From: an uncultured Poribacteria bacterium
GTDB taxonomy: Bacteria > Poribacteria > WGA-4E > WGA-3G
Assembly: GCA_951828515.1 (NCBI GenBank)
Contig: OX639992.1
Span: forward strand, 1,706,561-1,770,560
Direction: 5' to 3'
DNA length: 64,000 nt
In this document: positions 1 to 64,000 of the stretch, in pieces
Layout of the letters: the number at the start of each line of letters is the position of its first letter
How positions within the stretch are numbered: the stretch's first letter is position 1
The notes under the pieces: generated by a model
Seen by the model: the letters and a program-made list of their open reading frames with translations, nothing else
What the model was told of the DNA's origin: nothing
Database searches by the model: none
Translations under genes and position numbers: made by a program

Positions 1-777
1 GGAATCGCCTATAACGAAAGCGGTGTCGCAACAGGCGCAATGGGTATCGATGCCGCAGATTATGATCGCACTGGCAAAGAGAGCCTCGTCATCGGCAATT
101 TTTCCAACGAAATGCTCAATCTCTATCACAACGAAGGCGACTTTTTTATCGACGATGCCCCTGTCGCGCATATCGGAAATGCAACCTTACTGACACTCAC
201 CTTCGCATGCTTCTTCTTCGACTTCGACCTCGACGGTAACCTCGACATCTTCACCGCTAACGGACACGTTGAAACCGACATCAACGCCATCCAGACCCAA
301 GTCACCTACGCGCAACCGCCGCATCTATTTCACAACGACTCCCAAGGCAAATTCACCGATGCGATTCATAAAGTCGGCGTGGATTTGGCAAAACCGATGG
401 TTGGAAGAGGTGGTGCATACGGAGATATCGACAACGACGGCGATTGGGATCTGCTCGTTACGACCTCCAACGGACCCGCACATCTCTTCCGAAACGACGG
501 CGGTAATCGTAACGCGTGGATTAAGATCCAACTCGTCGGGCAAACAAGCAACCGCGACGGCATCGGGGCACAGATCCGCATAACCTCCGCGTTGGGGACA
601 CAGACACACACAGTCAAGAGCGGCTCCAGTTACTGCTCACAGAGCGAACTCACTGCCATCTTTGGTATAAACGACGATCTTATTATCGAAACGATTGAGG
701 TAACCTGGCCCAGTGGTGCTGTTAGCACACGCAAAAATATCAAATCCAACCAACAAATTCGCATTGAGGAATTTTAA
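1..777 (+). CDS. FG-GAP/VCBS-repeat protein with C-terminal ASPIC/UnbV domain (CRTAC1-like); 5' end lies outside the window
   Basis: Frame 1 is open from nt 1 (GIAYNESGVATGA precedes the first Met at 40). FG-GAP-type Ca-binding motifs are present (FDFDLDGNLDIF, GDIDNDGDWDLLV). They are followed by NRDGIGAQIRI...GSSYCSQSE...VTWPSG, typical of ASPIC/UnbV. Confidence 0.8.
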   Translation, partial: GIAYNESGVATGAMGIDAADYDRTGKESLVIGNFSNEMLNLYHNEGDFFIDDAPVAHIGNATLLTLTFACFFFDFDLDGNLDIFTANGHVETDINAIQTQVTYAQPPHLFHNDSQGKFTDAIHKVGVDLAKPMVGRGGAYGDIDNDGDWDLLVTTSNGPAHLFRNDGGNRNAWIKIQLVGQTSNRDGIGAQIRITSALGTQTHTVKSGSSYCSQSELTAIFGINDDLIIETIEVTWPSGAVSTRKNIKSNQQIRIEEF

Positions 778-857
778 TTTTACTTTGCGGATGAATAACG
801 CGGATTAAGGCAGGGACAGTTACAAACCACACCGAGGCAACCCCAAAGAATTATGCT

Positions 858-882
858 GGCGAGGTTTCTAACCTCGCCTTTT
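858..882 (+). terminator. Rho-independent terminator candidate downstream of the ASPIC gene
   Basis: Perfect 7-bp stem GGCGAGG / CCTCGCC with loop TTTCTAA, followed by TTTT. The same 25-nt hairpin block recurs inside the MITE at 53206-53317. Confidence 0.55.
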
Positions 883-939
883 ACATCACAACAACTTATC
901 CCAGCCTTGCTTTAGTACCAAATCGTCAAAAACCACTCT

Positions 940-968
940 TTGACAATTTACCCTTTTTGTGGTATACT
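940..968 (+). promoter_or_regulatory. Sigma70-type promoter candidate (TTGACA-17-TATACT)
   Basis: TTGACA at 940-945, a 17-nt spacer, and TATACT at 963-968, about 155 nt upstream of the ImmA/IrrE start. Confidence 0.55.
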
Positions 969-1123
969 TTAACCCCATTTTGAGTAGGATATGTTAAGTA
1001 TATTTCGCCATTACCACAATTACCCGTTTGCGATTTCTCGGAGTTTAACACAGCGCAATTTGAAAACATCTCAATTGATGATTTTGCGACGAACTGGTTA
1101 ACCGGTTCGTGGGGATACACATC

Positions 1124-2290
1124 ATGGCTAAATCTGTAAAAGCACTCATTACGCCGGAAGTTCTCAAGTGGGCGCGTGAAGAATACATCGACTTAGAGAT
1201 CGACTACACGGCAAAAAAATTAAAAATTGATCCGGAACGCCTTGAAGCATGGGAAAACGGGACAGAGCAACCCACTATCCCCCAATTAAACAAGATTGCG
1301 AAACTCTATAGAATTCACATTTCCATTTTCTATTTGCCAGTACCTCCCACTAGTTTTCAGCGACCGGCAGACTATCGTGTCTTACCTAAACGGACTGTAA
1401 CTGATGAGGAACAGATCTATAGATTAAATGCCAACATCGTTGAAGCATTTAAAAGGCGAGAGACGCTCATCGAATTATACGAATTGTTGGAGGAATCGCC
1501 ACCTGAGGTTGATCTGAATTTCAATAGACGCGCAAGTCGGAAGCGAGCAGCGAAAAAAATAATAGAATTTCTTGAGGTTAACAGAGAGCAACTACAGGAA
1601 ACGAATACCCCACACGTCGCTTTGAAATTTTGGAAACGGATTGTTGAAGCGAAAGGTATTCTTGTCTGCCAGACGAACACACACCTGTCCGTTAATCTAG
1701 GAACAGTACGCGGGTTCTGCATTGCACAAAGACCATTTCCAGTAATTGTAATAAATTCAAAGGACAGCCCTTACGGTCGCATCTTTACCCTCATCCACGA
1801 ATTGGTTCATATTGCACTTGGAGAAAGTGTCATTCAGAATACAGGATTTAGAGAAATAGATCACTCGGATCTGAATCCAATTGAAGCATTTTGCAATCAT
1901 GTAGCCGGTGAAGTCTTAGTTCCGGAAGATGAATTACTAGAAATTATAAAGCTGCAGACCCCTGAAGAAAATCTATCTAAAATCTCCAAACACTTTCATG
2001 TGAGTTCTGAAGTCATTCTGCGACGGCTATTGATACTCAAAAAAATCTCGCTACGAAAATACCAAACTTATAGAAATAATCAGCAGAAGAAGTATAAAGA
2101 CGCGCCACAACAACCAAGTGGAGCACCACCTTATCACAATCGGCTTCTTAATGTCTCTGGCGAGTATTTCGCGAGGACAGCTTTTACGGCTTATTATGAG
2201 GATAAAATCACAATCTCTGAGTTAGCCTCCGCCTTTTCTAATTGCGATACAAAATATCTCTCTAAAATTGAGAGTACCATCTTTGCATGA
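1124..2290 (+). CDS. XRE-HTH / ImmA-IrrE family zinc metallopeptidase fusion
   Basis: N-terminal XRE-like HTH (TIPQLNKIAKLYRIHISIFY) and a C-terminal HEXXH motif (FTLIHELVHIALGE) as in COG2856 ImmA/IrrE. The ATG at 1124 is in frame with the tracked ORF start at 1109. Confidence 0.8.
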   Translation: MAKSVKALITPEVLKWAREEYIDLEIDYTAKKLKIDPERLEAWENGTEQPTIPQLNKIAKLYRIHISIFYLPVPPTSFQRPADYRVLPKRTVTDEEQIYRLNANIVEAFKRRETLIELYELLEESPPEVDLNFNRRASRKRAAKKIIEFLEVNREQLQETNTPHVALKFWKRIVEAKGILVCQTNTHLSVNLGTVRGFCIAQRPFPVIVINSKDSPYGRIFTLIHELVHIALGESVIQNTGFREIDHSDLNPIEAFCNHVAGEVLVPEDELLEIIKLQTPEENLSKISKHFHVSSEVILRRLLILKKISLRKYQTYRNNQQKKYKDAPQQPSGAPPYHNRLLNVSGEYFARTAFTAYYEDKITISELASAFSNCDTKYLSKIESTIFA

Positions 2291-2499
2291 ATTTATTTAA
2301 TCAAAATCAGATAGTTTATAGTCTGGATACAAGCTCGCTAATTGAGGCTTATCGCTTCCTATACCCAGTTGTAGTAACAGAAGAAAAATCGACCGGAAAT
2401 CTACAACATCCAAGAATCCGTGATGTATGTAAAGTTTCTAATATTGAATGTGTTAGGATATCCGGTATTGTAAAAAGGGAAAATTGGATCTTTGAGTAG
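2287..2499 (+). CDS. DUF4411-like (PIN-like) protein, apparently internally deleted (70 codons)
   Basis: ATGA start/stop overlap with the ImmA/IrrE gene. The N-end (YSLDTSSLIEAYRFLYP) and C-end (VVTEE...IRDVCKVSNIECVRISGIVKRENWIF) resemble the two ends of DUF4411 proteins that usually follow ImmA/IrrE genes. The middle portion is missing. Confidence 0.5.
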   Translation: MNLFNQNQIVYSLDTSSLIEAYRFLYPVVVTEEKSTGNLQHPRIRDVCKVSNIECVRISGIVKRENWIFE

Positions 2500-2581
2500 A
2501 CAAGGATCAATATCGCGCTCGACCTGAAACTAAAAGACTGCTATACTGCTGAGAAAATCACGGAGACGGAGTTCCAAGTAC

Positions 2582-4090
2582 GTGAATTCGCCCAAACGCC
2601 TAAACCAAGACGCACTCTATCAAGCACTCAACATCTATCGCGACGCCATGCGTCCTTTTATTCTCAGAAACCTGAAAACGGTGCAAGGTTTAGCCCCAGA
2701 AGATCGTTTCCAAAACGCAGCAGATATAGATATTGGCAATTTTCCATACCTTTTCAGAGAATATTGGCACGATGTTTTTAAACACTGCTTTGATCCCGAT
2801 CGGGATGTTCGCAGTGCCGTAGGTATTATAACGGAAGCACGAAATCAGGTTTCGCACCCTGGAACAGAAGACATCGATCCGAGTTACGCCCTTTCACGGC
2901 TTCACGACATTGCAGATGTGCTTGGACAAATCAATGCCCCCGACCAGAAGCGAGAAGTTGAATCCATCCGCGACAAATTACTCACCCGCGCGGCACCAAC
3001 TGTAGACACGAAACCAAAACTACCGCGTAGAAAGGCATCTGACCTCAAGTCATGGCGTGATGTTATACGCCCCAATACCGATGTCATTGAAGGCTCCTTC
3101 CGAAAATCGGAATTCGCTGCCGATCTTCAAGAAGTTTTTGAAGGAAACGCGAAAACGCCAGAATACGGCGAAACCGGCATCTTTTTTAACCAGACATACA
3201 TCACGCCAGGGCTCAAGGAACTCTTAATAAATACTTTGAAACGTCTCGGCAGCAAAGGCGGCAATCCGGTTATCCAACTCAAAACCGGTTTCGGGGGCGG
3301 AAAAACCCATAGTCTCATCGCGCTTTACCACCTCGTTAAAGGGATTAATACCCTGAGAGAACTCCCAGCAGAGAATGAGTATGCCCGGCTGCGGGAAGAA
3401 ATCGACGAAATCATGGACGAAGCAGAGTGGAACCCGGACACACCGCTTAATGCCAATGTATCTGTCCTGGTCGGCACCTACCTTTCCACCACTGATGCAG
3501 ATGAAACCAAACAGGGAGATCCGCTCAACACCCTTTGGGGCATGATGGCTGATCAACTCGGTGGGCAAGATGGGTATAATATCGTAAGAAAAGCCGCACG
3601 CGAAGGCACCGCCCCCGGCGGAAGCCAATTGGACGCGCTTTTTGAACACGTCGGGCCCTCCGTGATTTTGATAGATGAACTTGTCGCGTATGTCCGTAAT
3701 GTTCAAGGTGTCACAAGAGAGAGCATCTACACTTTCTTTCAAGCCGTTACAGAGTCCGTTAACAGGTCTCAGAACGTTACGCTCGTCGCAACGCTACCCG
3801 AAGGACAAGTGCACGCAGGTGGAGAAGGTGGAATGACAGCTCTTGATACACTTGAGGCTATCCTCGAAAGGGTGGACGCTGTTTCAATTCCCTTGGAAGT
3901 TGATAACGCCTTTGAGGTTGTGCGGAGACGATTGTTCAGTAATGAAATTGACGAAATAGAACGAGATCTGACCTGTGAAGCCTTCAGAAAGATGTACCAG
4001 AACTCACGCAACGAATATCCCGAGGGAGTCAACGATCAACGCTACCTACAGCGCATGAAAGACTGCTACCCGATACCCGGAGGTATTTGA
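2582..4090 (+). CDS. Swt1-like HEPN + DUF499 P-loop ATPase, N-terminal part (frame broken near 4076)
   Basis: HEPN R-N-x3-H motif (EARNQVSHPG), Walker A (TGFGGGKTHS) and Walker B (SVILIDELVAY). The ORF ends ...KDCYPIPGGI* while the protein continues in another frame. Confidence 0.75.
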   Translation: MNSPKRLNQDALYQALNIYRDAMRPFILRNLKTVQGLAPEDRFQNAADIDIGNFPYLFREYWHDVFKHCFDPDRDVRSAVGIITEARNQVSHPGTEDIDPSYALSRLHDIADVLGQINAPDQKREVESIRDKLLTRAAPTVDTKPKLPRRKASDLKSWRDVIRPNTDVIEGSFRKSEFAADLQEVFEGNAKTPEYGETGIFFNQTYITPGLKELLINTLKRLGSKGGNPVIQLKTGFGGGKTHSLIALYHLVKGINTLRELPAENEYARLREEIDEIMDEAEWNPDTPLNANVSVLVGTYLSTTDADETKQGDPLNTLWGMMADQLGGQDGYNIVRKAAREGTAPGGSQLDALFEHVGPSVILIDELVAYVRNVQGVTRESIYTFFQAVTESVNRSQNVTLVATLPEGQVHAGGEGGMTALDTLEAILERVDAVSIPLEVDNAFEVVRRRLFSNEIDEIERDLTCEAFRKMYQNSRNEYPEGVNDQRYLQRMKDCYPIPGGI

Positions 4091-4142
4091 CCGGCTCTCC
4101 CAAGATTGGGCGGTAATTCCGGGATTTCAACGCACCCGCGGT

Positions 4143-5861
4143 GTGCTACGGATGATGGCAACCTGTATCTCACGCCTCTACCAAGAACAGGATCCTTCTC
4201 TGTTGATAATGCCAGCGAACCTTACACTTGCCGATCCCGCACTCGCCGATGAATTTACAAGGCTACTCGCAAGGTCCGGTGGGAATTGGGATCCCGTCGT
4301 TCAAGAGATAGACAGCCACGGCTCCCGCACTGAACAGATCGATAGGAGCTCTCAAGGCTTCATTGAAGTAGGCAATGCGGCACGCCGAATCGCACGGACT
4401 ATTTTTCTTGGTAGTGCCACGGGGGGCGCGGTCAAAGGCATCACGAATCGGCAAATTCATCTCGGGGTTGTCGAACCCGGACAAGGGGTCGCCGTTTACA
4501 ATGACGCTCTTAACAGAATGACCGGCGACCTCTATTTCCTCTATAATCTTAACGATAGATATTACTTCCACACCCAGGAGAACCTCAACAAGGTCGCTAT
4601 CGATCGCGCTGCGGAATATACCGAGGAAGATATCCACGCTGAGATCGTCTCACGATTGGAAAGAGCCATCGGACGCGATCCGAGCGTGCAGGTTTGCCCA
4701 ACCTCGCCAAGTGCCGTCAAGGATTCTGAGACGATTCAATACGTTATCCTCCATCCGCAGGCATCCCTACCGAGCCGCGAAAAGGAGATGGATATAGCAA
4801 GTGATACAGCACGCAAAATTCTTACATACAGCGCCGATGACGAAAGGCAGCGCACCTTCAGGAATACACTTCTCTTCATCGCAGCACGGCAAGACAATAT
4901 CCGGGAACTCAGAAATTTCGTCAAAAACTATCTCGCTTGGAACTCCATCATGAACGGAGATATCCTCCACGGCGCGCTCACGAACCTCGAAGGCGCGAGG
5001 TTAGATCAGACGACGGAAAACCTCGAATCCGCTGAAGATGCCGTAACAACCGCGATCTTCAAGGCATACCGATGGACACTTACACCGACCCAAGCAGATC
5101 CTCAAACAAACGCCTACGACTTCTCTATCGCCGACACAAAAGTTGATGATCGCAGAATCATCAGTCGGCTTCGCGACAAATTCATTGAAGACGACGCAAT
5201 CGTCACAAAAATAGCCCCTGAAATCTTCGCCGCACAATTGCAGCAATACATCTGGAGCAGCGATGCCTACCAAGAACACATCGGCTTAGATACGCTCACG
5301 GAACTCATGGCACAAAACGTCTATATGCCACGGCTGCGAGACCGAAGTGTTTTAGCAATGTGCATCAGAGACGGCGTGCAGGCAGGCACTTTCGGATACG
5401 CCAGTGCTTACGAAGATAGCGACTACCGCAACTTCCGCTTTGAAGAACAGATCGGCGGGCTCCGAGTGGTTGAAGGTAGTGCTGCCGTCCTCATAAACCC
5501 TGAGATGGCAAAACTCCTCAAGGAGGAAAAAGAAAAACAACAGAAATCGGACCCTCCCGAATCAGCACCAGACCCAGAAAAGCAAACAGGAGACGACTCA
5601 ACCCCCGTTGTGGTCGAACCGCCACAAGCACAGGGACCTACCCATGTCGTTGTTACCAAAGCCTTGCAGTTAGAATTGCCTTTCATGGAGGAAATAGAAA
5701 CCTTACAGGACGAAATCGCTCGCACCCTCCAAGCCGATGGTGGAAACGTGAAAATCGAAATCACCGTTACTGCCAACAAATCAGACGGTTTTTCCGAAAA
5801 CACCACCCGTGCCGTCAAGCAAAACAGCGAACATCTCAACGCCGAATTCAAGAGCGATTAA
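4143..5861 (+). CDS. DUF499 ATPase, C-terminal part (same gene as 2582-4090 after a frameshift)
   Basis: Frame 3 reads PEVFDRLSQDWAVIPGFQRTRGVLRMMA from nt 4077, directly abutting ...KDCYPI of the upstream ORF. 4143 is only the first start codon in that frame. The tail is long and acidic/proline-rich. Confidence 0.7.
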   Translation: MLRMMATCISRLYQEQDPSLLIMPANLTLADPALADEFTRLLARSGGNWDPVVQEIDSHGSRTEQIDRSSQGFIEVGNAARRIARTIFLGSATGGAVKGITNRQIHLGVVEPGQGVAVYNDALNRMTGDLYFLYNLNDRYYFHTQENLNKVAIDRAAEYTEEDIHAEIVSRLERAIGRDPSVQVCPTSPSAVKDSETIQYVILHPQASLPSREKEMDIASDTARKILTYSADDERQRTFRNTLLFIAARQDNIRELRNFVKNYLAWNSIMNGDILHGALTNLEGARLDQTTENLESAEDAVTTAIFKAYRWTLTPTQADPQTNAYDFSIADTKVDDRRIISRLRDKFIEDDAIVTKIAPEIFAAQLQQYIWSSDAYQEHIGLDTLTELMAQNVYMPRLRDRSVLAMCIRDGVQAGTFGYASAYEDSDYRNFRFEEQIGGLRVVEGSAAVLINPEMAKLLKEEKEKQQKSDPPESAPDPEKQTGDDSTPVVVEPPQAQGPTHVVVTKALQLELPFMEEIETLQDEIARTLQADGGNVKIEITVTANKSDGFSENTTRAVKQNSEHLNAEFKSD

Positions 5862-5906
5862 CCTCTTTGTAGCATAGACTGTCAGTCTGTGCCATTTCAA
5901 ATCTGT

Positions 5907-5936
5907 TTGACATTTTCCATCGCTTTACGATATAAT
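5907..5936 (+). promoter_or_regulatory. Sigma70-type promoter candidate (TTGACA-18-TATAAT)
   Basis: TTGACA at 5907-5912, an 18-nt spacer, and TATAAT at 5931-5936, 28 nt upstream of the ORF at 5964. Confidence 0.55.
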
Positions 5937-5963
5937 ACAACCATGGCATAAGACTACGACAAT

Positions 5964-6497
5964 ATGGGAAAAAGTTTATGGACAGACCACGCCGAAGACC
6001 TTTCGAGGTTTGTACTTGGTGAGGAAAATGTTGAAGTCCTTGAAGACCTCGACACCGAGCAACAGACCGTTATTGCTCGGCAGACCGACATCACAAAACG
6101 CATCCGCGTCAACAATCAACAGGCAATCCTACACGTCGAATTGCAACTCCGCGATAGCATTCTCACACCGATGTGGGCACGAAATGCGCAATATCAAGGA
6201 TACCTCGTCGGCGAATATCAGATACCTGTCTATTCCAACGTCATCTATTTCCATCCAAATGCGGGTAGGAATGATCCCGGGGGTTACACCTACACGTGGA
6301 ATGGCTACGAACACACCAATCGCTATAAGGTCATACGGCTCATTGAAATAGAAGGACAGTCGATTTTAGAGAGGCAGGCACCGGGTCTGCTTCCGTATCA
6401 ACCACATTTCGGTAGTGCTCAAGGCGAAATTTCCAACAGATATTGTGAACGCCTTAACGCCCATCATTCAAAACATCAACGATGTGCAACGACTTGA
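5964..6497 (+). CDS. Rpn-family (transposase_31-like) PD-(D/E)xK putative nuclease, frameshifted near 6400
   Basis: The layout resembles Rpn/'recombination-promoting nuclease' proteins (AILHVELQLRDS core, MWARNAQYQGYL, VIYF). A plausible C-terminal tail (VLKAKFPTDIVNALTPIIQNINDVQRLEELHMAAARVQNIESFAQMLSE*) is readable in frame 1 to nt 6564. Confidence 0.5.
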   Translation: MGKSLWTDHAEDLSRFVLGEENVEVLEDLDTEQQTVIARQTDITKRIRVNNQQAILHVELQLRDSILTPMWARNAQYQGYLVGEYQIPVYSNVIYFHPNAGRNDPGGYTYTWNGYEHTNRYKVIRLIEIEGQSILERQAPGLLPYQPHFGSAQGEISNRYCERLNAHHSKHQRCATT

Positions 6498-6622
6498 AGA
6501 GTTGCACATGGCTGCTGCACGGGTGCAAAATATTGAGTCCTTCGCGCAAATGTTGAGCGAATAGCAACGCACTATAGGGGTAGAGACAGTTCCGCCTCTA
6601 CTGAAAAAAGGAGGAAACTGCG

Positions 6623-6880
6623 ATGGAGTTGACCATCAAACTAACAACCGAACAAATTATTGATTTTATCCAACAACTGCCAGGGGAAGAGAAGTTAACG
6701 GTGGTCCGCGCCCTCGCGAAAGAATCTCTGCCTCGCCGCGCCGAACGGATGAAGTATCTTGAATCAAAGGTTCGAGAGGTATGCACCGAACGCGGGTTGG
6801 ATTGGGATACTATGACAGATGAAGAACGCCAGGATTTCATCAATGATGTTGTCCATGAGGACCGTGAATGCGGCCAATAG
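6623..6880 (+). CDS. Putative antitoxin of a PIN-type toxin-antitoxin pair
   Basis: An 85-aa ORF preceded by GGAGGA. It overlaps the downstream PIN gene by 13 nt and has a charged C-terminal half. Confidence 0.6.
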   Translation: MELTIKLTTEQIIDFIQQLPGEEKLTVVRALAKESLPRRAERMKYLESKVREVCTERGLDWDTMTDEERQDFINDVVHEDRECGQ

Positions 6881-7275
6881 TTGTTTACGATACAAATGTT
6901 CTCATATCAGGTATGATTTGGGGAGGAACTCCTTACGACTGCATCGCACTTGCGCAAGAAAATAAAGTTAAAGGGGTAACTTGCTCTGAAATACTGGATG
7001 AATTCTCGGAGAAGTTAACGAATAAGTTTAACGCTTCTCCCTCAAGAACCGCGGAAATAGTAGCTGAACTCCTCAATTTTCACCAAGTAGTCAAAATTAC
7101 CAACCACCTTAAGAATGTTACCGCCGATCCGGATGACGATAAGATAATAGAATGTGCCGTTATCGGAGGAGCCACCCACATTGTTACTGGGGACAAAAAG
7201 CATCTCCTACCCCTTCGGAGTTATCAAGGTATTCTTATCGTAAAAGCCGCGGATCTGCTTGCGCAATTCCAATGA
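6868..7275 (+). CDS. PIN-domain toxin (TIGR00305/COG1569-like)
   Basis: VVYDTNVLISG at the N-terminus, DPDDDKIIECA, and HIVTGDKKHLL near the C-terminus. These are the acidic residues characteristic of the PIN family. Confidence 0.8.
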   Translation: MRPIVVYDTNVLISGMIWGGTPYDCIALAQENKVKGVTCSEILDEFSEKLTNKFNASPSRTAEIVAELLNFHQVVKITNHLKNVTADPDDDKIIECAVIGGATHIVTGDKKHLLPLRSYQGILIVKAADLLAQFQ

Positions 7276-7293
7276 AAATCAATTAAAAAACCT

Positions 7294-7563
7294 ATGCCCA
7301 CTTACCGAAAAAAACTCATTGAGGTCAACATACCCCTCCAAGCCATTAACATAGAATCGGCAAAAGACGCTTCACTCACACATGGACACCCCTCAACCCT
7401 ACACCGCTATTGGGCACGCCGTCCGCTCGCCGCATGCCGCGCTGTCATCTTCGCCAGTATGGTAGACGACCCCTCCGAATGCCAAGACGAATTCCCGACT
7501 GAACCCGAACAGAACGCCGAACGCATTCGACTCCACAACCTCATGAAACGACTCGTGATATAG
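7294..7563 (+). pseudogene. DUF1156 DNA methyltransferase, N-terminal 89-codon stub only
   Basis: KKLIEVNIPL..IN.ES...ASLTHGHPSTLHRYWARRPLAACRAVIFASMVDDP is the characteristic DUF1156 N-terminus. The ORF stops after ...MKRLVI and about 590 nt of non-coding DNA follow. Family members are normally many hundreds of residues longer. Confidence 0.7.
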
Positions 7564-8044
7564 CAAATTTCATAGCAACCTTCATAGTGCCCTTTGATGA
7601 AAACCGTCTAAAACCCAATAGGCGTCAGGGGTTATCACCATTCACGACACCTATTGACTTTTCGGCTTTGCTATGGAAACTGTGAAAGTATCGTCAGATT
7701 TGTGAAACTGTTCAAACGATTCATCTTCGCGTCAAATAAAATTTCAGAGTAACTCCCCAAAAACCTTCTGCAAGAACCCGAGAAAACCCAGTCAAAACGC
7801 GGGTTTATAGCATTCGCTTGGCATATCAATTTTTCATATTTACTCTGAATACTCTGAAATTATGGTGAAATATAGAAATACGTTGGGATGTAATCCTGCA
7901 AATCCTGATTCAGATAACCGATAACTGATTCCTGAATACCTCCGTCCATCCGACAAAAAACTTGACGGTAGAACCGAAATAGGTTAACATTACCACATCA
8001 CTATCAGAGTGAGTGCGAGACTTTCTAAAGGTAGAATTAAAAAA

Positions 8045-8091
8045 CGTAGCTCGTAACGGAGTGGAGGGGTTTTTGCTTGGGTATTTCTTCA
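8045..8091 (+). repeat. Dispersed ~47-nt intergenic block (copy A); core TTTTGCTTGGGTRTTTC
   Basis: CGTAGCTCGTAACGGAGTGGAGGGGTTTTTGCTTGGGTATTTCTTCA matches 49294-49340 with about 5 mismatches. The core also occurs at 20568-20585, 30913-30935, 63857-63880 and, reversed, at 44795-44815. Confidence 0.8.
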
Positions 8092-8154
8092 GATTTAAGG
8101 GACGCATCCGATAGTTCTTACGCACGCTATTTAACCGCAAGGAAAAATTAAAAT

Positions 8155-9324
8155 ATGAAAACTTATCGCGTTGCCATATTAGGGTGCCGGAGTCGCGGCA
8201 CCTCGGCAGCAAAGGCATATCACGCACATCCACGCACTGAAATCGTTGCACTCTGCGACCTCGTTCAAGAGCGGTTGGATACTCTCGGCGACATCGTGAA
8301 CGTCTCAGCACATTTCACCGATTTAGACGAGATGATCCAGCAGACGGCTCCCGATATTGTCGCAATCCCCACAGCAACAGAGGCACACTATCCACTCTGC
8401 ATGCGCGTCCTTGAACACGATGTGAACATCGAAGTGGAGAAACCCCTCTGCATCGATCTCGTCCAAGCAGATGAGGTGTTGGCAAAAGCGAAAGCGAAAA
8501 ACGCTCGCGTCGCCGTGCACCATCAACGACGCACGAGTCCCTCGATGCAGGCAGTCGCCAAAGTCCTAAACGAAGGAAAAATCGGCGACCTCCGGTACAT
8601 CTACGCCAGTGGGAAAGGCTACTACGCCGGTTACGGGTTAATGAATATCGGAACGCATGTCGTTAACAACATGCTCCGCTTCGGCGGGAAGTGTCGAAGC
8701 GTCATGGCGCAAGCAACGACAGGCGGACGTAATATCATACAGGATGACGTACTCCCTTCACCCGCCGGCATGGGGATAGTTGCAGGCGAATACGCCACAG
8801 CGACACTTCAATTCGACGGAAACGTCACCGGCACCCTTCTTCAGCACCGATTTCCGAAAGTGGATACCGATGCGTATGTCATGGAACTCTACGGCACTGA
8901 AGGGAGACTCTTCTGGTCGGAATTGAAAGGTTCGTGGTGGCTACCTACACCGCATTTCGTCCCCGATGGCACACACGACCAATGGCAGCCTCTCGCGTCT
9001 ATCTATCCAGAACATTTTGACCCGGACAAGGGCGCGAACGCCGACGATTACTGCTTCGTCGACGAATATGTGAACGCATTAGACGAGAACCGCGAACACG
9101 AATCTAACGGCGAAGAGGGTCGCCATGTCATTGAGATTCTAATGGGAATCTTTGAGTCCGCTGTCTACGGCACACGTGTGGAATTGCCCCAGAAAAACCG
9201 AGAGCATCCACTCCTGCGGTGGCATTCTGAAGCCGCCCCTTCTTTGAAAAGTGGTGAAATACGGGATATGCCTCGCGATTACGGCACTTGGCTATCATTA
9301 GAAGATGAACGTTTGTATAAATAG
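8155..9324 (+). CDS. Gfo/Idh/MocA family oxidoreductase
   Basis: N-terminal Rossmann motif (YRVAILGCRSRG...EIVALCDL), EKPL motif (NIEVEKPLC) and a typical length of 389 aa. Confidence 0.85.
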   Translation: MKTYRVAILGCRSRGTSAAKAYHAHPRTEIVALCDLVQERLDTLGDIVNVSAHFTDLDEMIQQTAPDIVAIPTATEAHYPLCMRVLEHDVNIEVEKPLCIDLVQADEVLAKAKAKNARVAVHHQRRTSPSMQAVAKVLNEGKIGDLRYIYASGKGYYAGYGLMNIGTHVVNNMLRFGGKCRSVMAQATTGGRNIIQDDVLPSPAGMGIVAGEYATATLQFDGNVTGTLLQHRFPKVDTDAYVMELYGTEGRLFWSELKGSWWLPTPHFVPDGTHDQWQPLASIYPEHFDPDKGANADDYCFVDEYVNALDENREHESNGEEGRHVIEILMGIFESAVYGTRVELPQKNREHPLLRWHSEAAPSLKSGEIRDMPRDYGTWLSLEDERLYK

Positions 9325-9421
9325 TTGTCAGTTATCGGTTATCAGTTAAGACTTTGTGGTGATTACAGCAAACTTTACGACCACCGCAGACCTCTTTAAC
9401 TGAAAACTGACGACTGAAAGG
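9325..9421. repeat. Heptad-arm palindromic intergenic element (copy 1)
   Basis: Left arm GTTGTCAGTTATCGGTTATCAGTTAAG starts 1 nt after the stop codon. Right arm is CTTTAACTGAAAACTGACGACTGAAAGG. The arms pair over about 24 positions allowing wobble and a few mismatches. There is an inner hairpin TTGTGGTG...ACCACCGCA. Confidence 0.8.
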
Positions 9422-9470
9422 TTTTTCTACGAAAAACCGAACTGAAAACTATTCCTCAAAGGACAAAACT

Positions 9471-10280
9471 ATGCCGAATCCTACGACGAATGCTGACAAT
9501 CAACCACCGATCCCACTAACGGAAGAGCAACGTTTTCTCTTTGACACCCGCGGATGGCTCCTGTTCCCAAGCGTACTCAGCGAAACCGAGGCTAAGGAGA
9601 TGCGCGAGTTCTGTTATCAACTCAAACAGGAACCCGAATCAATAATTCCTGAACACCACCGCTCTCCCATCGGCGGTCCTCTTGAGTCGCTGACCGATCA
9701 TCCGGTTGTGCTCGGATTCATGAACGAATTCCTTACTTCGGGATATGCCAACGAGAACTGTTACGGGTTCCGATTAGAGGGCACGTTCCTAACGATTCGT
9801 CCGAATGGACACGACAATTTCAGTCCACATGGCGGGCGTGGGATGCTCAACTTTCCCGGCAACTCACATACCTATCATCTACACCATGACAGCGCACACA
9901 GTGGACTGACTCGCGTCGTCTGGGAACTCAACCCCGTCCAGAAAGGTGGCGGTGGCACGATGTTCCTCACCGGTAGTCATAAAGGGGCATTTCCTGCACC
10001 GGAGTCAACGAAAGATCGCAATTCACCGCTGTGGGAAGACTATACCTGTCCGGCAGGTTCCGTGCTCATCTTCACAGAGGCGATCACACATACAGGTGCA
10101 AGATGGACCGATGAATCCGTTGATCGGATCGCGCTTTTCCATTGCTACAATACAGTCGGAAACAAATGGCATAAATGGGAACCGCATCCGAAACACGTCG
10201 AAGAGATGCCGTTTAAACGTCAGACACTCTTTCGACCCGTTCACTGTCAGGACAATACACCAACACTGGATGCTGTGTAG
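9471..10280 (+). CDS. Phytanoyl-CoA dioxygenase (PhyH) family Fe(II)/2-oxoglutarate oxygenase
   Basis: LTEEQRFLFDTRGWLLFPSVLS N-terminus, an H-x-D motif (HLHHD), and a distal His (AITHTG) with RIAL. Confidence 0.75.
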   Translation: MPNPTTNADNQPPIPLTEEQRFLFDTRGWLLFPSVLSETEAKEMREFCYQLKQEPESIIPEHHRSPIGGPLESLTDHPVVLGFMNEFLTSGYANENCYGFRLEGTFLTIRPNGHDNFSPHGGRGMLNFPGNSHTYHLHHDSAHSGLTRVVWELNPVQKGGGGTMFLTGSHKGAFPAPESTKDRNSPLWEDYTCPAGSVLIFTEAITHTGARWTDESVDRIALFHCYNTVGNKWHKWEPHPKHVEEMPFKRQTLFRPVHCQDNTPTLDAV

Positions 10281-10340
10281 TAAGTCGGCTGGGTTGAACA
10301 GAATGAATCTATGGATTTCAATTTAAGGAACAATTAAAAT

Positions 10341-11477
10341 ATGAAAATTACGAATGTGAAATCTTTTGTTTCAGCAGATGGACACTTCTTCGTGAAGGTC
10401 GAGACCGACGCAGGAATTTACGGGGTCGGTGAGGGCGGTCTACGCCGTCGCGCGCTCGCCTTAGCCGAAGTCGTTCGCTCATTTGAACCCTTTCTCATCG
10501 GCGCAGACCCGTTCCGAATCGAACACCTATGGCAGGTGATGTTTCGTGGTGGTTTTTTCCCCGGAGGTGTCGTCCAATCCGCAGCAGTCAGTGCTGTAGA
10601 CATCGCACTCTGGGACATCAAAGGAAAAGCCTTGAACGTTCCCGTCTATGAACTGTTAGGCGGACGCACGAGAGACAAAGTCGTCTGTTATCCACATAAC
10701 GGCGGCGGCTCAACTGAGGCAATCATCGAGAGTTGCCGACAAACCTACGAAGCCGGTTGGAAGTTTGTCCGTTGGAGTGTGGTTGATCATTCTGACAGTG
10801 GGGGGACGTTTGAACCCAGACGCGCCGTCCAAAACACCCTTAAGCAGGTGGAAGCCGTTCGTCACGCATTAGGCGATGATCTCGAAATACTGATCGATGT
10901 ACATACCCGCCTCGACCCAGCAGACAGCCTTGATTTCTGTAACAAGGTCGCACAGTACAATCCGTTTTTCATTGAGGACCCACTTCGAGCCGAGAACCCC
11001 GCGAGCCTCAGACGGCTTCGGCAGCAGACCTCGGTGCCACTTGCCGTCGGCGAGCAATTCGACAGTAAGTGGACCTTCCGAGAAGTCATCGAAGAAGAGC
11101 TCATGGACTACTGCCGCGTTGATCTCTGCATCGCCGGTGGGTTAACAGAAGCACGCAAAATTGCTGGATGGTGTGAAACGCATTATATCTATATAGCACC
11201 ACATAACCCGTTGGGACCTGTATCCGCTGCAGCGGGTCTGCATCTCTGTTTGTCATCGTCACTCGTCGGCGTGCAGGAACTCCCACGTGCCCCTATGTCT
11301 TCCCTAACCGATGTTTTTCCGGTTCAGGTGCCGTGGGAATCAGGCTATCTCCTACCGCCTGAACGCCCTGGACTTGGCATCGAATTCAACGAGGATGCAC
11401 TTACCAACGTCTCAACGCAAGAATATGGACCGCCTCACGGCTACCAACGCGATGACGGTGCCTTTACGAATTGGTAA
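10341..11477 (+). CDS. Enolase-superfamily dehydratase (mandelate racemase/muconate lactonizing family, galactonate/mannonate-dehydratase-like)
   Basis: MKITNVK...VKVETDAGIYGVGE, AVSAVDIALWDIKGKALNVPVYELLGG and IEDPL motifs; 378 aa. Confidence 0.85.
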   Translation: MKITNVKSFVSADGHFFVKVETDAGIYGVGEGGLRRRALALAEVVRSFEPFLIGADPFRIEHLWQVMFRGGFFPGGVVQSAAVSAVDIALWDIKGKALNVPVYELLGGRTRDKVVCYPHNGGGSTEAIIESCRQTYEAGWKFVRWSVVDHSDSGGTFEPRRAVQNTLKQVEAVRHALGDDLEILIDVHTRLDPADSLDFCNKVAQYNPFFIEDPLRAENPASLRRLRQQTSVPLAVGEQFDSKWTFREVIEEELMDYCRVDLCIAGGLTEARKIAGWCETHYIYIAPHNPLGPVSAAAGLHLCLSSSLVGVQELPRAPMSSLTDVFPVQVPWESGYLLPPERPGLGIEFNEDALTNVSTQEYGPPHGYQRDDGAFTNW

Positions 11478-11559
11478 CCTTAAAGGTAGCAGGCACACTC
11501 CGTGTGCCGTTGCCACAATTAAACCTTGATGCATACCCAAACAACGAAGGAGAAATTGA

Positions 11560-12750
11560 ATGACAACTGCTGAAATCAAAGAGATGGCGACGGAATATAT
11601 CATTAATACTTACGGTGACAGAAGCCTTGCATTCGTCAAAGGCGAGGGTCCCTACCTCTGGGATGCCGATGGCAAGAAATATCTCGACTTCCTCGGCGGA
11701 CTCGCTGTCAACGGATTAGGGCACTGTCACCCGAAGGTCGTCGCCGCCATTCGCGAACAGGCAGGCAAACTGCTGCACACATCAAATCTCTACTATATCC
11801 AACCGCAGGCAGAACTCGCGAAATTGCTTATCGACAACTCCGATATGGATCAGTGCTTCTTCTGTAATAGCGGTGCCGAAGCAAATGAAGCAGCTATTAA
11901 GTTAGCGCGGAAATACGCCAAGGACAGTGGTAGAACAGACGCCTACGAAATCATCACGATGGATAATTCGTTCCATGGACGGACGATGGCGACGATTACT
12001 GCCACTGCACAAACGAAATATCACGTTGGGTTTGAGCCGATGCTCGAAGGTTTCAAATACGTGCCGTTCGACGATCTCGAAGCAACCGAAGCCGCTATCG
12101 GTGAAAAGACGTGCGCCATTTTAGTTGAACCGATCCAATCCGAAGGCGGCGTTAATATCCCCAGTGATGGGTATCTCCAAGGGTTACGAGAACTGTGTGA
12201 CGAACATAACCTGCTACTCATTTTCGACGAAGTCCAAACAGCGATGGGAAGATTAGGCACCTTTTTCGGATACCAAAGCTACGGCGTTGTGCCAGATGTA
12301 ATCACAATGGCAAAGGCACTCGGTAGCGGTGTACCGATCGGTGCAATGTTGGCGAAACGAAACATAGCAGAAAGTTTTGTGCCCGGCACCCACGCCGCAA
12401 CATTCGGCGGAAATCCGTTAGTCACCGCGGCGGCAGCCACAACCGTCAGAACCATTTTGGAAGAAAACCTCACCGTGAACGCCGTTAAAATGGGGAATTA
12501 CCTTGCTGGCGGACTGATGGAATTAAAGGATAAATATCCGGTCAAAGAGGTCCGTGGGAAAGGCTTACTCCGAGGCTTAGTCATGGACGTCGATGCCACA
12601 CCGATCGCTGCGAAATGTATTGAGAACGGGTTGGTCACGATCTGCACTAATGATTATGTCCTTCGGTTCTTACCACCGCTCAATATCAACGCCGGTCATG
12701 TTGAGGAAGCCGTTAACATCGTTGAAAAATCGATGTCCGAAGTCCTGTAA
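11560..12750 (+). CDS. argD: Acetylornithine aminotransferase (class III PLP aminotransferase)
   Basis: GEGPYLWDADGKKYLDFLGGLAVNGLGHCHPKVV, HTSNLYY, NSGAEANEAAIKLARKY, DEVQTAMGRLG, and the PLP-lysine context VITMAKALGSGVPIGA. Confidence 0.85.
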   Translation: MTTAEIKEMATEYIINTYGDRSLAFVKGEGPYLWDADGKKYLDFLGGLAVNGLGHCHPKVVAAIREQAGKLLHTSNLYYIQPQAELAKLLIDNSDMDQCFFCNSGAEANEAAIKLARKYAKDSGRTDAYEIITMDNSFHGRTMATITATAQTKYHVGFEPMLEGFKYVPFDDLEATEAAIGEKTCAILVEPIQSEGGVNIPSDGYLQGLRELCDEHNLLLIFDEVQTAMGRLGTFFGYQSYGVVPDVITMAKALGSGVPIGAMLAKRNIAESFVPGTHAATFGGNPLVTAAAATTVRTILEENLTVNAVKMGNYLAGGLMELKDKYPVKEVRGKGLLRGLVMDVDATPIAAKCIENGLVTICTNDYVLRFLPPLNINAGHVEEAVNIVEKSMSEVL

Positions 12751-12751
12751 G

Positions 12752-13615
12752 ATGCGATACATCGAAAAGCCTAACGCAGTTGCGTGGATAAAAATCTATG
12801 TGTTTTGCCTTCTCCTTGCAATCATGGGATGCCGCGGTAGCACGACCACGATTGAATTGTCACCCGCCACCCGCGCGGAATTGGATGCTATCCTCAACAC
12901 GCTGCAAGCCAGGTACGACCTGACGGGTTCCTTAAAGATCACCCGGATGATGGTAACGATTGAAGAGGGCGACCAACGCGAGGAACTCCGAGAATCGTTG
13001 TGGTATAAAAGATCGGAGAACGGCGGGGAGTTGCTCCATATCCAAGCACTGGGGGGAATGAATGAACCACGCGGCATCGCAATTGCAAATCAGGACAAGA
13101 ACCAGTTCCTGCTCCATCTTGTGAATGAGCAGAAAGCGTACGTCGGACCGTTATCGGATGGAGTATTGCGAGAAATTTTCGGCATCGATCTGCGTGTGTC
13201 AGATGTCCTGAGTGCGATCTTCGCCAATCCATTCCTCGATGGACGCACTGCTGACTTTATATCCGTTGAAAGCTCCGGAGCAAAATTTATTATTAAGCGT
13301 CCGGGGGTCCAAACCGGGTACATGGAGACTATCACGTTCTTCATCCGCGAGGATGAACCACGAGTTACAGCATGGCACATCCACAACGAAAACGGCACGC
13401 TTGAACAACGTGCCACCTTCACTGACTACCGTGAGGTGAGCGGTATCCTCCGACCCCACAAGGTCGAAATCGAACGTCCGCTTGAACACACACGAGTCGC
13501 CGTGAAAATTGCCAAAGTCGAACTGAACGTCGAGATTAAAGACAGCAAGTTTGACCCTGCACCCTTTCTGGGCGAGGACATCGAAATTATTCCCTTGTCC
13601 GAATTAAGAAAATAA
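12752..13615 (+). CDS. Lipoprotein of unknown function (occupies the lolB-like position upstream of ispE)
   Basis: The ATG at 12752 gives a signal peptide with a lipobox (LLLAIMGC). The tracked ORF start at 12593 overlaps argD and is rejected. The stop overlaps the ispE start. Confidence 0.6.
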   Translation: MRYIEKPNAVAWIKIYVFCLLLAIMGCRGSTTTIELSPATRAELDAILNTLQARYDLTGSLKITRMMVTIEEGDQREELRESLWYKRSENGGELLHIQALGGMNEPRGIAIANQDKNQFLLHLVNEQKAYVGPLSDGVLREIFGIDLRVSDVLSAIFANPFLDGRTADFISVESSGAKFIIKRPGVQTGYMETITFFIREDEPRVTAWHIHNENGTLEQRATFTDYREVSGILRPHKVEIERPLEHTRVAVKIAKVELNVEIKDSKFDPAPFLGEDIEIIPLSELRK

Positions 13616-14505
13616 TGGACAAAATCGTGCGAGAGATAAGAGTCCGCGCGCATGCGAAAATTAACCTCTACCTGGATGTCGTAGGCAAACGCGAGGACGG
13701 CTATCACGACCTCGAAACGATCCTTCACTCCATCGAGTTGCACGATGATGTCATCATCCGCAAACAGGCAACGAAGGGCATAACGGTTCGCTGTGAACAT
13801 CCAGCGGTTCCGCGTGATTCCCGCAATCTGGCATACCGAGCGGCACACCTCCTCAGCGATACAGTAGGCAATATCGGCGGGATTCGGATTGACATCCATA
13901 AGCGAATTCCGGTTGCAGCTGGACTCGCAGGCGGGAGTGCGAATGCTGCTGCCGTTCTCCACGGCGTGAACGAACTTTTCGGGTTAGGCTTCACACAGGA
14001 AACGCTAATGCAGTTTGGAGCACAATTGGGAGCAGATGTCCCCTTCTGCTTGCACGGCGGTGCTGCATTAGGACTCGGCATCGGTGATCGGTTAACACGT
14101 GTTCCTGTACTCTCAGATGTACCGCTCCTCCTGCTAAATCCCGGCATCGAAATTTCAACAGCGACTGTATTTAAGAAATTGAATTTTTCCTTGACAACAC
14201 GGGAAAAAAGAAGTATAATTATAAAGACCTGTTTGGGGAAGAGTGATGTCGTCGGCATCGGGAAAAACCTATACAACCGACTTGAGGTTCCAGTTTTTTC
14301 CCAATATCCCGAAATTGCTGCGCTAAAAACCGAGTTATCTACGCAGACTGGGGTTTGTGGCGCGCTGATGTCCGGGAGCGGTGCTACGGTGTTCGCTGTG
14401 ATGCACAATGGTGACACCGCGTGTCGGAACGAGTCACACTTCAAAAACAGAGTCAGTTTCTGTACAACCACAGTAACCAGTCCTGTCGGTGTGTCCGTAT
14501 ATTAA
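13615..14505 (+). CDS. ispE: 4-diphosphocytidyl-2-C-methyl-D-erythritol kinase
   Basis: AHAKINLYLDVVGKREDGYHDLETI and the GHMP-kinase motif IPVAAGLAGGSANAAAVL. Confidence 0.9.
   Translation: MDKIVREIRVRAHAKINLYLDVVGKREDGYHDLETILHSIELHDDVIIRKQATKGITVRCEHPAVPRDSRNLAYRAAHLLSDTVGNIGGIRIDIHKRIPVAAGLAGGSANAAAVLHGVNELFGLGFTQETLMQFGAQLGADVPFCLHGGAALGLGIGDRLTRVPVLSDVPLLLLNPGIEISTATVFKKLNFSLTTREKRSIIIKTCLGKSDVVGIGKNLYNRLEVPVFSQYPEIAALKTELSTQTGVCGALMSGSGATVFAVMHNGDTACRNESHFKNRVSFCTTTVTSPVGVSVY
14191..14219 (+). promoter_or_regulatory. Perfect-consensus sigma70 promoter (TTGACA-17-TATAAT) inside the 3' part of ispE
   Basis: TTGACA at 14191-14196, a 17-nt spacer, and TATAAT at 14214-14219, about 295 nt upstream of tRNA-Gln. 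Confidence 0.5.
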
Positions 14506-14512
14506 CAATTAA

Positions 14513-14584
14513 AGGGCGGTGGCCAAGCGGTAAGGCACAGGTCTTTGGCACCTGCATGCGTAGGTTCGAATCCTACCCGCCCTG
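14513..14584 (+). tRNA. tRNA-Gln (anticodon UUG)
   Basis: Manual cloverleaf. Acceptor AGGGCGG/CCGCCCT (7 bp). 3-bp D stem GCC/GGC with loop AAGCGGTAA. Anticodon stem CAGGT/ACCTG with loop CTTTGGC. T arm GTAGG-TTCGAAT-CCTAC. Discriminator G. No encoded CCA. Confidence 0.9.
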
Positions 14585-14715
14585 TCTCCTTTTTGAAACG
14601 GTTACTGAATCTCTAAAGGAAAAAGGAACATTTAAAAAATGAAATAAAGTGCGGACTTAAAGAACGGATTTCAAAGTCTAAACGCACTTAATTTCTCCAC
14701 AAGGTAGAATAAAAA

Positions 14716-15396
14716 ATGCAACAAGCAAAATTAGAAGCCCAACAACGCAACACCTTTGGAAAGCAGAATGCTCGTGAACTCCGGAAAGAGGGCGGAGTAC
14801 CTGCCGTGTTGTATGGTCGCGCGCAGGACACCTTGTCAATCCAACTCAATGCGCGAACCTTCAGACAATTCCTACGAACGTACGGTGAAAACGTCATCAT
14901 CAATATGGAAGTCAGCGAAGGCAACACAGAAACCGTCATTATCAAAGAAATTCAACGCCATCCGGTAAATAAGCATATGTTAATTCATGCAGATTTTATC
15001 AGAGTCTCTTTGGATGAGCCCGTGACCTCAGCTGTGCCGGTAGTTCTCGTAGGCAACCCACCCGGTGTTCAAGAGGGTGGAGTCCTTGAATTCCCTCTCC
15101 GTCAAGTGACGCTTCACTGCCTACCGATGCAAATGCCTAACGATATCACCATTGATGTCAGTCATTTAGATATCGGTGACGCTGTCCATGTGAGCGAGCT
15201 AAGCTTTGACGAGGAAGTTGACATTATAGATGAACCAGAACGGATTATTGCGACGGTGAGCCAACCACGCGTCCAACTCGATGATGAACTAACAGAGGCT
15301 GAAGAAGGCGAAGGAGAAGAGGAAGAAACCGCTGAAGAACCTACGGAACCAGAAATTATTTCTCGTAGGCGCGGTGATGACGACGATGACGAATAG
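14716..15396 (+). CDS. rplY: 50S ribosomal protein L25 / general stress protein Ctc, with acidic C-terminal tail
   Basis: The N-terminus (LEAQQRNTFGKQNARELRKEGGVPAVLYG) is typical of L25/Ctc. The position between tRNA-Gln and pth is conserved synteny. The tail is Glu/Asp-rich. Confidence 0.9.
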   Translation: MQQAKLEAQQRNTFGKQNARELRKEGGVPAVLYGRAQDTLSIQLNARTFRQFLRTYGENVIINMEVSEGNTETVIIKEIQRHPVNKHMLIHADFIRVSLDEPVTSAVPVVLVGNPPGVQEGGVLEFPLRQVTLHCLPMQMPNDITIDVSHLDIGDAVHVSELSFDEEVDIIDEPERIIATVSQPRVQLDDELTEAEEGEGEEEETAEEPTEPEIISRRRGDDDDDE

Positions 15397-15511
15397 TATC
15401 GTCTACACCAAAAAACCACACTCACCGCGTAGCAATACATAAAACCCAAAGCGCACTTAACCTATAGAAGCGATCCCTCGATCATGATTCTATCTAAACA
15501 AAGCGCGCAGC

Positions 15512-16900
15512 TTGGAACAAAGTGGAAAGCGGATATACGGAAAAGTTTTTAATTATACCTTGCGGAGTAACAACGTGCGTTTGGACTTTGAACTGCGTTT
15601 ATCAAATCCGCCTGCGCCGATGCTGCAGGCTGCTGTCTTGGATAAACCAAAGTGGATAGTTCGTAATGAAATGGAGAACGGATATACGGAAAGGAAACCC
15701 TTCATTTATCAAACCCACCTGACCGAACTGCAAGGAACAATTAAAAGCCGAACCGCAAGGAACATTAGAAAAACGGTTAGCGTGCTTTTTTTAAGCATCT
15801 TCGCGTGGGTTATCATCTCCAACAGTCCCGCTCAAGAAAACTCCGTTCGCTTCACTGATGCCAATGGAGAAACCATCGCCGAAGTGCCTGCTCAACTCCA
15901 AGAGGAGCAGATCTATCTCTCCGTTGATGCAGTGAGACAGGTTTTCGATCCCGATATGACGGATCAATACAATCATCCACGAAAACGACTCACCCTGAAG
16001 ACCAAAGACAAGCAAATCCGCTTACAAATCGGGAATCCGGTAGTCAGTATCGATCCCGGTGGACAGACACGCACCCTTCCCACATCCCCGATAATCATTG
16101 AGCAAGAGCCGATGTTACCTATCGCGTTTTTCACGCAAATCTTACCAGACTTCTATAACCTCGAAACCCTCTATAATCCGAGTTTGAAAAGGGTCCAACT
16201 TAGACCCAAAGGCACATGGACACCAACCGGGACAGGTGATTCCATCAATTGGGCAATCATCATCGACCCAGGACACGGTGGCACAGACGACCGTGGATGC
16301 GAAAGTAGTACAGGTCTCCTTGAAAAAGACATTGTACTTGCACTTGCAAAACGACTTCAGCGGATGAGTGAAGAGCAAGGGATAAAGGTCTATCTCACAC
16401 GCCAGACAGATACGAAAAAGACACACTTTGAGCGCATTCAGGTTGCCAAACGGAACCAAGGACAACTCTTTCTCAGTTTACACTGCAATGCATCTTTTTC
16501 ACCACACGAAAAAGGAATTAAGATTTACCTCAACAATCCCAAAGGACAACTTCGATTCCCAAGTAACGCGCAGTCAGCCCTTACAGGACAACGGTTAAAA
16601 ATCCTTGCTCAAGCCAACTTCCTAAAGCAGAGCCAAGACTTCGCACACGCACTACAAACGGAATTAAATTTCCTAACGGAAACACCAGTTAAAATTACCG
16701 AACTACCACTTGTAGCACTATCCGAAGCCTATATGCCAGCACTCGTTCTGGAAATCGGCTATCTCTCCAACGTGGAGGACTTAGAGAAACTTTCTGATTC
16801 TGAATATATCGCAGACGTTGCTCAAGCAATTGTCCGCGCTTTCCAACGACACATTTCTTCTATTAACCCGCCTGTCCGATCAACAGCATTGGAACAGTAA
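15512..16900 (+). CDS. N-acetylmuramoyl-L-alanine amidase (Amidase_3) with N-terminal membrane anchor; start codon uncertain
   Basis: IIIDPGHGGTDDRG, EKDIVLALAKRL and LFLSLHCNAS motifs, plus a TM segment (VSVLFLSIFAWVIIS). The first ~55 codons overlap dispersed repeats (CGGATATACGG x2, TTAATTATACCTTGCGG), so the true start may be at 15671 or later. Confidence 0.75.
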   Translation: MEQSGKRIYGKVFNYTLRSNNVRLDFELRLSNPPAPMLQAAVLDKPKWIVRNEMENGYTERKPFIYQTHLTELQGTIKSRTARNIRKTVSVLFLSIFAWVIISNSPAQENSVRFTDANGETIAEVPAQLQEEQIYLSVDAVRQVFDPDMTDQYNHPRKRLTLKTKDKQIRLQIGNPVVSIDPGGQTRTLPTSPIIIEQEPMLPIAFFTQILPDFYNLETLYNPSLKRVQLRPKGTWTPTGTGDSINWAIIIDPGHGGTDDRGCESSTGLLEKDIVLALAKRLQRMSEEQGIKVYLTRQTDTKKTHFERIQVAKRNQGQLFLSLHCNASFSPHEKGIKIYLNNPKGQLRFPSNAQSALTGQRLKILAQANFLKQSQDFAHALQTELNFLTETPVKITELPLVALSEAYMPALVLEIGYLSNVEDLEKLSDSEYIADVAQAIVRAFQRHISSINPPVRSTALEQ

Positions 16901-16948
16901 CACACCGATCGGTTTAGGGTAGTCCTGTACTTGTATACGAGGAAACCT

Positions 16949-17923
16949 ATGTCGGACAATCATGAAACAGTAAACATTTCTGACATCCGAAATAAACAGA
17001 TTTCAAGAGCACAAGGATGCCTCATTGGGCAACTCGCAGGAGACGCACTTGGAAGCCTCGTTGAGTTCCAAGCACCTGAAGAAATCCAGAGACAATATCC
17101 TGACGGCATCCGAGATATGGCTGATGGAGGAACTTGGGACACAATCGCAGGACAACCGACAGACGATTCCGAATTAGCACTCATGTTGGCACGTACACTG
17201 GTGGAGAGAGGCGCGTTTGATCGGGAAGCAACTCGGAAGGCTTACATCTTCTGGTATGAGTCTGACCCTTTTGATTGTGGATATACCACCAGTAACGGAC
17301 TCATGGGACAGCACAAACCAGACAGTCAAGCAAACGGTGCTATGATGCGTGTCAGTCCACTCGGGATCTTCGGTGCGAATTACGATTTAAAGCAGGTCGC
17401 AGACTGGGCACGTCAGGACGCCGCAATCACCCATATACATCAAGTTTGCCAGGATACCAGCGCACTGTTCGCCATGGCGATAGCACACACAATCCGTACA
17501 GGTTGCGACGCGTCTACACTCTATGACGACATTATTTTTTGGGCACCGGAGATAACGACGAGGCAAAGCATTATTGAGACCATCGAAGCCGCAAAGGACG
17601 CACCCCCTGAAGATTATACAATCAACCAAGGATGGGTGTTAATTGCGTTTCAAAACGCGCTCTATCAACTCCTTCATGCCTCAAGTACCGAACAGGGAAT
17701 TATAAACACAGTGATGCAAGGTGGGGACACAGATACAAACGCCGCAATTTGTGGTGCCCTGCTTGGTGCTGTCAACGGGCTATCAACGATACCTGAACGG
17801 TGGATAGAAACCTTACGCAACTGCCGTCCAGAAAAAGATACGCCGGGGGTCTATCAACCACGTCCTGAGTGTTTCTGGCCCGTAGATGCTTTAGAACTCG
17901 CTGTGCAACTCGTCGCGGCTTAA
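16949..17923 (+). CDS. ADP-ribosylglycohydrolase family protein
   Basis: GCLIGQLAGDALGSLVEF, GQPTDDSELALMLA and GGDTDTNAAICGALLGA motifs. The ATG at 16949 lies in the tracked ORF that starts at 16931. Confidence 0.85.
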   Translation: MSDNHETVNISDIRNKQISRAQGCLIGQLAGDALGSLVEFQAPEEIQRQYPDGIRDMADGGTWDTIAGQPTDDSELALMLARTLVERGAFDREATRKAYIFWYESDPFDCGYTTSNGLMGQHKPDSQANGAMMRVSPLGIFGANYDLKQVADWARQDAAITHIHQVCQDTSALFAMAIAHTIRTGCDASTLYDDIIFWAPEITTRQSIIETIEAAKDAPPEDYTINQGWVLIAFQNALYQLLHASSTEQGIINTVMQGGDTDTNAAICGALLGAVNGLSTIPERWIETLRNCRPEKDTPGVYQPRPECFWPVDALELAVQLVAA

Positions 17924-17964
17924 ACCGAGGCACGGAGATCTCGGTACGGAAGACAGGAACAAAA

Positions 17965-18561
17965 ATGGTGAAACATAACAGTAGTGCCGGATTTTCAAGA
18001 CTCATAGTGATATGGGGAACAACTTTGGTTCTCATCGCAGTTGGGTTCGGTGTGACGTTATATCTCATTGAACAGTCAAAGCAATCAGTGGTCCCGACAG
18101 CACCACCGCCATTGCCCATCGCTGCTAACCCGTCAGACATACCACCATCTCCACAAGAGGTCAACCTATTTCTCCTCGATACGACTGCCCTGACGCTGGT
18201 CCCAGTTAAAACTGAACGACGGCTCCATGTCGAACTTACGAAACGCTTGAGCCAGATAATCACAGCACTCATTCAGGAAACACCACCCAACTTTAGAAAC
18301 ACGATTCCGCGTGGAACAGTCTTGAACGAAGCCTACATTGATAGCCAACAAACCGCGTATTTGGATTTTTCAAACCATCTCACCGATGGGCACATCGGCG
18401 GGACAACAGCAGAACTTTTGACCATCACGGCAATTCTTAAAACCGTTTTCGACGCATTTCCTGAAGAAATCAAACAGGTTCAGATTTTAATCGAGGGTGA
18501 GGAAGTGAGAACGCTCGCGGGACACCTCAACCTTTCACAACCGCTACATCTGTTCCAATAG
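17965..18561 (+). CDS. GerMN-domain membrane-anchored protein
   Basis: The ATG at 17965 gives an N-terminal TM (LIVIWGTTLVLIAVGFGVTLYLI). The C-terminal region (AYLDFSNHL...GGTTAELLTITAILKTVFDAFPEI..VQILIEGEEV.TLAGHL) is typical of GerMN. Confidence 0.7.
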   Translation: MVKHNSSAGFSRLIVIWGTTLVLIAVGFGVTLYLIEQSKQSVVPTAPPPLPIAANPSDIPPSPQEVNLFLLDTTALTLVPVKTERRLHVELTKRLSQIITALIQETPPNFRNTIPRGTVLNEAYIDSQQTAYLDFSNHLTDGHIGGTTAELLTITAILKTVFDAFPEEIKQVQILIEGEEVRTLAGHLNLSQPLHLFQ

Positions 18562-18786
18562 ACTTTTAATTTATGGCATCCTGGACTGTCCTCCATTCCT
18601 GGTGCAAGCCTCTATAGGAAACCTATGGGACAAGGGGCAGATTTCTGGTGAAACGCTTGTCTATCTTTAAAAAGGAATATAGGATACATCAAAAACCAGG
18701 TTTCCTGCAACAACGACGCAGACAACTCAAACACGAAAAGCGTCAAGTTACAAAGCCGTTACTTATTCGCAAGGTAGAATTAAAAA

Positions 18787-19347
18787 GTGAAACTCATTGT
18801 TGGACTCGGTAATCCGGGGATACGCTACGAGCAGACTAAACATAATATCGGCTTTCGCGTGATTGACGCGCTCTACGAGGAATGCGGTCGAAGTACATCC
18901 CATACATCAATTGGCAAATCACTCGTTAGGCAGGCGACATGGCACGATATCGCTATTGTTCTCGCGAAACCGATGACATATATGAACAACAGTGGTACCG
19001 CTGTCGCCGCACTCGTCAGACAGTTCGAGATCCCACTCTCGGAGCTATGTATTGTCTACGACGATGTCCACTTAGACATTGGTGTGCTTCGGATGCGACA
19101 AAAGGGGAGTGATGGAGGTCAGAAGGGAATGAAGTCTATCATCCACCATTTGGGCACTACTGTTTTTCCGCGCTTACGCATCGGCATCGGTGAACCCATC
19201 GGCGACTTGACCGATTATGTCCTCACGGATTTTACAGAAGACGAAGAAATCGAGATAACACATACCATCGACCGTGCCGTTGATGCCATTGAAACTTTCG
19301 TCAAAGATGACATTCTTACAGCAATGAACCAATTCAATAGACGCTGA
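18787..19347 (+). CDS. pth: Peptidyl-tRNA hydrolase
   Basis: MKLIVGLGNPGIRYEQTKHNIGF, KPMTYMNNSG and GHNG-like (GGQKGMKSI) motifs, with a GTG start. Confidence 0.9.
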   Translation: MKLIVGLGNPGIRYEQTKHNIGFRVIDALYEECGRSTSHTSIGKSLVRQATWHDIAIVLAKPMTYMNNSGTAVAALVRQFEIPLSELCIVYDDVHLDIGVLRMRQKGSDGGQKGMKSIIHHLGTTVFPRLRIGIGEPIGDLTDYVLTDFTEDEEIEITHTIDRAVDAIETFVKDDILTAMNQFNRR

Positions 19348-19350
19348 AAT

Positions 19351-19478
19351 AGCAGTCAGCCGTCAGGTCGGGTTGCTACGCACCCCTTTCAGCAGTCAGC
19401 CGTCAGCCATCAGTTTTAAGAGGTTTTCGTTTAAAAACACCTTTCTTGCCGATAGCCGATAGCCGATGGCTGATGGCC
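19351..19478. repeat. Heptad-arm palindromic intergenic element (copy 2, duplicated left arm)
   Basis: AGCAGTCAGCCGTCAGG ... CAGCAGTCAGCCGTCAGCCATCAGTTTTAAGAGG ... CCTTTCTTGCCGATAGCCGATAGCCGATGGCTGATGG, with 7-nt periodicity in both arms. Confidence 0.8.
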
Positions 19479-19499
19479 ATAAAACCAAACAGGAAACTG

Positions 19500-20519
19500 A
19501 TGACAAATCAAAAATCCCCTTTACTGACGGAAACCGAAAGTCCGAAAGCCAAATTACAAACCGCTATTGACGCTGTGATAAAAGCCATGCAACTCTGTGA
19601 ACAGGTGCAAGCTGAGATGGTGCCAACAGATGCAATCCAAAAAACAGACCGGAGCCCCGTAACTGTCGCGGACTTCGGATCGCAGGCATTGATATGCAAA
19701 GCAATCGGCGATGCTTCTCCCGACGACGTTATCGTCGCTGAGGAGAGCGCCCAGGCACTGAAAGAGAACGCATCGCTCTTAGAACGCGTCACAGATTACG
19801 TGAACCCATTTTTCAAAGATGCACCGCCCTCGGCAGAGACTGTCTGTGAATGGATCGATCGGGGGAGTGGTGAGGTCGGACCAAACTTTTGGACGCTTGA
19901 CCCAATTGACGGTACGAAAGGCTTTCTTCGCCGAGACCAGTACGCAATCGCCTTGGCTCATATTGTTGATGGCACTGTTCAACTCGGCGTTTTAGGGTGT
20001 CCAAACTTGCTGTCCGGATTGAACGACGAAGATTTAGAACGTGGATGCCTTTTTGTCGCCATCCGCGGTGAAGGCACACGGCTCTACACGAAAACAGGAA
20101 ACTTTATAGAGCAAGTACACGTATCGGAAGCGGTACATCGCTTCGCAGAGAGTTTCGAGTCCACGCACGGAGACAGTGATGCACACAGTAGCATTGCGAA
20201 TGCCCTCGGAATTACAGAATCACCTGTTCGCATGGACAGTCAGGCGAAGTACGGCATCGTTTCCCGTGGCGAAGCATCGCTCTATATCCGTCTTCCGAAC
20301 CCGAAGTATCCAGATTACCGCGAATGCATCTGGGATCATGCCGCAGGGCTGATTGTCGTCGAAGAAGCAGGCGGCACGGTTACAGACGCGAACGGCATCC
20401 CGCTTAATTTTCTGACGGGCAAGCGGATGCATGAGAACCGCGGTGTCGTCGCAACCAACGGAAAACTCCATCAACAGGTTTTAATGGCGGTCAGCAGTCA
20501 GCAGTCAGCAGTCGGTTAA
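19500..20519 (+). CDS. 3'(2'),5'-bisphosphate nucleotidase (HAL2/SAL1-type inositol monophosphatase family)
   Basis: SPVTVADFGSQ, WTLDPIDGTKGFLR, DSQAKYGIVSRGEASLYIR and WDHAAG motifs. The ATG at 19500 is preferred because codons upstream lie in the repeat. The last 9 codons and the stop lie in repeat copy 3. Confidence 0.85.
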   Translation: MTNQKSPLLTETESPKAKLQTAIDAVIKAMQLCEQVQAEMVPTDAIQKTDRSPVTVADFGSQALICKAIGDASPDDVIVAEESAQALKENASLLERVTDYVNPFFKDAPPSAETVCEWIDRGSGEVGPNFWTLDPIDGTKGFLRRDQYAIALAHIVDGTVQLGVLGCPNLLSGLNDEDLERGCLFVAIRGEGTRLYTKTGNFIEQVHVSEAVHRFAESFESTHGDSDAHSSIANALGITESPVRMDSQAKYGIVSRGEASLYIRLPNPKYPDYRECIWDHAAGLIVVEEAGGTVTDANGIPLNFLTGKRMHENRGVVATNGKLHQQVLMAVSSQQSAVG

Positions 20520-20612
20520 GAGGGGTCTGGTGAACCAAAGCTTCCTTCGGGAATCGGAGTGTTTTTGCCGGGGTGTTTCCCTCTCCTACGCTGAAAGCCG
20601 ATAGCCGAAACC
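20487..20612. repeat. Heptad-arm palindromic intergenic element (copy 3)
   Basis: GCGGTCAGCAGTCAGCAGTCAGCAGTCGGTTAAGAGGGG ... TTTTTGCCGGGGTGTTTCCCTCTCC ... GCTGAAAGCCGATAGCCGAAACC. Confidence 0.8.
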
Positions 20613-20654
20613 AATACACTGAAAACTATTATAGCAGGAGGCGATAAATACAAT

Positions 20655-21620
20655 ATGAAAGCTGGGCAAATCGTTGCACCACGTCAGATCGAAATTGTTG
20701 ATATAGAACAACCGAACCTCACCGATTACCCTGATGGCACAGTGATGATAAAAACCGCACACAGTGCTATCTGTGGTACTGACATGCCGTCGTTCGTCCT
20801 TGAACATCCAGCGGACAGTTATCCACTTGCACCGGGACTTTCGATTCACGAGACAATTGGTGTCGTTACGGAAAGCACCTCAGACAAATTCAAGGCAGGA
20901 GACGAGGTCCTCGCGCTTCCACGCTATATCGGCGGACTTTCAGAATACTTCCTGTCAGATGAAAGCGTCACGTTACCGTTGACAGACTTCCCGCGAAAGG
21001 ACTGCATCCTGATGTCCCAACCGCTTGGAACGGTTGTTTGGGCATGTCGGAAACTGCCGAACCTACTTAATCTCGATACCGTCGTTATCGGACAAGGACC
21101 GATGGGGCTTCTCTTTACACACATGCTGAGCAACCTCGGCGCGCGCACCGTGATTACGACAGATCTGGTCGATTTCCGACTCGCAGTTTCTAAGAAGATG
21201 CGTGCCACACACACGATCAACACTGCTAAGGAAGATCCCGTCGCTGGCATTGAGGAAATTACGGAGGGCAAAATGGCGGATTTGGTAATTGAGGTCGTTG
21301 GACACCAAACGGAGACTATCAACGATTGCCTTCAACTCCTGAAGCGGGACGGGACACTTCTCGCTTTTGGCGTACCGGACGACCAAATTTACGATTTCCA
21401 TTTCGCAGATTTTTTCCGGAAAAATATCAGATTCATCGGGTCCGTCGGACCGGACGCGCCGAACGACTTCCCATTGGCGATGGATATGATTGCCCAAGGA
21501 CGCTTAGATGTGTCCCCGATTATTACACATCATCTGCCTTTTACAGAGGCACAACTCGGATTTGAGATGGCATTGAACAAGAAAGACGAGGCAATTAAGA
21601 TAGTCTTCGACTATGAATAG
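20655..21620 (+). CDS. Zinc-type medium-chain alcohol/polyol dehydrogenase family protein
   Basis: Catalytic Zn ligand context (AICGTD, SIHETIG) and a Rossmann GxGxxG (VIGQGPMGLL). Confidence 0.8.
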   Translation: MKAGQIVAPRQIEIVDIEQPNLTDYPDGTVMIKTAHSAICGTDMPSFVLEHPADSYPLAPGLSIHETIGVVTESTSDKFKAGDEVLALPRYIGGLSEYFLSDESVTLPLTDFPRKDCILMSQPLGTVVWACRKLPNLLNLDTVVIGQGPMGLLFTHMLSNLGARTVITTDLVDFRLAVSKKMRATHTINTAKEDPVAGIEEITEGKMADLVIEVVGHQTETINDCLQLLKRDGTLLAFGVPDDQIYDFHFADFFRKNIRFIGSVGPDAPNDFPLAMDMIAQGRLDVSPIITHHLPFTEAQLGFEMALNKKDEAIKIVFDYE

Positions 21621-21740
21621 TTATCAGTTGTCAGTAAGAGCGATTTGTAACAATTCTCCCCAATTTGGAGTATTCCAGAGCGTGGTGAATTGTTACAGAT
21701 AGCCCCTTAACCGAAAGCCGATAACCGCAGACCGATAACC
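21621..21740. repeat. Heptad-arm palindromic intergenic element (copy 4) between convergent genes
   Basis: TTATCAGTTGTCAGTAAGAG ... inner stem TGTAACAATTC/GAATTGTTACA ... CCCCTTAACCGAAAGCCGATAACCGCAGACCGATAACC. It abuts both stop codons. Confidence 0.8.
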
Positions 21741-21742
21741 AT

Positions 21743-22792
21743 TTACAACGGCAATTCAACGGGACGTTCTTCACGGCTGGACTGGTAGATAGCGAGAATA
21801 ATCTCAACGGCTTTGCGTCCTTCGCGTCCATCAACGAGATGCGAGGCATCGTGTTCAAGCCCATTAATGAGGTTTTCCATCTGCCGTCGGTGATTGGCAT
21901 GGTTAATAGCTCTTGGATCGGATGCCCCACCGCCGGTGTCTGTTTTTTGAGCGAATTTCTCTCGGATTTCTGCATCTTCAGGCAGTTCCGGGTCGAATTC
22001 CCAAGTCACAATGTCTTCCTCGGCTAAAACGACAGTTCCGTTTGTGCCGGAAATTTCAGTTTTCTTAAGCATGCCGGGAAAAGCGGTAGTTGTGCCTTCA
22101 ATGACACCGAGTGCCCCGTTTTCAAATCGGAGTGCAGCGACAGCGGCATCTTCGACCTCTATCCGCTCGTGTGCCAAGGTATCGGTAAACGCTTGGACAG
22201 ATTTAACGGGTCCCATAAAATACTGGAGCAGGTCAATAGCGTGGATGGATTGGTTCATGAGCGCGCCACCACCATCAAGGTCCCACGTTCCTCGCCAGCC
22301 ACCGCTGTCGTAATACTCTTGAGAACGGTACCATTTGATGTAGGCATCGCCCAAAGTTAACTTGCCGAATCGTCCGCTCTCAATTGTGGATTTAACGAGT
22401 TGCGTACTTTCTGTGAAGCGGGAATTGAAAATAGCGCACAGCCGGACACCCGCTGCGTCGCACGCTTCAATAATCTGATCGCACCGTGGGAGCGTGATTT
22501 CCAACGGTTTTTCAACGATGACATGTTTGCCAGCTTCCGCTGCAGCGACAGCAGGTTCCAAATGCGCACCGCTCGGCGTACAGATGCAAACGATATCTAA
22601 GTCGTCCCGTTTGAGCATCTCGGCATAATCGGTATAACTGTCGACATTGTAGCGATCGGTGAGCCGTTTAGCGTTCTCGGCATTTCGTGAACTGACTGCG
22701 ACTAATTGCCCGTGTTCTAATTCAGAAATCGCGACGGAATGAAAATCGGAGATCATTCCGCACCCAATAATACCAAATCCGTATGTCTTCAT
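21743..22792 (-). CDS. Gfo/Idh/MocA family oxidoreductase
   Basis: YGFGIIGCGMISDFH and the EKPL motif (VIVEKPLE); 349 aa. Confidence 0.85.
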   Translation of the reverse strand: MKTYGFGIIGCGMISDFHSVAISELEHGQLVAVSSRNAENAKRLTDRYNVDSYTDYAEMLKRDDLDIVCICTPSGAHLEPAVAAAEAGKHVIVEKPLEITLPRCDQIIEACDAAGVRLCAIFNSRFTESTQLVKSTIESGRFGKLTLGDAYIKWYRSQEYYDSGGWRGTWDLDGGGALMNQSIHAIDLLQYFMGPVKSVQAFTDTLAHERIEVEDAAVAALRFENGALGVIEGTTTAFPGMLKKTEISGTNGTVVLAEEDIVTWEFDPELPEDAEIREKFAQKTDTGGGASDPRAINHANHRRQMENLINGLEHDASHLVDGREGRKAVEIILAIYQSSREERPVELPL

Positions 22793-22852
22793 ATTCTTAA
22801 CTATCGTCCTTTACTACACGATCTGACTGTAGGTCAGATCATTGGAAAAATT

Positions 22853-23491
22853 ATGACCTCCAACGAGAATCAAGTTTCAGAGCACGCGCCTACAGAGGAA
22901 CAAGACTCTGAGCAGACACCTACGAATAAAGTCTTCAGAATCGTCTGTATGACGTTTTGCCTTGCAGTGACGGTGCTGTTTCTCTGGGTCTGGCATCATC
23001 AAACCCAGTTCAATGATCATTACCGGAAAGCAACTTTTCTGATGCGCAACGGTGAAGCCAAGCAAGCGATCGAAGCGTACCAGAAGGCAATCAAAAACAA
23101 GGCTCGCACCATCTTTTTCACCAAAGAACCGTCGGTTTACAATAACCTTGGGCAAGCCTATCTATACGACGAACAATATGCTCCCGCTGTTGAGAACTTT
23201 AAAAAAGTGATTGAGATGGCACCGAATATCGCGGAAGGCTACGTTAATCTGACCACCGTCTATCTCCGGCAGAATTTACCAACCGACGCGCGCGAGCGGT
23301 GTCTACGCGCCCTTCAAACCTTCCCGAAGACCGCCCTGCTTCATTACAACCTCGCATGCGCTTACGCGTTAGAGGGCGAATCCCAAAAATCGGTAGACTC
23401 GCTTACGCAAGCAGTAACACTTAACCCGGACCTCAAAGCACTTGCACAACGAGAGGACGCGCTTAAGGAGATTGTACCTGAACTTCCTTGA
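22853..23491 (+). CDS. TPR-repeat protein with N-terminal transmembrane segment
   Basis: The ATG at 22853 follows the divergent gene's start. There is a TM (IVCMTFCLAVTVLFLWVW) and several TPR-like units (AIEAYQKAI, NNLGQAYLYDEQYAPAVENFKKVIEMAPN, HYNLACAYALEG). Confidence 0.7.
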   Translation: MTSNENQVSEHAPTEEQDSEQTPTNKVFRIVCMTFCLAVTVLFLWVWHHQTQFNDHYRKATFLMRNGEAKQAIEAYQKAIKNKARTIFFTKEPSVYNNLGQAYLYDEQYAPAVENFKKVIEMAPNIAEGYVNLTTVYLRQNLPTDARERCLRALQTFPKTALLHYNLACAYALEGESQKSVDSLTQAVTLNPDLKALAQREDALKEIVPELP

Positions 23492-23519
23492 ATCTTGTGC
23501 TTTCATACAAACCAACAGA

Positions 23520-24035
23520 TCAATGCAGAACATTCGCTAACTTTCCACCACAGCGCGCCGTCTTAATCTCAAACGATTTGCCCCGGAAATGGACTTTTGA
23601 TTGGCTTTTGCTGAGTTGTCTGACCTCCGCTCTACTAATCCCATTATGAAATAAAACGGGATAGCAGACGCTTTTAACACTCCGCGGCGTGTAATCAATG
23701 GCAAAAGCAGCTCCGGCTTTTAACTGTTCCACTGCTTCTGATGCGTCAACATTACCGCCACCCTTGAGTTCTATTGGAACTACAATAAAGTTTTCTGTAT
23801 CATCGAAGTAGAAGAGAACGCACTCACACTGATTTTCCCCTTCTTGTCCACTCGGAAATACTGCGTCTAAATCCACGACAACTCGATCATTTTCTGAGAT
23901 ACCGGTTAGGTCTGCGCTACATCGCCCGCGTCTGAATGAGTTCCCGTTAAAAAGACTTTCTCTACCTACCTTATCCCGGATATTCTCAAGAATTTCACTC
24001 CTGCTCAACCTCGGTGCCTCCTGTTGCTTCTTCAA
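23520..24035 (-). CDS. Small PD-(D/E)xK-like protein of unknown function, partner of the upstream ATPase
   Basis: The only in-frame starts are TTG (24035 or 24008). The TTG at 24008 is preceded by AGGAGG with an 8-nt spacer. The candidate nuclease core is VVVDLD...VLFYFDD...FIVVPIELKGG (D ... E-x-K). It overlaps the ATPase stop by 14-41 nt. Confidence 0.55.
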   Translation of the reverse strand: MKKQQEAPRLSRSEILENIRDKVGRESLFNGNSFRRGRCSADLTGISENDRVVVDLDAVFPSGQEGENQCECVLFYFDDTENFIVVPIELKGGGNVDASEAVEQLKAGAAFAIDYTPRSVKSVCYPVLFHNGISRAEVRQLSKSQSKVHFRGKSFEIKTARCGGKLANVLH

Positions 24036-25470
24036 TTTGGGTTCGGAGGTCCACCGAACGATTGTAGAGTTTCTCAGCTACTTCTCCATACTCCTCCGGT
24101 TCTATGCCAGCGATGCGTTCAAATGGAATTTCTTTTACTGGTTCGCTTTCACGGAACCACCACGCACCAACCTCTTCCTTCGTCAACCAAGTTTCCGGTT
24201 CTGTTTTATTTTTTTCCAGTTTCATTACTTCACCCTCGCGAACCAAATTGCCAATTTGCTCAAGGAGCCAGTCGCTATGCGTCGTGATAATCACGCGGAC
24301 ACCAGCTCGAACCAAACGGGCAAGGGTTAGGGCAACCTTAGTTTGGGCAGCGGGGTGTAGATGGGCTTCAGGTTCTTCAATGACGAGCGTATCATTAGGT
24401 TGAATAATTCCACGTAAAAACAAGACAAGTGGGGCGAGTTCCGATACCATTGATGATGACCTACTCATTGATAGAGATTGCTTTGCCTGCTGTGGATGGT
24501 AACGGAATTCAGGGAATCCCGCTGCAGGTTCTGAAACTCTTATCTCTCCACGCAGCACATTTGTCTCCAGTGCTTCGGCGATCTCAAGTATTCTACCCGA
24601 GGACCTGTTTCTTACCTTGTAATTAATAATCTGTTTTAGAAAGTCCGCTATCACTCCTGAAAACGCTGGAACTTCAGACAGAGTTTCCAAACCGATACGG
24701 CTGTTGACAAAATCTATGAGAGAACTAGCAATCACACGACGGCTCTGCACGATGCCACCCCGAGCAGCAGGTAAGTAATGCAATTGCGAAGTCTCCCGCC
24801 CAGAAACACGAAAAAGTCGCATAAGATCTTCAAAATCCAGTGTTTCTTCCGGTCCCTCACCAGTCCCTGGTTTAAGAACTATGTCCTTGTTAATAAAACC
24901 GTTTACAATGGAATTGGAGTCAGAATCGTGCATGAGGTCAAAAGACCACAAGCACTGATCTCCTTCACGGACGTTTAGCGAAACTTCCATTTTATTCCGA
25001 GCATCACCGGTGAAGCGTATCAACTCTGAAATGGATTCCAAATCAAAACACCGTTGGAGTTCATCTTCAAAGGCTGTAGATTTCTTGAGATTAGATTCTA
25101 ACCAAGACCGCATCTGATCGGGTAAATCTGAAAACTTGAAGGGTCGTCCATGTGTATTCAGTTTTTCGAGCATTTCCATAGTTTCTACCTGTAGATCTAC
25201 CTGTTCTTGAATCTCCAGGGACCGACTTCGAGCGCGGTAAGCGAACCTTAAGTAAGAACTGGCCCTAGATGACCACGGAAATTGCGAAAACCCCTCAAAA
25301 CTTTGGTATAATGCATAGATGAGTGCGGCGAGATATGTCTTACCGGTATTGCTCTCACCCACAAAAACAGTCAGCGGACGCAGATCTATCTCCGCCTTTT
25401 CTATCGGTCCAAAATTCTCCACTGCAATATGGATATCTGGGTGCTGCCGTCCATGCTCGGTTTTTCGCAT
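23995..25470 (-). CDS. ABC/OLD-class (AAA_15/AAA_21-like) P-loop ATPase
   Basis: Walker A (VFVGESNTGKTY), a long helical insertion, a Q-loop-like YLPAARGG, Walker B (DTLVIEEPEAHLHP) and an H-loop (VIITTHSDWL). Confidence 0.8.
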   Translation of the reverse strand: MRKTEHGRQHPDIHIAVENFGPIEKAEIDLRPLTVFVGESNTGKTYLAALIYALYQSFEGFSQFPWSSRASSYLRFAYRARSRSLEIQEQVDLQVETMEMLEKLNTHGRPFKFSDLPDQMRSWLESNLKKSTAFEDELQRCFDLESISELIRFTGDARNKMEVSLNVREGDQCLWSFDLMHDSDSNSIVNGFINKDIVLKPGTGEGPEETLDFEDLMRLFRVSGRETSQLHYLPAARGGIVQSRRVIASSLIDFVNSRIGLETLSEVPAFSGVIADFLKQIINYKVRNRSSGRILEIAEALETNVLRGEIRVSEPAAGFPEFRYHPQQAKQSLSMSRSSSMVSELAPLVLFLRGIIQPNDTLVIEEPEAHLHPAAQTKVALTLARLVRAGVRVIITTHSDWLLEQIGNLVREGEVMKLEKNKTEPETWLTKEEVGAWWFRESEPVKEIPFERIAGIEPEEYGEVAEKLYNRSVDLRTQIEEATGGTEVEQE

Positions 25471-25503
25471 TGTTTTTTCCTGACACCGATGAATTTTAAA
25501 CCA

Positions 25504-25532
25504 ATTATACGTCTATTCCTACCTATTTGCAA
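25504..25532 (-). promoter_or_regulatory. Sigma70-type promoter candidate (TTGCAA-17-TATAAT) for the ATPase cassette
   Basis: Minus-strand TTGCAA (25532-25527), a 17-nt spacer, and TATAAT (25509-25504), about 34 nt upstream of the ATG at 25470. Confidence 0.55.
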
Positions 25533-25561
25533 CGAAAAATGGGCGAGAATGAATCCCGCCC
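25533..25561 (-). terminator. Rho-independent terminator candidate after the LamG gene
   Basis: The minus strand reads GGGCGGGATTCATTCTCGCCC followed by ATTTTTC. Confidence 0.5.
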
Positions 25562-25599
25562 ACCTCACTTAGAACAAACAGTGGATAGATATGCCAACA

Positions 25600-26388
25600 C
25601 TATCTTTTCAGCTTACCCCACACCGTCGCCAATTTGCCGCGGGCAGAAACATCAAGCGTATCGTTGATGATTTTCTGGATGTCTGCTTCAGAAAGTGCGT
25701 AGTTGGCTAACATTAATTCGTCGATTCTACCCTGAAAGAAACGCGGGCAGCATCCGTTATTTTCGCCACCGAATCGCAAAGACTTGTCTGGTCTGGTTAG
25801 ACCAGGCCCCTTCTGTGCGATAGCCGTACCATCGGATTCCCCATTAATATAAAAACGGGCTTCGCTACCATCCCAGGCAATGGCAACATGCGACCATTCT
25901 TTCGCCTTTATTTTCCCATCAGAAATATGGTAACCTGGACTACTGGTCTCGTAGAAGTAATAAGCAAGCTGTCCCGCACCCGGCTCAATTTGCAGATAGT
26001 AGGTGTTCTTGTAGAAAATCGTGAACTTGTTCTCCTGCCCACCCGCCGGAAGTTCGTCAGGGTAAACCCATGCCATCATCGTAATGGCTTCATCTATGTC
26101 GAGCTCATCGGAGTGTGCGACATCTATGAAATCGGCTTTACCGGCCTCACCAGCCATTTGCACGGCGTTCCCTGAAATGCCTTCAGCCCACTTCACATCG
26201 CCGTCGAATTCACCGACCAAACCAGCAGTCTCATCCTTAGCCTCTTTCCCTTTGCCTTCATCGAAATGCCAGACATATAACTTCTCGCCGAGCTGTTTCA
26301 CGTTACCTTTTCCGCCCGCAGCGTAACCCGCAAAGCAGAGAGATAGACTTAGAAAAACGCATAGCATCATCAAAATCTGGGTTCTCAT
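25600..26388 (-). CDS. Secreted LamG/concanavalin-A-like domain protein with C-terminal TVWGKLK tail
   Basis: Signal peptide (MRTQILMMLCVFLSLSLCFAG). LamG pattern (WHFDEGKGKEAKDETAG..., ITMMAWVYP, WSHVAIAWDGSEARFYINGE, GRIDELMLANYALSEADI). The tail is KLATVWGKLKR. Confidence 0.8.
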   Translation of the reverse strand: MRTQILMMLCVFLSLSLCFAGYAAGGKGNVKQLGEKLYVWHFDEGKGKEAKDETAGLVGEFDGDVKWAEGISGNAVQMAGEAGKADFIDVAHSDELDIDEAITMMAWVYPDELPAGGQENKFTIFYKNTYYLQIEPGAGQLAYYFYETSSPGYHISDGKIKAKEWSHVAIAWDGSEARFYINGESDGTAIAQKGPGLTRPDKSLRFGGENNGCCPRFFQGRIDELMLANYALSEADIQKIINDTLDVSARGKLATVWGKLKR

Positions 26389-26415
26389 TGGTGGTTCCTC
26401 CCTTTAGAATGAACA

Positions 26416-26441
26416 AAAGGGCGGGTCAAACCCGCCCCTTT
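26416..26441 (-). terminator. Rho-independent terminator candidate between the two LamG genes
   Basis: The minus strand reads GGGGCGGGTTTGACCCGCCC followed by TTTTGTT. Confidence 0.55.
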
Positions 26442-26503
26442 AGTAAACTTGGCAACAAGCAGGCATTGTGGCACTGCCGCTATGACAGAGAATATTTATT
26501 CAG

Positions 26504-27274
26504 TTACATTTTCAACTTGCCCCACGTTGTGGCAAGTTTATCCTTGGGCGATACAGCAAAATAAACGCCGTTTTCCATATCTTGGTTAATCTCGTCAACG
26601 GTGAGGGCGCGGTCATAGATGGCGACTTCATCAACCAAGCCAATCATACCGGGCAATCCCGTTTGTGCCTTACCGATACGGAAGACGACTTCAATGCTGT
26701 TAATTTCACCCTTCGGTGGTGCGAATTCAACATCTAATTTGCCGTCAATATATTGGCGAATCATATCACCATCGTAGGTAGAAGAAACGTGGTGCCACTG
26801 CTCCAAATCGGGTTTAATTGTCTGTTTATTCCGTGAACCTTTCCACCCACCGATGTTAATCCACGTCTCAATTTGCGGGGAACCCGTAAACTGAGCACTC
26901 CACTGAAGGCAATAGCCGCCAACGTTTGCAGAGCTTCTGCGTCCCATCAAGTTAGAGTCACCTTGGGATTCCTCAGGGAAAAACCATGCCTGAATCGTGA
27001 TCTCATCCGTAATGTCGAGTTCAGGAACTGCGTCAACCTCTACAAACTGTTCGGAAGCTTCAAGATGCACAGCACCGCCAATTTTACCGTCTTTCGACCA
27101 TACGGCACCTTCAAGGGTACCTTCGATGTTATTGCCACTTACATCTTTCACCTTGCCACCATCGTCTTCATCGAAAGTGAAATACAACATGAGCGCCTTG
27201 TCATCGTTTATTGCCCACGCATCGACACTAAGACTTAGTGCAATGAGGCAAAAAACTGTGATAATAGTTTTCAT
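26504..27274 (-). CDS. Secreted LamG/concanavalin-A-like domain protein with C-terminal TTWGKLK tail
   Basis: Signal peptide (MKTIITVFCLIALSLSVDAWA). LamG pattern (FTFDEDDGGKVKDVSGNN, ITIQAWFFP, WHHVSSTYDG, GLVDEVAIYDRALTVDEI). The tail is KLATTWGKLKM. Confidence 0.8.
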   Translation of the reverse strand: MKTIITVFCLIALSLSVDAWAINDDKALMLYFTFDEDDGGKVKDVSGNNIEGTLEGAVWSKDGKIGGAVHLEASEQFVEVDAVPELDITDEITIQAWFFPEESQGDSNLMGRRSSANVGGYCLQWSAQFTGSPQIETWINIGGWKGSRNKQTIKPDLEQWHHVSSTYDGDMIRQYIDGKLDVEFAPPKGEINSIEVVFRIGKAQTGLPGMIGLVDEVAIYDRALTVDEINQDMENGVYFAVSPKDKLATTWGKLKM

Positions 27275-27294
27275 AGTAGCGAGCTCCTTGTATT

Positions 27295-27434
27295 GGCTAT
27301 CGGCTGTCGGCAGTCAGCCGTCAGTGAAGAGGTCTTTCAGTAAAATCTACCCTGAGTTTGGAATATTCTGGACACGGGTGAATTGTTAGAAATCTACCTC
27401 TTTGCCGACTGCTGATAGCTGACCGCTGACGGCT
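27295..27434. repeat. Heptad-arm palindromic intergenic element (copy 5)
   Basis: GGCTATCGGCTGTCGGCAGTCAGCCGTCAGTGAAGAGGT ... ACCTCTTTGCCGACTGCTGATAGCTGACCGCTGACGGCT. Confidence 0.8.
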
Positions 27435-27436
27435 AT

Positions 27437-29071
27437 TTAGAATGAAGAAATCTGAATTTCCTTCGCCGTAATAAACTCAAGAAGCGCAGGAGTGCCTTCT
27501 TGCGTTTTTTGGATGCCGCGCTGAATAGCCGGGATAATTTGGTCAGGTGTTTCGACACGCTCACCGTAGCCACCGAACGCCTTCGCCATGTCTGCGTAGT
27601 GACCAGAGATGTCTGTACTACGGAATTTTTCGGTAGACACAGGCATGATCGGAATCTCAATCGCCATTGAGAAATTGTTGAAAAGTACTGACAAAATCGG
27701 GATTCTCTCACGCACAGCAGTCTCAAAATCCATGCCGGTAAAGCCGATAGCGGCATCACCCCAGACGTTGACACAGAGCGCGTCCGGTCTGGCGAGTTTT
27801 GCACCCATGGCGAGTCCGAGACCGTAGCCGAGCTGCGTCGTCTTGCCCCAACCGATATAAGTGAGCGGTGCGACAGACTGCCAGAAGGGCGACATTTGGT
27901 CGCGTGGACTCCCCGCATCGTGCGTAATAATCGTGTTGTTGACATCGACAGTGTGCAGTAGATCCGAGATGACGCGATACGGGGTCATCGGCACTTCATC
28001 CGAGGTGAGTTTCGCCTTCCACTGGTCGAGCCATTCCGCTTTAACCGCACTGATTTCTCCAGTGACAGCAGCCCTGCGCTCCTCGGATGCCCCGTTAGAA
28101 CGATCGCGAACGGCTTCTACCAAGCCATCTAAAATCAAACCTGCATCGCCAACGAGAGCGGTTTCAACGGGAACATCTTTGTTAATGTCCGCGGGATCCA
28201 ATGTCGCGTGGATAACCCGTTTTCCCTCGGGAATCCTGACACCGAAGCCAGTTCGGGTGAAACTGCACCCGATACCCAAAATCAGATCCGTTTTTTGAAG
28301 GAAGTGATGCACCGGTTTCGGAATCGCGCGTCCACCGGAACCCAATGCTAACGGATGATCTTCCGGGAATGCGCTTTTGCCACCCAAACTCGTTGTTACG
28401 GGTGCACCGAGCAGTTCCGCCAATTCTTTTAAAGAATCCCAGGCTTGGGCATAATGCACACCTTGTCCTGCGTAAATGACAGGACACTCGGCATCAAGTA
28501 ACGCCTCTGCAGCAGCCTCAATCGAAGCACTGTCAGGTCCGTAGCGCACGGTGGGTACCGGTGTCGGATCAAAGGAGTCGGAAATCTCTTCACCAAACAG
28601 ATCTGATGGGAATTCCACGAGTGCGGGGCGAGGTCTGCCGTTCCGGACTTGAGTAAAGGCACGTCGCATCGCTTCCGGGACAGCTTCAGGCATCGTGACC
28701 TGTTCACACGACTTCGTTACATGCCGATAGTTCAGGGCAGAATTGAAATTCGGTTGGATTTGCGTCATGCCCCGAGAATAGCCACCCGGCAGAACCACAA
28801 TCGGTGCGGAATCGCCATAGGCTTGGGCGACACCCCCGAAGGCGTTTTCGGAACCGGGTCCGCTCTGCATACAGAACACACCAATCTTCTCCCCAGAGGT
28901 TATCCGGCTCATAGCGTCTGCCATGTGAAGCCCAATACGTTCCTGTCTAACGATAATCGGACGGATGTCTAATTTCGCCGCCGCTTCGATGATCGGGTTA
29001 ACGGGATACGCAAACAGGTATTCGACTCCCTCTGCTTTAAGGACTTTTGCAACTGCATCAACAACTTTCAT
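27437..29071 (-). CDS. Thiamine-diphosphate-dependent enzyme (acetolactate synthase large-subunit-like family)
   Basis: MKVVDAVAKVLKAEGVEYLFAYP, SGPGSENAFGGVAQAYGDSAP and the TPP-binding GDAAIGF...N motif. The ATG at 29071 is preferred because upstream codons lie in repeat copy 6. Confidence 0.85.
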   Translation of the reverse strand: MKVVDAVAKVLKAEGVEYLFAYPVNPIIEAAAKLDIRPIIVRQERIGLHMADAMSRITSGEKIGVFCMQSGPGSENAFGGVAQAYGDSAPIVVLPGGYSRGMTQIQPNFNSALNYRHVTKSCEQVTMPEAVPEAMRRAFTQVRNGRPRPALVEFPSDLFGEEISDSFDPTPVPTVRYGPDSASIEAAAEALLDAECPVIYAGQGVHYAQAWDSLKELAELLGAPVTTSLGGKSAFPEDHPLALGSGGRAIPKPVHHFLQKTDLILGIGCSFTRTGFGVRIPEGKRVIHATLDPADINKDVPVETALVGDAGLILDGLVEAVRDRSNGASEERRAAVTGEISAVKAEWLDQWKAKLTSDEVPMTPYRVISDLLHTVDVNNTIITHDAGSPRDQMSPFWQSVAPLTYIGWGKTTQLGYGLGLAMGAKLARPDALCVNVWGDAAIGFTGMDFETAVRERIPILSVLFNNFSMAIEIPIMPVSTEKFRSTDISGHYADMAKAFGGYGERVETPDQIIPAIQRGIQKTQEGTPALLEFITAKEIQISSF

Positions 29072-29093
29072 TTTTTTAATGTTCCTTTTTTTC

Positions 29094-29206
29094 GGGCTGT
29101 CGGCAGTCAGCAATCAGCAGTCAGTTAAGGGTTTGTGGCAGTCGCGTTTTGCGTGAATTCCACAAATCTCTCTTTAACCGATAACCGATAACCAACAACC
29201 GATAAC
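29094..29206. repeat. Heptad-arm palindromic intergenic element (copy 6)
   Basis: GGGCTGTCGGCAGTCAGCAATCAGCAGTCAGTTAAGGG, inner stem TTTGTGG/CCACAAA, then CTCTTTAACCGATAACCGATAACCAACAACCGATAAC. It runs up to the neighbouring stop codon. Confidence 0.85.
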
Positions 29207-30021
29207 TACTTGGCATTAGAACTCGTAGGCACACCGTCATTCATCACAAGTGGAAAATGGTCGCCTGCTAATTTATCACCATCGTTGACGGCAACAAAAG
29301 GTTTCATAACATGGTTTCCGCTGGCATCGTATAGCGTCTCATCTGTCATATAATGCACCGCAATCGCACGCCGAGGGTTATCGCTTGTGTTGTCATGCGA
29401 TCCGTGCCACGTTAAGGAATGATGGTAATGGACATGTCCTTTCGGTACAGGGCAGAACTCTACCTCTAATTCGTTATCTTCAAAGCGATCCGGCATAGAA
29501 TGGATGTCCTTGACGGAATGCAGGAACGGAATCTGATTGCCCCAATGGTGAGAACCACGAACCATACGCATACATCCATTACCTTCATCAACATCATCCA
29601 ACGCAACCCAAGCCGATACCTGACTCGTTTTCGGGGTAAGGATTGGCCAATAAGGTGAATCTTGGTGCCACATGTTGACGCCACCAACATGCGGCGGTTT
29701 GTATTGAATCTGATCATGCCAGACCCGCAACTCTGTCGCTGACATCAGTTGTCCAATATCTTCGACAATCACCGGATTGTGAACGAGTCGGTGATAGGCA
29801 GAACTCGCCTCCCAAATATTAACGACTTGCCAGACCGGACTCTCTTCTCTGCCGCCGAGATTGACGATATGCACCGGCTGCGGAACATCGGTTTTCTCGT
29901 AATCATCAATAACACGTGCCAATTCCGAACGCAACGCCTCAACCTGCTTATCACTTAAAACACGGTTACCGAGGAGGAACCCTTTTTCACGAAATGTGTC
30001 AACCTGGGTTTGGTTGAGCAT
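29206..30021 (-). CDS. Phytanoyl-CoA dioxygenase (PhyH) family protein, tandem paralogue 1
   Basis: LNQTQVDTFREKGFLLGNRVLS, WHQDSPYW (H-x-D) and LTWHGSHDNTS. It is strongly similar to the adjacent gene. Confidence 0.8.
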   Translation of the reverse strand: MLNQTQVDTFREKGFLLGNRVLSDKQVEALRSELARVIDDYEKTDVPQPVHIVNLGGREESPVWQVVNIWEASSAYHRLVHNPVIVEDIGQLMSATELRVWHDQIQYKPPHVGGVNMWHQDSPYWPILTPKTSQVSAWVALDDVDEGNGCMRMVRGSHHWGNQIPFLHSVKDIHSMPDRFEDNELEVEFCPVPKGHVHYHHSLTWHGSHDNTSDNPRRAIAVHYMTDETLYDASGNHVMKPFVAVNDGDKLAGDHFPLVMNDGVPTSSNAK

Positions 30022-30047
30022 ATCTGTCTCCTATAGATAGAAAAGAT

Positions 30048-30860
30048 TTATATGTTGGGTTTTGTCGGTTCTCCAGCATCCATCACAAGCGGAAAATGGT
30101 GTCCCGCTAATTTATCACCACCATTGATGGTAACAAAACGTTTCATGATGTGAGTGCCATCCTTATCGTAAAGGGTTTCACCCGTCATATAATGCACGGC
30201 AATTGCACGTCTGGGTCCATCACTGGTGTTGTCGTGCGATCCGTGCCATGTCAAGGCGTGATGATAATGGACATGTCCTTTCGGCACAGGACAGAGTTCC
30301 ACTTCCAATTCGTTACCCTCAAATTGATTCGGCATCGAATCGATGTCTGGAACCTCCCGCAAAAATGGCATCTGGCTTCCCCAGTGATAGGAACCGCGGA
30401 CCATGCGCATACATCCGTTGCTCTCATCAACATCGTCCAACGCAACCCAAGCCGATACCTGACTCGTTTTCGGGGTGAGAATCCCCCATAACGGTGAATC
30501 CTGATGCCAGCGGTTCACACCACCGACCTGTGGCGGTTTGTACTGGATCTGGTCGTGCCAGACGCGCAACTCTGTTGCCGACATGAGTTGCCCAATCTCT
30601 TCGACAATCAATGGATTGTGAACCAGTCGGTGATAGGCAGAACTCGCCTCCCAAATATTGACGATCTGCCAGACTGGACTCTCTTCCTTACCGCCGAGAT
30701 TCGCAATGCGCACGGGTTGCGCAATATCGGTTTTTTCATAGTCATCAATAACACGCGCCAATTCCGAACGCAACTCGTCGACTTGTTCATCACTTAAAAC
30801 ACGGTTTCCGAGAAGAAAGCCTTTTTTACGAAATGTGTCAACCTGAGTTTGATTAAGCAT
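30048..30860 (-). CDS. Phytanoyl-CoA dioxygenase (PhyH) family protein, tandem paralogue 2
   Basis: Collinear with 29206-30021 over the full length (by eye roughly four-fifths identical); same H-x-D and distal His motifs. Confidence 0.8.
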   Translation of the reverse strand: MLNQTQVDTFRKKGFLLGNRVLSDEQVDELRSELARVIDDYEKTDIAQPVRIANLGGKEESPVWQIVNIWEASSAYHRLVHNPLIVEEIGQLMSATELRVWHDQIQYKPPQVGGVNRWHQDSPLWGILTPKTSQVSAWVALDDVDESNGCMRMVRGSYHWGSQMPFLREVPDIDSMPNQFEGNELEVELCPVPKGHVHYHHALTWHGSHDNTSDGPRRAIAVHYMTGETLYDKDGTHIMKRFVTINGGDKLAGHHFPLVMDAGEPTKPNI

Positions 30861-30887
30861 ATTTTTTAATGTTCCTTTTCATTGACA

Positions 30888-30992
30888 ATCGGTTATCGGT
30901 TAAAAGAGGATATTTTGCTGTCGGGTGTTTCCCTTGTTAAACGAAAACCTCTTAACCGACGACTGACGACTGACAACCGACAACCGACAACC
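30888..30992. repeat. Heptad-arm palindromic intergenic element (copy 7)
   Basis: ATCGGTTATCGGTTAAAAGAGGATATTTTGCTGTCGGGTGTTTCCCTTGTTAAACGAAAACCTCTTAACCGACGACTGACGACTGACAACCGACAACCGACAACC. The core is nearly identical to copy 10. Confidence 0.85.
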
Positions 30993-31000
30993 ATTTTCCT

Positions 31001-32035
31001 TTACGCACCAACTATCCTATCCCTGAGTTCCACCCACTCCTCGTCGGAGAGTTTCGGGGGCCACGCAATCCGTTCACCGATGAGTGCGGAGCGATACGCC
31101 GCCATAATCAAATCAAACCCAAGCATCGCGTACTCTAACTTATTGCGATGTGGTTGATTTTCGTCATCGAGCCATGTAGCAATCGCTTGCGTAAAGTCGC
31201 GCTGTCCGAATTTGTCATCTTCGCCGAAGTGGGTTTCCTCAACAAAATGCTCTGTCATACCGTCAAACTGATAGCCCCATGAACCGTTTTCTCGCCACCA
31301 CAGTCTGCCTTTCGTCCCCCAAAAATCGAGGTTGCACCGTGGATTACTACCGGGGAAATCAATGGTTCCGAACGCTGTCCGTGCAGACTCAAAAAAGACG
31401 CGGGCACCGTTCTCGAACGTATAAATCGCCATCAAATCTTCGGGGCATTGCCGATGCGGGATGTGATAGGTTTCTGCACCCTGAACGGCACCCCACACGT
31501 GTGTGATCGGAATGTCTTTCAGGGCGAAAAGCACAACGTCCATCAAGTGCGTATCCATATCGGTAATATCGCCCTCGGTGCAAGCACGAATGAAGTGTAT
31601 GTCGCCGAGACTATCGTCAGCAAAAAACTCTAATAATTTTTCAGCAAATGGCAGATATCGTCGTTGATGATTGACGATAATTTTTAATCCCGTTTTCTCG
31701 TACGCTGCAGCGAGTGCTTCCGCTTCGCTGGGTCTGAGCGCAAGTGGTTTTTCTATCACTAATGCTTTAACACCCGCTTCAGCGGCAGGTTCTACCCAGA
31801 TATGCCGCGGCACCGTCGGTTCTGTGACAGCATGAATAATATCGGGTTTCTCCTTTTCCAACATCTCGACGTAATCTGTGTATCCGGGGATGTTTAGTTC
31901 TTCTACCGCTGCTTTTAACCGTTCCTCGTCAAGTTCGCAGATGGCAACCACCTTCATATTTTCGATGCCTTCATAACGTCGGGCATGGTGTACACCCCGT
32001 CTTCCGCCAACGATCCCAGTTCGATACATTCCCAT
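31001..32035 (-). CDS. Gfo/Idh/MocA family oxidoreductase
   Basis: MGMYRTGIVGGRRG...MKVVAICEL and the EKPL motif (VIEKPLA). The start at 32035 is preferred because the candidate promoter at 32104-32132 would exclude the ORF's upstream Met at 32098. Confidence 0.8.
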   Translation of the reverse strand: MGMYRTGIVGGRRGVHHARRYEGIENMKVVAICELDEERLKAAVEELNIPGYTDYVEMLEKEKPDIIHAVTEPTVPRHIWVEPAAEAGVKALVIEKPLALRPSEAEALAAAYEKTGLKIIVNHQRRYLPFAEKLLEFFADDSLGDIHFIRACTEGDITDMDTHLMDVVLFALKDIPITHVWGAVQGAETYHIPHRQCPEDLMAIYTFENGARVFFESARTAFGTIDFPGSNPRCNLDFWGTKGRLWWRENGSWGYQFDGMTEHFVEETHFGEDDKFGQRDFTQAIATWLDDENQPHRNKLEYAMLGFDLIMAAYRSALIGERIAWPPKLSDEEWVELRDRIVGA

Positions 32036-32103
32036 AATGTGCCTCCTCGTTGAAGCGTGCAGTTTGCCGGTTTCCCATATTCTACCAAACGCTTTCACAC
32101 CGT

Positions 32104-32132
32104 ACTATAGCATCTTTAAAACTTTATGTCAA
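32104..32132 (-). promoter_or_regulatory. Sigma70-type promoter candidate (TTGACA-17-TATAGT)
   Basis: Minus-strand TTGACA (32132-32127), a 17-nt spacer, and TATAGT (32109-32104). Confidence 0.5.
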
Positions 32133-32388
32133 TCAGTTAGTCTTTTGTCCGAGTAAATAGTATACGCCACACCGACGGGAAACGCAAGTGTTTTACGTAC
32201 GGAGACATAGGTTGTCGGGGTTAGAAACCCCTCCCACAAGAGTGCAGCAGCCGTATGTGTGTTGAGACAGAAACCCATCCCCATAGAAAGAGTTACACCC
32301 CAGAGCCCATCCCTACAGCGAAGGGATCTCTACTGGAAGATCGAAAATATAGGAGAACTAAATGGTTCTAATTGACGCGTTTTCTTTA

Positions 32389-32417
32389 TTGTCAAATTCA
32401 CGCCCTTGTGTTACAAT
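32389..32417 (+). promoter_or_regulatory. Sigma70-type promoter candidate (TTGTCA-17-TACAAT)
   Basis: TTGTCA at 32389-32394, a 17-nt spacer, and TACAAT at 32412-32417, 40 nt upstream of the ATG at 32457. Confidence 0.5.
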
Positions 32418-32456
32418 GCAACAGACTAAGTTAATTCACTTTCTGGGGAGGGTTAT

Positions 32457-33584
32457 ATGAAAATTGATAAAATTGAGTCGTTTTTTATTGGGAACGGCTA
32501 TGTAATTCGGATCCATACGGATACCGGTATCAGTGGCGTGGGACAGACCGCTTGTTGGGGTTACCCAGAAGCTGTTGATAGCATCATCAACACGTTTAAG
32601 AAACATCTCATTGGACAGAACCCGTTGCGGATTGAGCATCACTGGCAATATCTCTACCGTATGGGTCCATTTCGTGGAACCGCGCTGAGCGGTGCTATTA
32701 GTGCGGTGGACATCGCCTTGTGGGACATCAAGGGCAAACATTTCGATGTCCCGATTTGGGAATTGTTAGGCGGGAACTGCCGCGATAAAATCCGACTACA
32801 CCTCCTCGGCGGCGGCAGCACACCGGAAACGATGTATGACGCAGCGAAGGCGGCTGTCGAAGAAGGTTTTACGGCACTCAAGTTTGATCCAGTGGTCGGA
32901 AACTTCCAAGACATGACAGTTGATCGTCTCGTCAAGACCGCTCGTGACATTGTAGCGGCGGCTCGAGAAGGCGGTGGACCGGATCTCGATCTGATTGTTG
33001 AAGTGCATCGGAAACTGACACCGATGAATGGCATCCTGCTGGAATCGGCTCTCGCACCGTTTAATCTCTACTTCATTGAAGACCCAATCCAGATCGATAC
33101 TATTACAACACAAGGGGAATTAGCGAAAAGGATGACAACCCCTCTCGCTATCGGTGAACGCAATGTAAGCATCTGGGAATTCCGCGAACTCCTTGAAGCA
33201 GGCGGACCGCAATATGTGCGCCCCGACCTCGGCTTGGCAGGTGGCATAACGCACTGTAAGAAAATCGCGGCACTTGCTGAGGCGTATCACAGTGCGGTTG
33301 TCACGCACAACTTCCTTGGACCACTCATTACCGCGGCATCGCTTCACTTAGATACAAGTATCCCGAACTTCATCACTCAGGAATATACCAAGGGCGATGA
33401 ATCCGAAGCTTTTGCTGTCTATAAAGTCGCATATCAACGGGAAGGTGGATACATTCCAATACCTGAAGCTCCAGGCTTAGGCATTGAACTTGACGATAGT
33501 TTAATCGAAAAAACGCCGTACCAACCAATGAACACCGGCAGGACACCTCTGCGTGAAGACGGCTCTGTCGCTTACGCAGTCTAA
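32457..33584 (+). CDS. Enolase-superfamily dehydratase (mandelate racemase/muconate lactonizing family)
   Basis: MKIDKIESFF...IHTDTGISGVGQ, AISAVDIALWDIKGKHFDVPIWELLGG and FIEDPI. It is a paralogue of 10341-11477. Confidence 0.85.
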   Translation: MKIDKIESFFIGNGYVIRIHTDTGISGVGQTACWGYPEAVDSIINTFKKHLIGQNPLRIEHHWQYLYRMGPFRGTALSGAISAVDIALWDIKGKHFDVPIWELLGGNCRDKIRLHLLGGGSTPETMYDAAKAAVEEGFTALKFDPVVGNFQDMTVDRLVKTARDIVAAAREGGGPDLDLIVEVHRKLTPMNGILLESALAPFNLYFIEDPIQIDTITTQGELAKRMTTPLAIGERNVSIWEFRELLEAGGPQYVRPDLGLAGGITHCKKIAALAEAYHSAVVTHNFLGPLITAASLHLDTSIPNFITQEYTKGDESEAFAVYKVAYQREGGYIPIPEAPGLGIELDDSLIEKTPYQPMNTGRTPLREDGSVAYAV

Positions 33585-33675
33585 CAGCAGTCAGCCATCA
33601 GCATGCTTCGCAGTGAGAACTATCAGACAAGAGCTCTTTGGTAAAGTGTCGTTTTTTGATCGCTGAACGCTGAAG
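33585..33675. repeat. Heptad-arm intergenic element (copy 8, more diverged)
   Basis: CAGCAGTCAGCCATCAGC begins immediately after the stop codon. The right arm is GATCGCTGAACGCTGAAG. Confidence 0.55.
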
Positions 33676-33756
33676 ATTGATACGGAGTGATAGACCCCCA
33701 GCTAAAGCATGGGGGTTTTGACACCGAAGTTTGATAAAGAAGTGGAGGAATCGAAC

Positions 33757-34557
33757 ATGAATGCTGACGAAAAATATCTATTCGATCTGAATGGTTACCT
33801 CGTTGTCAAGAACGTGCTAACACCCGAAGAGGTAGCAATAGCGAATGAAGCGATTGATAAACATAGCGAGCAAGGACGCATCCGTCCACGCGAACAGGCA
33901 CTCGATGGCGGCTCCCCGGAATTAAAAGGTGAGCAGGGCAGAGCGGAACTCGGCGGTATGCTCAATTGGGAGGAACCGTGGTGTAATCCGTTCCGACACA
34001 TGCTTGCACACCCGACACTCATTCCTTATCTCAATGAAATATTGGGAAAAGGGTTTCGAATGGATCATCAGATGTTCCTGCTTTCAATGGACAAGGGTGC
34101 AGAGGGGCATACGTTCCATGGCTCCTCCGGTCCTGGTTTCGATCCGAACCAATACTATATTTTCCGTGACGGACGTATGCACAACGGCTTGACTGTCGTT
34201 ACATTCCAATTGACGGATGTGCCACCCGGAGCGGGTGGGTTAATCGTTATACCGGGAAGCCATAAGAGCAACTACCCGTGTCCGCAAAAGATGCGGCTTT
34301 ACCAAGAACACCAAGAGAACATCCGACAACTCGTCTGCAACGCCGGCGATGTGGCAATCTTCACGGAGGCGGTGACGCACGGAACACTTCCGTGGACAGC
34401 CGACCATCCGCGCCGCTCCATTCTAACCCGGTATACCGCAGGCAACATGGCGTATGTTCCTGCCTATGAAATACCGGAATGGGCAAATGAGCGACAGCGT
34501 GCTGTCATGGAACCACCTTATCATTCGCGATTAAATCGTCCCACCTTGGAAACATAG
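33757..34557 (+). CDS. Phytanoyl-CoA dioxygenase (PhyH) family protein, tandem near-identical copy 1
   Basis: MNADEKYLFDLNGYLVVKNVLT, PGSHKSNYP and FTEAVTHGTLPW. It is 266 aa if started at the ATG at 33757. Confidence 0.8.
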   Translation: MNADEKYLFDLNGYLVVKNVLTPEEVAIANEAIDKHSEQGRIRPREQALDGGSPELKGEQGRAELGGMLNWEEPWCNPFRHMLAHPTLIPYLNEILGKGFRMDHQMFLLSMDKGAEGHTFHGSSGPGFDPNQYYIFRDGRMHNGLTVVTFQLTDVPPGAGGLIVIPGSHKSNYPCPQKMRLYQEHQENIRQLVCNAGDVAIFTEAVTHGTLPWTADHPRRSILTRYTAGNMAYVPAYEIPEWANERQRAVMEPPYHSRLNRPTLET

Positions 34558-34652
34558 GAAGGTTTTTAATTTATGGGATCCTGGACTGCGCTCTGCTCCG
34601 CTTACGCGCAGGTTTCTGGTGAGGTCGCAACTGAAATAAGGAAAGTTAAAAT

Positions 34653-35453
34653 ATGAATGCTGACGAAAAATATCTATTCGATCTGAACGGTTACCTCGTT
34701 GTCAAGAACGTGCTAACACCCGAAGAGGTAGCAATAGCGAACGAAGCGATTGATAAACATAGTGATCAGGCACGCATCCGTCCACGTGACCAGACGCTTG
34801 ATGGTGGCTCTCCGAAACTGAAAGGGGAGCAGGGCAGAGCGGAACTCGGCGGTATGCTCAATTGGGAGGAACCGTGGTGTAATCCGTTCCGACACATGCT
34901 CGCGCATCCTACACTTGTTCCCTATCTCAATGAGATATTGGGAAAGGGCTTCCGTATGGATCATCAAATGTTTCTGCTTTCAATGGACAAAGGGGCAGAA
35001 GGCTTCATTTTCCACGGATCTTCAGGTCCCAGTTTTGATCCGAATCAATACTATATTTTCCGTGACGGACGCATGCACAACGGCTTGACTGTCGTTACAT
35101 TCCAATTGACGGATGTGCCACCCGGAGCGGGTGGGTTAATCGTTATACCGGGAAGCCATAAGAGCAACTACCCGTGTCCGCAAAAGATGCGGCTTTACCA
35201 AGAACACCAAGAGCATATCCGACAACTCGTCTGCAACGCCGGCGATGTGGCAATCTTCACGGAGGCGGTGACGCACGGAACACTTCCGTGGACAGCCGAC
35301 CATCCGCGCCGCTCCATTCTAACCCGGTATACCGCAGGCAACATGGCGTATGTTCCTGCCTATGAAATACCGGAATGGGCAAATGAACGCCAGCGTGCTG
35401 TCATGGAACCACCCTATCATTCGAGATTAAATCGTCCCACCTTGGAGACGTAG
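34653..35453 (+). CDS. Phytanoyl-CoA dioxygenase (PhyH) family protein, tandem near-identical copy 2
   Basis: It differs from 33757-34557 at 10 of 266 residues by manual alignment. The C-terminal half has a single difference. Confidence 0.85.
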   Translation: MNADEKYLFDLNGYLVVKNVLTPEEVAIANEAIDKHSDQARIRPRDQTLDGGSPKLKGEQGRAELGGMLNWEEPWCNPFRHMLAHPTLVPYLNEILGKGFRMDHQMFLLSMDKGAEGFIFHGSSGPSFDPNQYYIFRDGRMHNGLTVVTFQLTDVPPGAGGLIVIPGSHKSNYPCPQKMRLYQEHQEHIRQLVCNAGDVAIFTEAVTHGTLPWTADHPRRSILTRYTAGNMAYVPAYEIPEWANERQRAVMEPPYHSRLNRPTLET

Positions 35454-35468
35454 GAAGGAATAACTGAT

Positions 35469-36539
35469 ATGTCTACTTCAACGAGCGCAATCCTGGGTCT
35501 CATTTTTCTGGGACTTGCGAATGCCTCCGTTTTCCTGATGTTCAAACTATGGGGTTACCCATTTGACAAAGAGACACATACGAGTTCCGCCCCGCGGTCC
35601 TTGATGCTGCTCCATCGACTCATCGGCTACGCATATGCGATACTCTACGTCTTTATGATGTGGTACATGGTGCCACGTTTGTGGAATTACCAAGTCGAAC
35701 TTCCGCCGCGTACCGTCGCGCACCTGATGCTCGGCATTACGATCGGCGTACTGATCCTCGTCAAGATTGCCATTCTCCGGTTTTTCCGGCACTTTGAGGA
35801 AGCGATGCCGTATATTGGCACGACGCTGCTGATTTGCACTTATCTATTGATTGGATTGTCGGTGCCGTTTACATTCCGAGAAGCAGCATTGCGAACACAG
35901 ACAGACGCGTTCAGCGATGAGGGTATTGCACGAACCCGTAAGTTACTTGAAAACGCAGGATTGCCAGAGGAAGCACCACTCGATCAGTTGGCATCGAAGC
36001 GAAAATTGCAGGACGGACAGTATGTCCTACAGCGTAAGTGCGTTATCTGCCACGATCTACGCACCATTCTCGCGAAGCCACGCACGCCTACAGATTGGGT
36101 CCGCCTCGTCAATCGCATGGCGATAAAGCCAATGATCGGCGAACCAATTTACACAGAAGAGGAGTGGACAGTCTCGGCATATCTTATTGCTATCACGCCT
36201 GACATCCAAACCTCGGTTCGGCAACAGCGGCAACAACAGATGCGTGCGAACGAGGCGAAAGCAGCCGCTCAAATCGCAACTTTTGCTATGGAAATGGATA
36301 TAGAAGTTGAAACCGATATAACGACAACGCCCTACAACGAAGTGGAAGCGAAAGCACTCTTTGAGGACAAATGCTCTCAATGCCATCCCGTCACCGATGT
36401 TGAAGACTATCCACCTCGCTTTGAGGAGGAGACAACCGAGATGGTAGCACGGATGATAGACAACGGGCTTTACCTTGAAGAAGTAGAGATCGAATTCATT
36501 ACGCGCTATATCAACGAGAACTATCTTGACAGTGAGTAG
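35469..36539 (+). CDS. Membrane-anchored dihaem c-type cytochrome
   Basis: Several N-terminal TM helices, then two CxxCH motifs (KCVICHDL, KCSQCHPV), each followed by a candidate axial Met (VNRMAIKP, VARMIDNG). Confidence 0.7.
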   Translation: MSTSTSAILGLIFLGLANASVFLMFKLWGYPFDKETHTSSAPRSLMLLHRLIGYAYAILYVFMMWYMVPRLWNYQVELPPRTVAHLMLGITIGVLILVKIAILRFFRHFEEAMPYIGTTLLICTYLLIGLSVPFTFREAALRTQTDAFSDEGIARTRKLLENAGLPEEAPLDQLASKRKLQDGQYVLQRKCVICHDLRTILAKPRTPTDWVRLVNRMAIKPMIGEPIYTEEEWTVSAYLIAITPDIQTSVRQQRQQQMRANEAKAAAQIATFAMEMDIEVETDITTTPYNEVEAKALFEDKCSQCHPVTDVEDYPPRFEEETTEMVARMIDNGLYLEEVEIEFITRYINENYLDSE

Positions 36540-36649
36540 GAGGAAGGACTCACACGGCATTTGAACCATCCCTATTCACTGACTTCTGAGCGCGCTCGCA
36601 AGCCAGAGATTACTTCGTAGCGGATGTGTTCCTGTGCAGTCCTAAAAAT

Positions 36650-38263
36650 ATGACAAAAACAAAGATCGCTGATCTCAGCGAACTCAATGATCGCGAGCCG
36701 ACTTACGCCCTCGTCGCAAACGTCGATCTCGTGGTCATCCGGTATGACAACGAAGTTTCTGTGCTCTACGGCAGATGCCATCACCGCGGCGCTTTACTCG
36801 CTGACGGTTATATTGACGGCGAAAACCTAATATGTGGCGTTCACTACTGGGATTACCGCTACGATACAGGTATAAGCGAATACCAGAACACGGAACGTCT
36901 CGCTAAATTTAATGCATGGATAGAGGACGATGCTGTCTATGTCGACGAAGATGAAATCCGAGAGTGGGAACATCAGAACCCACAACCTTACCATCGGGAC
37001 GAATATCACGGAACGTATCAAGACATTCACGGCACCCCAGAAGAACCGTATGTCGCCCAGATCCAAGAATTGGCGCGTCATGGACTGAGTAAAGTCGGAC
37101 ACCACGGCCAAACTGAGGCGATGGGAGTGCTGCGGGAGGATTTACCGAATTGGGACGCGCTTCAATTTGTTGTTGCGCAGTTGCATAAAACACCACATCT
37201 CGATGACGAACCGGTCGAAACGGAGTTGGTTATAGGTCCGCGAGCAAAAAAACCGCTAAAACTCGATATACCGATTTTTGTCTCCGATATGAGTTTTGGT
37301 GCGCTGTCAGCCGAGGCGAAAATCGCATTAGCGAAGGGCGCGGAAATGGCAGGCACAGGTATCTGTTCCGGCGAAGGTGGGATGCTATTGGCAGAGGCTG
37401 AAGCAAACAGTCGTTACTTCTATGAACTCGCTTCGGCACGGTTCGGATTCTCCTATGATAAACTCGAACACGCGCAGGCATTCCACTTCAAGGGAGGACA
37501 AGGGGCAAAAACGGGGACAGGCGGACATCTCCCCGGCAACAAGGTAACAGAGGAGATAGCGGCGGTACGTGGACTACAAGCGGGGGAACCCGCGATTTCA
37601 CCCGCCCGGTTTCCGGATTGGGAGACACTCGACGACTTCGCAAAATTTGCGGAACTCGTGCGGAAGGAGACCCACGGCATTCCGATCGGGTTTAAACTCT
37701 CCGCACAGCACATCGAGAAAGACATCGAAGCCGCGCTCCACATCGGTGTGGATTACATTATTCTCGACGGTAGAGGCGGCGGTACTGGTGCCGCACCGCT
37801 TTTATTCCGAGATAACATCTCGGTCCCAACAATACCAGCCTTGGCACGCGCCCGGAAATATCTTGATGAAACGGGGAACAGAGATGTCACGCTTATTATT
37901 ACCGGCGGTTTACGAACTCCAGCTGATTTTGCGAAAGCGTTAGCACTCGGTGCAGATGGTGTTGCAATTGCGAATTCCGCGATGCAGGCGATCGGCTGTA
38001 TTGGGATGCGCGCATGTCATACCAACAACTGTCCAGTCGGTATTGCAACACAGAAGGAGCATCTGCGTTCTCGACTCAAGGTAGAAGTCTCAGCACAGCG
38101 TTTGAATCGGTTTCTCGGTGCGTCCGTCTCCCTCATGCAGGTGTTAGCGCGTGCCTGTGGACACACCCATTTAAATCAGTTCAATTCGGACGACTTGACG
38201 ACGTGGGCGCGCGACATCGCCTATTTGACAGGCGTTAAATACGCTGGAGTTGTGCCGTTGTAA
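36650..38263 (+). CDS. Rieske [2Fe-2S] domain fused to an FMN-dependent glutamate-synthase-related (GltS domain 2-like) domain
   Basis: Rieske CxH-x16-CxxH (RCHHRGALLADGYIDGENLICGVHYW). GltS-FMN motifs follow: GAKTGTGGHLPGNKV, ILDGRGGGTGAAP, ITGGLRTPADFAKALALGADGV and CHTNNCPVGIATQ. Confidence 0.8.
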   Translation: MTKTKIADLSELNDREPTYALVANVDLVVIRYDNEVSVLYGRCHHRGALLADGYIDGENLICGVHYWDYRYDTGISEYQNTERLAKFNAWIEDDAVYVDEDEIREWEHQNPQPYHRDEYHGTYQDIHGTPEEPYVAQIQELARHGLSKVGHHGQTEAMGVLREDLPNWDALQFVVAQLHKTPHLDDEPVETELVIGPRAKKPLKLDIPIFVSDMSFGALSAEAKIALAKGAEMAGTGICSGEGGMLLAEAEANSRYFYELASARFGFSYDKLEHAQAFHFKGGQGAKTGTGGHLPGNKVTEEIAAVRGLQAGEPAISPARFPDWETLDDFAKFAELVRKETHGIPIGFKLSAQHIEKDIEAALHIGVDYIILDGRGGGTGAAPLLFRDNISVPTIPALARARKYLDETGNRDVTLIITGGLRTPADFAKALALGADGVAIANSAMQAIGCIGMRACHTNNCPVGIATQKEHLRSRLKVEVSAQRLNRFLGASVSLMQVLARACGHTHLNQFNSDDLTTWARDIAYLTGVKYAGVVPL

Positions 38264-38313
38264 ACACTTGTGTCCCACCCAATTGCGATGCTGGCGATGG
38301 CAGTCCAAGAGAT

Positions 38314-39687
38314 TCACACATCATAGTGCATGAAAGATAGAAACGCGCCCATAAAGAAGACGAGGTTGAATAGAAACAGTAGCAGGATATTCAAACTGGC
38401 TTCGTCAAACGCGGTGGAAAAGCCAGATGGGGTGTCGTCAAATTTTGGAATCTTATCCACGTTTATTTGAATCTTCGACAATTTCTGCCTTTCCACATCT
38501 TCAAGAAAGAGGTTGGGATTGAACGGATATTCTTCATAGGTGAACTGTAGGAGGCTGCGCCGATATTCTATCGCCTTCTTGAAAAACCGTTCGTAATGTT
38601 TGATGCCGGTGCCGACCAATGCCTCACAGCCGATCTGATAGATCGACGTTGGCGAGATACGGGATATATTCTGCGCGAGTTTCACCTGATGCAGTTGTTG
38701 GTTGCGGTATTCATTGTAAATCGCTTGCTTGGCATCCGCGATTTTGGCAGAACGGGTCAGGGGTTCGCCGGGCGACCAGCGCGCGCTAAATCTACCCTCG
38801 CCGTATCGTCTACGGATATCGTGCATCGTATCATCTGCCTGTCTGGTTATCGTCTTCTCATCAGGGAGTTCCACCAATTGACTTGCCAGCAATCCGCCTG
38901 TCCTTGGAATAAACACCGCAAAACACACCCAAACCAAAAGGAGTAGGACGAGACTGACCGATGAACTTCTTGTAAGACAGGAGATGAATAGTCCAAGTGT
39001 CGCGAAAACAGAAATATAGAGGACTGAAAACAGGGCGACTCCGCCAATCTGTAGCCAATAGGTCGATTCAAAAGGTAGAATCCCGAAAAGCGAGATGATG
39101 AGTGTGTTCATGCAAATCCCGATAATCAAAGGAATCGATAGACTGATGAGTGTGCCGATATATTTCCCAAAAAGCAAAGTTGCGCGAGGGAGCGAATTAG
39201 AAAGACAGAGGCGGAGCGTGCCTGTTTCTGCCTCGCCTGAGATGCTGTCATAGGTCATAGCAAACGCCGCGAAACTCAGAATAACGCCGACGGTAAACAC
39301 CCAATCCAATGCCTCAAATCTCTGGAGTGTGTAGTTTCTCCGAAGTATTGTTTGCGGACCAACCAGTTCAAACGCATCCACAGCGAAGGCATTCGGCAGG
39401 TCTTTTTCATTCCCTTCAGCGATAAATCCCAATGGGCTTGGCAAACGATATATCAGTTGTGTTGGTCTGAAACTGACCACACGGTGTAAGCCTCTCTTCG
39501 TTTTATCTTCGAGAATCTGAAGGTTTTCGCTGACATTTTCGCGGTAATCCGCAACCTGTTGCCGGTAATCGTGGATGTACAGCACACTTCCCGTCAACAT
39601 TAAGACGATTACCAGAACCAACGTCAAGGCGAAACGGAGACTCTGTAGATGATCTAAAAGTTCTCTCCAGATAATTTCACGTAGCAT
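38314..39687 (-). CDS. ABC-2-type transporter permease-like membrane protein
   Basis: N-terminal TM, a large extracytoplasmic loop, a cluster of TM helices (TLLFGKYIGTLISLSIPLIIGICMN...) and a C-terminal TM. It is paralogous in architecture to the upstream gene. Confidence 0.6.
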   Translation of the reverse strand: MLREIIWRELLDHLQSLRFALTLVLVIVLMLTGSVLYIHDYRQQVADYRENVSENLQILEDKTKRGLHRVVSFRPTQLIYRLPSPLGFIAEGNEKDLPNAFAVDAFELVGPQTILRRNYTLQRFEALDWVFTVGVILSFAAFAMTYDSISGEAETGTLRLCLSNSLPRATLLFGKYIGTLISLSIPLIIGICMNTLIISLFGILPFESTYWLQIGGVALFSVLYISVFATLGLFISCLTRSSSVSLVLLLLVWVCFAVFIPRTGGLLASQLVELPDEKTITRQADDTMHDIRRRYGEGRFSARWSPGEPLTRSAKIADAKQAIYNEYRNQQLHQVKLAQNISRISPTSIYQIGCEALVGTGIKHYERFFKKAIEYRRSLLQFTYEEYPFNPNLFLEDVERQKLSKIQINVDKIPKFDDTPSGFSTAFDEASLNILLLFLFNLVFFMGAFLSFMHYDV

Positions 39688-39691
39688 CTTC

Positions 39692-41230
39692 TCACCTCAC
39701 CTCGCTTTTCAAGAACATCGCTCCTGTAATCAGAAACAGCAGGATGTTGAGAAAAACCAGGTAGACTAAATCCGGGAAGACACCTCCCAGAGCGTTATTT
39801 CCAGACGCGGGTCCACTGGTAAAGACAGGCATGCCACTTAAGTCGAGTGGTTCCACGTCATCCCAACTTTTCGGTGTGATGTTTGCGAAAAACGCTTCTT
39901 CGTCTGATTCCGTGAGTTCTGCTTGTGAGGGCATATCGTTGAGATTGACTGACGTGAACCAGCTGATACTTGAGAAAGCCCCTTGTTCTTGCATATATGC
40001 CATCAGTGCTTTTCGGTAATCCTGTGCTTGATGGATGAACCGCTCATGTCTCCTCAGATCCGTGCCAGATAAGCCCGCAGAGATGTTGTAGTAAACCCAT
40101 GCCGGAGAAAGTCTGGAAAGATTTTCAGCCAAAACGGTCTGTCTTTTCAGCGAACGGTAGTATTCCTGATGGAGGTTTCCTATCTGCTCTGCGTATTCAA
40201 TGCGGTGTGGAATGTAAAATTGAGCACCGTTGAGATACCAGAGCATCGCTTCTCTGGATGCTGTTAGGACTTGGAAAGCAAATGGCTGATTGCCACTAAT
40301 CACACCGTATCCTGTTGCAAAGTACGAGTTGCTTCGATGCTTTGCACCATAATCTCTGATTTTCTCATTAAATGCTGTCCTGATTGCCGCGCTCTCTATG
40401 TTAACCACGGCTTTGGAAGGTATCGGTCGTACCTGTTTTGCGATATACACGGCACCGTTTGGGATGATGAACACAATTACAATCCATAGGAATAGCAACC
40501 AGACGAGTGCCCTCGCCGACCGATGGGTGATGGCTGAAACCAGCATCGAAAACAGGAAAAAGACAGAAAGGTATAACGCCAAAGCCGCAAACAGTAAACC
40601 GAACCTGCTCCATTCAGCGATGTGAAATTCTATCATCGGGTTTACGTTTATCAATAGAGCCGCGGCTATCCAACCGATTGCGAGTGGCACGAGGAGACTC
40701 GCCATTCCGCCAAGGTATTTCCCAATCAGAATATGGTATTTCGAGACTGGGTTTGATGCCACAAGTGCGAGTGTTCCACTTTCACGCTCACCGCAAATGA
40801 CATCGTAAGCGATGGAAATCACAAACAGGCTGAACGCAATCTGCCCCATGAGCACCGCATCAACAGCGGAAAAAACGTTCAGAAGCGGGTTGCCACCGCC
40901 GAGTATTCGCGCCTCTGTGGGGACATCTTCGTAGGAAACCTTTACTGTGCTTCCGAGCTGCCGCTCCATCCCTAAGCAGATAACACTTAAGGGTTCAGGC
41001 GGTTTTGCGATGTCCAGTCTCAGATATGAATACACCTTCACTTTCTCAAGGGCGTTCCGATGCTCGATTTCTGCAGCATTGTGAATGCTGAGTCGCTTCT
41101 CGTAGTCCTCCATCAGCACATACGTACTGGCGATGAAAAGCGCAAGGCAGACGATTAACCCGATGAATAGACGGAGGGAGAGGATGTTTTCTGTGAACTC
41201 TCTTTTGGCGATTATCCAGATGGGGGACAT
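39692..41230 (-). CDS. ABC-2-type transporter permease-like membrane protein
   Basis: IWIIAKREFTENILSLRLFIG N-terminus typical of ABC-2/NosY-like permeases, with multiple TM helices. It is separated from the downstream paralogue by a 4-nt gap. Confidence 0.65.
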   Translation of the reverse strand: MSPIWIIAKREFTENILSLRLFIGLIVCLALFIASTYVLMEDYEKRLSIHNAAEIEHRNALEKVKVYSYLRLDIAKPPEPLSVICLGMERQLGSTVKVSYEDVPTEARILGGGNPLLNVFSAVDAVLMGQIAFSLFVISIAYDVICGERESGTLALVASNPVSKYHILIGKYLGGMASLLVPLAIGWIAAALLINVNPMIEFHIAEWSRFGLLFAALALYLSVFFLFSMLVSAITHRSARALVWLLFLWIVIVFIIPNGAVYIAKQVRPIPSKAVVNIESAAIRTAFNEKIRDYGAKHRSNSYFATGYGVISGNQPFAFQVLTASREAMLWYLNGAQFYIPHRIEYAEQIGNLHQEYYRSLKRQTVLAENLSRLSPAWVYYNISAGLSGTDLRRHERFIHQAQDYRKALMAYMQEQGAFSSISWFTSVNLNDMPSQAELTESDEEAFFANITPKSWDDVEPLDLSGMPVFTSGPASGNNALGGVFPDLVYLVFLNILLFLITGAMFLKSEVR

Positions 41231-41284
41231 CTAAAAGTCTCTAATTGTTGGAAACTATGCTTGAACACTATTCAAATTGCGAGT

Positions 41285-41728
41285 CTACTCATCAAACTTT
41301 TCCTGTGTCGGGACCCTTTGCTTAGCAGCATCAGAGTTGTTAGTTGCGATCTCAAGTATCGACCGCAGATTCGCCAGAGATGTTGCGATTGATTCGAGAG
41401 CCTCTACTTCTCGGATCCGAAGTTCATCTTTCTCCGAGACAGATAACCCAGCATCGTTTGGTTCAACCTCGTTTGGCTTAGTCTCGCCTGATTCATCTTT
41501 TTTTGACTTAGTCTCTCTTGGCACGGGGGTATCGACTGCCAAGGAATTGACGTATCTGGAACGCAAATGAATTTTGAGAGTTTCCTGTAACTCAATAATC
41601 TCTGGGTCATTCAGAGCCTTCTGAACCACACTGCGGTGTATACCAGTAGCCTCCGCAATCTGGTTCACAGACGACTGCCTTAGCGACTCTTGCGCTATGC
41701 GTAATTTTTCCTCATAAGAAATCAACAT
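41285..41728 (-). CDS. Small HTH-containing protein of unknown function
   Basis: Candidate HTH (SVNQIAEATGIHRSVVQKAL) followed by a low-complexity charged tail. A strong promoter candidate lies upstream. Confidence 0.5.
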   Translation of the reverse strand: MLISYEEKLRIAQESLRQSSVNQIAEATGIHRSVVQKALNDPEIIELQETLKIHLRSRYVNSLAVDTPVPRETKSKKDESGETKPNEVEPNDAGLSVSEKDELRIREVEALESIATSLANLRSILEIATNNSDAAKQRVPTQEKFDE

Positions 41729-41777
41729 CTCTCATTTCCTCCATAGCATTTCATGCCATATTTCTTTATTTTTTGTA

Positions 41778-41806
41778 ATTATATCACACAAAATGTTAAA
41801 TATCAA
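41778..41806 (-). promoter_or_regulatory. Sigma70-type promoter candidate (TTGATA-17-TATAAT)
   Basis: Minus-strand TTGATA (41806-41801), a 17-nt spacer, and TATAAT (41783-41778), about 50 nt upstream of the ATG at 41728. Confidence 0.55.
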
Positions 41807-42144
41807 CAAAAAAACTATATTTTTGCCATATTATTTTATTTGTCGGTGTAAACACCAAATCTCATTCTACATAGATGCCTTTAAAAATCTGTTTGTTCTG
41901 TGTGAAGAAGTCCTCTTTTACCTCACCGCCGAATTGCCCAATAGCCAATATAAAGAATCGCTTTTGTACCAGCCGTCACACTCGTGTCTGCATTGCAGAA
42001 AAAGAAAAAGGCACTGCCTGCCTCGTCAATGCCTTTCTATATACGTTCTTGGATCAAGCACTTGCGGAGTGTTCACCGAGAACATTGTCACGACTCCAAT
42101 GCCCTGCTAATGAATCTTGTTCGGTAAACCGCCATGCCATGTCT

Positions 42145-42972
42145 CTACAGCCGAATTTTCTTGAATTCCTCAATCTGTGCCGTAATCGCACGTTCCGTTG
42201 GGAGACGCTCCGCGCTCGACGCACCGTAGAAGCCGACAACCCCTTCGGTATTTTCCAGAACGTATGTTGCGTCCTCTGGCTCCGCGATGGGACCCCCGTG
42301 ACAGATAACGAGGATTTCTGGATTGACCCCTTTCGCGGCATCGTGGATGGCTTGCACCCGTTTGGCGGCATCCGCAAGTGTGAGAGCAGTTTGTGCTCCA
42401 ATAGAACCTTTCGTTGTCAGTCCCATGTGTGCGACGAGAATATCAGCACCCGCATCCGCCATCTGCTCCGCCTCGGTTTCGTTAAAGGCGTAAGGTGTCG
42501 TGAGCATTCCCATCTGATGCGCCGTCCGAATCATCTCCACCTCGGGTCCGTATCCCATATCGGTCTCTTCAAGCAGTTGACGGAATGTGCCGTCAATCAG
42601 TCCGACGGTCGGGAAGTTTTGCACACCGGAAAACCCGATCGCATCTATCTGACTCAAGAAGACATCCATCAAGCGAAATGGATCCGTACCACATACGCCT
42701 GCGAGAACGGGTGTGTCTGGAACGACGGGTAGCACCTCGCTTGCCATCTCAACGACAATCTGGTTCGCGTCGCCATAGGGCATCATACCAGCAAGTGAAC
42801 CCCTGCCCGCCATTCTGAATCTGCCGGAGTTGTAGATAATAATCAGGTCAATGCCACCAGCTGCCTCACACTTCGCAGAGATACCTGTGCCTGCACCTGC
42901 TCCGATGATCGGTTTACCTGCGTCAATATTGCTGCGCAGTTGCGCTAAAATTTCTTCACGTTTGAATTTCAT
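42145..42972 (-). CDS. Phosphoenolpyruvate-hydrolase-like TIM-barrel protein (COG5564 family)
   Basis: [50 protein letters not shown] and [16 protein letters not shown], characteristic of this family. Confidence 0.75.
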
Positions 42973-43113
42973 GTATCGTTATTCCTTGTGTGTAATAATT
43001 GAATGTAGTATACTACACGCATTATAGCAAAATATTTAGATTTTGCGTAATACTTTTAACCTCCTTCAATCCACCGTTTTTCATCAGGAAGTCCGTTTGA
43101 GGAAGCAACGTTC

Positions 43114-44736
43114 ATGAAGTTGTACAACAAACCCACCAACTGCGTCATGGTGGGTATTTATGTTTTATTCATAGGTGTCCTTTGTCGTCCTGTGGCGGCT
43201 TACATAGAAGGACCTTGGCTATGGATGATTGCCAGTGGTGAGAAAGTGGATGAAGACCAGCTTGCTGTGGCAAGCAGAGGAAAATTTACGGAAAACCTTG
43301 TTGCTGAATACGGTGTAAATGAAGGTGATGCCGCAGGACTGTTGCGATGGACGCGCGGCCGAATACGCCCTACAGTCGATTGCTTGTTCCGGGACTGGCT
43401 TTGCAATTCCAATAACGTCAACGATGTCATCAATAAAATAGGGTTAAGCACAGACAGTGGAATAAATTACCATGCAGCGTACGCTTTGATTAACATCGTC
43501 TCACCACGCGACCGAAAAAACGTCGCAATGGGTGTAGGTAGCGATGATGCAGTTAAAGTTTGGCTCAACGGAGAAATCGTACATGTGAATAACGTCAATA
43601 GGGGCACTACAGGTATTCAAGACCTGTTTCGCGTCGATCTAAAAACTGGCAGTAATCTCCTACTTGTTAAGGTAACGGATAGATTTGGGCATTGGGGCAT
43701 GTTCTTCGAGATCTATCTTGACAAGGCAAATTTCACCACTGAACTTCCTACCGGAACCCCTGGAATTTCTCTCGCTACGCAAATGTATGAAAAATATAGT
43801 GCAATCCTTCAACAACCGGAAATCCGAGAACGAGTGCCGGCTGTCCTGGGACACCTGCAGAGGCCCGAAATACAAGCACTGTTAACGCCTGTTACGATAG
43901 ATGCTGTTGTTAAAAATCCGGATCTTCTTGGAACATTCGGCGTAGATGATGAAGTGATCCAATTCCTTAAAGCACATCCGAGTATCAGAATCATGTTCAG
44001 CGATCCCGACTTTCAAACGCTGCTGCAAAATCCAGAGGCTCTTTCAGAATTCGCCGGGCTCATTACAGAGGATTCCCATGTGAAAATACCCAAACGCCAG
44101 CGACAACAACCCGGAGATGTTGACGGCAATGGGGTCGTAGATATACAGGACCTTGTATCTATCGCCTCGCGTTTCGGTCAAAAAGGACAGAATCCCGCGG
44201 ATGTCAACGGCGACAAGACGGTTGATATTCGGGACCTTGTTTTGGCTGCCGCCTTAATGACAGCCGGAAGAGCCGCACCTTCTGCTTACGCTGCCATAGG
44301 AACGAACCCCGATAATTTACCGCTACAGCCTGAGGACATCGAACTTTGGCTGACTCAAGCCCAACGACTTGATTTGAGCAAGCCAATGCTACAAAGAGGG
44401 GTCCACGTGCTCGCGCATCTCATGGAGATGCTAACGCCAAAAAGGACACACCTCTTGCCTAATTATCCGAACCCCTTCAATCCAGAGACATGGATCCCCT
44501 ATCAACTCGCCGAAGCAGCAGATGTTACGCTCACCATCTACGCCGCAGATGGACGCTTGATTCGGACCCTGGCGTTGGGGCATCAGTCTACAGGGATATA
44601 TCAGAGCAAAAGCCGAGCGGCGTATTGGGATGGGCGGAATGCGTTGGGTGAGCCTGTCGCAAGTGGCATCTATTTCTATACGCTCAGGGTTTCCGGAGAA
44701 TTCACTGCTACACGGAAGATGTTGATTCGGAAATAA
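43114..44736 (+). CDS. Secreted protein with jelly-roll-like N-domain, dockerin-type repeats and FlgD-Ig/T9SS-type C-terminal sorting domain
   Basis: Signal/TM (VMVGIYVLFIGVLCRPVAA). Two dockerin-like Ca-binding repeats (GDVDGNGVVDIQDLV, ADVNGDKTVDIRDLV). C-terminus: NYPNPFNPETWIPYQL...ASGIYFYTLRVSGEFTATRKMLIRK. Confidence 0.75.
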   Translation: MKLYNKPTNCVMVGIYVLFIGVLCRPVAAYIEGPWLWMIASGEKVDEDQLAVASRGKFTENLVAEYGVNEGDAAGLLRWTRGRIRPTVDCLFRDWLCNSNNVNDVINKIGLSTDSGINYHAAYALINIVSPRDRKNVAMGVGSDDAVKVWLNGEIVHVNNVNRGTTGIQDLFRVDLKTGSNLLLVKVTDRFGHWGMFFEIYLDKANFTTELPTGTPGISLATQMYEKYSAILQQPEIRERVPAVLGHLQRPEIQALLTPVTIDAVVKNPDLLGTFGVDDEVIQFLKAHPSIRIMFSDPDFQTLLQNPEALSEFAGLITEDSHVKIPKRQRQQPGDVDGNGVVDIQDLVSIASRFGQKGQNPADVNGDKTVDIRDLVLAAALMTAGRAAPSAYAAIGTNPDNLPLQPEDIELWLTQAQRLDLSKPMLQRGVHVLAHLMEMLTPKRTHLLPNYPNPFNPETWIPYQLAEAADVTLTIYAADGRLIRTLALGHQSTGIYQSKSRAAYWDGRNALGEPVASGIYFYTLRVSGEFTATRKMLIRK

Positions 44737-44826
44737 GTTTCTTCTATAATGCTGGACTCTGATGCTGAGTTAAAATGGACGGGCATGAAAACCTTGAAGA
44801 AACACCCAAGCAAAACCCCTTACATT

Positions 44827-46002
44827 TTAACGTCTGGCATGCTGTGATTCCGCAGGAGCGCGGTATTCAACATTAAGATGTGGGGTTTCTAAACGGATAT
44901 GCCCTTGAAGTCGCGAGGTCAGGCAACTTTCCAAAGCACCGCTCACCAGTAACGTTCGTTCTGCCGGATATGGTGCGACACCCGTTTCAAAAAGCTCCTC
45001 GATTTTGGCGATAAGACACGCAGAATAGGTGACGTTTGGCGTGGGTGTTAAGAAAAACTGTGTTGACACTGGAACAGGTTCGTCCTTCAGTTTCGCGGCA
45101 AAGCAGTAATCCCGCACCGCACCATTGAGCATCAAAAGCGTCGCCCTCAATCCGTCGTTATATTCAATGAAATAAGCGGATGGATTCTCGGCGAGCCGGT
45201 AAATTTCATCATTACGGATCATATCTTGTGTTCTACCGTCTTCATCCGTTAAACCGCACGGCGTATCACTTCTCGAAAGTGCCGCTTCCAACAATTCCAG
45301 AGACCAGCGTCCGTCCTCGCCCGCCTTCCAGACTTCCTCACCATCTATTAATTGGACAGCCGCAACCCCAGTTTCGCCTCCTTTTCGGCGTTCTATCATA
45401 CATTGCATTGCCTCCAAGGCATGATAATCCATCGGATCCGAGCCGCCAACACCGACCATAAGTGCTTCCTCTATCTCGCACTCCAACGGCAATTCGACAT
45501 CCGGTAACCGCCATGTGACAGGCAACGACGAACCCGCGAGCACTCCAAAACCGAGGCGGTGTCCATCGTCCACCATCTCTTTCGCTTTCTCAAAACTGTA
45601 GGAGAGGTGCTTGTCGTTGTAGACAGGCACGGCACGTCCATCCGTCTCAAAGACCTTGACGCACTCTTTGAAAAATTCGTACCGCGGATATAACACTTGG
45701 TTCATTTCATTGTGCGGGTAATCACCGTGTTCACCGATGAGCAACACAGCATCCACAGCAATCTCATCACCACCGCACCGCAGTGCTTCAGTAATAGTAG
45801 GGTAGACAGAGAAACCGAACTCTTTGGCACGGTCGAGACTTTGGTCGCCCTCTGGCTTCTGGTCAACAAAAAGTGAGACCACTTTCATATCCGGACGATG
45901 CCATCTCCCTTCAGTTGGATAGCCAACGAGAAACCTATCGGCGAAGTGCTGTGCGTGCGATAGGTAACGGTAGATAGTAGCAATAACAGCAATTCGTTTC
46001 AT
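44827..46002 (-). CDS. Conserved hypothetical protein, paralogue A of a tandem pair
   Basis: The ATG at 46002 (MKRIAVIATIYRYLSHAQHFADRFL) lies 4 nt after the upstream paralogue's stop. Shared motifs are IGEHGDYP.NE, LYPRYEFF and AGSSLPVTWR. Confidence 0.6.
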   Translation of the reverse strand: MKRIAVIATIYRYLSHAQHFADRFLVGYPTEGRWHRPDMKVVSLFVDQKPEGDQSLDRAKEFGFSVYPTITEALRCGGDEIAVDAVLLIGEHGDYPHNEMNQVLYPRYEFFKECVKVFETDGRAVPVYNDKHLSYSFEKAKEMVDDGHRLGFGVLAGSSLPVTWRLPDVELPLECEIEEALMVGVGGSDPMDYHALEAMQCMIERRKGGETGVAAVQLIDGEEVWKAGEDGRWSLELLEAALSRSDTPCGLTDEDGRTQDMIRNDEIYRLAENPSAYFIEYNDGLRATLLMLNGAVRDYCFAAKLKDEPVPVSTQFFLTPTPNVTYSACLIAKIEELFETGVAPYPAERTLLVSGALESCLTSRLQGHIRLETPHLNVEYRAPAESQHARR

Positions 46003-46006
46003 AACT

Positions 46007-47206
46007 TCAGGTCCTCCAGAAAGTTGATGCTTCAGTCGGTTGATAGGCAATGTCCAAATGAGGGGTCTCCTGCTGTGTGCTGTCAGTGAAGAGACTGTCA
46101 ACACCTGCGGCAACAAGTCCTGTCGTCAATAACGTACGTTCAACAGGATAGGTTGCTTCACCCGTTAGGAACATTTTCTCGATATTGTTAACCAACGGCG
46201 AGAAGAAGTTCGCCAACGTCGTCCGTGCGGGTGGCATCGGGAGATACATCTGCGTTGAAAGTATCTCGTTATCCGATCCGATATAAGCAGCAAAGTTGAA
46301 ATCCTGCACCAACCCGTTCATCAGGATCATAGTAGACTTGAGTCCGTCATTGTGTTCGTACTGATACGCTATCGGATCTTTTACGATCTCCTTCAATTCA
46401 TCAATATTTGGAAATGGATTGTTAAACCCAGAACGTGATGGTGTGAGCGTATGGCTCCGACAGAGTGCAGTTTCAAAGAGTTCTCGCGACCAGAGTTCGG
46501 TGTGATGTGCCTCCCAAAACGCGTCGCCACGATACGCCTGTAGCCATTTCACACCGCTCTCACCGCCTTCGCGCCGCTCCACCATACACTGTAAGGTTTC
46601 CAAGGCGTGGAAGTCGTAACTATCCACACCACCGTAGCCGACACATACCGCCTCGGAGACCGGGACGCCGAGCGGCATGTCAATGGAAGGGGTGCGCCAT
46701 GTAACCGGCAGGGACGAGCCTGCCATAAAAGCGAAGTCCATAGACTGGGACATGTCGTACATCTCACGCGCCCAGTCCCAGTTCCATGAGAGGTGTTTGT
46801 CGTTAAAGGTCGGCACACCGCGTCCACTCTTTTCATACACCTCAGCGATCTGCATGAAGTGTTCATAGCGCGGATAGAGACGTTGCCCTTTCTCGTTGGT
46901 GGGATATTCGCCATGCTCACCGATAATCAAAACACCGTCGACTGCGAGTTCCTCACCCCCGAGAGTGAGTGCCTCCGCAATTGTGGGGTAACCTTTCATT
47001 GTCGGGAAACGCTCCAATCGTTCGCTACTGAGGTCGTTGTCCTTGACCTGTTCGACGAAAAGGGAGACGAGATCCATCGGTGGGTGATGGTGTCGGCTGT
47101 TCCATCCGTAGCCTTCCAAGAATCGATCAACGATATGCTGTGTGTGCGAGTATTTGTGATAAATCGTCGCAATCGCGGCGATTTTAGGGCGTTTTTCCAT
47201 AATCAA
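46007..47206 (-). CDS. Conserved hypothetical protein, paralogue B of a tandem pair
   Basis: KIAAIATIYHKYSHTQHIVDRFL, IGEHGEYPTNE, LYPRYEHF and AGSSLPVTWR. It is collinear with 44827-46002. Confidence 0.6.
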   Translation of the reverse strand: MIMEKRPKIAAIATIYHKYSHTQHIVDRFLEGYGWNSRHHHPPMDLVSLFVEQVKDNDLSSERLERFPTMKGYPTIAEALTLGGEELAVDGVLIIGEHGEYPTNEKGQRLYPRYEHFMQIAEVYEKSGRGVPTFNDKHLSWNWDWAREMYDMSQSMDFAFMAGSSLPVTWRTPSIDMPLGVPVSEAVCVGYGGVDSYDFHALETLQCMVERREGGESGVKWLQAYRGDAFWEAHHTELWSRELFETALCRSHTLTPSRSGFNNPFPNIDELKEIVKDPIAYQYEHNDGLKSTMILMNGLVQDFNFAAYIGSDNEILSTQMYLPMPPARTTLANFFSPLVNNIEKMFLTGEATYPVERTLLTTGLVAAGVDSLFTDSTQQETPHLDIAYQPTEASTFWRT

Positions 47207-47257
47207 TTTCCTTTGTAAATCATAAGGTCAATCCTCACGGAGTTCTTCCGGGGAAAG

Positions 47258-47286
47258 AGTATACCAAAACCTACTCAAAATGCTAA
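47258..47286 (-). promoter_or_regulatory. Sigma70-type promoter candidate (TTAGCA-17-TATACT)
   Basis: Minus-strand TTAGCA (47286-47281), a 17-nt spacer, and TATACT (47263-47258), about 52 nt upstream of the ATG at 47206. Confidence 0.45.
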
Positions 47287-47349
47287 TAACTTACATAATG
47301 TAAATAGGGCATTCAGTCTCGCTATAGGGGGATTTCTAAATTCGGTATA

Positions 47350-48411
47350 TTACTTTTCATCTCCCTGTTTCTTGAGTTCTCCCCAGCGTCTCGGAAGTTT
47401 GCCTTTTGGGTTCACCGCCAGAAAGCCGGTGTCGTACGCCTCAACGATCGGTGAAAATATTCCGTTGTCTAACCAACCCCCCAAGAGATAGATGGTGCCA
47501 TTCACAACAACCGCCGTTGTTGCTTTTGGGATTGTTATGGGTGGCGCTTTGTGCCATTTGTTGACTGTTGGATTATAAATATCTACAGCATCAATGCGTC
47601 TAGACCAATTGTTCCGATCATAACCGCCTATTGTCCAAATCTCATTACCGACGACAACGGTTTCAAACCAACATTTTGGCATGGGTATATCAGGACGTTT
47701 ACGCCACGTGTTGATTTTAGGATTATACTCCTCAATAGCATCAACAAGGCGATCACCAAGGGGTCCCGCGAACGAAACTTCACCACCGAGAACATAAACT
47801 TTACCGTCTACAACTTCAGCCTTCGCCCATCCCCGTTCTGTCGGCATATTCGCTCGCTTCTCCCATCTATCGGTCAAAGGATCGTAAACCTCAACAAGAC
47901 CTATAGCCTCGCGTTTACCGAGTTTATTGTTGTGAATACTCCCACCAATGATGTATATCTCTCCGTCAACGACCGCGGTGACGAAACCCTTACGGCGCGT
48001 TGGCATATTCCGCTTCTTGACCCACGTATCGGTGCGTGTGTCATACATCTCAACGGTTTTTGTGTATTCGCCGCGCATCTCCTCTCTACCCCCAAACACA
48101 TAGATGTCGGTGGAAAAAACGGCAGCTCTGGCAGAAATCCGCGCTGTCGGCATACTTGCGGCTTTCTGCCATGTGTCCGTCCGCGTGTCGTAGACATCTA
48201 CCGTTGAAAGTGCAGGGGCACCACCCCCTAAATTTTCATGGTGATCGAAACCACCGGTCAGGTAAATTTTACCATTCACAGCCGCGGCTGCCATGCCCCT
48301 TCTCCATGTTGGCAGTTCGGATATCTGTTCCCAACCCCCAGCAAAACTGTTAGAGACACCAACGAGGAAAAGGATAATAAGCCATTGCAAATACCTGTAT
48401 TTTGCGAACAT
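47350..48411 (-). CDS. Secreted Kelch-repeat beta-propeller protein with divergent RRWGELK tail
   Basis: Signal peptide (LQWLIILFLVGVSNSFAGG). There are six or so repeats of the form ...G(K/E)IY..GG......V(E/D)VYD..TD.W...A.MP..R. The C-terminus is VNPKGKLPRRWGELKKQGDEK. Confidence 0.8.
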   Translation of the reverse strand: MFAKYRYLQWLIILFLVGVSNSFAGGWEQISELPTWRRGMAAAAVNGKIYLTGGFDHHENLGGGAPALSTVDVYDTRTDTWQKAASMPTARISARAAVFSTDIYVFGGREEMRGEYTKTVEMYDTRTDTWVKKRNMPTRRKGFVTAVVDGEIYIIGGSIHNNKLGKREAIGLVEVYDPLTDRWEKRANMPTERGWAKAEVVDGKVYVLGGEVSFAGPLGDRLVDAIEEYNPKINTWRKRPDIPMPKCWFETVVVGNEIWTIGGYDRNNWSRRIDAVDIYNPTVNKWHKAPPITIPKATTAVVVNGTIYLLGGWLDNGIFSPIVEAYDTGFLAVNPKGKLPRRWGELKKQGDEK

Positions 48412-48589
48412 AGTTTTCTCCTTATACGTTTAGAACGTGCGTTCGATATCAGACCTCCGGAAAGAGAACCTCTTTTCCTGTTAAAGACACAATTTTAGAG
48501 TGGAAAAGGTGCATAAAATTGGCACGTTAGCTGTGTATAAAGAAATCGTTCCTGAAAATCCATCGATTTGATGAGACACAAAAATCTAT

Positions 48590-49081
48590 CTACGGCGAGG
48601 GTATCGTAGAATCGACATTCAGCGGTTTCTCTATTAGCACAACCGGTGCCTGACAACAATCACAATTCCCCGGAGCAACCGCTCGGATATAGCACGTGTC
48701 GCAGTAATAGTAAAGTTCATGTACAACACCATCTTTGATCGCGTAAAATCGGATGACCTCCAGTAGTTGCGTTTTGGGAAAGACACGACTGTTGATAATC
48801 AGATCTTTTTGATGTAGCTGCTCATCAACAAAGAGTGCCTCCGCTAACGAAGTGCGCAGAAGGGTGTAGTAGTTGCCATCCTCTGTTTTGACACCGTATA
48901 GATGTTCATGGGATTTAAAAAGTTCTACGGCATAGTGCGTGTGCATCTCCTCCGCTAAGCAGACGATTTTTCCTCGGAGTTCAACCTCTTTCGGTTTCTG
49001 TACTTCAGTTGTTGGGTTGGCTCCGCTCATCAGAAAGACCAGAATAACGAAAAATGGGGATAAGCGTTTGAAATTACACAT
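48590..49081 (-). CDS. Secreted hypothetical protein with C-terminal CxxC...CxCC cysteine cluster
   Basis: Signal peptide (LSPFFVILVFLMSGA) and YYCDTCYIRAVAPGNCDCCQAP near the C-terminus. Confidence 0.5.
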   Translation of the reverse strand: MCNFKRLSPFFVILVFLMSGANPTTEVQKPKEVELRGKIVCLAEEMHTHYAVELFKSHEHLYGVKTEDGNYYTLLRTSLAEALFVDEQLHQKDLIINSRVFPKTQLLEVIRFYAIKDGVVHELYYYCDTCYIRAVAPGNCDCCQAPVVLIEKPLNVDSTIPSP

Positions 49082-49293
49082 TTTTAATTTATTCCTCCTG
49101 GACCGCTCTCCAAATGTAAAGCAAAGACAAATTATGCCATTTAAGGAGACATAATTTCATTACGAGCGGGTTTCTGGTTAATTTACGCTGGGCTTAGAGG
49201 TCTTGGTAATTGTCTAAATCAAGCTTCCTCGATCTTCAAGGATTTGTAGAATCGAATTATGGTGGTTTCCTGCAACAAACATAACAAAAAGCG

Positions 49294-49340
49294 CGTAGCC
49301 CGTAACGAAGTGGAGGGGTTTTTGCTTGGGTGTTTCCTCA
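49294..49340 (+). repeat. Dispersed ~47-nt intergenic block (copy B)
   Basis: CGTAGCCCGTAACGAAGTGGAGGGGTTTTTGCTTGGGTGTTTCCTCA matches 8045-8091. It is followed at 49383-49399 by an orphan copy of the CCGCAAGGTAAAATTAAA leader motif with no downstream plus-strand gene. Confidence 0.8.
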
Positions 49341-49396
49341 ACTCGAAATCAAAAACTTTCAAATTACAGACCACGTCACTTATCCGCAAGGTAAAA

Positions 49397-50266
49397 TTAA
49401 AGAGCCCACCGATTTGGACCAGGACCGGGTTGATGTTCATCGCGAACACGCTTAAATTCCTCAGGCGTGGTAACAACATTTTCAGGGTGCAACCGACTCC
49501 GCGCGAGAAAGCCTGCTTCGGGTTGATAGCCGGTCGGTTTTGACGCGTCTTGATAGCGGGAATCAACACTCCATCGGACTTGATGACTGACATTGGGAAT
49601 AGAACGGTGCGGGGTCAGATTGGTCAGTAGAAAAATGCTGCCAAACTTGACGGGGACCACTACGGGTTCGACTTCAGGCAATTCATCCGGTGGTATCTCA
49701 AGATAGAAACGTTCCGGAACGCTCTGATGCCGGAAAACGCCGTCTCGATGGACGTGCGGGATGACCTCCAAACACCCGTTCTCAACCGTAGCATCTATCA
49801 GCGGAATCCAGACTGTGAGTTGCAAAACAGAGTCGCATTTAGGCTCCATATAGCCAGCGTCTTGATGCCAAGGGACAAGGGTCCGGTCGTGTTCAGGAAG
49901 CTTCGGACGCACCCTATAGGCTGGGTGACACATAATATCCGGTCCGACGAGCGACTCAGCGATGTCAAGCAGTTTTGGGTTGATGAGCAGGTCGAAGAGT
50001 GCCGGTCCCGTGTGTGCCCCGCTGAACACCTTCTGGAACACGACAGGGGATTGCGCCGTAATTTTTGCCAAACGGGTATCAAACCCTTCCGTTTTAAATT
50101 CAGAGTCAATTTCACCTCCGGCGTAGAGTTCTGAGGCACCAGCATCAACAATTTCCTCAAACTCCGCGATAAGTGGGTTCAGATCGTCCGGTGCAAGTGC
50201 ATCTTCGATTAACAGATAGCCGTTCTCATTAAAATCGTGGATTTGCGAATCCGTTAATGTCTTCAT
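49397..50266 (-). CDS. Phytanoyl-CoA dioxygenase (PhyH) family protein
   Basis: MKTLTDSQIHDFNENGYLLIEDAL, WHQDAGY (H-x-D) and TPHRS. The ATG at 50266 is preferred because upstream codons lie in repeat copy 9. Confidence 0.8.
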   Translation of the reverse strand: MKTLTDSQIHDFNENGYLLIEDALAPDDLNPLIAEFEEIVDAGASELYAGGEIDSEFKTEGFDTRLAKITAQSPVVFQKVFSGAHTGPALFDLLINPKLLDIAESLVGPDIMCHPAYRVRPKLPEHDRTLVPWHQDAGYMEPKCDSVLQLTVWIPLIDATVENGCLEVIPHVHRDGVFRHQSVPERFYLEIPPDELPEVEPVVVPVKFGSIFLLTNLTPHRSIPNVSHQVRWSVDSRYQDASKPTGYQPEAGFLARSRLHPENVVTTPEEFKRVRDEHQPGPGPNRWAL

Positions 50267-50274
50267 TTTTTTAG

Positions 50275-50354
50275 TGGCTGTCGGCTGTCGGCTTCCAGCC
50301 ATCCGTGAAAGAGGTGTTGGGGTAACCGAAAACCTTTTCACTGACTGCTGACCG
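50275..50354. repeat. Heptad-arm palindromic intergenic element (copy 9)
   Basis: GGCTGTCGGCTGTCGGC...GTGAAAGAGGTG...ACCTTTTCACTGACTGCTGACCGC. Confidence 0.75.
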
Positions 50355-50403
50355 CTTAAAAACCTCTCCTATAATGTAAATGCGAAATTTGACAGCGTAT
50401 GAG

Positions 50404-50823
50404 TCAAATTTGGACCAATTCAACCAGAATGCCATCTGGATCCTTCGCACATGCAACGCCAACTGCGTCCGGCGCACCTATCGGGTCAGACAGGAATTCA
50501 ACACCATTCTGTTTTAGGTTTTCGACGGTTCCGTGAATATCCTCTACAAAAAAGGTAAGCCAACGGACACCTGCTGCGAATTCATCAGCTGGTGTCGGCG
50601 GTGGCGATTCAATATCCATTAGTTTGATAAGCGTGTTACCGGCTTTAAGTCGGACCTGGCGAAACCCTGTCGGTGCAAGCCCTACGCCGCGTGCCAGATT
50701 ATCTGGAATCTCCAACTCCAGCACAATCTCAAGCCCTAACTTGTTGCGATAAAAATCCAGCGACGCTTCAAAGTCACTACAGGTAATAGCAATGTCAATA
50801 GTGGGATGCGATAAGTTTAACAC
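50404..50823 (-). CDS. VOC (glyoxalase/bleomycin-resistance/dioxygenase) family protein
   Basis: A 139-aa two-module beta-alpha-beta-beta-beta pattern (HPTIDIAITCSDFEASLDFYRNKLGL ... FFVEDIHGTVENLKQNGVEF ... DPDGILVELVQ). Confidence 0.75.
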   Translation of the reverse strand: MLNLSHPTIDIAITCSDFEASLDFYRNKLGLEIVLELEIPDNLARGVGLAPTGFRQVRLKAGNTLIKLMDIESPPPTPADEFAAGVRWLTFFVEDIHGTVENLKQNGVEFLSDPIGAPDAVGVACAKDPDGILVELVQI

Positions 50824-50829
50824 GGGTTT

Positions 50830-52662
50830 CTAACCTCCTGTCAGAACGAAGATTGCCTCTCGAAATTGACCGAGTGGACGCGTATCATAGGTAATGTCTA
50901 CTGGAACGACAATTCTCTTTCCTGAAGCGTCAAGGTGCCTTGGAATCGGGACGGAAAAATCGATGTGACCATCTGATCGCGCTGAAATCGTTGTTTCTGC
51001 GGGAGCAAGCTCCATATTCCATGCGTTCGGAAGAATCGGTTGGGCGATTGCCGTGCGTGGTTCAGATGAATGATTCGTTATCTCCACACGTAACTGTGCC
51101 GTTTCACCAAATGCGACCTCCTGCTCATAAGGATAACAGCGGACCCAATGTTCGTCCATGCCGTAGTTCGCGTGGTCCCAAGGAAAGAGTTCAGTATAGC
51201 ACTCTTCACGTTCGGCAAGTATGTCCAGCATACACTGCATCTCGGCATCAGTAAAATCAAAGGCTGGATCGACATGGCAATTAAAGATATGCGTCGGTTC
51301 AAGTTGCTGAATACGCCGCAGGCACTTTTCGTAACCGGCATCCTTGCCGAGCAAATTTCGATTACCGGAACAATAGTCGTCTATCCCTGCCATCGTGAAG
51401 GAGTCACCTGCGAAGAACATCCGAACACCGCGTCCCTCAACGAGCAGTCCACCGTGATAGTAGGTCTGTCCCGGAAAATGGTATGCCGTCATTGTGAACT
51501 CATTCCACTGCCAAGAATCTCCATCACGGGTAATGCGATCCACTCGGGTGACCGAAGGCGAAATACAGGGGAGCCTGAAACCGATTGGGTTTGTGATGAC
51601 TCGCGCGACAACCGAATCCGTTATCGTTTCACAAGGGAAAGTCGCTTGAAATTCAGGGATAGCATCAACATGGTCATCGTGGTAGTGTGTCACCCAAAAT
51701 TGCGTGACCTCCGAAATTTCGCTATTTGCTTGTAACTGCTGGATCTGTTTGATAACATTCGGTGAGCCACAATCCATAACGAACGCTTCACCGTTTTCGG
51801 AGATAACCATCCATGTTGTGCCGAAATGGCGTAGGAATTCGGGTGGCGGTTTGCCCTCCCGGATAGGCATGTGTCCAGGACTTCCCTCAAATTCAGCAAA
51901 AAGTTTCGGAAAGTAGTGCCGGAGGGCTGAGATTGCGACATATTTATCGTAACAGCGTGTCAACCTCTGCTGAAGCGAGTCAATCGCCCTGTTTGGATCG
52001 TTCATAACAACACCATGCGTAGGAACAAGCGTCGTCGCTGATGTCTGGCGGATCTTCTCAAGGCTCTCAGTTAGTTCGTCGCGTGCCCCGAGAAACCCGT
52101 GGTAATCACTCGTCTGTTGTCCTTTTTGTAAACTGTAGAGGTCCCACAACTGACCCTCATCATAAATGAGATCACCAGAGAAGGCAAAACGTTCACCACC
52201 AACATCAACGAGATAGGTGACACTCCCATCGGTATGCCCTGGTGTTTCAAGAACCGTCAACGATGCCGGACCCCACTCAAACCGTACACCTTCGGTATAC
52301 GTATCCATCACAGAGATAGCATTGGCGAGCATGAGATTGTGGGGGTGGTAATTATAGAGGTGCCATCGATATTGTGGATCGTTCCAAAAGGTCTCGACCT
52401 CGCTAAACCACGCCGCCTCTTTCGCTGGAACGCCGACGCGAACATTATCAGGTATTGGAAAGCCCGCTGTGCTATCGCGGTGATGATGTGTGAACAGAAT
52501 TTGTTCAATGTCGGTGATGCCGAGTTCCGAGAGTGTAGCGCAGAAAGTAGTCCCACTCGGATCAATAAGAAGTGCCCGGTCACCATCACTGAGGATACCT
52601 GTGTTGACATGCCCATGATGAACATATAGGTGATGGCTGAGTTGAGAAAAGCGGGTCTGCAT
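50830..52662 (-). CDS. Double metallo-beta-lactamase-fold hydrolase
   Basis: Two MBL modules: the first has FTHHHRDS, the second has the canonical HxHxDH (WVTHYHDDHVD); 610 aa. Confidence 0.75.
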   Translation of the reverse strand: MQTRFSQLSHHLYVHHGHVNTGILSDGDRALLIDPSGTTFCATLSELGITDIEQILFTHHHRDSTAGFPIPDNVRVGVPAKEAAWFSEVETFWNDPQYRWHLYNYHPHNLMLANAISVMDTYTEGVRFEWGPASLTVLETPGHTDGSVTYLVDVGGERFAFSGDLIYDEGQLWDLYSLQKGQQTSDYHGFLGARDELTESLEKIRQTSATTLVPTHGVVMNDPNRAIDSLQQRLTRCYDKYVAISALRHYFPKLFAEFEGSPGHMPIREGKPPPEFLRHFGTTWMVISENGEAFVMDCGSPNVIKQIQQLQANSEISEVTQFWVTHYHDDHVDAIPEFQATFPCETITDSVVARVITNPIGFRLPCISPSVTRVDRITRDGDSWQWNEFTMTAYHFPGQTYYHGGLLVEGRGVRMFFAGDSFTMAGIDDYCSGNRNLLGKDAGYEKCLRRIQQLEPTHIFNCHVDPAFDFTDAEMQCMLDILAEREECYTELFPWDHANYGMDEHWVRCYPYEQEVAFGETAQLRVEITNHSSEPRTAIAQPILPNAWNMELAPAETTISARSDGHIDFSVPIPRHLDASGKRIVVPVDITYDTRPLGQFREAIFVLTGG

Positions 52663-52692
52663 TGGGTATCCTTGTTTACGGAGAACAGAATC

Positions 52693-53100
52693 TCATACAA
52701 AAACTGCAGGTGAGACCTGAAACCTTTCTGCTAAAGTCCGAATGTGTGTGACCGTCAGATCCCGCTCACCGTTAAGGATTTCCAAAACGAAGTCAGGCGG
52801 ACCAAGCTCCGGTAAATCTATCGGTTTAATCTGGTGTTCTTCCACCAACAACTTAAGTACCTCAACGCCATTACATTCGGGAATTGGATGATGTTTCTCC
52901 TCATAAGCATGTATGACTGTACCCAGTATATCAAGGAGTTCATAGAGAGGGTGTTGTTCGTCGGTGCCCACTTCATCAATCAAAGCATTTAAGGTTGTAA
53001 TGGCTTTATCGTATTCGTTCTCATCACGAATTGAAAAGAGAGGTTGAATAATGCGCCAATGTGTCTGAATATCCTTTGCGATAACGCTCATGTTTTCCAT
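52693..53100 (-). CDS. higA: HigA-type HTH antitoxin (COG5499-like)
   Basis: IRDENEYDKAITTLNALIDEVG.DEQHPLYELLD.LGT.I..YE and a C-terminal HTH (LTVTHIRTLAERFQVSPAVF). Its start overlaps the reconstructed higB stop. Confidence 0.75.
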   Translation of the reverse strand: MENMSVIAKDIQTHWRIIQPLFSIRDENEYDKAITTLNALIDEVGTDEQHPLYELLDILGTVIHAYEEKHHPIPECNGVEVLKLLVEEHQIKPIDLPELGPPDFVLEILNGERDLTVTHIRTLAERFQVSPAVFV

Positions 53101-53489
53101 CCTCCTGTGTCATATTCTGCATGCGTCAATACACGACGAACATATCCTTTCCCACGATTAAAGTGAATAGAAGTCATCAGTCGATATTTGTTACCGCCGA
53201 TATTATAGTAAAGCCCGCAATTACTTATACATCGACAGAGAGGCGAGGTTAGAAACCTCGCCAGCGAAACGGTGGGACCTGTTTACCAAAATGTAAACTT
53301 ATTTTTAGAAACTACTATAAAAACGGTTAAACCATCCACAAGATCTGCGCTTGGAAACACTGCGCGCAATTCGGTAAAACTTCCGAACGAATTCTTTGTC
53401 ATGAGCTTAAACCAACGCATAAGCGACGTTTGACTATTAGGATATTGTTTCCAGAACTCGCGCAGTGCTCTTTTGCTAATAATGTGCAT
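53088..53489 (-). pseudogene. higB: HigB-type mRNA-interferase toxin (pfam09907-like) split by a 112-bp insertion
   Basis: The N-part (MHIISKRALREFWKQYPNSQTSLMRWFKLM...FPSADLVDGLTVF, 53489-53319) and the C-part (NIGGNKYRLMTSIHFNRGKGYVRRVLTHAEYDTGGWKT*, 53204-53088) are in the same frame once 53206-53317 plus one TA are removed. That gives a 95-aa protein. Confidence 0.8.
53206..53317. mobile_element. MITE-like 112-bp insertion with TA target duplication
   Basis: Flanked by TA (53204-05) and TA (53318-19). Short terminal inverted repeat (TAGTAAAGC... / ...GAAACTACTA). It carries the hairpin GGCGAGGTTAGAAACCTCGCC, whose 25-nt block also occurs at 855-879. There is no coding capacity. Confidence 0.7.
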
Positions 53490-53503
53490 CCTCTTGCCAA
53501 AAA

Positions 53504-54892
53504 CTATGCCTCAGCAAACTGCGGTCTGCCGAGGGCATCTGTTCTGCCTTGACGTTTGTAGTGCGGGAGATGCCCGCCTGCATCTGCCAAAATACGTTCT
53601 TGTGCAAGCGCAATTCGGTCAGCCCCTTTGTCAGCGATGTCATGCTGGCAGGCGACATCTGCCTCAAGGTCAAACAGCCGTATATCATCCTTAAAATCGA
53701 CACTGGAAAAATACCAACTCCTTGCATCTTTATACCAAACGGAGTTGACATACCGACAGGTCAAGTAGTCACGCGATGTCCAATCGCTTTTCCCTTCAAC
53801 GAGCGGAAGCAAACTCTGCCCCTGAATCTCACCCGCAGGTTCAACTTGGCTGGCTGCCATAACGGTAGCAGGCACATCAAGCGTATAGACGAATTCGTCA
53901 CACGTTGTGCCAGCATTTACACCAGACGGGTGGCTAACCATCATAGGGATGTCCATTGTGCCCGGGTACATAAAGTTCGCCGGTTTGCCGGTGGCTTTGT
54001 CTGGGTTCTCTGCGAAGTTCGTGCCGTGGTCTGCGAGGAAAACAATAAGTGTGTTTTCACGCAATCCGAGCCGATCAATGGTATCCACCAACCTTCCAAA
54101 CCATGTATCTACGAGTGTTACCAAGCCAGCGTAATTGGCTTTAACGCTCGGCAACCGTTCTTCAAGTTCCGCATCATTGAGTGAACCGTAGGGGAGGTTG
54201 AGACAGATAGGTTCGCGGTCTTCACGTTTACCGTAGAGATCGTAATAGTGGATAGGTGCCTCCCATGTTTCGTGAGGTGTGAACCCATCAACGTAGAGGT
54301 AAAACGGCGTATTCTGATGATTGTGTTCAACGAATTCAATTGCGGATCGGAACAACCGTGCGGCGGGCCACATCTCCTCTGGACGTTCAGGTTGGACGTT
54401 CACAATATGGGCACGGATACGTTCGGGGTTTCCTCGATAACGGGAAATCAGTGAAGGATCGGCGTGCGCACCACCCCGGTACCTATCTTCGGCTTGACCT
54501 CTGACGAATTCCCATTGTCGGAACCCACGCGTGAAATTCATGCCCGGCACGAAATAATGCGGCACATCGGCAAAGAAACCGGTATGATACCCATTTTGGA
54601 CAAGCGATTCAGCGATCGCGGGTTCATCAGAAGACATTGGCTGCCAACCGGGGGTATAAACGTTGTCCCATGGCACAGGGGTATAAGTGCTGAACGGATA
54701 GGCGCGTCTACCGGTATGTAAAGTACGGCGCGTCGGGATTGTCGGTAAGCATTCCGGATGCGCGTTCGTAAATCTGACGCTCTGTTCGGCAAACCGTGCT
54801 AAATTCGGGGTCTGAACCCAATCGTTGCCATAAGGACTAAGATATGCGGTTCGCAGTGTATCTGAAACAACGACGACTATGTTCCAACTCAT
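53504..54892 (-). CDS. Sulfatase-like alkaline-phosphatase-superfamily hydrolase (Thr at the formylglycine position)
   Basis: VVVSDTLR metal-ligand context, TPNLARFA, and a signature region (ECLPTIPTRRTLHTGR) with T-x-P-x-R in place of C/S-x-P-x-R. Confidence 0.75.
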   Translation of the reverse strand: MSWNIVVVVSDTLRTAYLSPYGNDWVQTPNLARFAEQSVRFTNAHPECLPTIPTRRTLHTGRRAYPFSTYTPVPWDNVYTPGWQPMSSDEPAIAESLVQNGYHTGFFADVPHYFVPGMNFTRGFRQWEFVRGQAEDRYRGGAHADPSLISRYRGNPERIRAHIVNVQPERPEEMWPAARLFRSAIEFVEHNHQNTPFYLYVDGFTPHETWEAPIHYYDLYGKREDREPICLNLPYGSLNDAELEERLPSVKANYAGLVTLVDTWFGRLVDTIDRLGLRENTLIVFLADHGTNFAENPDKATGKPANFMYPGTMDIPMMVSHPSGVNAGTTCDEFVYTLDVPATVMAASQVEPAGEIQGQSLLPLVEGKSDWTSRDYLTCRYVNSVWYKDARSWYFSSVDFKDDIRLFDLEADVACQHDIADKGADRIALAQERILADAGGHLPHYKRQGRTDALGRPQFAEA

Positions 54893-55000
54893 TTTTTAAT
54901 TTTCCTTGCGGTTCGGTTAGGTGAGGTCTGGTTAATTAGTTCTTTTCCGTATATCCGCTTTCTGCAGGGGCTGGGTTACCCAGTCCCCGCGCGTTCCAAG

Positions 55001-55321
55001 CTACACACTTTGGCTATTGGTAGGTGCGGAATAATCGAAAACAAGAACATCCTCAACAAGTGGACGGATGTGTTCACTCGCGATTTGACGATGAAAAGGG
55101 TGTGGCAGATATGCGTCGCGTGCCGCTTCGTCTGTAAAACGCACTATAAAACCGTATGCATACCCCTGACTCTTGCCTTCAGGACTGTTGTTCGTGCCAG
55201 CAGTTATGGATTCAATGCCGGGAATTTCATCAGCCATTCCCAATAGCGCATCGGACAAAGTTTCCAGTTGTGTTTCGGTAATTCCTGATTTTAACTTTAG
55301 TAAGACGATGTGCTCAACCAT
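55001..55321 (-). CDS. Dabb (stress-responsive alpha/beta-barrel) family protein
   Basis: MVEHIVLLKLK...GIESITAGTN.SPEG.SQGYAYGFIVRF.DEAARDAYLPHP.H. The start at 55321 is preferred over the AT-rich upstream extension. Confidence 0.8.
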   Translation of the reverse strand: MVEHIVLLKLKSGITETQLETLSDALLGMADEIPGIESITAGTNNSPEGKSQGYAYGFIVRFTDEAARDAYLPHPFHRQIASEHIRPLVEDVLVFDYSAPTNSQSV

Positions 55322-55377
55322 TATAACTTCCTTCTTCCATTTTTTTGACGATGACCAGATTTTAATAGTTAGAAAAT

Positions 55378-55406
55378 TTGCCAATTTTAAAAAATTGTTA
55401 TATAAT
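55378..55406 (+). promoter_or_regulatory. Sigma70-type promoter candidate (TTGCCA-17-TATAAT)
   Basis: TTGCCA at 55378-55383, a 17-nt spacer, and TATAAT at 55401-55406. Confidence 0.5.
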
Positions 55407-55482
55407 TTAAAGTATGGCACAAGTGTCTTTTTTTTTCAAGTCTCCACGAGGCTCACAAACTAATGACAAAGGAGTATTAAAA

Positions 55483-56073
55483 ATGAAACTGGTTTATGTT
55501 TGTATCGCGGCACTCTGTATTGCGACCGCATTAACTGTCTTCGCTGCTGATCCAGTGGTCGTCACAGAAATAAAGGATAACAAGGGCGGGATTTATAAAG
55601 CCGTCGAGTTGGAAGAGGGTGGGAAATTTTTCCACGATAGGGACTATACGATTACAACTATTCCGAAAGATTTTCTTGGACTAACGCAAGTCTCCACGTC
55701 AGCAGACTGTCCTGGCGGACAAGACTACCGACTCACGTTTGAAATCGACCGGCCGGCTTATATCTACCAAGCATGGGATAGCCGACATACACCTCCAGAA
55801 GACCGTGGACAGGATCCGAAAGGCTGGTTTACAAAGGGATATACGGATACTGAAGAAATCCTCATGTTGGATGCCCCACACGCTCCAACCGAATATCATA
55901 TCTACAAATCCAATGAACCGCATCCGAAAGGAGTCGTGGAATTGCTCGGTATTGATGAGGTTATTGGGGACCCGGTCCTCATGTGGACGATCTTCCTCGA
56001 AGAAGGTGTGCTTCCCGTTGACCCGGCTGGGAGTCTAACGACAACATGGGGTGAAATCAAATCCGATCGGTAG
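55483..56073 (+). CDS. Secreted protein of unknown function with C-terminal TTWGEIK tail
   Basis: The ATG at 55483 gives a signal peptide (MKLVYVCIAALCIATALTVFA). The C-terminus is VDPAGSLTTTWGEIKSDR. Confidence 0.65.
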   Translation: MKLVYVCIAALCIATALTVFAADPVVVTEIKDNKGGIYKAVELEEGGKFFHDRDYTITTIPKDFLGLTQVSTSADCPGGQDYRLTFEIDRPAYIYQAWDSRHTPPEDRGQDPKGWFTKGYTDTEEILMLDAPHAPTEYHIYKSNEPHPKGVVELLGIDEVIGDPVLMWTIFLEEGVLPVDPAGSLTTTWGEIKSDR

Positions 56074-56102
56074 CGTTATCATTCAAACCGAACTCAACTA
56101 CA

Positions 56103-56130
56103 AGCGGGCTGATAAGCCCGCTTTCTTTTT
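56103..56130 (+). terminator. Rho-independent terminator
   Basis: An 8-bp perfect stem AGCGGGCT/AGCCCGCT with loop GATA, followed by TTCTTTTT. Confidence 0.8.
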
Positions 56131-56159
56131 CCTACTTCTTCAACACAGACGATAGATTC

Positions 56160-56522
56160 TTAATAGATAATACACGCGCCACCCGCACAAGCACTTCCTG
56201 CTTTCTGCGTCACATCACCAGCAACATTTTCAGCCTCGCCTGCCTCAAACTCGGCAACTATTGACATCGTTTCCTCTGCTGGCTCGGATATACTGAACTG
56301 GAGGGTGTCGCTCTGTGTGAAAGTTACCGTGCATCCTGTCATCTGGAAAAGAGCGATCGCGATGCAGAAGAGAATGCAAATGGCTGTCAGTTTTCGGCTC
56401 TCGGGAACCTTTAGGAAAGAGATTTTCTGGTGAAGTGATACTTCCTTGCTGATAGCTGACTGCTGATCGCGACGCGAGCCGCGTGTAGGCTCGCGGGACA
56501 ATGCTACAAAAATGTGTTTCAT
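56160..56522 (-). CDS. Possible small lipoprotein; start codon doubtful
   Basis: Lipobox-like (AIALFQMTGC) after a hydrophobic stretch. The first ~45 codons are encoded by a heptad-arm repeat copy (56382-56469) and no canonical start lies between the repeat and the hydrophobic segment. Confidence 0.35.
   Translation of the reverse strand: MKHIFVALSREPTRGSRRDQQSAISKEVSLHQKISFLKVPESRKLTAICILFCIAIALFQMTGCTVTFTQSDTLQFSISEPAEETMSIVAEFEAGEAENVAGDVTQKAGSACAGGACIIY
56382..56469. repeat. Heptad-arm palindromic element (copy 11)
   Basis: GGCTGTCAGTTTTCGGC ... CCTTTAGGAAAGAG ... TTTCTGGTGAA ... CTTCCTTGCTGATAGCTGACTGCTGATCG. Confidence 0.65.
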
Positions 56523-56524
56523 TA

Positions 56525-57649
56525 TTAAATCTCAACTCTCTGAAGATCGGCTTGGTCCAGCGTATTTGTACCTAAACCGACTGAACTCGCTGTGTTGATA
56601 TGGTTTGCCAACTTAGACACATTACCTAACTCCATCTCCTCGCGCTTCTGGTTGATGGTCTGAAGGACAAGAACATCAAGGATAACCGGATCTGTACTGA
56701 TAAAAAGACTGCCATATTTCCACGTACTTTCGGCGTGATATATCGGTCCTCGGTCGAAGGATGCCACCAACCCATCAACAATATTGAGCGTAAGTTTATC
56801 TTTCAGGACCTTATGCTCCATAATCTCAGCGATAGCCGGATTGCAATAGATCGGTTTTCCATGGAATCGGCGTGTGTTATCAACACTACCAAACGCGAGA
56901 TTCTTTAAGCATCCACTGATCCCCGCCATTTCATGATGTTTCAAAACAGGAACATTAATCAACACATCAACATGTTCCGTAACGATTCGGGAATACCGAG
57001 AGCGAGTACTTTCGTTTTCTCGGCGGTTAACACTGTCTTTTCCGCTTTCGTAAAACACTTCGTCATCATACCCGATACCCTCTGTGTCAGAGGCAATAGT
57101 CTGCACTTCGCCTTCATCTTGTTTGATAGGGTATCCAGCGTTCAAGAGATGGCTCTCAAACCGATCCCAGATAATAATTTGTTTTTTGAGAACACCTGCG
57201 CCGTATAGCCCTTCAACGATCTTATCAACAATGATAGGATGTGTGCTGAGCTCGGGTCCACCAAGTGGGTTAATTTTTATGCCGACGATATCATCAGGCA
57301 GGACAATATCTCGCCACGCCTCTTTAGCGGAGGCACGTCCAGTGAACTTCATCATCGCCTGATCAATCAGTTCACTGACAGCATCTTCATCGAGCCGATC
57401 ACCATCCCAAACGTTTTCACTGACAGCCTCGACGACAGACGTAAGGGGTGTTGTTGTGGTGGTATCGGGCTGTAACTGCCCGCTACTCAACTGTGCGAAC
57501 GCCGGAAGCGCACTCAGCGCGCCCCCGATCCCGCCAACACCAGTAGCAAGTCGGGTTAAGAATTGTCGGCGGTCAAGTGCATCTCGGTGCTCTGCAGCTT
57601 CCTGGCTGTCGGCAATAATGTCTTCTATAACGGTGTCGTAAGGTTTCAT
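56525..57649 (-). CDS. DUF362-domain protein with twin-arginine signal
   Basis: Tat motif (DRRQFLTRLATGVGGIGGALSALPAFAQ). DUF362-like core (IVGIKINPLGG...IIIWDR...GISGCLKNLAFGS). Confidence 0.7.
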   Translation of the reverse strand: MKPYDTVIEDIIADSQEAAEHRDALDRRQFLTRLATGVGGIGGALSALPAFAQLSSGQLQPDTTTTTPLTSVVEAVSENVWDGDRLDEDAVSELIDQAMMKFTGRASAKEAWRDIVLPDDIVGIKINPLGGPELSTHPIIVDKIVEGLYGAGVLKKQIIIWDRFESHLLNAGYPIKQDEGEVQTIASDTEGIGYDDEVFYESGKDSVNRRENESTRSRYSRIVTEHVDVLINVPVLKHHEMAGISGCLKNLAFGSVDNTRRFHGKPIYCNPAIAEIMEHKVLKDKLTLNIVDGLVASFDRGPIYHAESTWKYGSLFISTDPVILDVLVLQTINQKREEMELGNVSKLANHINTASSVGLGTNTLDQADLQRVEI

Positions 57650-58755
57650 CAGAGTTTACCTAATTCCGTGAGAATCTGTGCTGTCGGCACACGTACCGCC
57701 ACCCCGTCAATGGATTTCCAAGCGATTGTTCCATCCTTGCGAAGCACATAGGATGCCGGACGTGCTATCCTATCGTTACCAGGATCCAAAACATTGTAAG
57801 CCTTGATGACCTCTCTGTCCTTATCAGCGAGGACAGGGAATTCAAGTCCACTACCTTGGACTGTTTTTTTAGTATCACCTTCATCATCGGAACTGATAGC
57901 GATGAGTTCCGCACCTGCCGCCCGAATTTTAGCATAGTTTTTTTGCAACTCTCCGAGTTGTCCCCTGCAGAACGGTCACCAGCCGCCGCGGTAAAACACA
58001 ACCACTGCGTTCTTGTTGCCGACATAATCAGCGAGTGCGTGCAACTTACCATCACCATCCGGTAACTCAAAGGCGGGTGCTTGACTTCCGGTGCTCAAGC
58101 CTCGACCCGGATCCAGTTTCTCTTGTCCAGGCAAGCGGGTGAGTTGAACCTGTAGCTCCAATGTCTCTGCCTCAGGTATCGGATGCACTGCCACTTCCCT
58201 ATCTTCGTAACCCGTATGTGCGATTGCTAAGGTTAAAGCTTGCTCCACAGGAAGGTTTTCAAAGGTGAAAACACCTGCCCCTGTTGTCAGTGCTTCGTAA
58301 ACTTTGCCTGCTTTATCAGTAAGCTGGAGGTTGACTTCACCGAGCGGTTCACCCGTCGCTTTATCCGTTAAGACACCACGTAAATGTGAGACAGGGGTCT
58401 CCAATGCTATAAGTGCCACCTTATCCAGCGAAACAACTTGCCCAGAGGTAACAGTGACACTCACTTCCTTGGTTTTATAGCCCTTCGCTGATATTTGAAG
58501 TGTGTAGTTTCCAGCCTCGATTGATGGGAGTTCGTAAGTCGCCTGTATCTCAGTTTGTGCTAAGAGTTGCCCATCTCTTAGTAAACGCACCTGAACTAAT
58601 ACACCGTCAATAGATTGCACCTCTCCACGCAGTGTGCCTGTTAATGTCTCAACTGCGGAGGTATCTACCGTTTCCTCAAGGGGATTCTCTGTTCCGCAAT
58701 TTAATCCTGCGAACAGCAAGAGTGCGAACGCGAGAAATGTCTGCATCTGTTTCAT
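57649..58755 (-). CDS. Secreted carboxypeptidase-regulatory-like repeat + AhpC/TSA (peroxiredoxin-like) fusion with in-frame TGA (candidate selenocysteine) at 57976-57978
   Basis: ORFs 57976-58755 and 57649-57948 are in one frame. Reading through the TGA gives VVVFYRGGW-[TGA]-PFCRGQLGELQKNYAKIRAAGAELIAISSDD, the W-C-P-x-C redox motif with TGA at the first Cys. There is a signal peptide at the N-terminus. Confidence 0.7.
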
Positions 58756-58764
58756 GATTTTTTC

Positions 58765-59571
58765 CTATTTGTTTAACTGTTGTTTAATTCTGCCCCACGT
58801 TGTTGCCAATTTGTCCACAGGGTCAACTGCCGCGGCGGTTTCAACGCCGTTGTCCATGAGAAATTTCATATCCTCTTCTTCCAAGGCAACATCGAAGAGG
58901 GCAACATCGTCGATGATGCCTGCAGTATATCGGTCATAGTGCCGCCCAATATGAAATACACCTTCACCCGTGCCGTATCCGTCTTTTTCATTGAAATCAG
59001 TCTCGGCTTCCATTTCGCCATCTATCCATATCGAAGCCTTACCAGTACCTGCGTCGGCTCTACCAACGACAAAGTGCCATTTGTCGTCTCCAATTTCGGT
59101 TCTGCCATCTGCTCGGAAACTTGTTGATGCACTGTCGCGCAGGTAGAGAGTCACCTTGTTATCGCCACCTCCGTTCCAGAGTAGATACCACGGGAGCGCC
59201 TGTGATGTATCCTCGTAGTTTTTGCCAACAAGCGCACCGGCGACCCTGGTGCCTTTGAAATGGCAGATGATCGTGAAGGAGACACCCGCCTTAAATCCGA
59301 CAGTGTCTGAGTGCGGAACTTCAACCCAGTTGCTGGCACCGTCAAATTCAAGTGCTTTTCCAAATTTCCCATCGACCCATTTCGCGCCGTGGATTTCACC
59401 GTCGTTTCCATGCTCTGACGAATCCGTAGCAACATTGCCCTTTCCTTCGTCAAAGAGCCACATTCCTGTAATATTCTCGGGGTCAATCTTCGCAAAACTG
59501 GGTAGTGCTACCAGTAAAAAGACTACCATAAAACTCGCGAGCGATATTCGGACACCTTTAAACAAAGACAT
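58765..59571 (-). CDS. Secreted LamG/concanavalin-A-like domain protein with C-terminal TTWGRIK tail
   Basis: Signal peptide (ISLASFMVVFLLVALPSFA). LamG pattern (WLFDEGKGNVATDSSEHGNDGEIHG, FTIICHF, WHFVVGRADAG). The tail is DKLATTWGRIKQQLNK. Confidence 0.8.
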   Translation of the reverse strand: MSLFKGVRISLASFMVVFLLVALPSFAKIDPENITGMWLFDEGKGNVATDSSEHGNDGEIHGAKWVDGKFGKALEFDGASNWVEVPHSDTVGFKAGVSFTIICHFKGTRVAGALVGKNYEDTSQALPWYLLWNGGGDNKVTLYLRDSASTSFRADGRTEIGDDKWHFVVGRADAGTGKASIWIDGEMEAETDFNEKDGYGTGEGVFHIGRHYDRYTAGIIDDVALFDVALEEEDMKFLMDNGVETAAAVDPVDKLATTWGRIKQQLNK

Positions 59572-59819
59572 TACAATTCCTCCTTAAAATATCCGTCAGT
59601 TCACAACACAGATGAGCAATTTCTATGCCATACCTCTTTCCGCCTCAAGCGTGAGATTTCGCACGAAATGGGGCAATTCTCGTCTCAGCGTGCACAAAAA
59701 GGGGCAATTGCGAGTGGCTGAAATATCAAACACACGCTCCAATTCTTATAGTATACCATCCACAGTGGAGTTATGTCAAATCAAACGGATAGACTTATTT
59801 GGAAGCACGTGAGTTAGTT

Positions 59820-60065
59820 TTAAAACGACTTCGACTTGATTCGCCCCCATGTGGTGGTGAGAGAGGCACTATTCGGACTGATAGAAAGTGCGCCGCTGGT
59901 AGTAGCACCCTTTATCCCGATTAGAGTGTTACTATTTCCTGACGCATCTTGAAACCGGTCTGCACCTGCTGACTCATCAAAATTCCATAGAGCCAAGGTG
60001 TGTTCATCACTCTCAAAACGATGGGGTGGATCAAAGGGTTCAATGCCCGTGATTGACAAAGGCAT
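59820..60065 (-). CDS. LamG-family relic: N-terminal strand fused to the TTWGRIK tail (81 codons, no signal peptide)
   Basis: LALWNFDESAGADRFQDASGNSNTLIG matches the start of the LamG domains above and then runs directly into SLTTTWGRIKSKSF. Confidence 0.45.
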   Translation of the reverse strand: MPLSITGIEPFDPPHRFESDEHTLALWNFDESAGADRFQDASGNSNTLIGIKGATTSGALSISPNSASLTTTWGRIKSKSF

Positions 60066-60195
60066 GACCTTTGGGTAAAATAGTCTGTGCTTTACTATGC
60101 TACTAAGACCTTAAGGGGGCAGACGGACGAAAAACACGAATCATTTTTTTTACTCCACTATTAAACTCTCCGCATACCTTCTGCTAATCCTAATT

Positions 60196-61044
60196 TTGCT
60201 GCTGAATGGATCGGTTAACGCAGCGTTCGAGAACATTGAACTCATGGCGGGTCCCGCAGGGATGGGTGGCGCGTACTCGGCGGCGACCCAGGATACCAGT
60301 GCCCTGATATGGAACCCTGCAGGTTTGGCAGGATTACCTACACCTGAAATCGGCATCAGTTACATGGATCTATATGGCGTGTTGGGTTACAGTTTCGTGG
60401 GAGTGGCACACCCAATTCGGAGTGGACAAACTGTTGGCGCAGCAATTTTGAACTCAAGCGATATAGAAGGCATTTCTCAAGAACGGATTGTGCTGCTGTC
60501 TTCTGCAGTTCGTGTATGGAAGGGGTTTCACATCGGTATTAATGCGAAATATTTCAGCACTTCAGTCAATTTGGAACAGATGCCGTTAGGGCGCGGAACA
60601 GGATGGGGCACCGATCTCGGCATTCAGTACGCTCCCATAACAAATTGGATTAGAATCGGCATAGTATTCCCGAATCTGTTCTCCAACCTGTCTTATCATC
60701 GACTTGAAAAGACGACTTCCAAGAGTACCTACAACGAATCGCTTCTACGTGAATGGCGTATCGGTTCTGCTGTAAAAATCAACCTTGGTTCAGGAATACC
60801 AGATAGAAAATCGGATGCTCTGTTAGCGGCTTTTGAGGTTGCGAATGGTATTCCGCTTATCGGATGCGAGTACCGGAGCGACGTCCGATACGGTGAATTC
60901 GCGTTGCGGTTGGGATGGCGTTTCAACGATGGACTTACCGCTGGGTTCGGTTATCAGCGCGGCAATATCGGTTTAGACTACGCCTTTGTGAATGATAGAT
61001 ACGGCTCGCAGACCTCGCTATTTTCAGTCCGCCTGTTCTACTGA
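60196..61044 (+). CDS. PorV/PorQ-like outer-membrane beta-barrel protein; true start unclear
   Basis: AGPAGMGGAYSAATQDTSALIWNPAGLAGL is the conserved N-terminal motif of PorV/PorQ-type barrels. Alternating beta-strand pattern ends ...SLFSVRLFY. The frame is open upstream to 60115 and encodes a signal-peptide-like KLSAYLLLILILLLNGSVNA without an ATG/GTG. Confidence 0.65.
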   Translation: MLLNGSVNAAFENIELMAGPAGMGGAYSAATQDTSALIWNPAGLAGLPTPEIGISYMDLYGVLGYSFVGVAHPIRSGQTVGAAILNSSDIEGISQERIVLLSSAVRVWKGFHIGINAKYFSTSVNLEQMPLGRGTGWGTDLGIQYAPITNWIRIGIVFPNLFSNLSYHRLEKTTSKSTYNESLLREWRIGSAVKINLGSGIPDRKSDALLAAFEVANGIPLIGCEYRSDVRYGEFALRLGWRFNDGLTAGFGYQRGNIGLDYAFVNDRYGSQTSLFSVRLFY

Positions 61045-61281
61045 TCTAACCTACAAAGTGAGTGGAAAAAATATGTTGGCGTATAACATTCTCCGTTTGG
61101 ATTGGCACGAGAAAACAGAAGATGGCTCAACCAGTCGGCTTTTCAAAAATCAATCGTATTTGGATTTGATGTTTGAGAAAACTGGAATTCGGTAGTTTTA
61201 AGGTTGAAAATCACCATTTTCCTATTGCATAATAGTAATGGCTATTATTCCTGTGGATTTAGGCAAAAAGGAGGTAAAACG

Positions 61282-61530
61282 ATGGAAAAATCAACGACTA
61301 TCCAAGAGATTGTGGAGCGGTTAGACAAACTCACGCCTGTGCAACAGAAACAGATTTTAAATTCTGTTCTCTCTCTTTTAGGCGAACCGATAAGAGGCAC
61401 CCCAGTTACGGAGCTGCTGAAATTTGCAGGGACAATTTCAAAGGAAGATGCGGAAATCATGAAACAGACGATTGAAGAAGGATGCGGAATGGCATCGTTA
61501 TCGCAAGGACAGCCTACTGAAAAGCATTGA
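61282..61530 (+). CDS. Orphan antitoxin-like small protein (copy 1)
   Basis: AAAGGAGG RBS. TTIQEIVERLDKLTPVQQKQILNSVLSLLGE...LKFAGTISKEDAEIMKQTIEEGC is the pattern of antitoxins that precede PIN/VapC toxins. Confidence 0.6.
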   Translation: MEKSTTIQEIVERLDKLTPVQQKQILNSVLSLLGEPIRGTPVTELLKFAGTISKEDAEIMKQTIEEGCGMASLSQGQPTEKH

Positions 61531-61616
61531 TTTCTCGGACGACCTATGATAAAATCTTTTCAAGAGACCCGTACGGACAAGAACAACACCACCGTAATCA
61601 AAAAGGAGACAACACC

Positions 61617-61820
61617 ATGAAAAATCCAACGACTATCCAAGAGATTGTACAGCGATTAGAAAACCTTTCGCCCGGACAACAGCAGGAGGTTCTAGATTTC
61701 ACGATGGAACTTTCGGGTGAGCTGCCAGAAGGTACATCCATTAAGGAATTTATTAAATTTGCTGGAACAATTCCATTAAAAGATCTTGAAGAGATGAAGC
61801 AAGCGATTAACGTGAATTAA
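61617..61820 (+). CDS. Orphan antitoxin-like small protein (copy 2, paralogue of 61282-61530)
   Basis: AAAGGAG RBS. TTIQEIVQRLENLSPGQQQEVLDFTMELSGE...IKFAGTIPLKDLEEMKQAIN. Confidence 0.6.
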   Translation: MKNPTTIQEIVQRLENLSPGQQQEVLDFTMELSGELPEGTSIKEFIKFAGTIPLKDLEEMKQAINVN

Positions 61821-61882
61821 TTCTTGCTACCCGAGACGCACATTTTGATGAAGTCGAATCTCTACAGACAGAATACTGGTAG
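61820..61882 (+). pseudogene. C-terminal remnant of a PIN (VapC-like) toxin
   Basis: Reads ILATRDAHFDEVESLQTEYW*, the typical last ~20 residues of a PIN toxin. It directly follows the antitoxin with no N-terminal part present. Confidence 0.5.
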
Positions 61883-61885
61883 CCC

Positions 61886-63259
61886 CTACACTAACAACAG
61901 ATATGGGTCTTGAATATAGCCAGAGACTGTTTGTAGAAACTGCGCGGCAGGGGCACCATCTATCACACGATGGTCAAACGTCAAACTCAGGGTCAACATG
62001 CTACGAACAACAATCTCATCGTCGTGAACAACCGGTTTCTTCAGAATTCTCCCTACCCCAAGAATAGCACTCTCCGGTGGATTGATGATAGGTGTGAACG
62101 CGTCAACGCCGAAGTTCCCAAGGTTTGTAACGGTAAAGGTACCACCTTGAAGTTCACCCGGCGTCAGTTGATTACTGCGTGCCCGCTCTGCGAAACCTTT
62201 TACCTGATCAGAGATATCCGATAACCTCTCCTTATCTGCATTCCGGACGACTGGCACCACGAGTCCATCGTCCAGTGCAACTGCCACACCGATGTGAATT
62301 TCCGGCAATAGTTGAATACCGTCATCAGTGAGTGTTGCGTTGAGTCGCGGATGTTCCCGCAAGGCGTTTGCTACGACTTTAACGAGAAGATCGGTGTAGG
62401 TGAGACTGACCTCTCTCGCCTGTAGTTTATCGTTGAGCATTCCACGTAGTTCAACGAAAGCCGTTGCGTCAACCTCCGTGTGAAGTGTGACGCTGGCGTT
62501 GGTTTGAAGGCTCATGGTCATCCGCTCTGCGATAATTTCACGGATGCCAGCCATCGGAATAACTTCTGCTGCCTGTTGGAGAACAGGTGTTTCTACAATA
62601 GGGGCTTCAGCGGCGGCTGCGCTCGCTTGTAACACATCGTCACGGACAATTCTGCCATAGGGTCCCGAACCGACAATTGAAACCAGGTCAACTCCGTGCT
62701 CCTTTGCCAACCGCCGAGCAAGCGGTGAAGCCTTAAGCCGTGTTGTTTCTTCAATCGGAGCAGATCCTCTCAAGTCAATATATCGCTGGACATCGCTCTC
62801 AAGAATACGTCCTCCGGGTCCAGAGGCTTTGACTTCGGTCAAGTCAATAGCGAGTTTTTCGGCAAGTTGGCGTGCCGCTGGTGACGCTTTTGGTGCAACG
62901 GTCGTAGTCGATGGCGTTGCCTTGGGTTGTGCAGGTTGTACCGACGCTTGCGGTTCCGGTGTGGTGTCCATTTCAACGGGTTCGGGTGTGGCATCCGCCT
63001 CAACGCGTGCTACTTCCTCTCCGGGTGCGCCGATAATCGCTAACAGAGCGTTGACAGGGACATTGGTACCTTCCTCAGCAAGCAATTGCGCGATAACACC
63101 ATCAGTTGGGGATTCTTGCTCATGGACGACCTTATCGGTTTCAATTTCCAATAAGGGTTGTCCTTGCGTGACGGTATCGCCCTCCTTAACCAGCCATTTC
63201 CCGATTTTTCCCTTGGTCATCGTCTGATCCATCTGAAGCATTCTCAATTCAATTGCCAT
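61886..63259 (-). CDS. Dihydrolipoamide acyltransferase (E2) of a 2-oxoacid dehydrogenase complex
   Basis: Lipoyl domain (LLEIETDKVVHEQESP). Two E3-binding domains (ASPAARQLAEKLAIDL...GPGGRILESDV; ASPLARRLAKEHGVDL...GPYGRIVRDDV). Catalytic DHRVIDGA. Confidence 0.9.
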   Translation of the reverse strand: MAIELRMLQMDQTMTKGKIGKWLVKEGDTVTQGQPLLEIETDKVVHEQESPTDGVIAQLLAEEGTNVPVNALLAIIGAPGEEVARVEADATPEPVEMDTTPEPQASVQPAQPKATPSTTTVAPKASPAARQLAEKLAIDLTEVKASGPGGRILESDVQRYIDLRGSAPIEETTRLKASPLARRLAKEHGVDLVSIVGSGPYGRIVRDDVLQASAAAAEAPIVETPVLQQAAEVIPMAGIREIIAERMTMSLQTNASVTLHTEVDATAFVELRGMLNDKLQAREVSLTYTDLLVKVVANALREHPRLNATLTDDGIQLLPEIHIGVAVALDDGLVVPVVRNADKERLSDISDQVKGFAERARSNQLTPGELQGGTFTVTNLGNFGVDAFTPIINPPESAILGVGRILKKPVVHDDEIVVRSMLTLSLTFDHRVIDGAPAAQFLQTVSGYIQDPYLLLV

Positions 63260-63510
63260 TTTTTAATTTTTCCTTGCGGTTTTTTAATTATACCTTGCGG
63301 TTCGTTCAGCCGCATTGGGTGAATACCGTTCTTCCCCGTATATCCAGCCTGGCGCGATGCTTGGGCTTACACGCTTTAGATAACAACCACTATAATTCCC
63401 GTGCGATTCGGTAAAACTGATTTTGCGTGAACGATTCCACTTGTATATCCAATTCGGCACGATGCTCGGGTTTACGCGCGAGCTGATAGAGAACGGACGA
63501 CTATTTTTCC

Positions 63511-63807
63511 TCATGAATGTCCTTCGATCAACTCAATCAATAACTCAACATTCGCATCTTTTTCCAGAATAAGTGCGAATTTATGGTACTCGTCGCCCTT
63601 GAAAACCGCCTGAATGAACGGACTAAACGCGATTAAGAGTTGACTGCCCAAAAAGTTAAGCGGCTTACCAGTCTCTAAAATGAGGATTGCTGGCGCGGTC
63701 AAACCGCGCCGTACAATCCATGTTGCTGCCTTTTCAAGCAGGACACGTTGCTCGGATTCAGGAATATCCTCAAGGACACGTGGTATTTCGGGGTTTGGAT
63801 TGAACAC
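63511..63807 (-). CDS. Hypothetical protein (98 aa)
   Basis: ATG-initiated ORF with coding-like composition; no recognisable motif. Confidence 0.4.
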   Translation of the reverse strand: MFNPNPEIPRVLEDIPESEQRVLLEKAATWIVRRGLTAPAILILETGKPLNFLGSQLLIAFSPFIQAVFKGDEYHKFALILEKDANVELLIELIEGHS

Positions 63808-63820
63808 AGTTTTCTAATTT

Positions 63821-63939
63821 GGTTGTCGGTCTGCGGTTATCGGTTACAAGAGGATGTTTTTGCTTGGGTGTTTCCCTTGTTAAACGAAAACCCCTTAACT
63901 GGAAACTCTCACTGCGAGGCAAACCGATAACTGATAACC
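63821..63939. repeat. Heptad-arm palindromic intergenic element (copy 10)
   Basis: GGTTGTCGGTCTGCGGTTATCGGTTACAAGAGGATGTTTTTGCTTGGGTGTTTCCCTTGTTAAACGAAAACCCCTTAACTGG...CCGATAACTGATAACC. Confidence 0.85.
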
Positions 63940-64000
63940 ATTTCGCGAAATGTAATGGAGCATAGCGCGGAGGTCCATCACTTAAATCTCCAAGTCGCTC

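Follow-up and report, generated by a model that had tools for sequence, protein, structure and literature searches.

A conserved in-frame TGA in a redoxin-domain gene of Poribacteria points to a selenoprotein annotated as two open reading frames

Gene organization at the locus

All genes described here lie on the minus strand of the window, the 64-kb stretch of DNA that was analyzed as a whole. The ORF at positions 57976–58755 encodes 259 aa, ends in ...VVVFYRGGW and is followed by a TGA (57978–57976); an exact-sequence database lookup of its product returned no record. Beyond this TGA the same frame reads PFCRGQLGELQKNYAKIRAAGAELIAISSDD... up to a second TGA at 57651–57649. Within this downstream part the ORF finder called only a 99-aa piece (57649–57948), starting from a TTG located 9 codons past the in-frame TGA. 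Both the GGW end before the TGA and the continuation of the frame into the TTG-started ORF had been pointed out in the preliminary description, and both were confirmed, the motif across the junction being GGW-U-PFC. Read as a whole, the candidate selenoprotein gene (57649–58755) has 368 codons. Codon 260 (57976–57978) is the UGA proposed to encode selenocysteine (Sec), at the first position of the redox motif U-P-F-C (57967–57978).

An alternative genetic code with UGA as a sense codon was rejected, as TGA terminates 12 of the 51 long ORFs in the window and is the gene's own terminator in 22 of 33 orthologous sequences (window included). There are 19 same-frame ORF pairs separated by TGA in the window, and only the pair at 57649–58755 looks like a split gene; the other selenoprotein candidates (for instance the pairs at 6868–7563 and 50830–53109) proved to be neighboring but distinct genes, or non-coding frames.

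The predicted preprotein starts with a signal peptide (58696–58755) whose end, ...FAGLN-C20, resembles a lipobox; C20, G17, L13, and L14 are invariant in an alignment of 30 sequences. Among the lipobox variants LNC, FGC, LSC, FSC, and LGC the Cys is kept throughout, so that Cys20 is probably the site of a lipid anchor and the preprotein a lipoprotein. For the Pfam search of the read-through protein a Cys was placed at the stop. Two carboxypeptidase-regulatory-like beta-sandwich domains were identified, at residues about 41–117 (58405–58635; PF13715, 3.4e-16) and 125–206 (58138–58383). PF13620 matches in two stretches, one in each domain, the better one in the second (6.6e-20). This agrees with the earlier assignment of the N-terminal ~200 aa to such repeats behind a signal peptide, and the two domains (residues about 41–206) probably serve as a stalk. 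The C-terminal part is an AhpC/TSA (Prx-like, thioredoxin-fold) domain at residues 223–346 (57718–58089), interrupted by the TGA. The match to PF00578 (AhpC-TSA) spans the TGA with a score of 113 bits (cutoff 26; E = 9.7e-33); PF08534 matches as well (1.2e-19).

Upstream lies a gene for a secreted Laminin_G_3 (LamG, concanavalin-like) protein that carries the motif ...LATTWGRIK at its C-terminus (58765–59571; PF13385, 1.4e-14). A LamG homologue is found at this side in 32/32 Poribacteria loci, sometimes duplicated and at one locus with only 29% identity. On the other side the gene's true stop (TGA, 57651–57649) and the start codon ATG of the following gene overlap as ATGA; this following gene encodes a DUF362 protein with a twin-arginine (Tat) signal, DRRQFLT (56525–57649; PF04015, 3.3e-22; TIGR01409, 16.8 bits). 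The DUF362 gene likewise follows the candidate selenoprotein gene in 32/32 loci, immediately in most. Next comes a small ORF (56160–56522, start codon uncertain) that contains MTGC, similar to a lipobox, and at its C-terminus the Cys pair CAGGAC; only its last ~60 aa are conserved, in 30/32 loci, and the ORF gave no family match. A candidate operon promoter, TTGACA-18-TATACT preceded by TG (11/12 matches), is present upstream of the LamG gene at 59750–59779; it is a consensus match only, and the total count of promoter-like sites is no higher than in shuffled sequence. At the other end of the cluster, between convergent gene ends, a GC-rich 9-bp hairpin (56102–56123) is a candidate terminator. 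The scan reported it on the plus strand, with a T tail, and we infer that it could act on the minus strand.

The in-frame TGA and the downstream hairpin

TGA occupies the Sec column in 32/32 Poribacteria species genomes retrieved, and is the only form found in every one of them. Outside the phylum it was found at the same column in six homologues from Acidobacteriota and Chloroflexota (4 Acidobacteriota, 1 Chloroflexia, and 1 Anaerolineae). Including the window, 39 sequences from three phyla thus carry TGA, and 40 other homologues carry TGC or TGT. This is the Cys/Sec alternation that the preliminary description had proposed to look for by aligning homologues. Analyses by species were based on a set of 33, the 32 Poribacteria loci and the window.

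Downstream of the TGA the transcript contains the hairpin (G)CAACUC-GGA-GAGUUG(C) (57945–57961, minus strand), a candidate SECIS element. Its core, CAACUC-GGA-GAGUUG at 57960–57946, has a stem beginning 15 nt past the UGA (about 16 nt in the preliminary description, which had considered it SECIS-like) and a loop 21 nt past it. In the window the stem has 6 bp, the outer pair being A·C; in most orthologues it has 7 bp and starts 14 nt past the UGA. The distance of 21 nt between UGA and apical loop is the same, without indels, in 39/39 sequences. Alignment column 25, where the loop starts, likewise has G in 39/39, and loop and closing pair mostly read C-GGN-G.

The covariation check suggested earlier was carried out on the same 39 sequences. 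RNAalifold predicts this hairpin as the only structure in the consensus fold, and 97.6% of the hairpin cells are paired, against 15–55% when the partner columns are slid. Two pairs covary by compensatory change: in 4 sequences an A-U pair has become G-C through two synonymous changes (CAA to CAG and UUG to CUG), and in 1 sequence a C-G pair has become G-C. Selection on the RNA is also visible at synonymous sites. Among 40 degenerate codon columns with an invariant amino acid, exactly 4 are without synonymous change in the 33 species, and these are the stem codons CAA, CTC, GAG, and TTG (hypergeometric p about 1e-5), whereas the Gly codon of the loop varies (GGA 7, GGT 17, GGC 7). Cys homologues lack the hairpin, with a mean of 2.9 of the 7 stem positions paired versus 6.8 in the Sec forms.

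It is this comparative evidence, and not single-sequence thermodynamics, that places the hairpin above chance. When the window sequence is folded alone, the hairpin is absent from the minimum-energy fold (z-scores −0.64 and 0.06), and hairpins of at least 6 Watson-Crick bp with a loose SECIS geometry follow 2.1% of the TGA triplets in the window (15% when G-U pairs are allowed); on the window sequence alone it is only mildly unusual. The consensus for bacterial SECIS elements comprises a loop of 3–9 nt, a stem of 4–16 bp, a spacing of 16–37 nt and an energy of −7.5 kcal/mol or lower, with a G in the first two loop positions and the pattern N1-G-[G/U]-N-N2 (PMC13188914). The window hairpin agrees with three of the four constraints (loop and stem size, loop G, and spacing); its energy is −5.4 kcal/mol (6 bp) against the cutoff of −7.5, while the value is −9.1 in most orthologues and lies between −10.4 and −11.6 in the Acidobacteriota forms. 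Rfam searches, run at the gathering threshold and with E relaxed to 10, gave no match to a SECIS family. A longer lower stem predicted by RNAalifold (102 nt, with long-range pairing enclosing the UGA) was discarded as unsupported, its variation consisting entirely of one-sided, G-U-tolerated transitions.

Neither tRNA-Sec nor selA, selB, or selD was found in the 64-kb window or in the flanks of related loci, an absence that carries no information when the whole genome has about 5–6 Mb. A tRNA-Gln was all that ARAGORN detected, and tblastn queries with the E. coli proteins SelA, SelB, and SelD produced no hit with E < 1. Support for the Sec machinery is at the level of the lineage only: SelA, SelB, and SelD COGs have been reported for Ca. 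Poribacteria WGA-3G, which carries a TGA orthologue (our locus L018), and for Poribacteria bins 44 and 70 (Table S4, PMC5649159). In a 2026 study, Poribacteria are among the phyla with Sec-type hydrogenases (PMC13582414).

It is very improbable that the UGA is read as another amino acid, either by recoding through a SECIS/SelB-type mechanism or by near-cognate read-through, as Cys (by a tRNA-ReC-like tRNA) or as Trp. The base 3' of the UGA is always C in the aligned sequences, a weak termination context that would suit such a reading. Moreover, tRNA-ReC-type tRNAs that read UGA with a downstream SECIS are known in some Sec-using lineages (PMC13582414). Against it stand the spacing of the hairpin and its G-containing apical loop, which are typical of SelB-dependent elements, the known alternation of Sec and Cys in the UxxC family (PMC1088965, PMC2398784) and the SelA, SelB, and SelD reported for Poribacteria genomes. 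For the insertion of Cys a plain TGC would suffice, leaving no reason for a TGA and a hairpin to be fixed throughout the phylum.

Coding beyond the TGA and the proposed selenoprotein

All public Poribacteria genomes and metagenomes examined list the gene as two unrelated ORFs, under the names "carboxypeptidase regulatory-like domain-containing" or "redoxin domain-containing" protein for the first and "peroxiredoxin family protein" for the 99-aa second. Among the best 120 database protein clusters 119 end in ...RG.W, and 118 of the best 120 matches to the C-terminal domain are 99-aa fragments, showing that the split is systematic. All public annotations treat the TGA as a genuine stop, which would leave a 259-aa beta-sandwich lipoprotein and either a separately initiated 99-aa fragment, for which the TTG 9 codons on could serve as start, or a decaying downstream pseudogene. 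Such an arrangement would divide a thioredoxin-fold domain in the middle, immediately before its CxxC, and the pattern of conservation makes it extremely improbable. The downstream frame is open for 108–109 codons in 33/33 sequences and evolves under purifying selection, with a median dN/dS of 0.10 (range 0.03–0.17; dS 0.35 to >2), and the nine codons between TGA and TTG (PFCRGQLGE) are conserved as protein. Despite saturated dS the TGA does not vary among 39 sequences, and 40 homologues have Cys at this position. Orthologues with a true stop and two separately translated genes, named in the preliminary description as the finding that would speak against a selenoprotein, are contradicted by the 32/32 Poribacteria genomes. 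An error of sequencing or assembly, in which a single base would turn TGC or TGT into TGA, has a negligible probability and is excluded for practical purposes, since the TGA recurs in 32 Poribacteria genomes that were assembled independently (several as closed chromosomes), in 6 genomes of other phyla and in hundreds of metagenome-derived protein clusters.

Taken together, these observations make it very probable that the two ORFs are one gene encoding a selenoprotein, with UGA260 decoded as Sec. Following the canonical bacterial mechanism, the mRNA hairpin would act as the SECIS when UGA260 reaches the ribosome; SelB·GTP·Sec-tRNASec would bind the hairpin, and Sec would be inserted instead of termination taking place. 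The product would be a preprotein of 368 aa with a signal peptide and an invariant Cys20, probably lipid-anchored, carrying the redox center U260-P-F-C263 on the C-terminal Prx-like domain. In this protein Sec is expected to be the exposed nucleophile at the first position of the CxxC, most likely cycling through a selenenylsulfide with C263. Its activity outside the cytoplasm would be that of a thiol:disulfide (selenol) oxidoreductase or of a hydroperoxide reductase. The preliminary description had regarded an exported Sec enzyme as less usual; such export is not very unusual, as signal peptides are also present in the Sec homologues of Acidobacteriota and exported bacterial selenoproteins are reported in the literature.

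The conserved neighborhood allows a further suggestion, which we consider rather unlikely: that the Sec lipoprotein is the catalytic part of an undescribed, Poribacteria-specific, extracytoplasmic selenium-dependent redox module and not a stand-alone antioxidant. The parts of such a module may be the secreted LamG lectin-like protein, the stalked Sec-containing Prx-like lipoprotein, the Tat-exported DUF362 protein and the small lipoprotein with the Cys pair, and its target may be host-derived oxidants at the cell surface or a specific periplasmic substrate.

Reading the locus as one selenoprotein gene would correct a systematic annotation error and would extend the essentially undescribed selenoproteome of Poribacteria, a major phylum of sponge symbionts, by a conserved member; a literature search for Sec-related mentions of Poribacteria proteins retrieved only hydrogenases. 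A conserved selenoprotein in this phylum would imply that the symbionts need selenium. With its stem of 6–7 bp, its 3-nt loop and a constraint that is visible at synonymous sites, the unusually minimal putative SECIS also provides a clean test case for SECIS prediction. No concept is changed, as Prx-like UxxC proteins are already among the commonest bacterial selenoproteins.

Active site and relation to known systems

The preliminary description placed the TGA at the catalytic Cys of a peroxiredoxin-like domain. This is correct in so far as Sec is aligned to the first Cys in a CxxC of thioredoxin type (WCPHC in ResA), but in true peroxiredoxins the peroxidatic Cys corresponds to the second Cys of this motif, C263, and the Ser/Thr of PxxxT/SxxC to the Sec position. 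The closest solved structures are the BCP protein 2cx3 (best overall, E = 5.9e-16) and ResA. In the alignment with 2cx3, F-Y-R-G-G-W-U-P-F-C is found opposite F-F-P-A-A-F-S-P-V-C, with Arg in place of Pro and Sec in place of Ser; of the PxxxT/SxxC signature the Cys alone is kept, and the signature as such is not. NCBIfam peroxiredoxin models all scored far under their cutoffs. The best NCBIfam match was ResA, with 62.7 bits where the family cutoff is 170, so that the protein does not belong to the ResA family; next came 'SelL-related redox protein' NF040769 (47.8 against 120); PrxU (26 against 270), TlpA (19 against 230) and DsbE (16 against 123) scored lower.

Judged by domain, motif and alternation, the predicted Poribacteria protein is a member of the known Prx-like UxxC selenoprotein family (reference sequence WP_010940744.1): it has a PF00578 domain, a UxxC and not a TxxU motif, Cys homologues and conserved coding downstream. 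This well-known Sec/Cys alternating family (PMC1088965, PMC2398784) also goes under the names 'Prx-like 1' and 'Prx-like thiol:disulfide oxidoreductase' in the analyses of Kryukov, Zhang, and Gladyshev (PMC1088965, PMC2398784, PMC13188914), and is abundant in marine metagenomes. Its members share with the Poribacteria protein an AhpC/TSA-type domain distant from true peroxiredoxins and a SECIS directly downstream of the UGA. Unlike them, the Poribacteria domain is fused to a lipoprotein-type signal peptide and two beta-sandwich domains, and the gene lies in a conserved cluster with LamG, DUF362 (Tat) and small Cys-pair genes. What is new is therefore the phylum and this architecture within a conserved gene cluster, the family itself being already known.

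Compared with bacterial SECIS elements (bSECISearch model; prototype E. coli fdhF), the Poribacteria element is likewise a stem-loop in the coding region right after the UGA, with a small loop that has a G first and then another G, a C-G closing pair and a spacing of 21 nt; it differs in being very short (6–7 bp, 3-nt loop) and in having no bulge.

The ResA/TlpA/CcmG (DsbE) proteins, which are membrane-tethered and extracytoplasmic, resemble the Poribacteria protein in the thioredoxin fold and the W-C-P-x-C site, Sec being placed at the first, nucleophilic Cys. The Poribacteria protein differs from them by Sec in place of Cys and by a beta-sandwich stalk where they have a transmembrane anchor, and no cytochrome c maturation genes are adjacent at the locus. 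With BCP/PrxQ it shares the peroxidatic-aligned Cys (C263) and an Arg at most one residue from the conserved Prx Arg. In PrxU (TxxU) Sec replaces the peroxidatic Cys, whereas the Poribacteria Sec lies three residues earlier. SelL, a UxxU protein of aquatic eukaryotes (PMC2398784), and the 'SelL-related redox protein' NF040769 have in common with the Poribacteria protein a Prx-like thioredoxin fold and a Sec in a CxxC-type motif.

Reading frame and homologues across the TGA

On the minus strand, positions 58755 to 57649 can be read in one frame: 368 codons and a terminal stop, interrupted once by the TGA at 57978–57976 (codon 260, UGA260), flanked by ...NAVVVFYRGGW before and PFCRGQLGELQKNYAKIRAAGAELIAISSDD... 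after. In the mechanical ORF list the same frame appears as an ATG-started ORF of 259 aa (57976–58755) and a TTG-started ORF of 99 aa (57649–57948). With Cys placed at the internal stop, residues 223–346 match Pfam AhpC-TSA (E = 9.7e-33), and therefore the domain runs straight through the TGA. Residues ~41–206 comprise two carboxypeptidase-regulatory-like domains, with a hydrophobic signal sequence ahead of both. TGA is otherwise an ordinary stop in the source organism, ending 12 of the 51 long ORFs in the window and, in 22 of 33 orthologous sequences (window copy counted), the selenoprotein gene itself.

The best 120 matches of a protein search with the read-through sequence (63–91% identity) belong to Candidatus Poribacteria wherever named; nearly all are 255–299 aa long with 58–70% query coverage, and 119 of the 120 end in ...RG[GVSAI]W. 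With the C-terminal domain as query, the best 120 matches were all fragments (118 of 99 aa), named "peroxiredoxin family protein", "peroxiredoxin" or "hypothetical protein" by NCBI and JGI. Given these truncated N-terminal pieces and 99-aa fragments, every public annotation seen divides the gene in two. All entries for this gene among the matched proteins (P0001–P0240) are broken at the TGA into two pieces. The N-terminal pieces of 255–299 aa are called 'carboxypeptidase regulatory-like domain-containing', 'redoxin domain-containing' or 'hypothetical protein', and the 99-aa 'peroxiredoxin family protein' piece has a spurious start 9 codons past the TGA (TTG in the window).

Scanning GTDB genomes, one for each species, gave 32 Poribacteria loci (L001–L032), several on closed chromosomes. 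At the column in question every one of them has TGA, followed by an open frame of 108–109 codons. Over 105 codons after the TGA, pairwise dN/dS is 0.03–0.17 (median 0.10; dS 0.35 to above 2), which shows that the downstream part is translated in the same frame. Outside Poribacteria, the column is also TGA in 4 Acidobacteriota, 1 Chloroflexia and 1 Anaerolineae homologue; a further 40 homologues, drawn from many phyla, have TGC or TGT there. This pattern corresponds to the classical Cys/Sec alternation anticipated in the preliminary description.

The downstream hairpin and proposed decoding of the UGA

The preliminary description, which read the frame as a candidate split selenoprotein, was accurate in all its sequence statements: the frame, the two ORFs, the TGA position and, at 57960–57946 (minus strand), the hairpin CAACUC-GGA-GAGUUG, located where it expected a bacterial SECIS. 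Its own energy in the window is -5.4 kcal/mol; it lies outside the minimum-energy fold of the window sequence, with local folding z-scores of -0.64 and 0.06, and Watson-Crick hairpins of at least 6 bp with a loose SECIS geometry follow 2.1% of all TGA triplets in the window. From the window sequence alone the hairpin exceeds chance only weakly, and the case for it as a putative SECIS, and for a translated UGA, is built on comparison with other genomes.

Counted from the UGA, 54 nt can be aligned gap-free across all 39 TGA-containing sequences, for which RNAalifold returned one structure only, the hairpin in columns 19–24/28–33. Across seven pairs (outer G-C included) 97.6% of cells are paired, versus 15–55% when the 3' partners are slid by 1–3 columns. 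Covariation downstream of the TGA is present, with compensatory double changes in two pairs: A-U to G-C in 4 Acidobacteriota (CAA to CAG and UUG to CUG, both synonymous) and C-G to G-C in the Chloroflexia sequence. Among 33 distinct Poribacteria sequences, 40 codon columns have an invariant degenerate amino acid, and exactly 4 are without synonymous change, namely the stem codons Gln CAA, Leu CUC, Glu GAG and Leu UUG (hypergeometric p ~1e-5). The loop Gly codon varies freely (GGA 7, GGU 17, GGC 7), and other Leu positions of the gene use 2–4 codons. Mean pairing is 2.9 of 7 positions in the 40 Cys forms versus 6.8 of 7 in the Sec forms (homologues with TGA at the column).

For the 33 Poribacteria sequences RNAalifold proposed a longer lower stem, a long-range helix (57889–57990, minus strand) between the UGA region (GGUGA, UUCUGC) and GCGGAA...UCAUC ~60 nt downstream. 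This candidate pairing lacks compensatory support, all its variation being wobble-compatible and one-sided, and we do not adopt it.

The bacterial SECIS consensus has a loop of 3–9 nt, a stem of 4–16 bp, a UGA-to-loop distance of 16–37 nt, a G in the first two loop positions (pattern N1-G-[G/U]-N-N2) and an energy of -7.5 kcal/mol or lower (PMC13188914). The geometry fits here (C-GGN-G loop plus closing pair, 6–7 bp stem, 21 nt spacing). Most orthologues (-9.1) and the Acidobacteriota forms (-10.4 to -11.6) reach the energy cutoff, whereas the window copy, with an A·C outer pair, falls short of it. Rfam gave no family match for the hairpin region, as expected because bacterial SECIS elements are too diverse for a single family model.

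The Sec forms beyond Poribacteria (L033, L034, L042 and L044 in Acidobacteriota, L036 in Chloroflexia, L037 in Anaerolineae) have the hairpin at the same position and share its encoding peptide C-R-x-Q-L-[GAV]-[EQ]-L, with compensatory base changes. Because position and peptide are shared across phyla, the Sec subfamily together with its SECIS seems either to go back to one ancestor or to have moved between phyla.

We consider it highly probable that UGA260 directs SelB- and SECIS-dependent insertion of Sec, and that the product is a lipid-anchored, stalked, extracytoplasmic U-x-x-C oxidoreductase in which U260 would cycle through a selenenylsulfide with C263. Insertion of a different amino acid at the UGA is very unlikely. 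Still less likely is real termination there, whether the locus holds two genes or a pseudogene: the AhpC-TSA match spans the TGA, 40 homologues have TGC or TGT at the column, the codons between the TGA and the TTG are conserved as protein and downstream dN/dS is 0.03–0.17. Orthologues with a genuine stop and two genes, which the preliminary description had named as a possible refutation, are not what the loci contain, given the TGA in 32 of 32 and the low downstream dN/dS. An assembly error can be dismissed, since the same TGA recurs in all 32 Poribacteria genomes and in 6 homologues of other phyla, and 119 of the 120 best proteins end there.

Redox domain, predicted export and gene neighbourhood

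Among solved structures, the nearest are the BCP peroxiredoxin of Aeropyrum pernix (2cx3) and ResA of Bacillus. In these alignments the Sec column falls on the first Cys of W-C-P-H-C in ResA and on the Ser of F-S-P-V-C in BCP, and the second Cys, C263, is the counterpart of BCP's peroxidatic Cys; on this basis the motif is assigned as thioredoxin-type U-x-x-C, with Sec at the predicted exposed nucleophilic position. The earlier placement of the TGA at the first Cys of a W-C-P-x-C-type motif thus stands, but the peroxidatic Cys corresponds to C263 instead. No NCBIfam model matched at cutoff, the best being ResA (62.7 of 170 bits) and SelL-related redox protein (47.8 of 120 bits).

Every Poribacteria orthologue starts with a signal peptide closed by an invariant Cys (…AGLN-C, FG-C, LS-C, LG-C), probably a lipoprotein signal. 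Most have two beta-sandwich domains between anchor and redox domain; three divergent orthologues (L030–L032) have shorter N-terminal regions. The beta-sandwich fusion is Poribacteria-specific and export is not, because signal peptides also occur in the Acidobacteriota Sec forms (one a canonical lipobox), which lack beta-sandwich domains; the two Chloroflexota Sec forms have no signal peptide. The proposal of an exported Sec enzyme agrees with the signal peptides of all Poribacteria orthologues; such a protein is not very unusual, as the Acidobacteriota Sec forms have signal peptides too, and other exported bacterial selenoproteins seem to be described in the literature. In L005, L006, L008, L009, L011, L015, L019, L022, L023 and L029, 1–3 tandem copies of an (R)AVQLANRKLAIQ unit lie upstream of or within the orthologue N-terminus, directly ahead of the signal-peptide core when the frame is extended upstream; absent from the window, the unit resembles a short DNA repeat that was inserted at the 5' end.

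The order of 1–2 Laminin_G_3 genes, selenoprotein gene and DUF362 gene is conserved in 32 of 32 Poribacteria loci. The DUF362 gene (56525–57649, minus strand) follows in every locus, directly in most, and in the window its ATG overlaps the selenoprotein TGA stop (ATGA). Its product carries a twin-arginine signal for export (DRRQFLT), with just two Cys in the mature protein, and is more conserved than the selenoprotein (71–94% amino-acid identity); in the fetched loci, no DUF362 homologue was found beside any non-Poribacteria homologue. The small ORF that comes next (56160–56522, minus strand), without family match, has only its last ~60 aa conserved, in 30 of 32 loci, from a lipobox-like ...LFQMTGC to GSACAGGACIIY (C-A-G-G-A-C-I-I-Y, a Cys-x4-Cys pair). 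The two-Cys DUF362 protein and the CAGGAC small protein are candidate redox partners, and substrates may be disulfides, hydroperoxides or a specific partner. By pattern match only, there is a good promoter-like sequence (11 of 12) ahead of the LamG gene, with a GC-rich 9-bp hairpin beyond the small ORF.

Four window ORFs share a C-terminal motif (K)L[A/T]TTWG[R/K/E][I/L]K plus 0–6 residues, at 58765–58803, 59814–59855 and 26480–26530 (minus strand) and 56041–56073 (plus strand); the carriers are the LamG protein, two small proteins of no assigned function and ORF 26504–27274. The motif could be a lineage-specific C-terminal sorting signal. ORF 60196–61044 (plus strand), near motif carriers, weakly matches the PorV/PorQ family of type IX secretion (NF033709, 61 bits versus a cutoff of 90). 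Gene content is typical of sponge-symbiont Poribacteria, including a sulfatase (53504–54892, minus), a eukaryote-like six-bladed Kelch-repeat protein (47350–48411, minus), a PhyH dioxygenase (49397–50341, minus) and a protein with dockerin, FlgD-Ig and CHU_C (type IX secretion) C-terminal domains (43114–44736, plus).

Sec machinery and relation to known selenoproteins

Within the window, 64 kb of a genome of ~5–6 Mb, the sole tRNA is tRNA-Gln, no tRNA-Sec was found and E. coli SelA, SelB and SelD gave no tblastn match below E = 1; nor was Sec machinery found in the 3-kb flanks of related loci. In so small a part of the genome this absence carries no information. Support from the literature is at the level of the lineage. 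COG1921 (SelA), COG3276 (SelB) and COG0709 (SelD) are listed for Candidatus Poribacteria WGA-3G, and also for Poribacteria bins 44 and 70 (Slaby et al., 2017, Table S4; PMC5649159); locus L018, with its TGA orthologue, comes from WGA-3G. A 2026 study places Poribacteria among the phyla with Sec-containing group 4 [NiFeSe] hydrogenases (PMC13582414).

Our literature search found no description of a Poribacteria selenoproteome. The selenoprotein call is well supported, a useful annotation fix and no surprise to a specialist: the family, motif, decoding mechanism and frequency in marine bacteria are already known, and earlier work had remarked on Trx-fold selenoproteins with domain fusions (PMC2398784). 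New are the phylum, the lipoprotein architecture with two beta-sandwich domains and the conserved gene cluster. "Prx-like 1, pfam00578, UxxC" accounts for 225 selenoprotein sequences in Global Ocean Sampling data (PMC2398784), and "Prx-like thiol:disulfide oxidoreductase, PF00578, UxxC" is a high-confidence prediction (PMC13188914). The protein differs from the Sec-peroxiredoxins, whose motif is T-x-x-U, and its U-x-x-C motif is the one by which the literature defines the "Prx-like" selenoprotein family.
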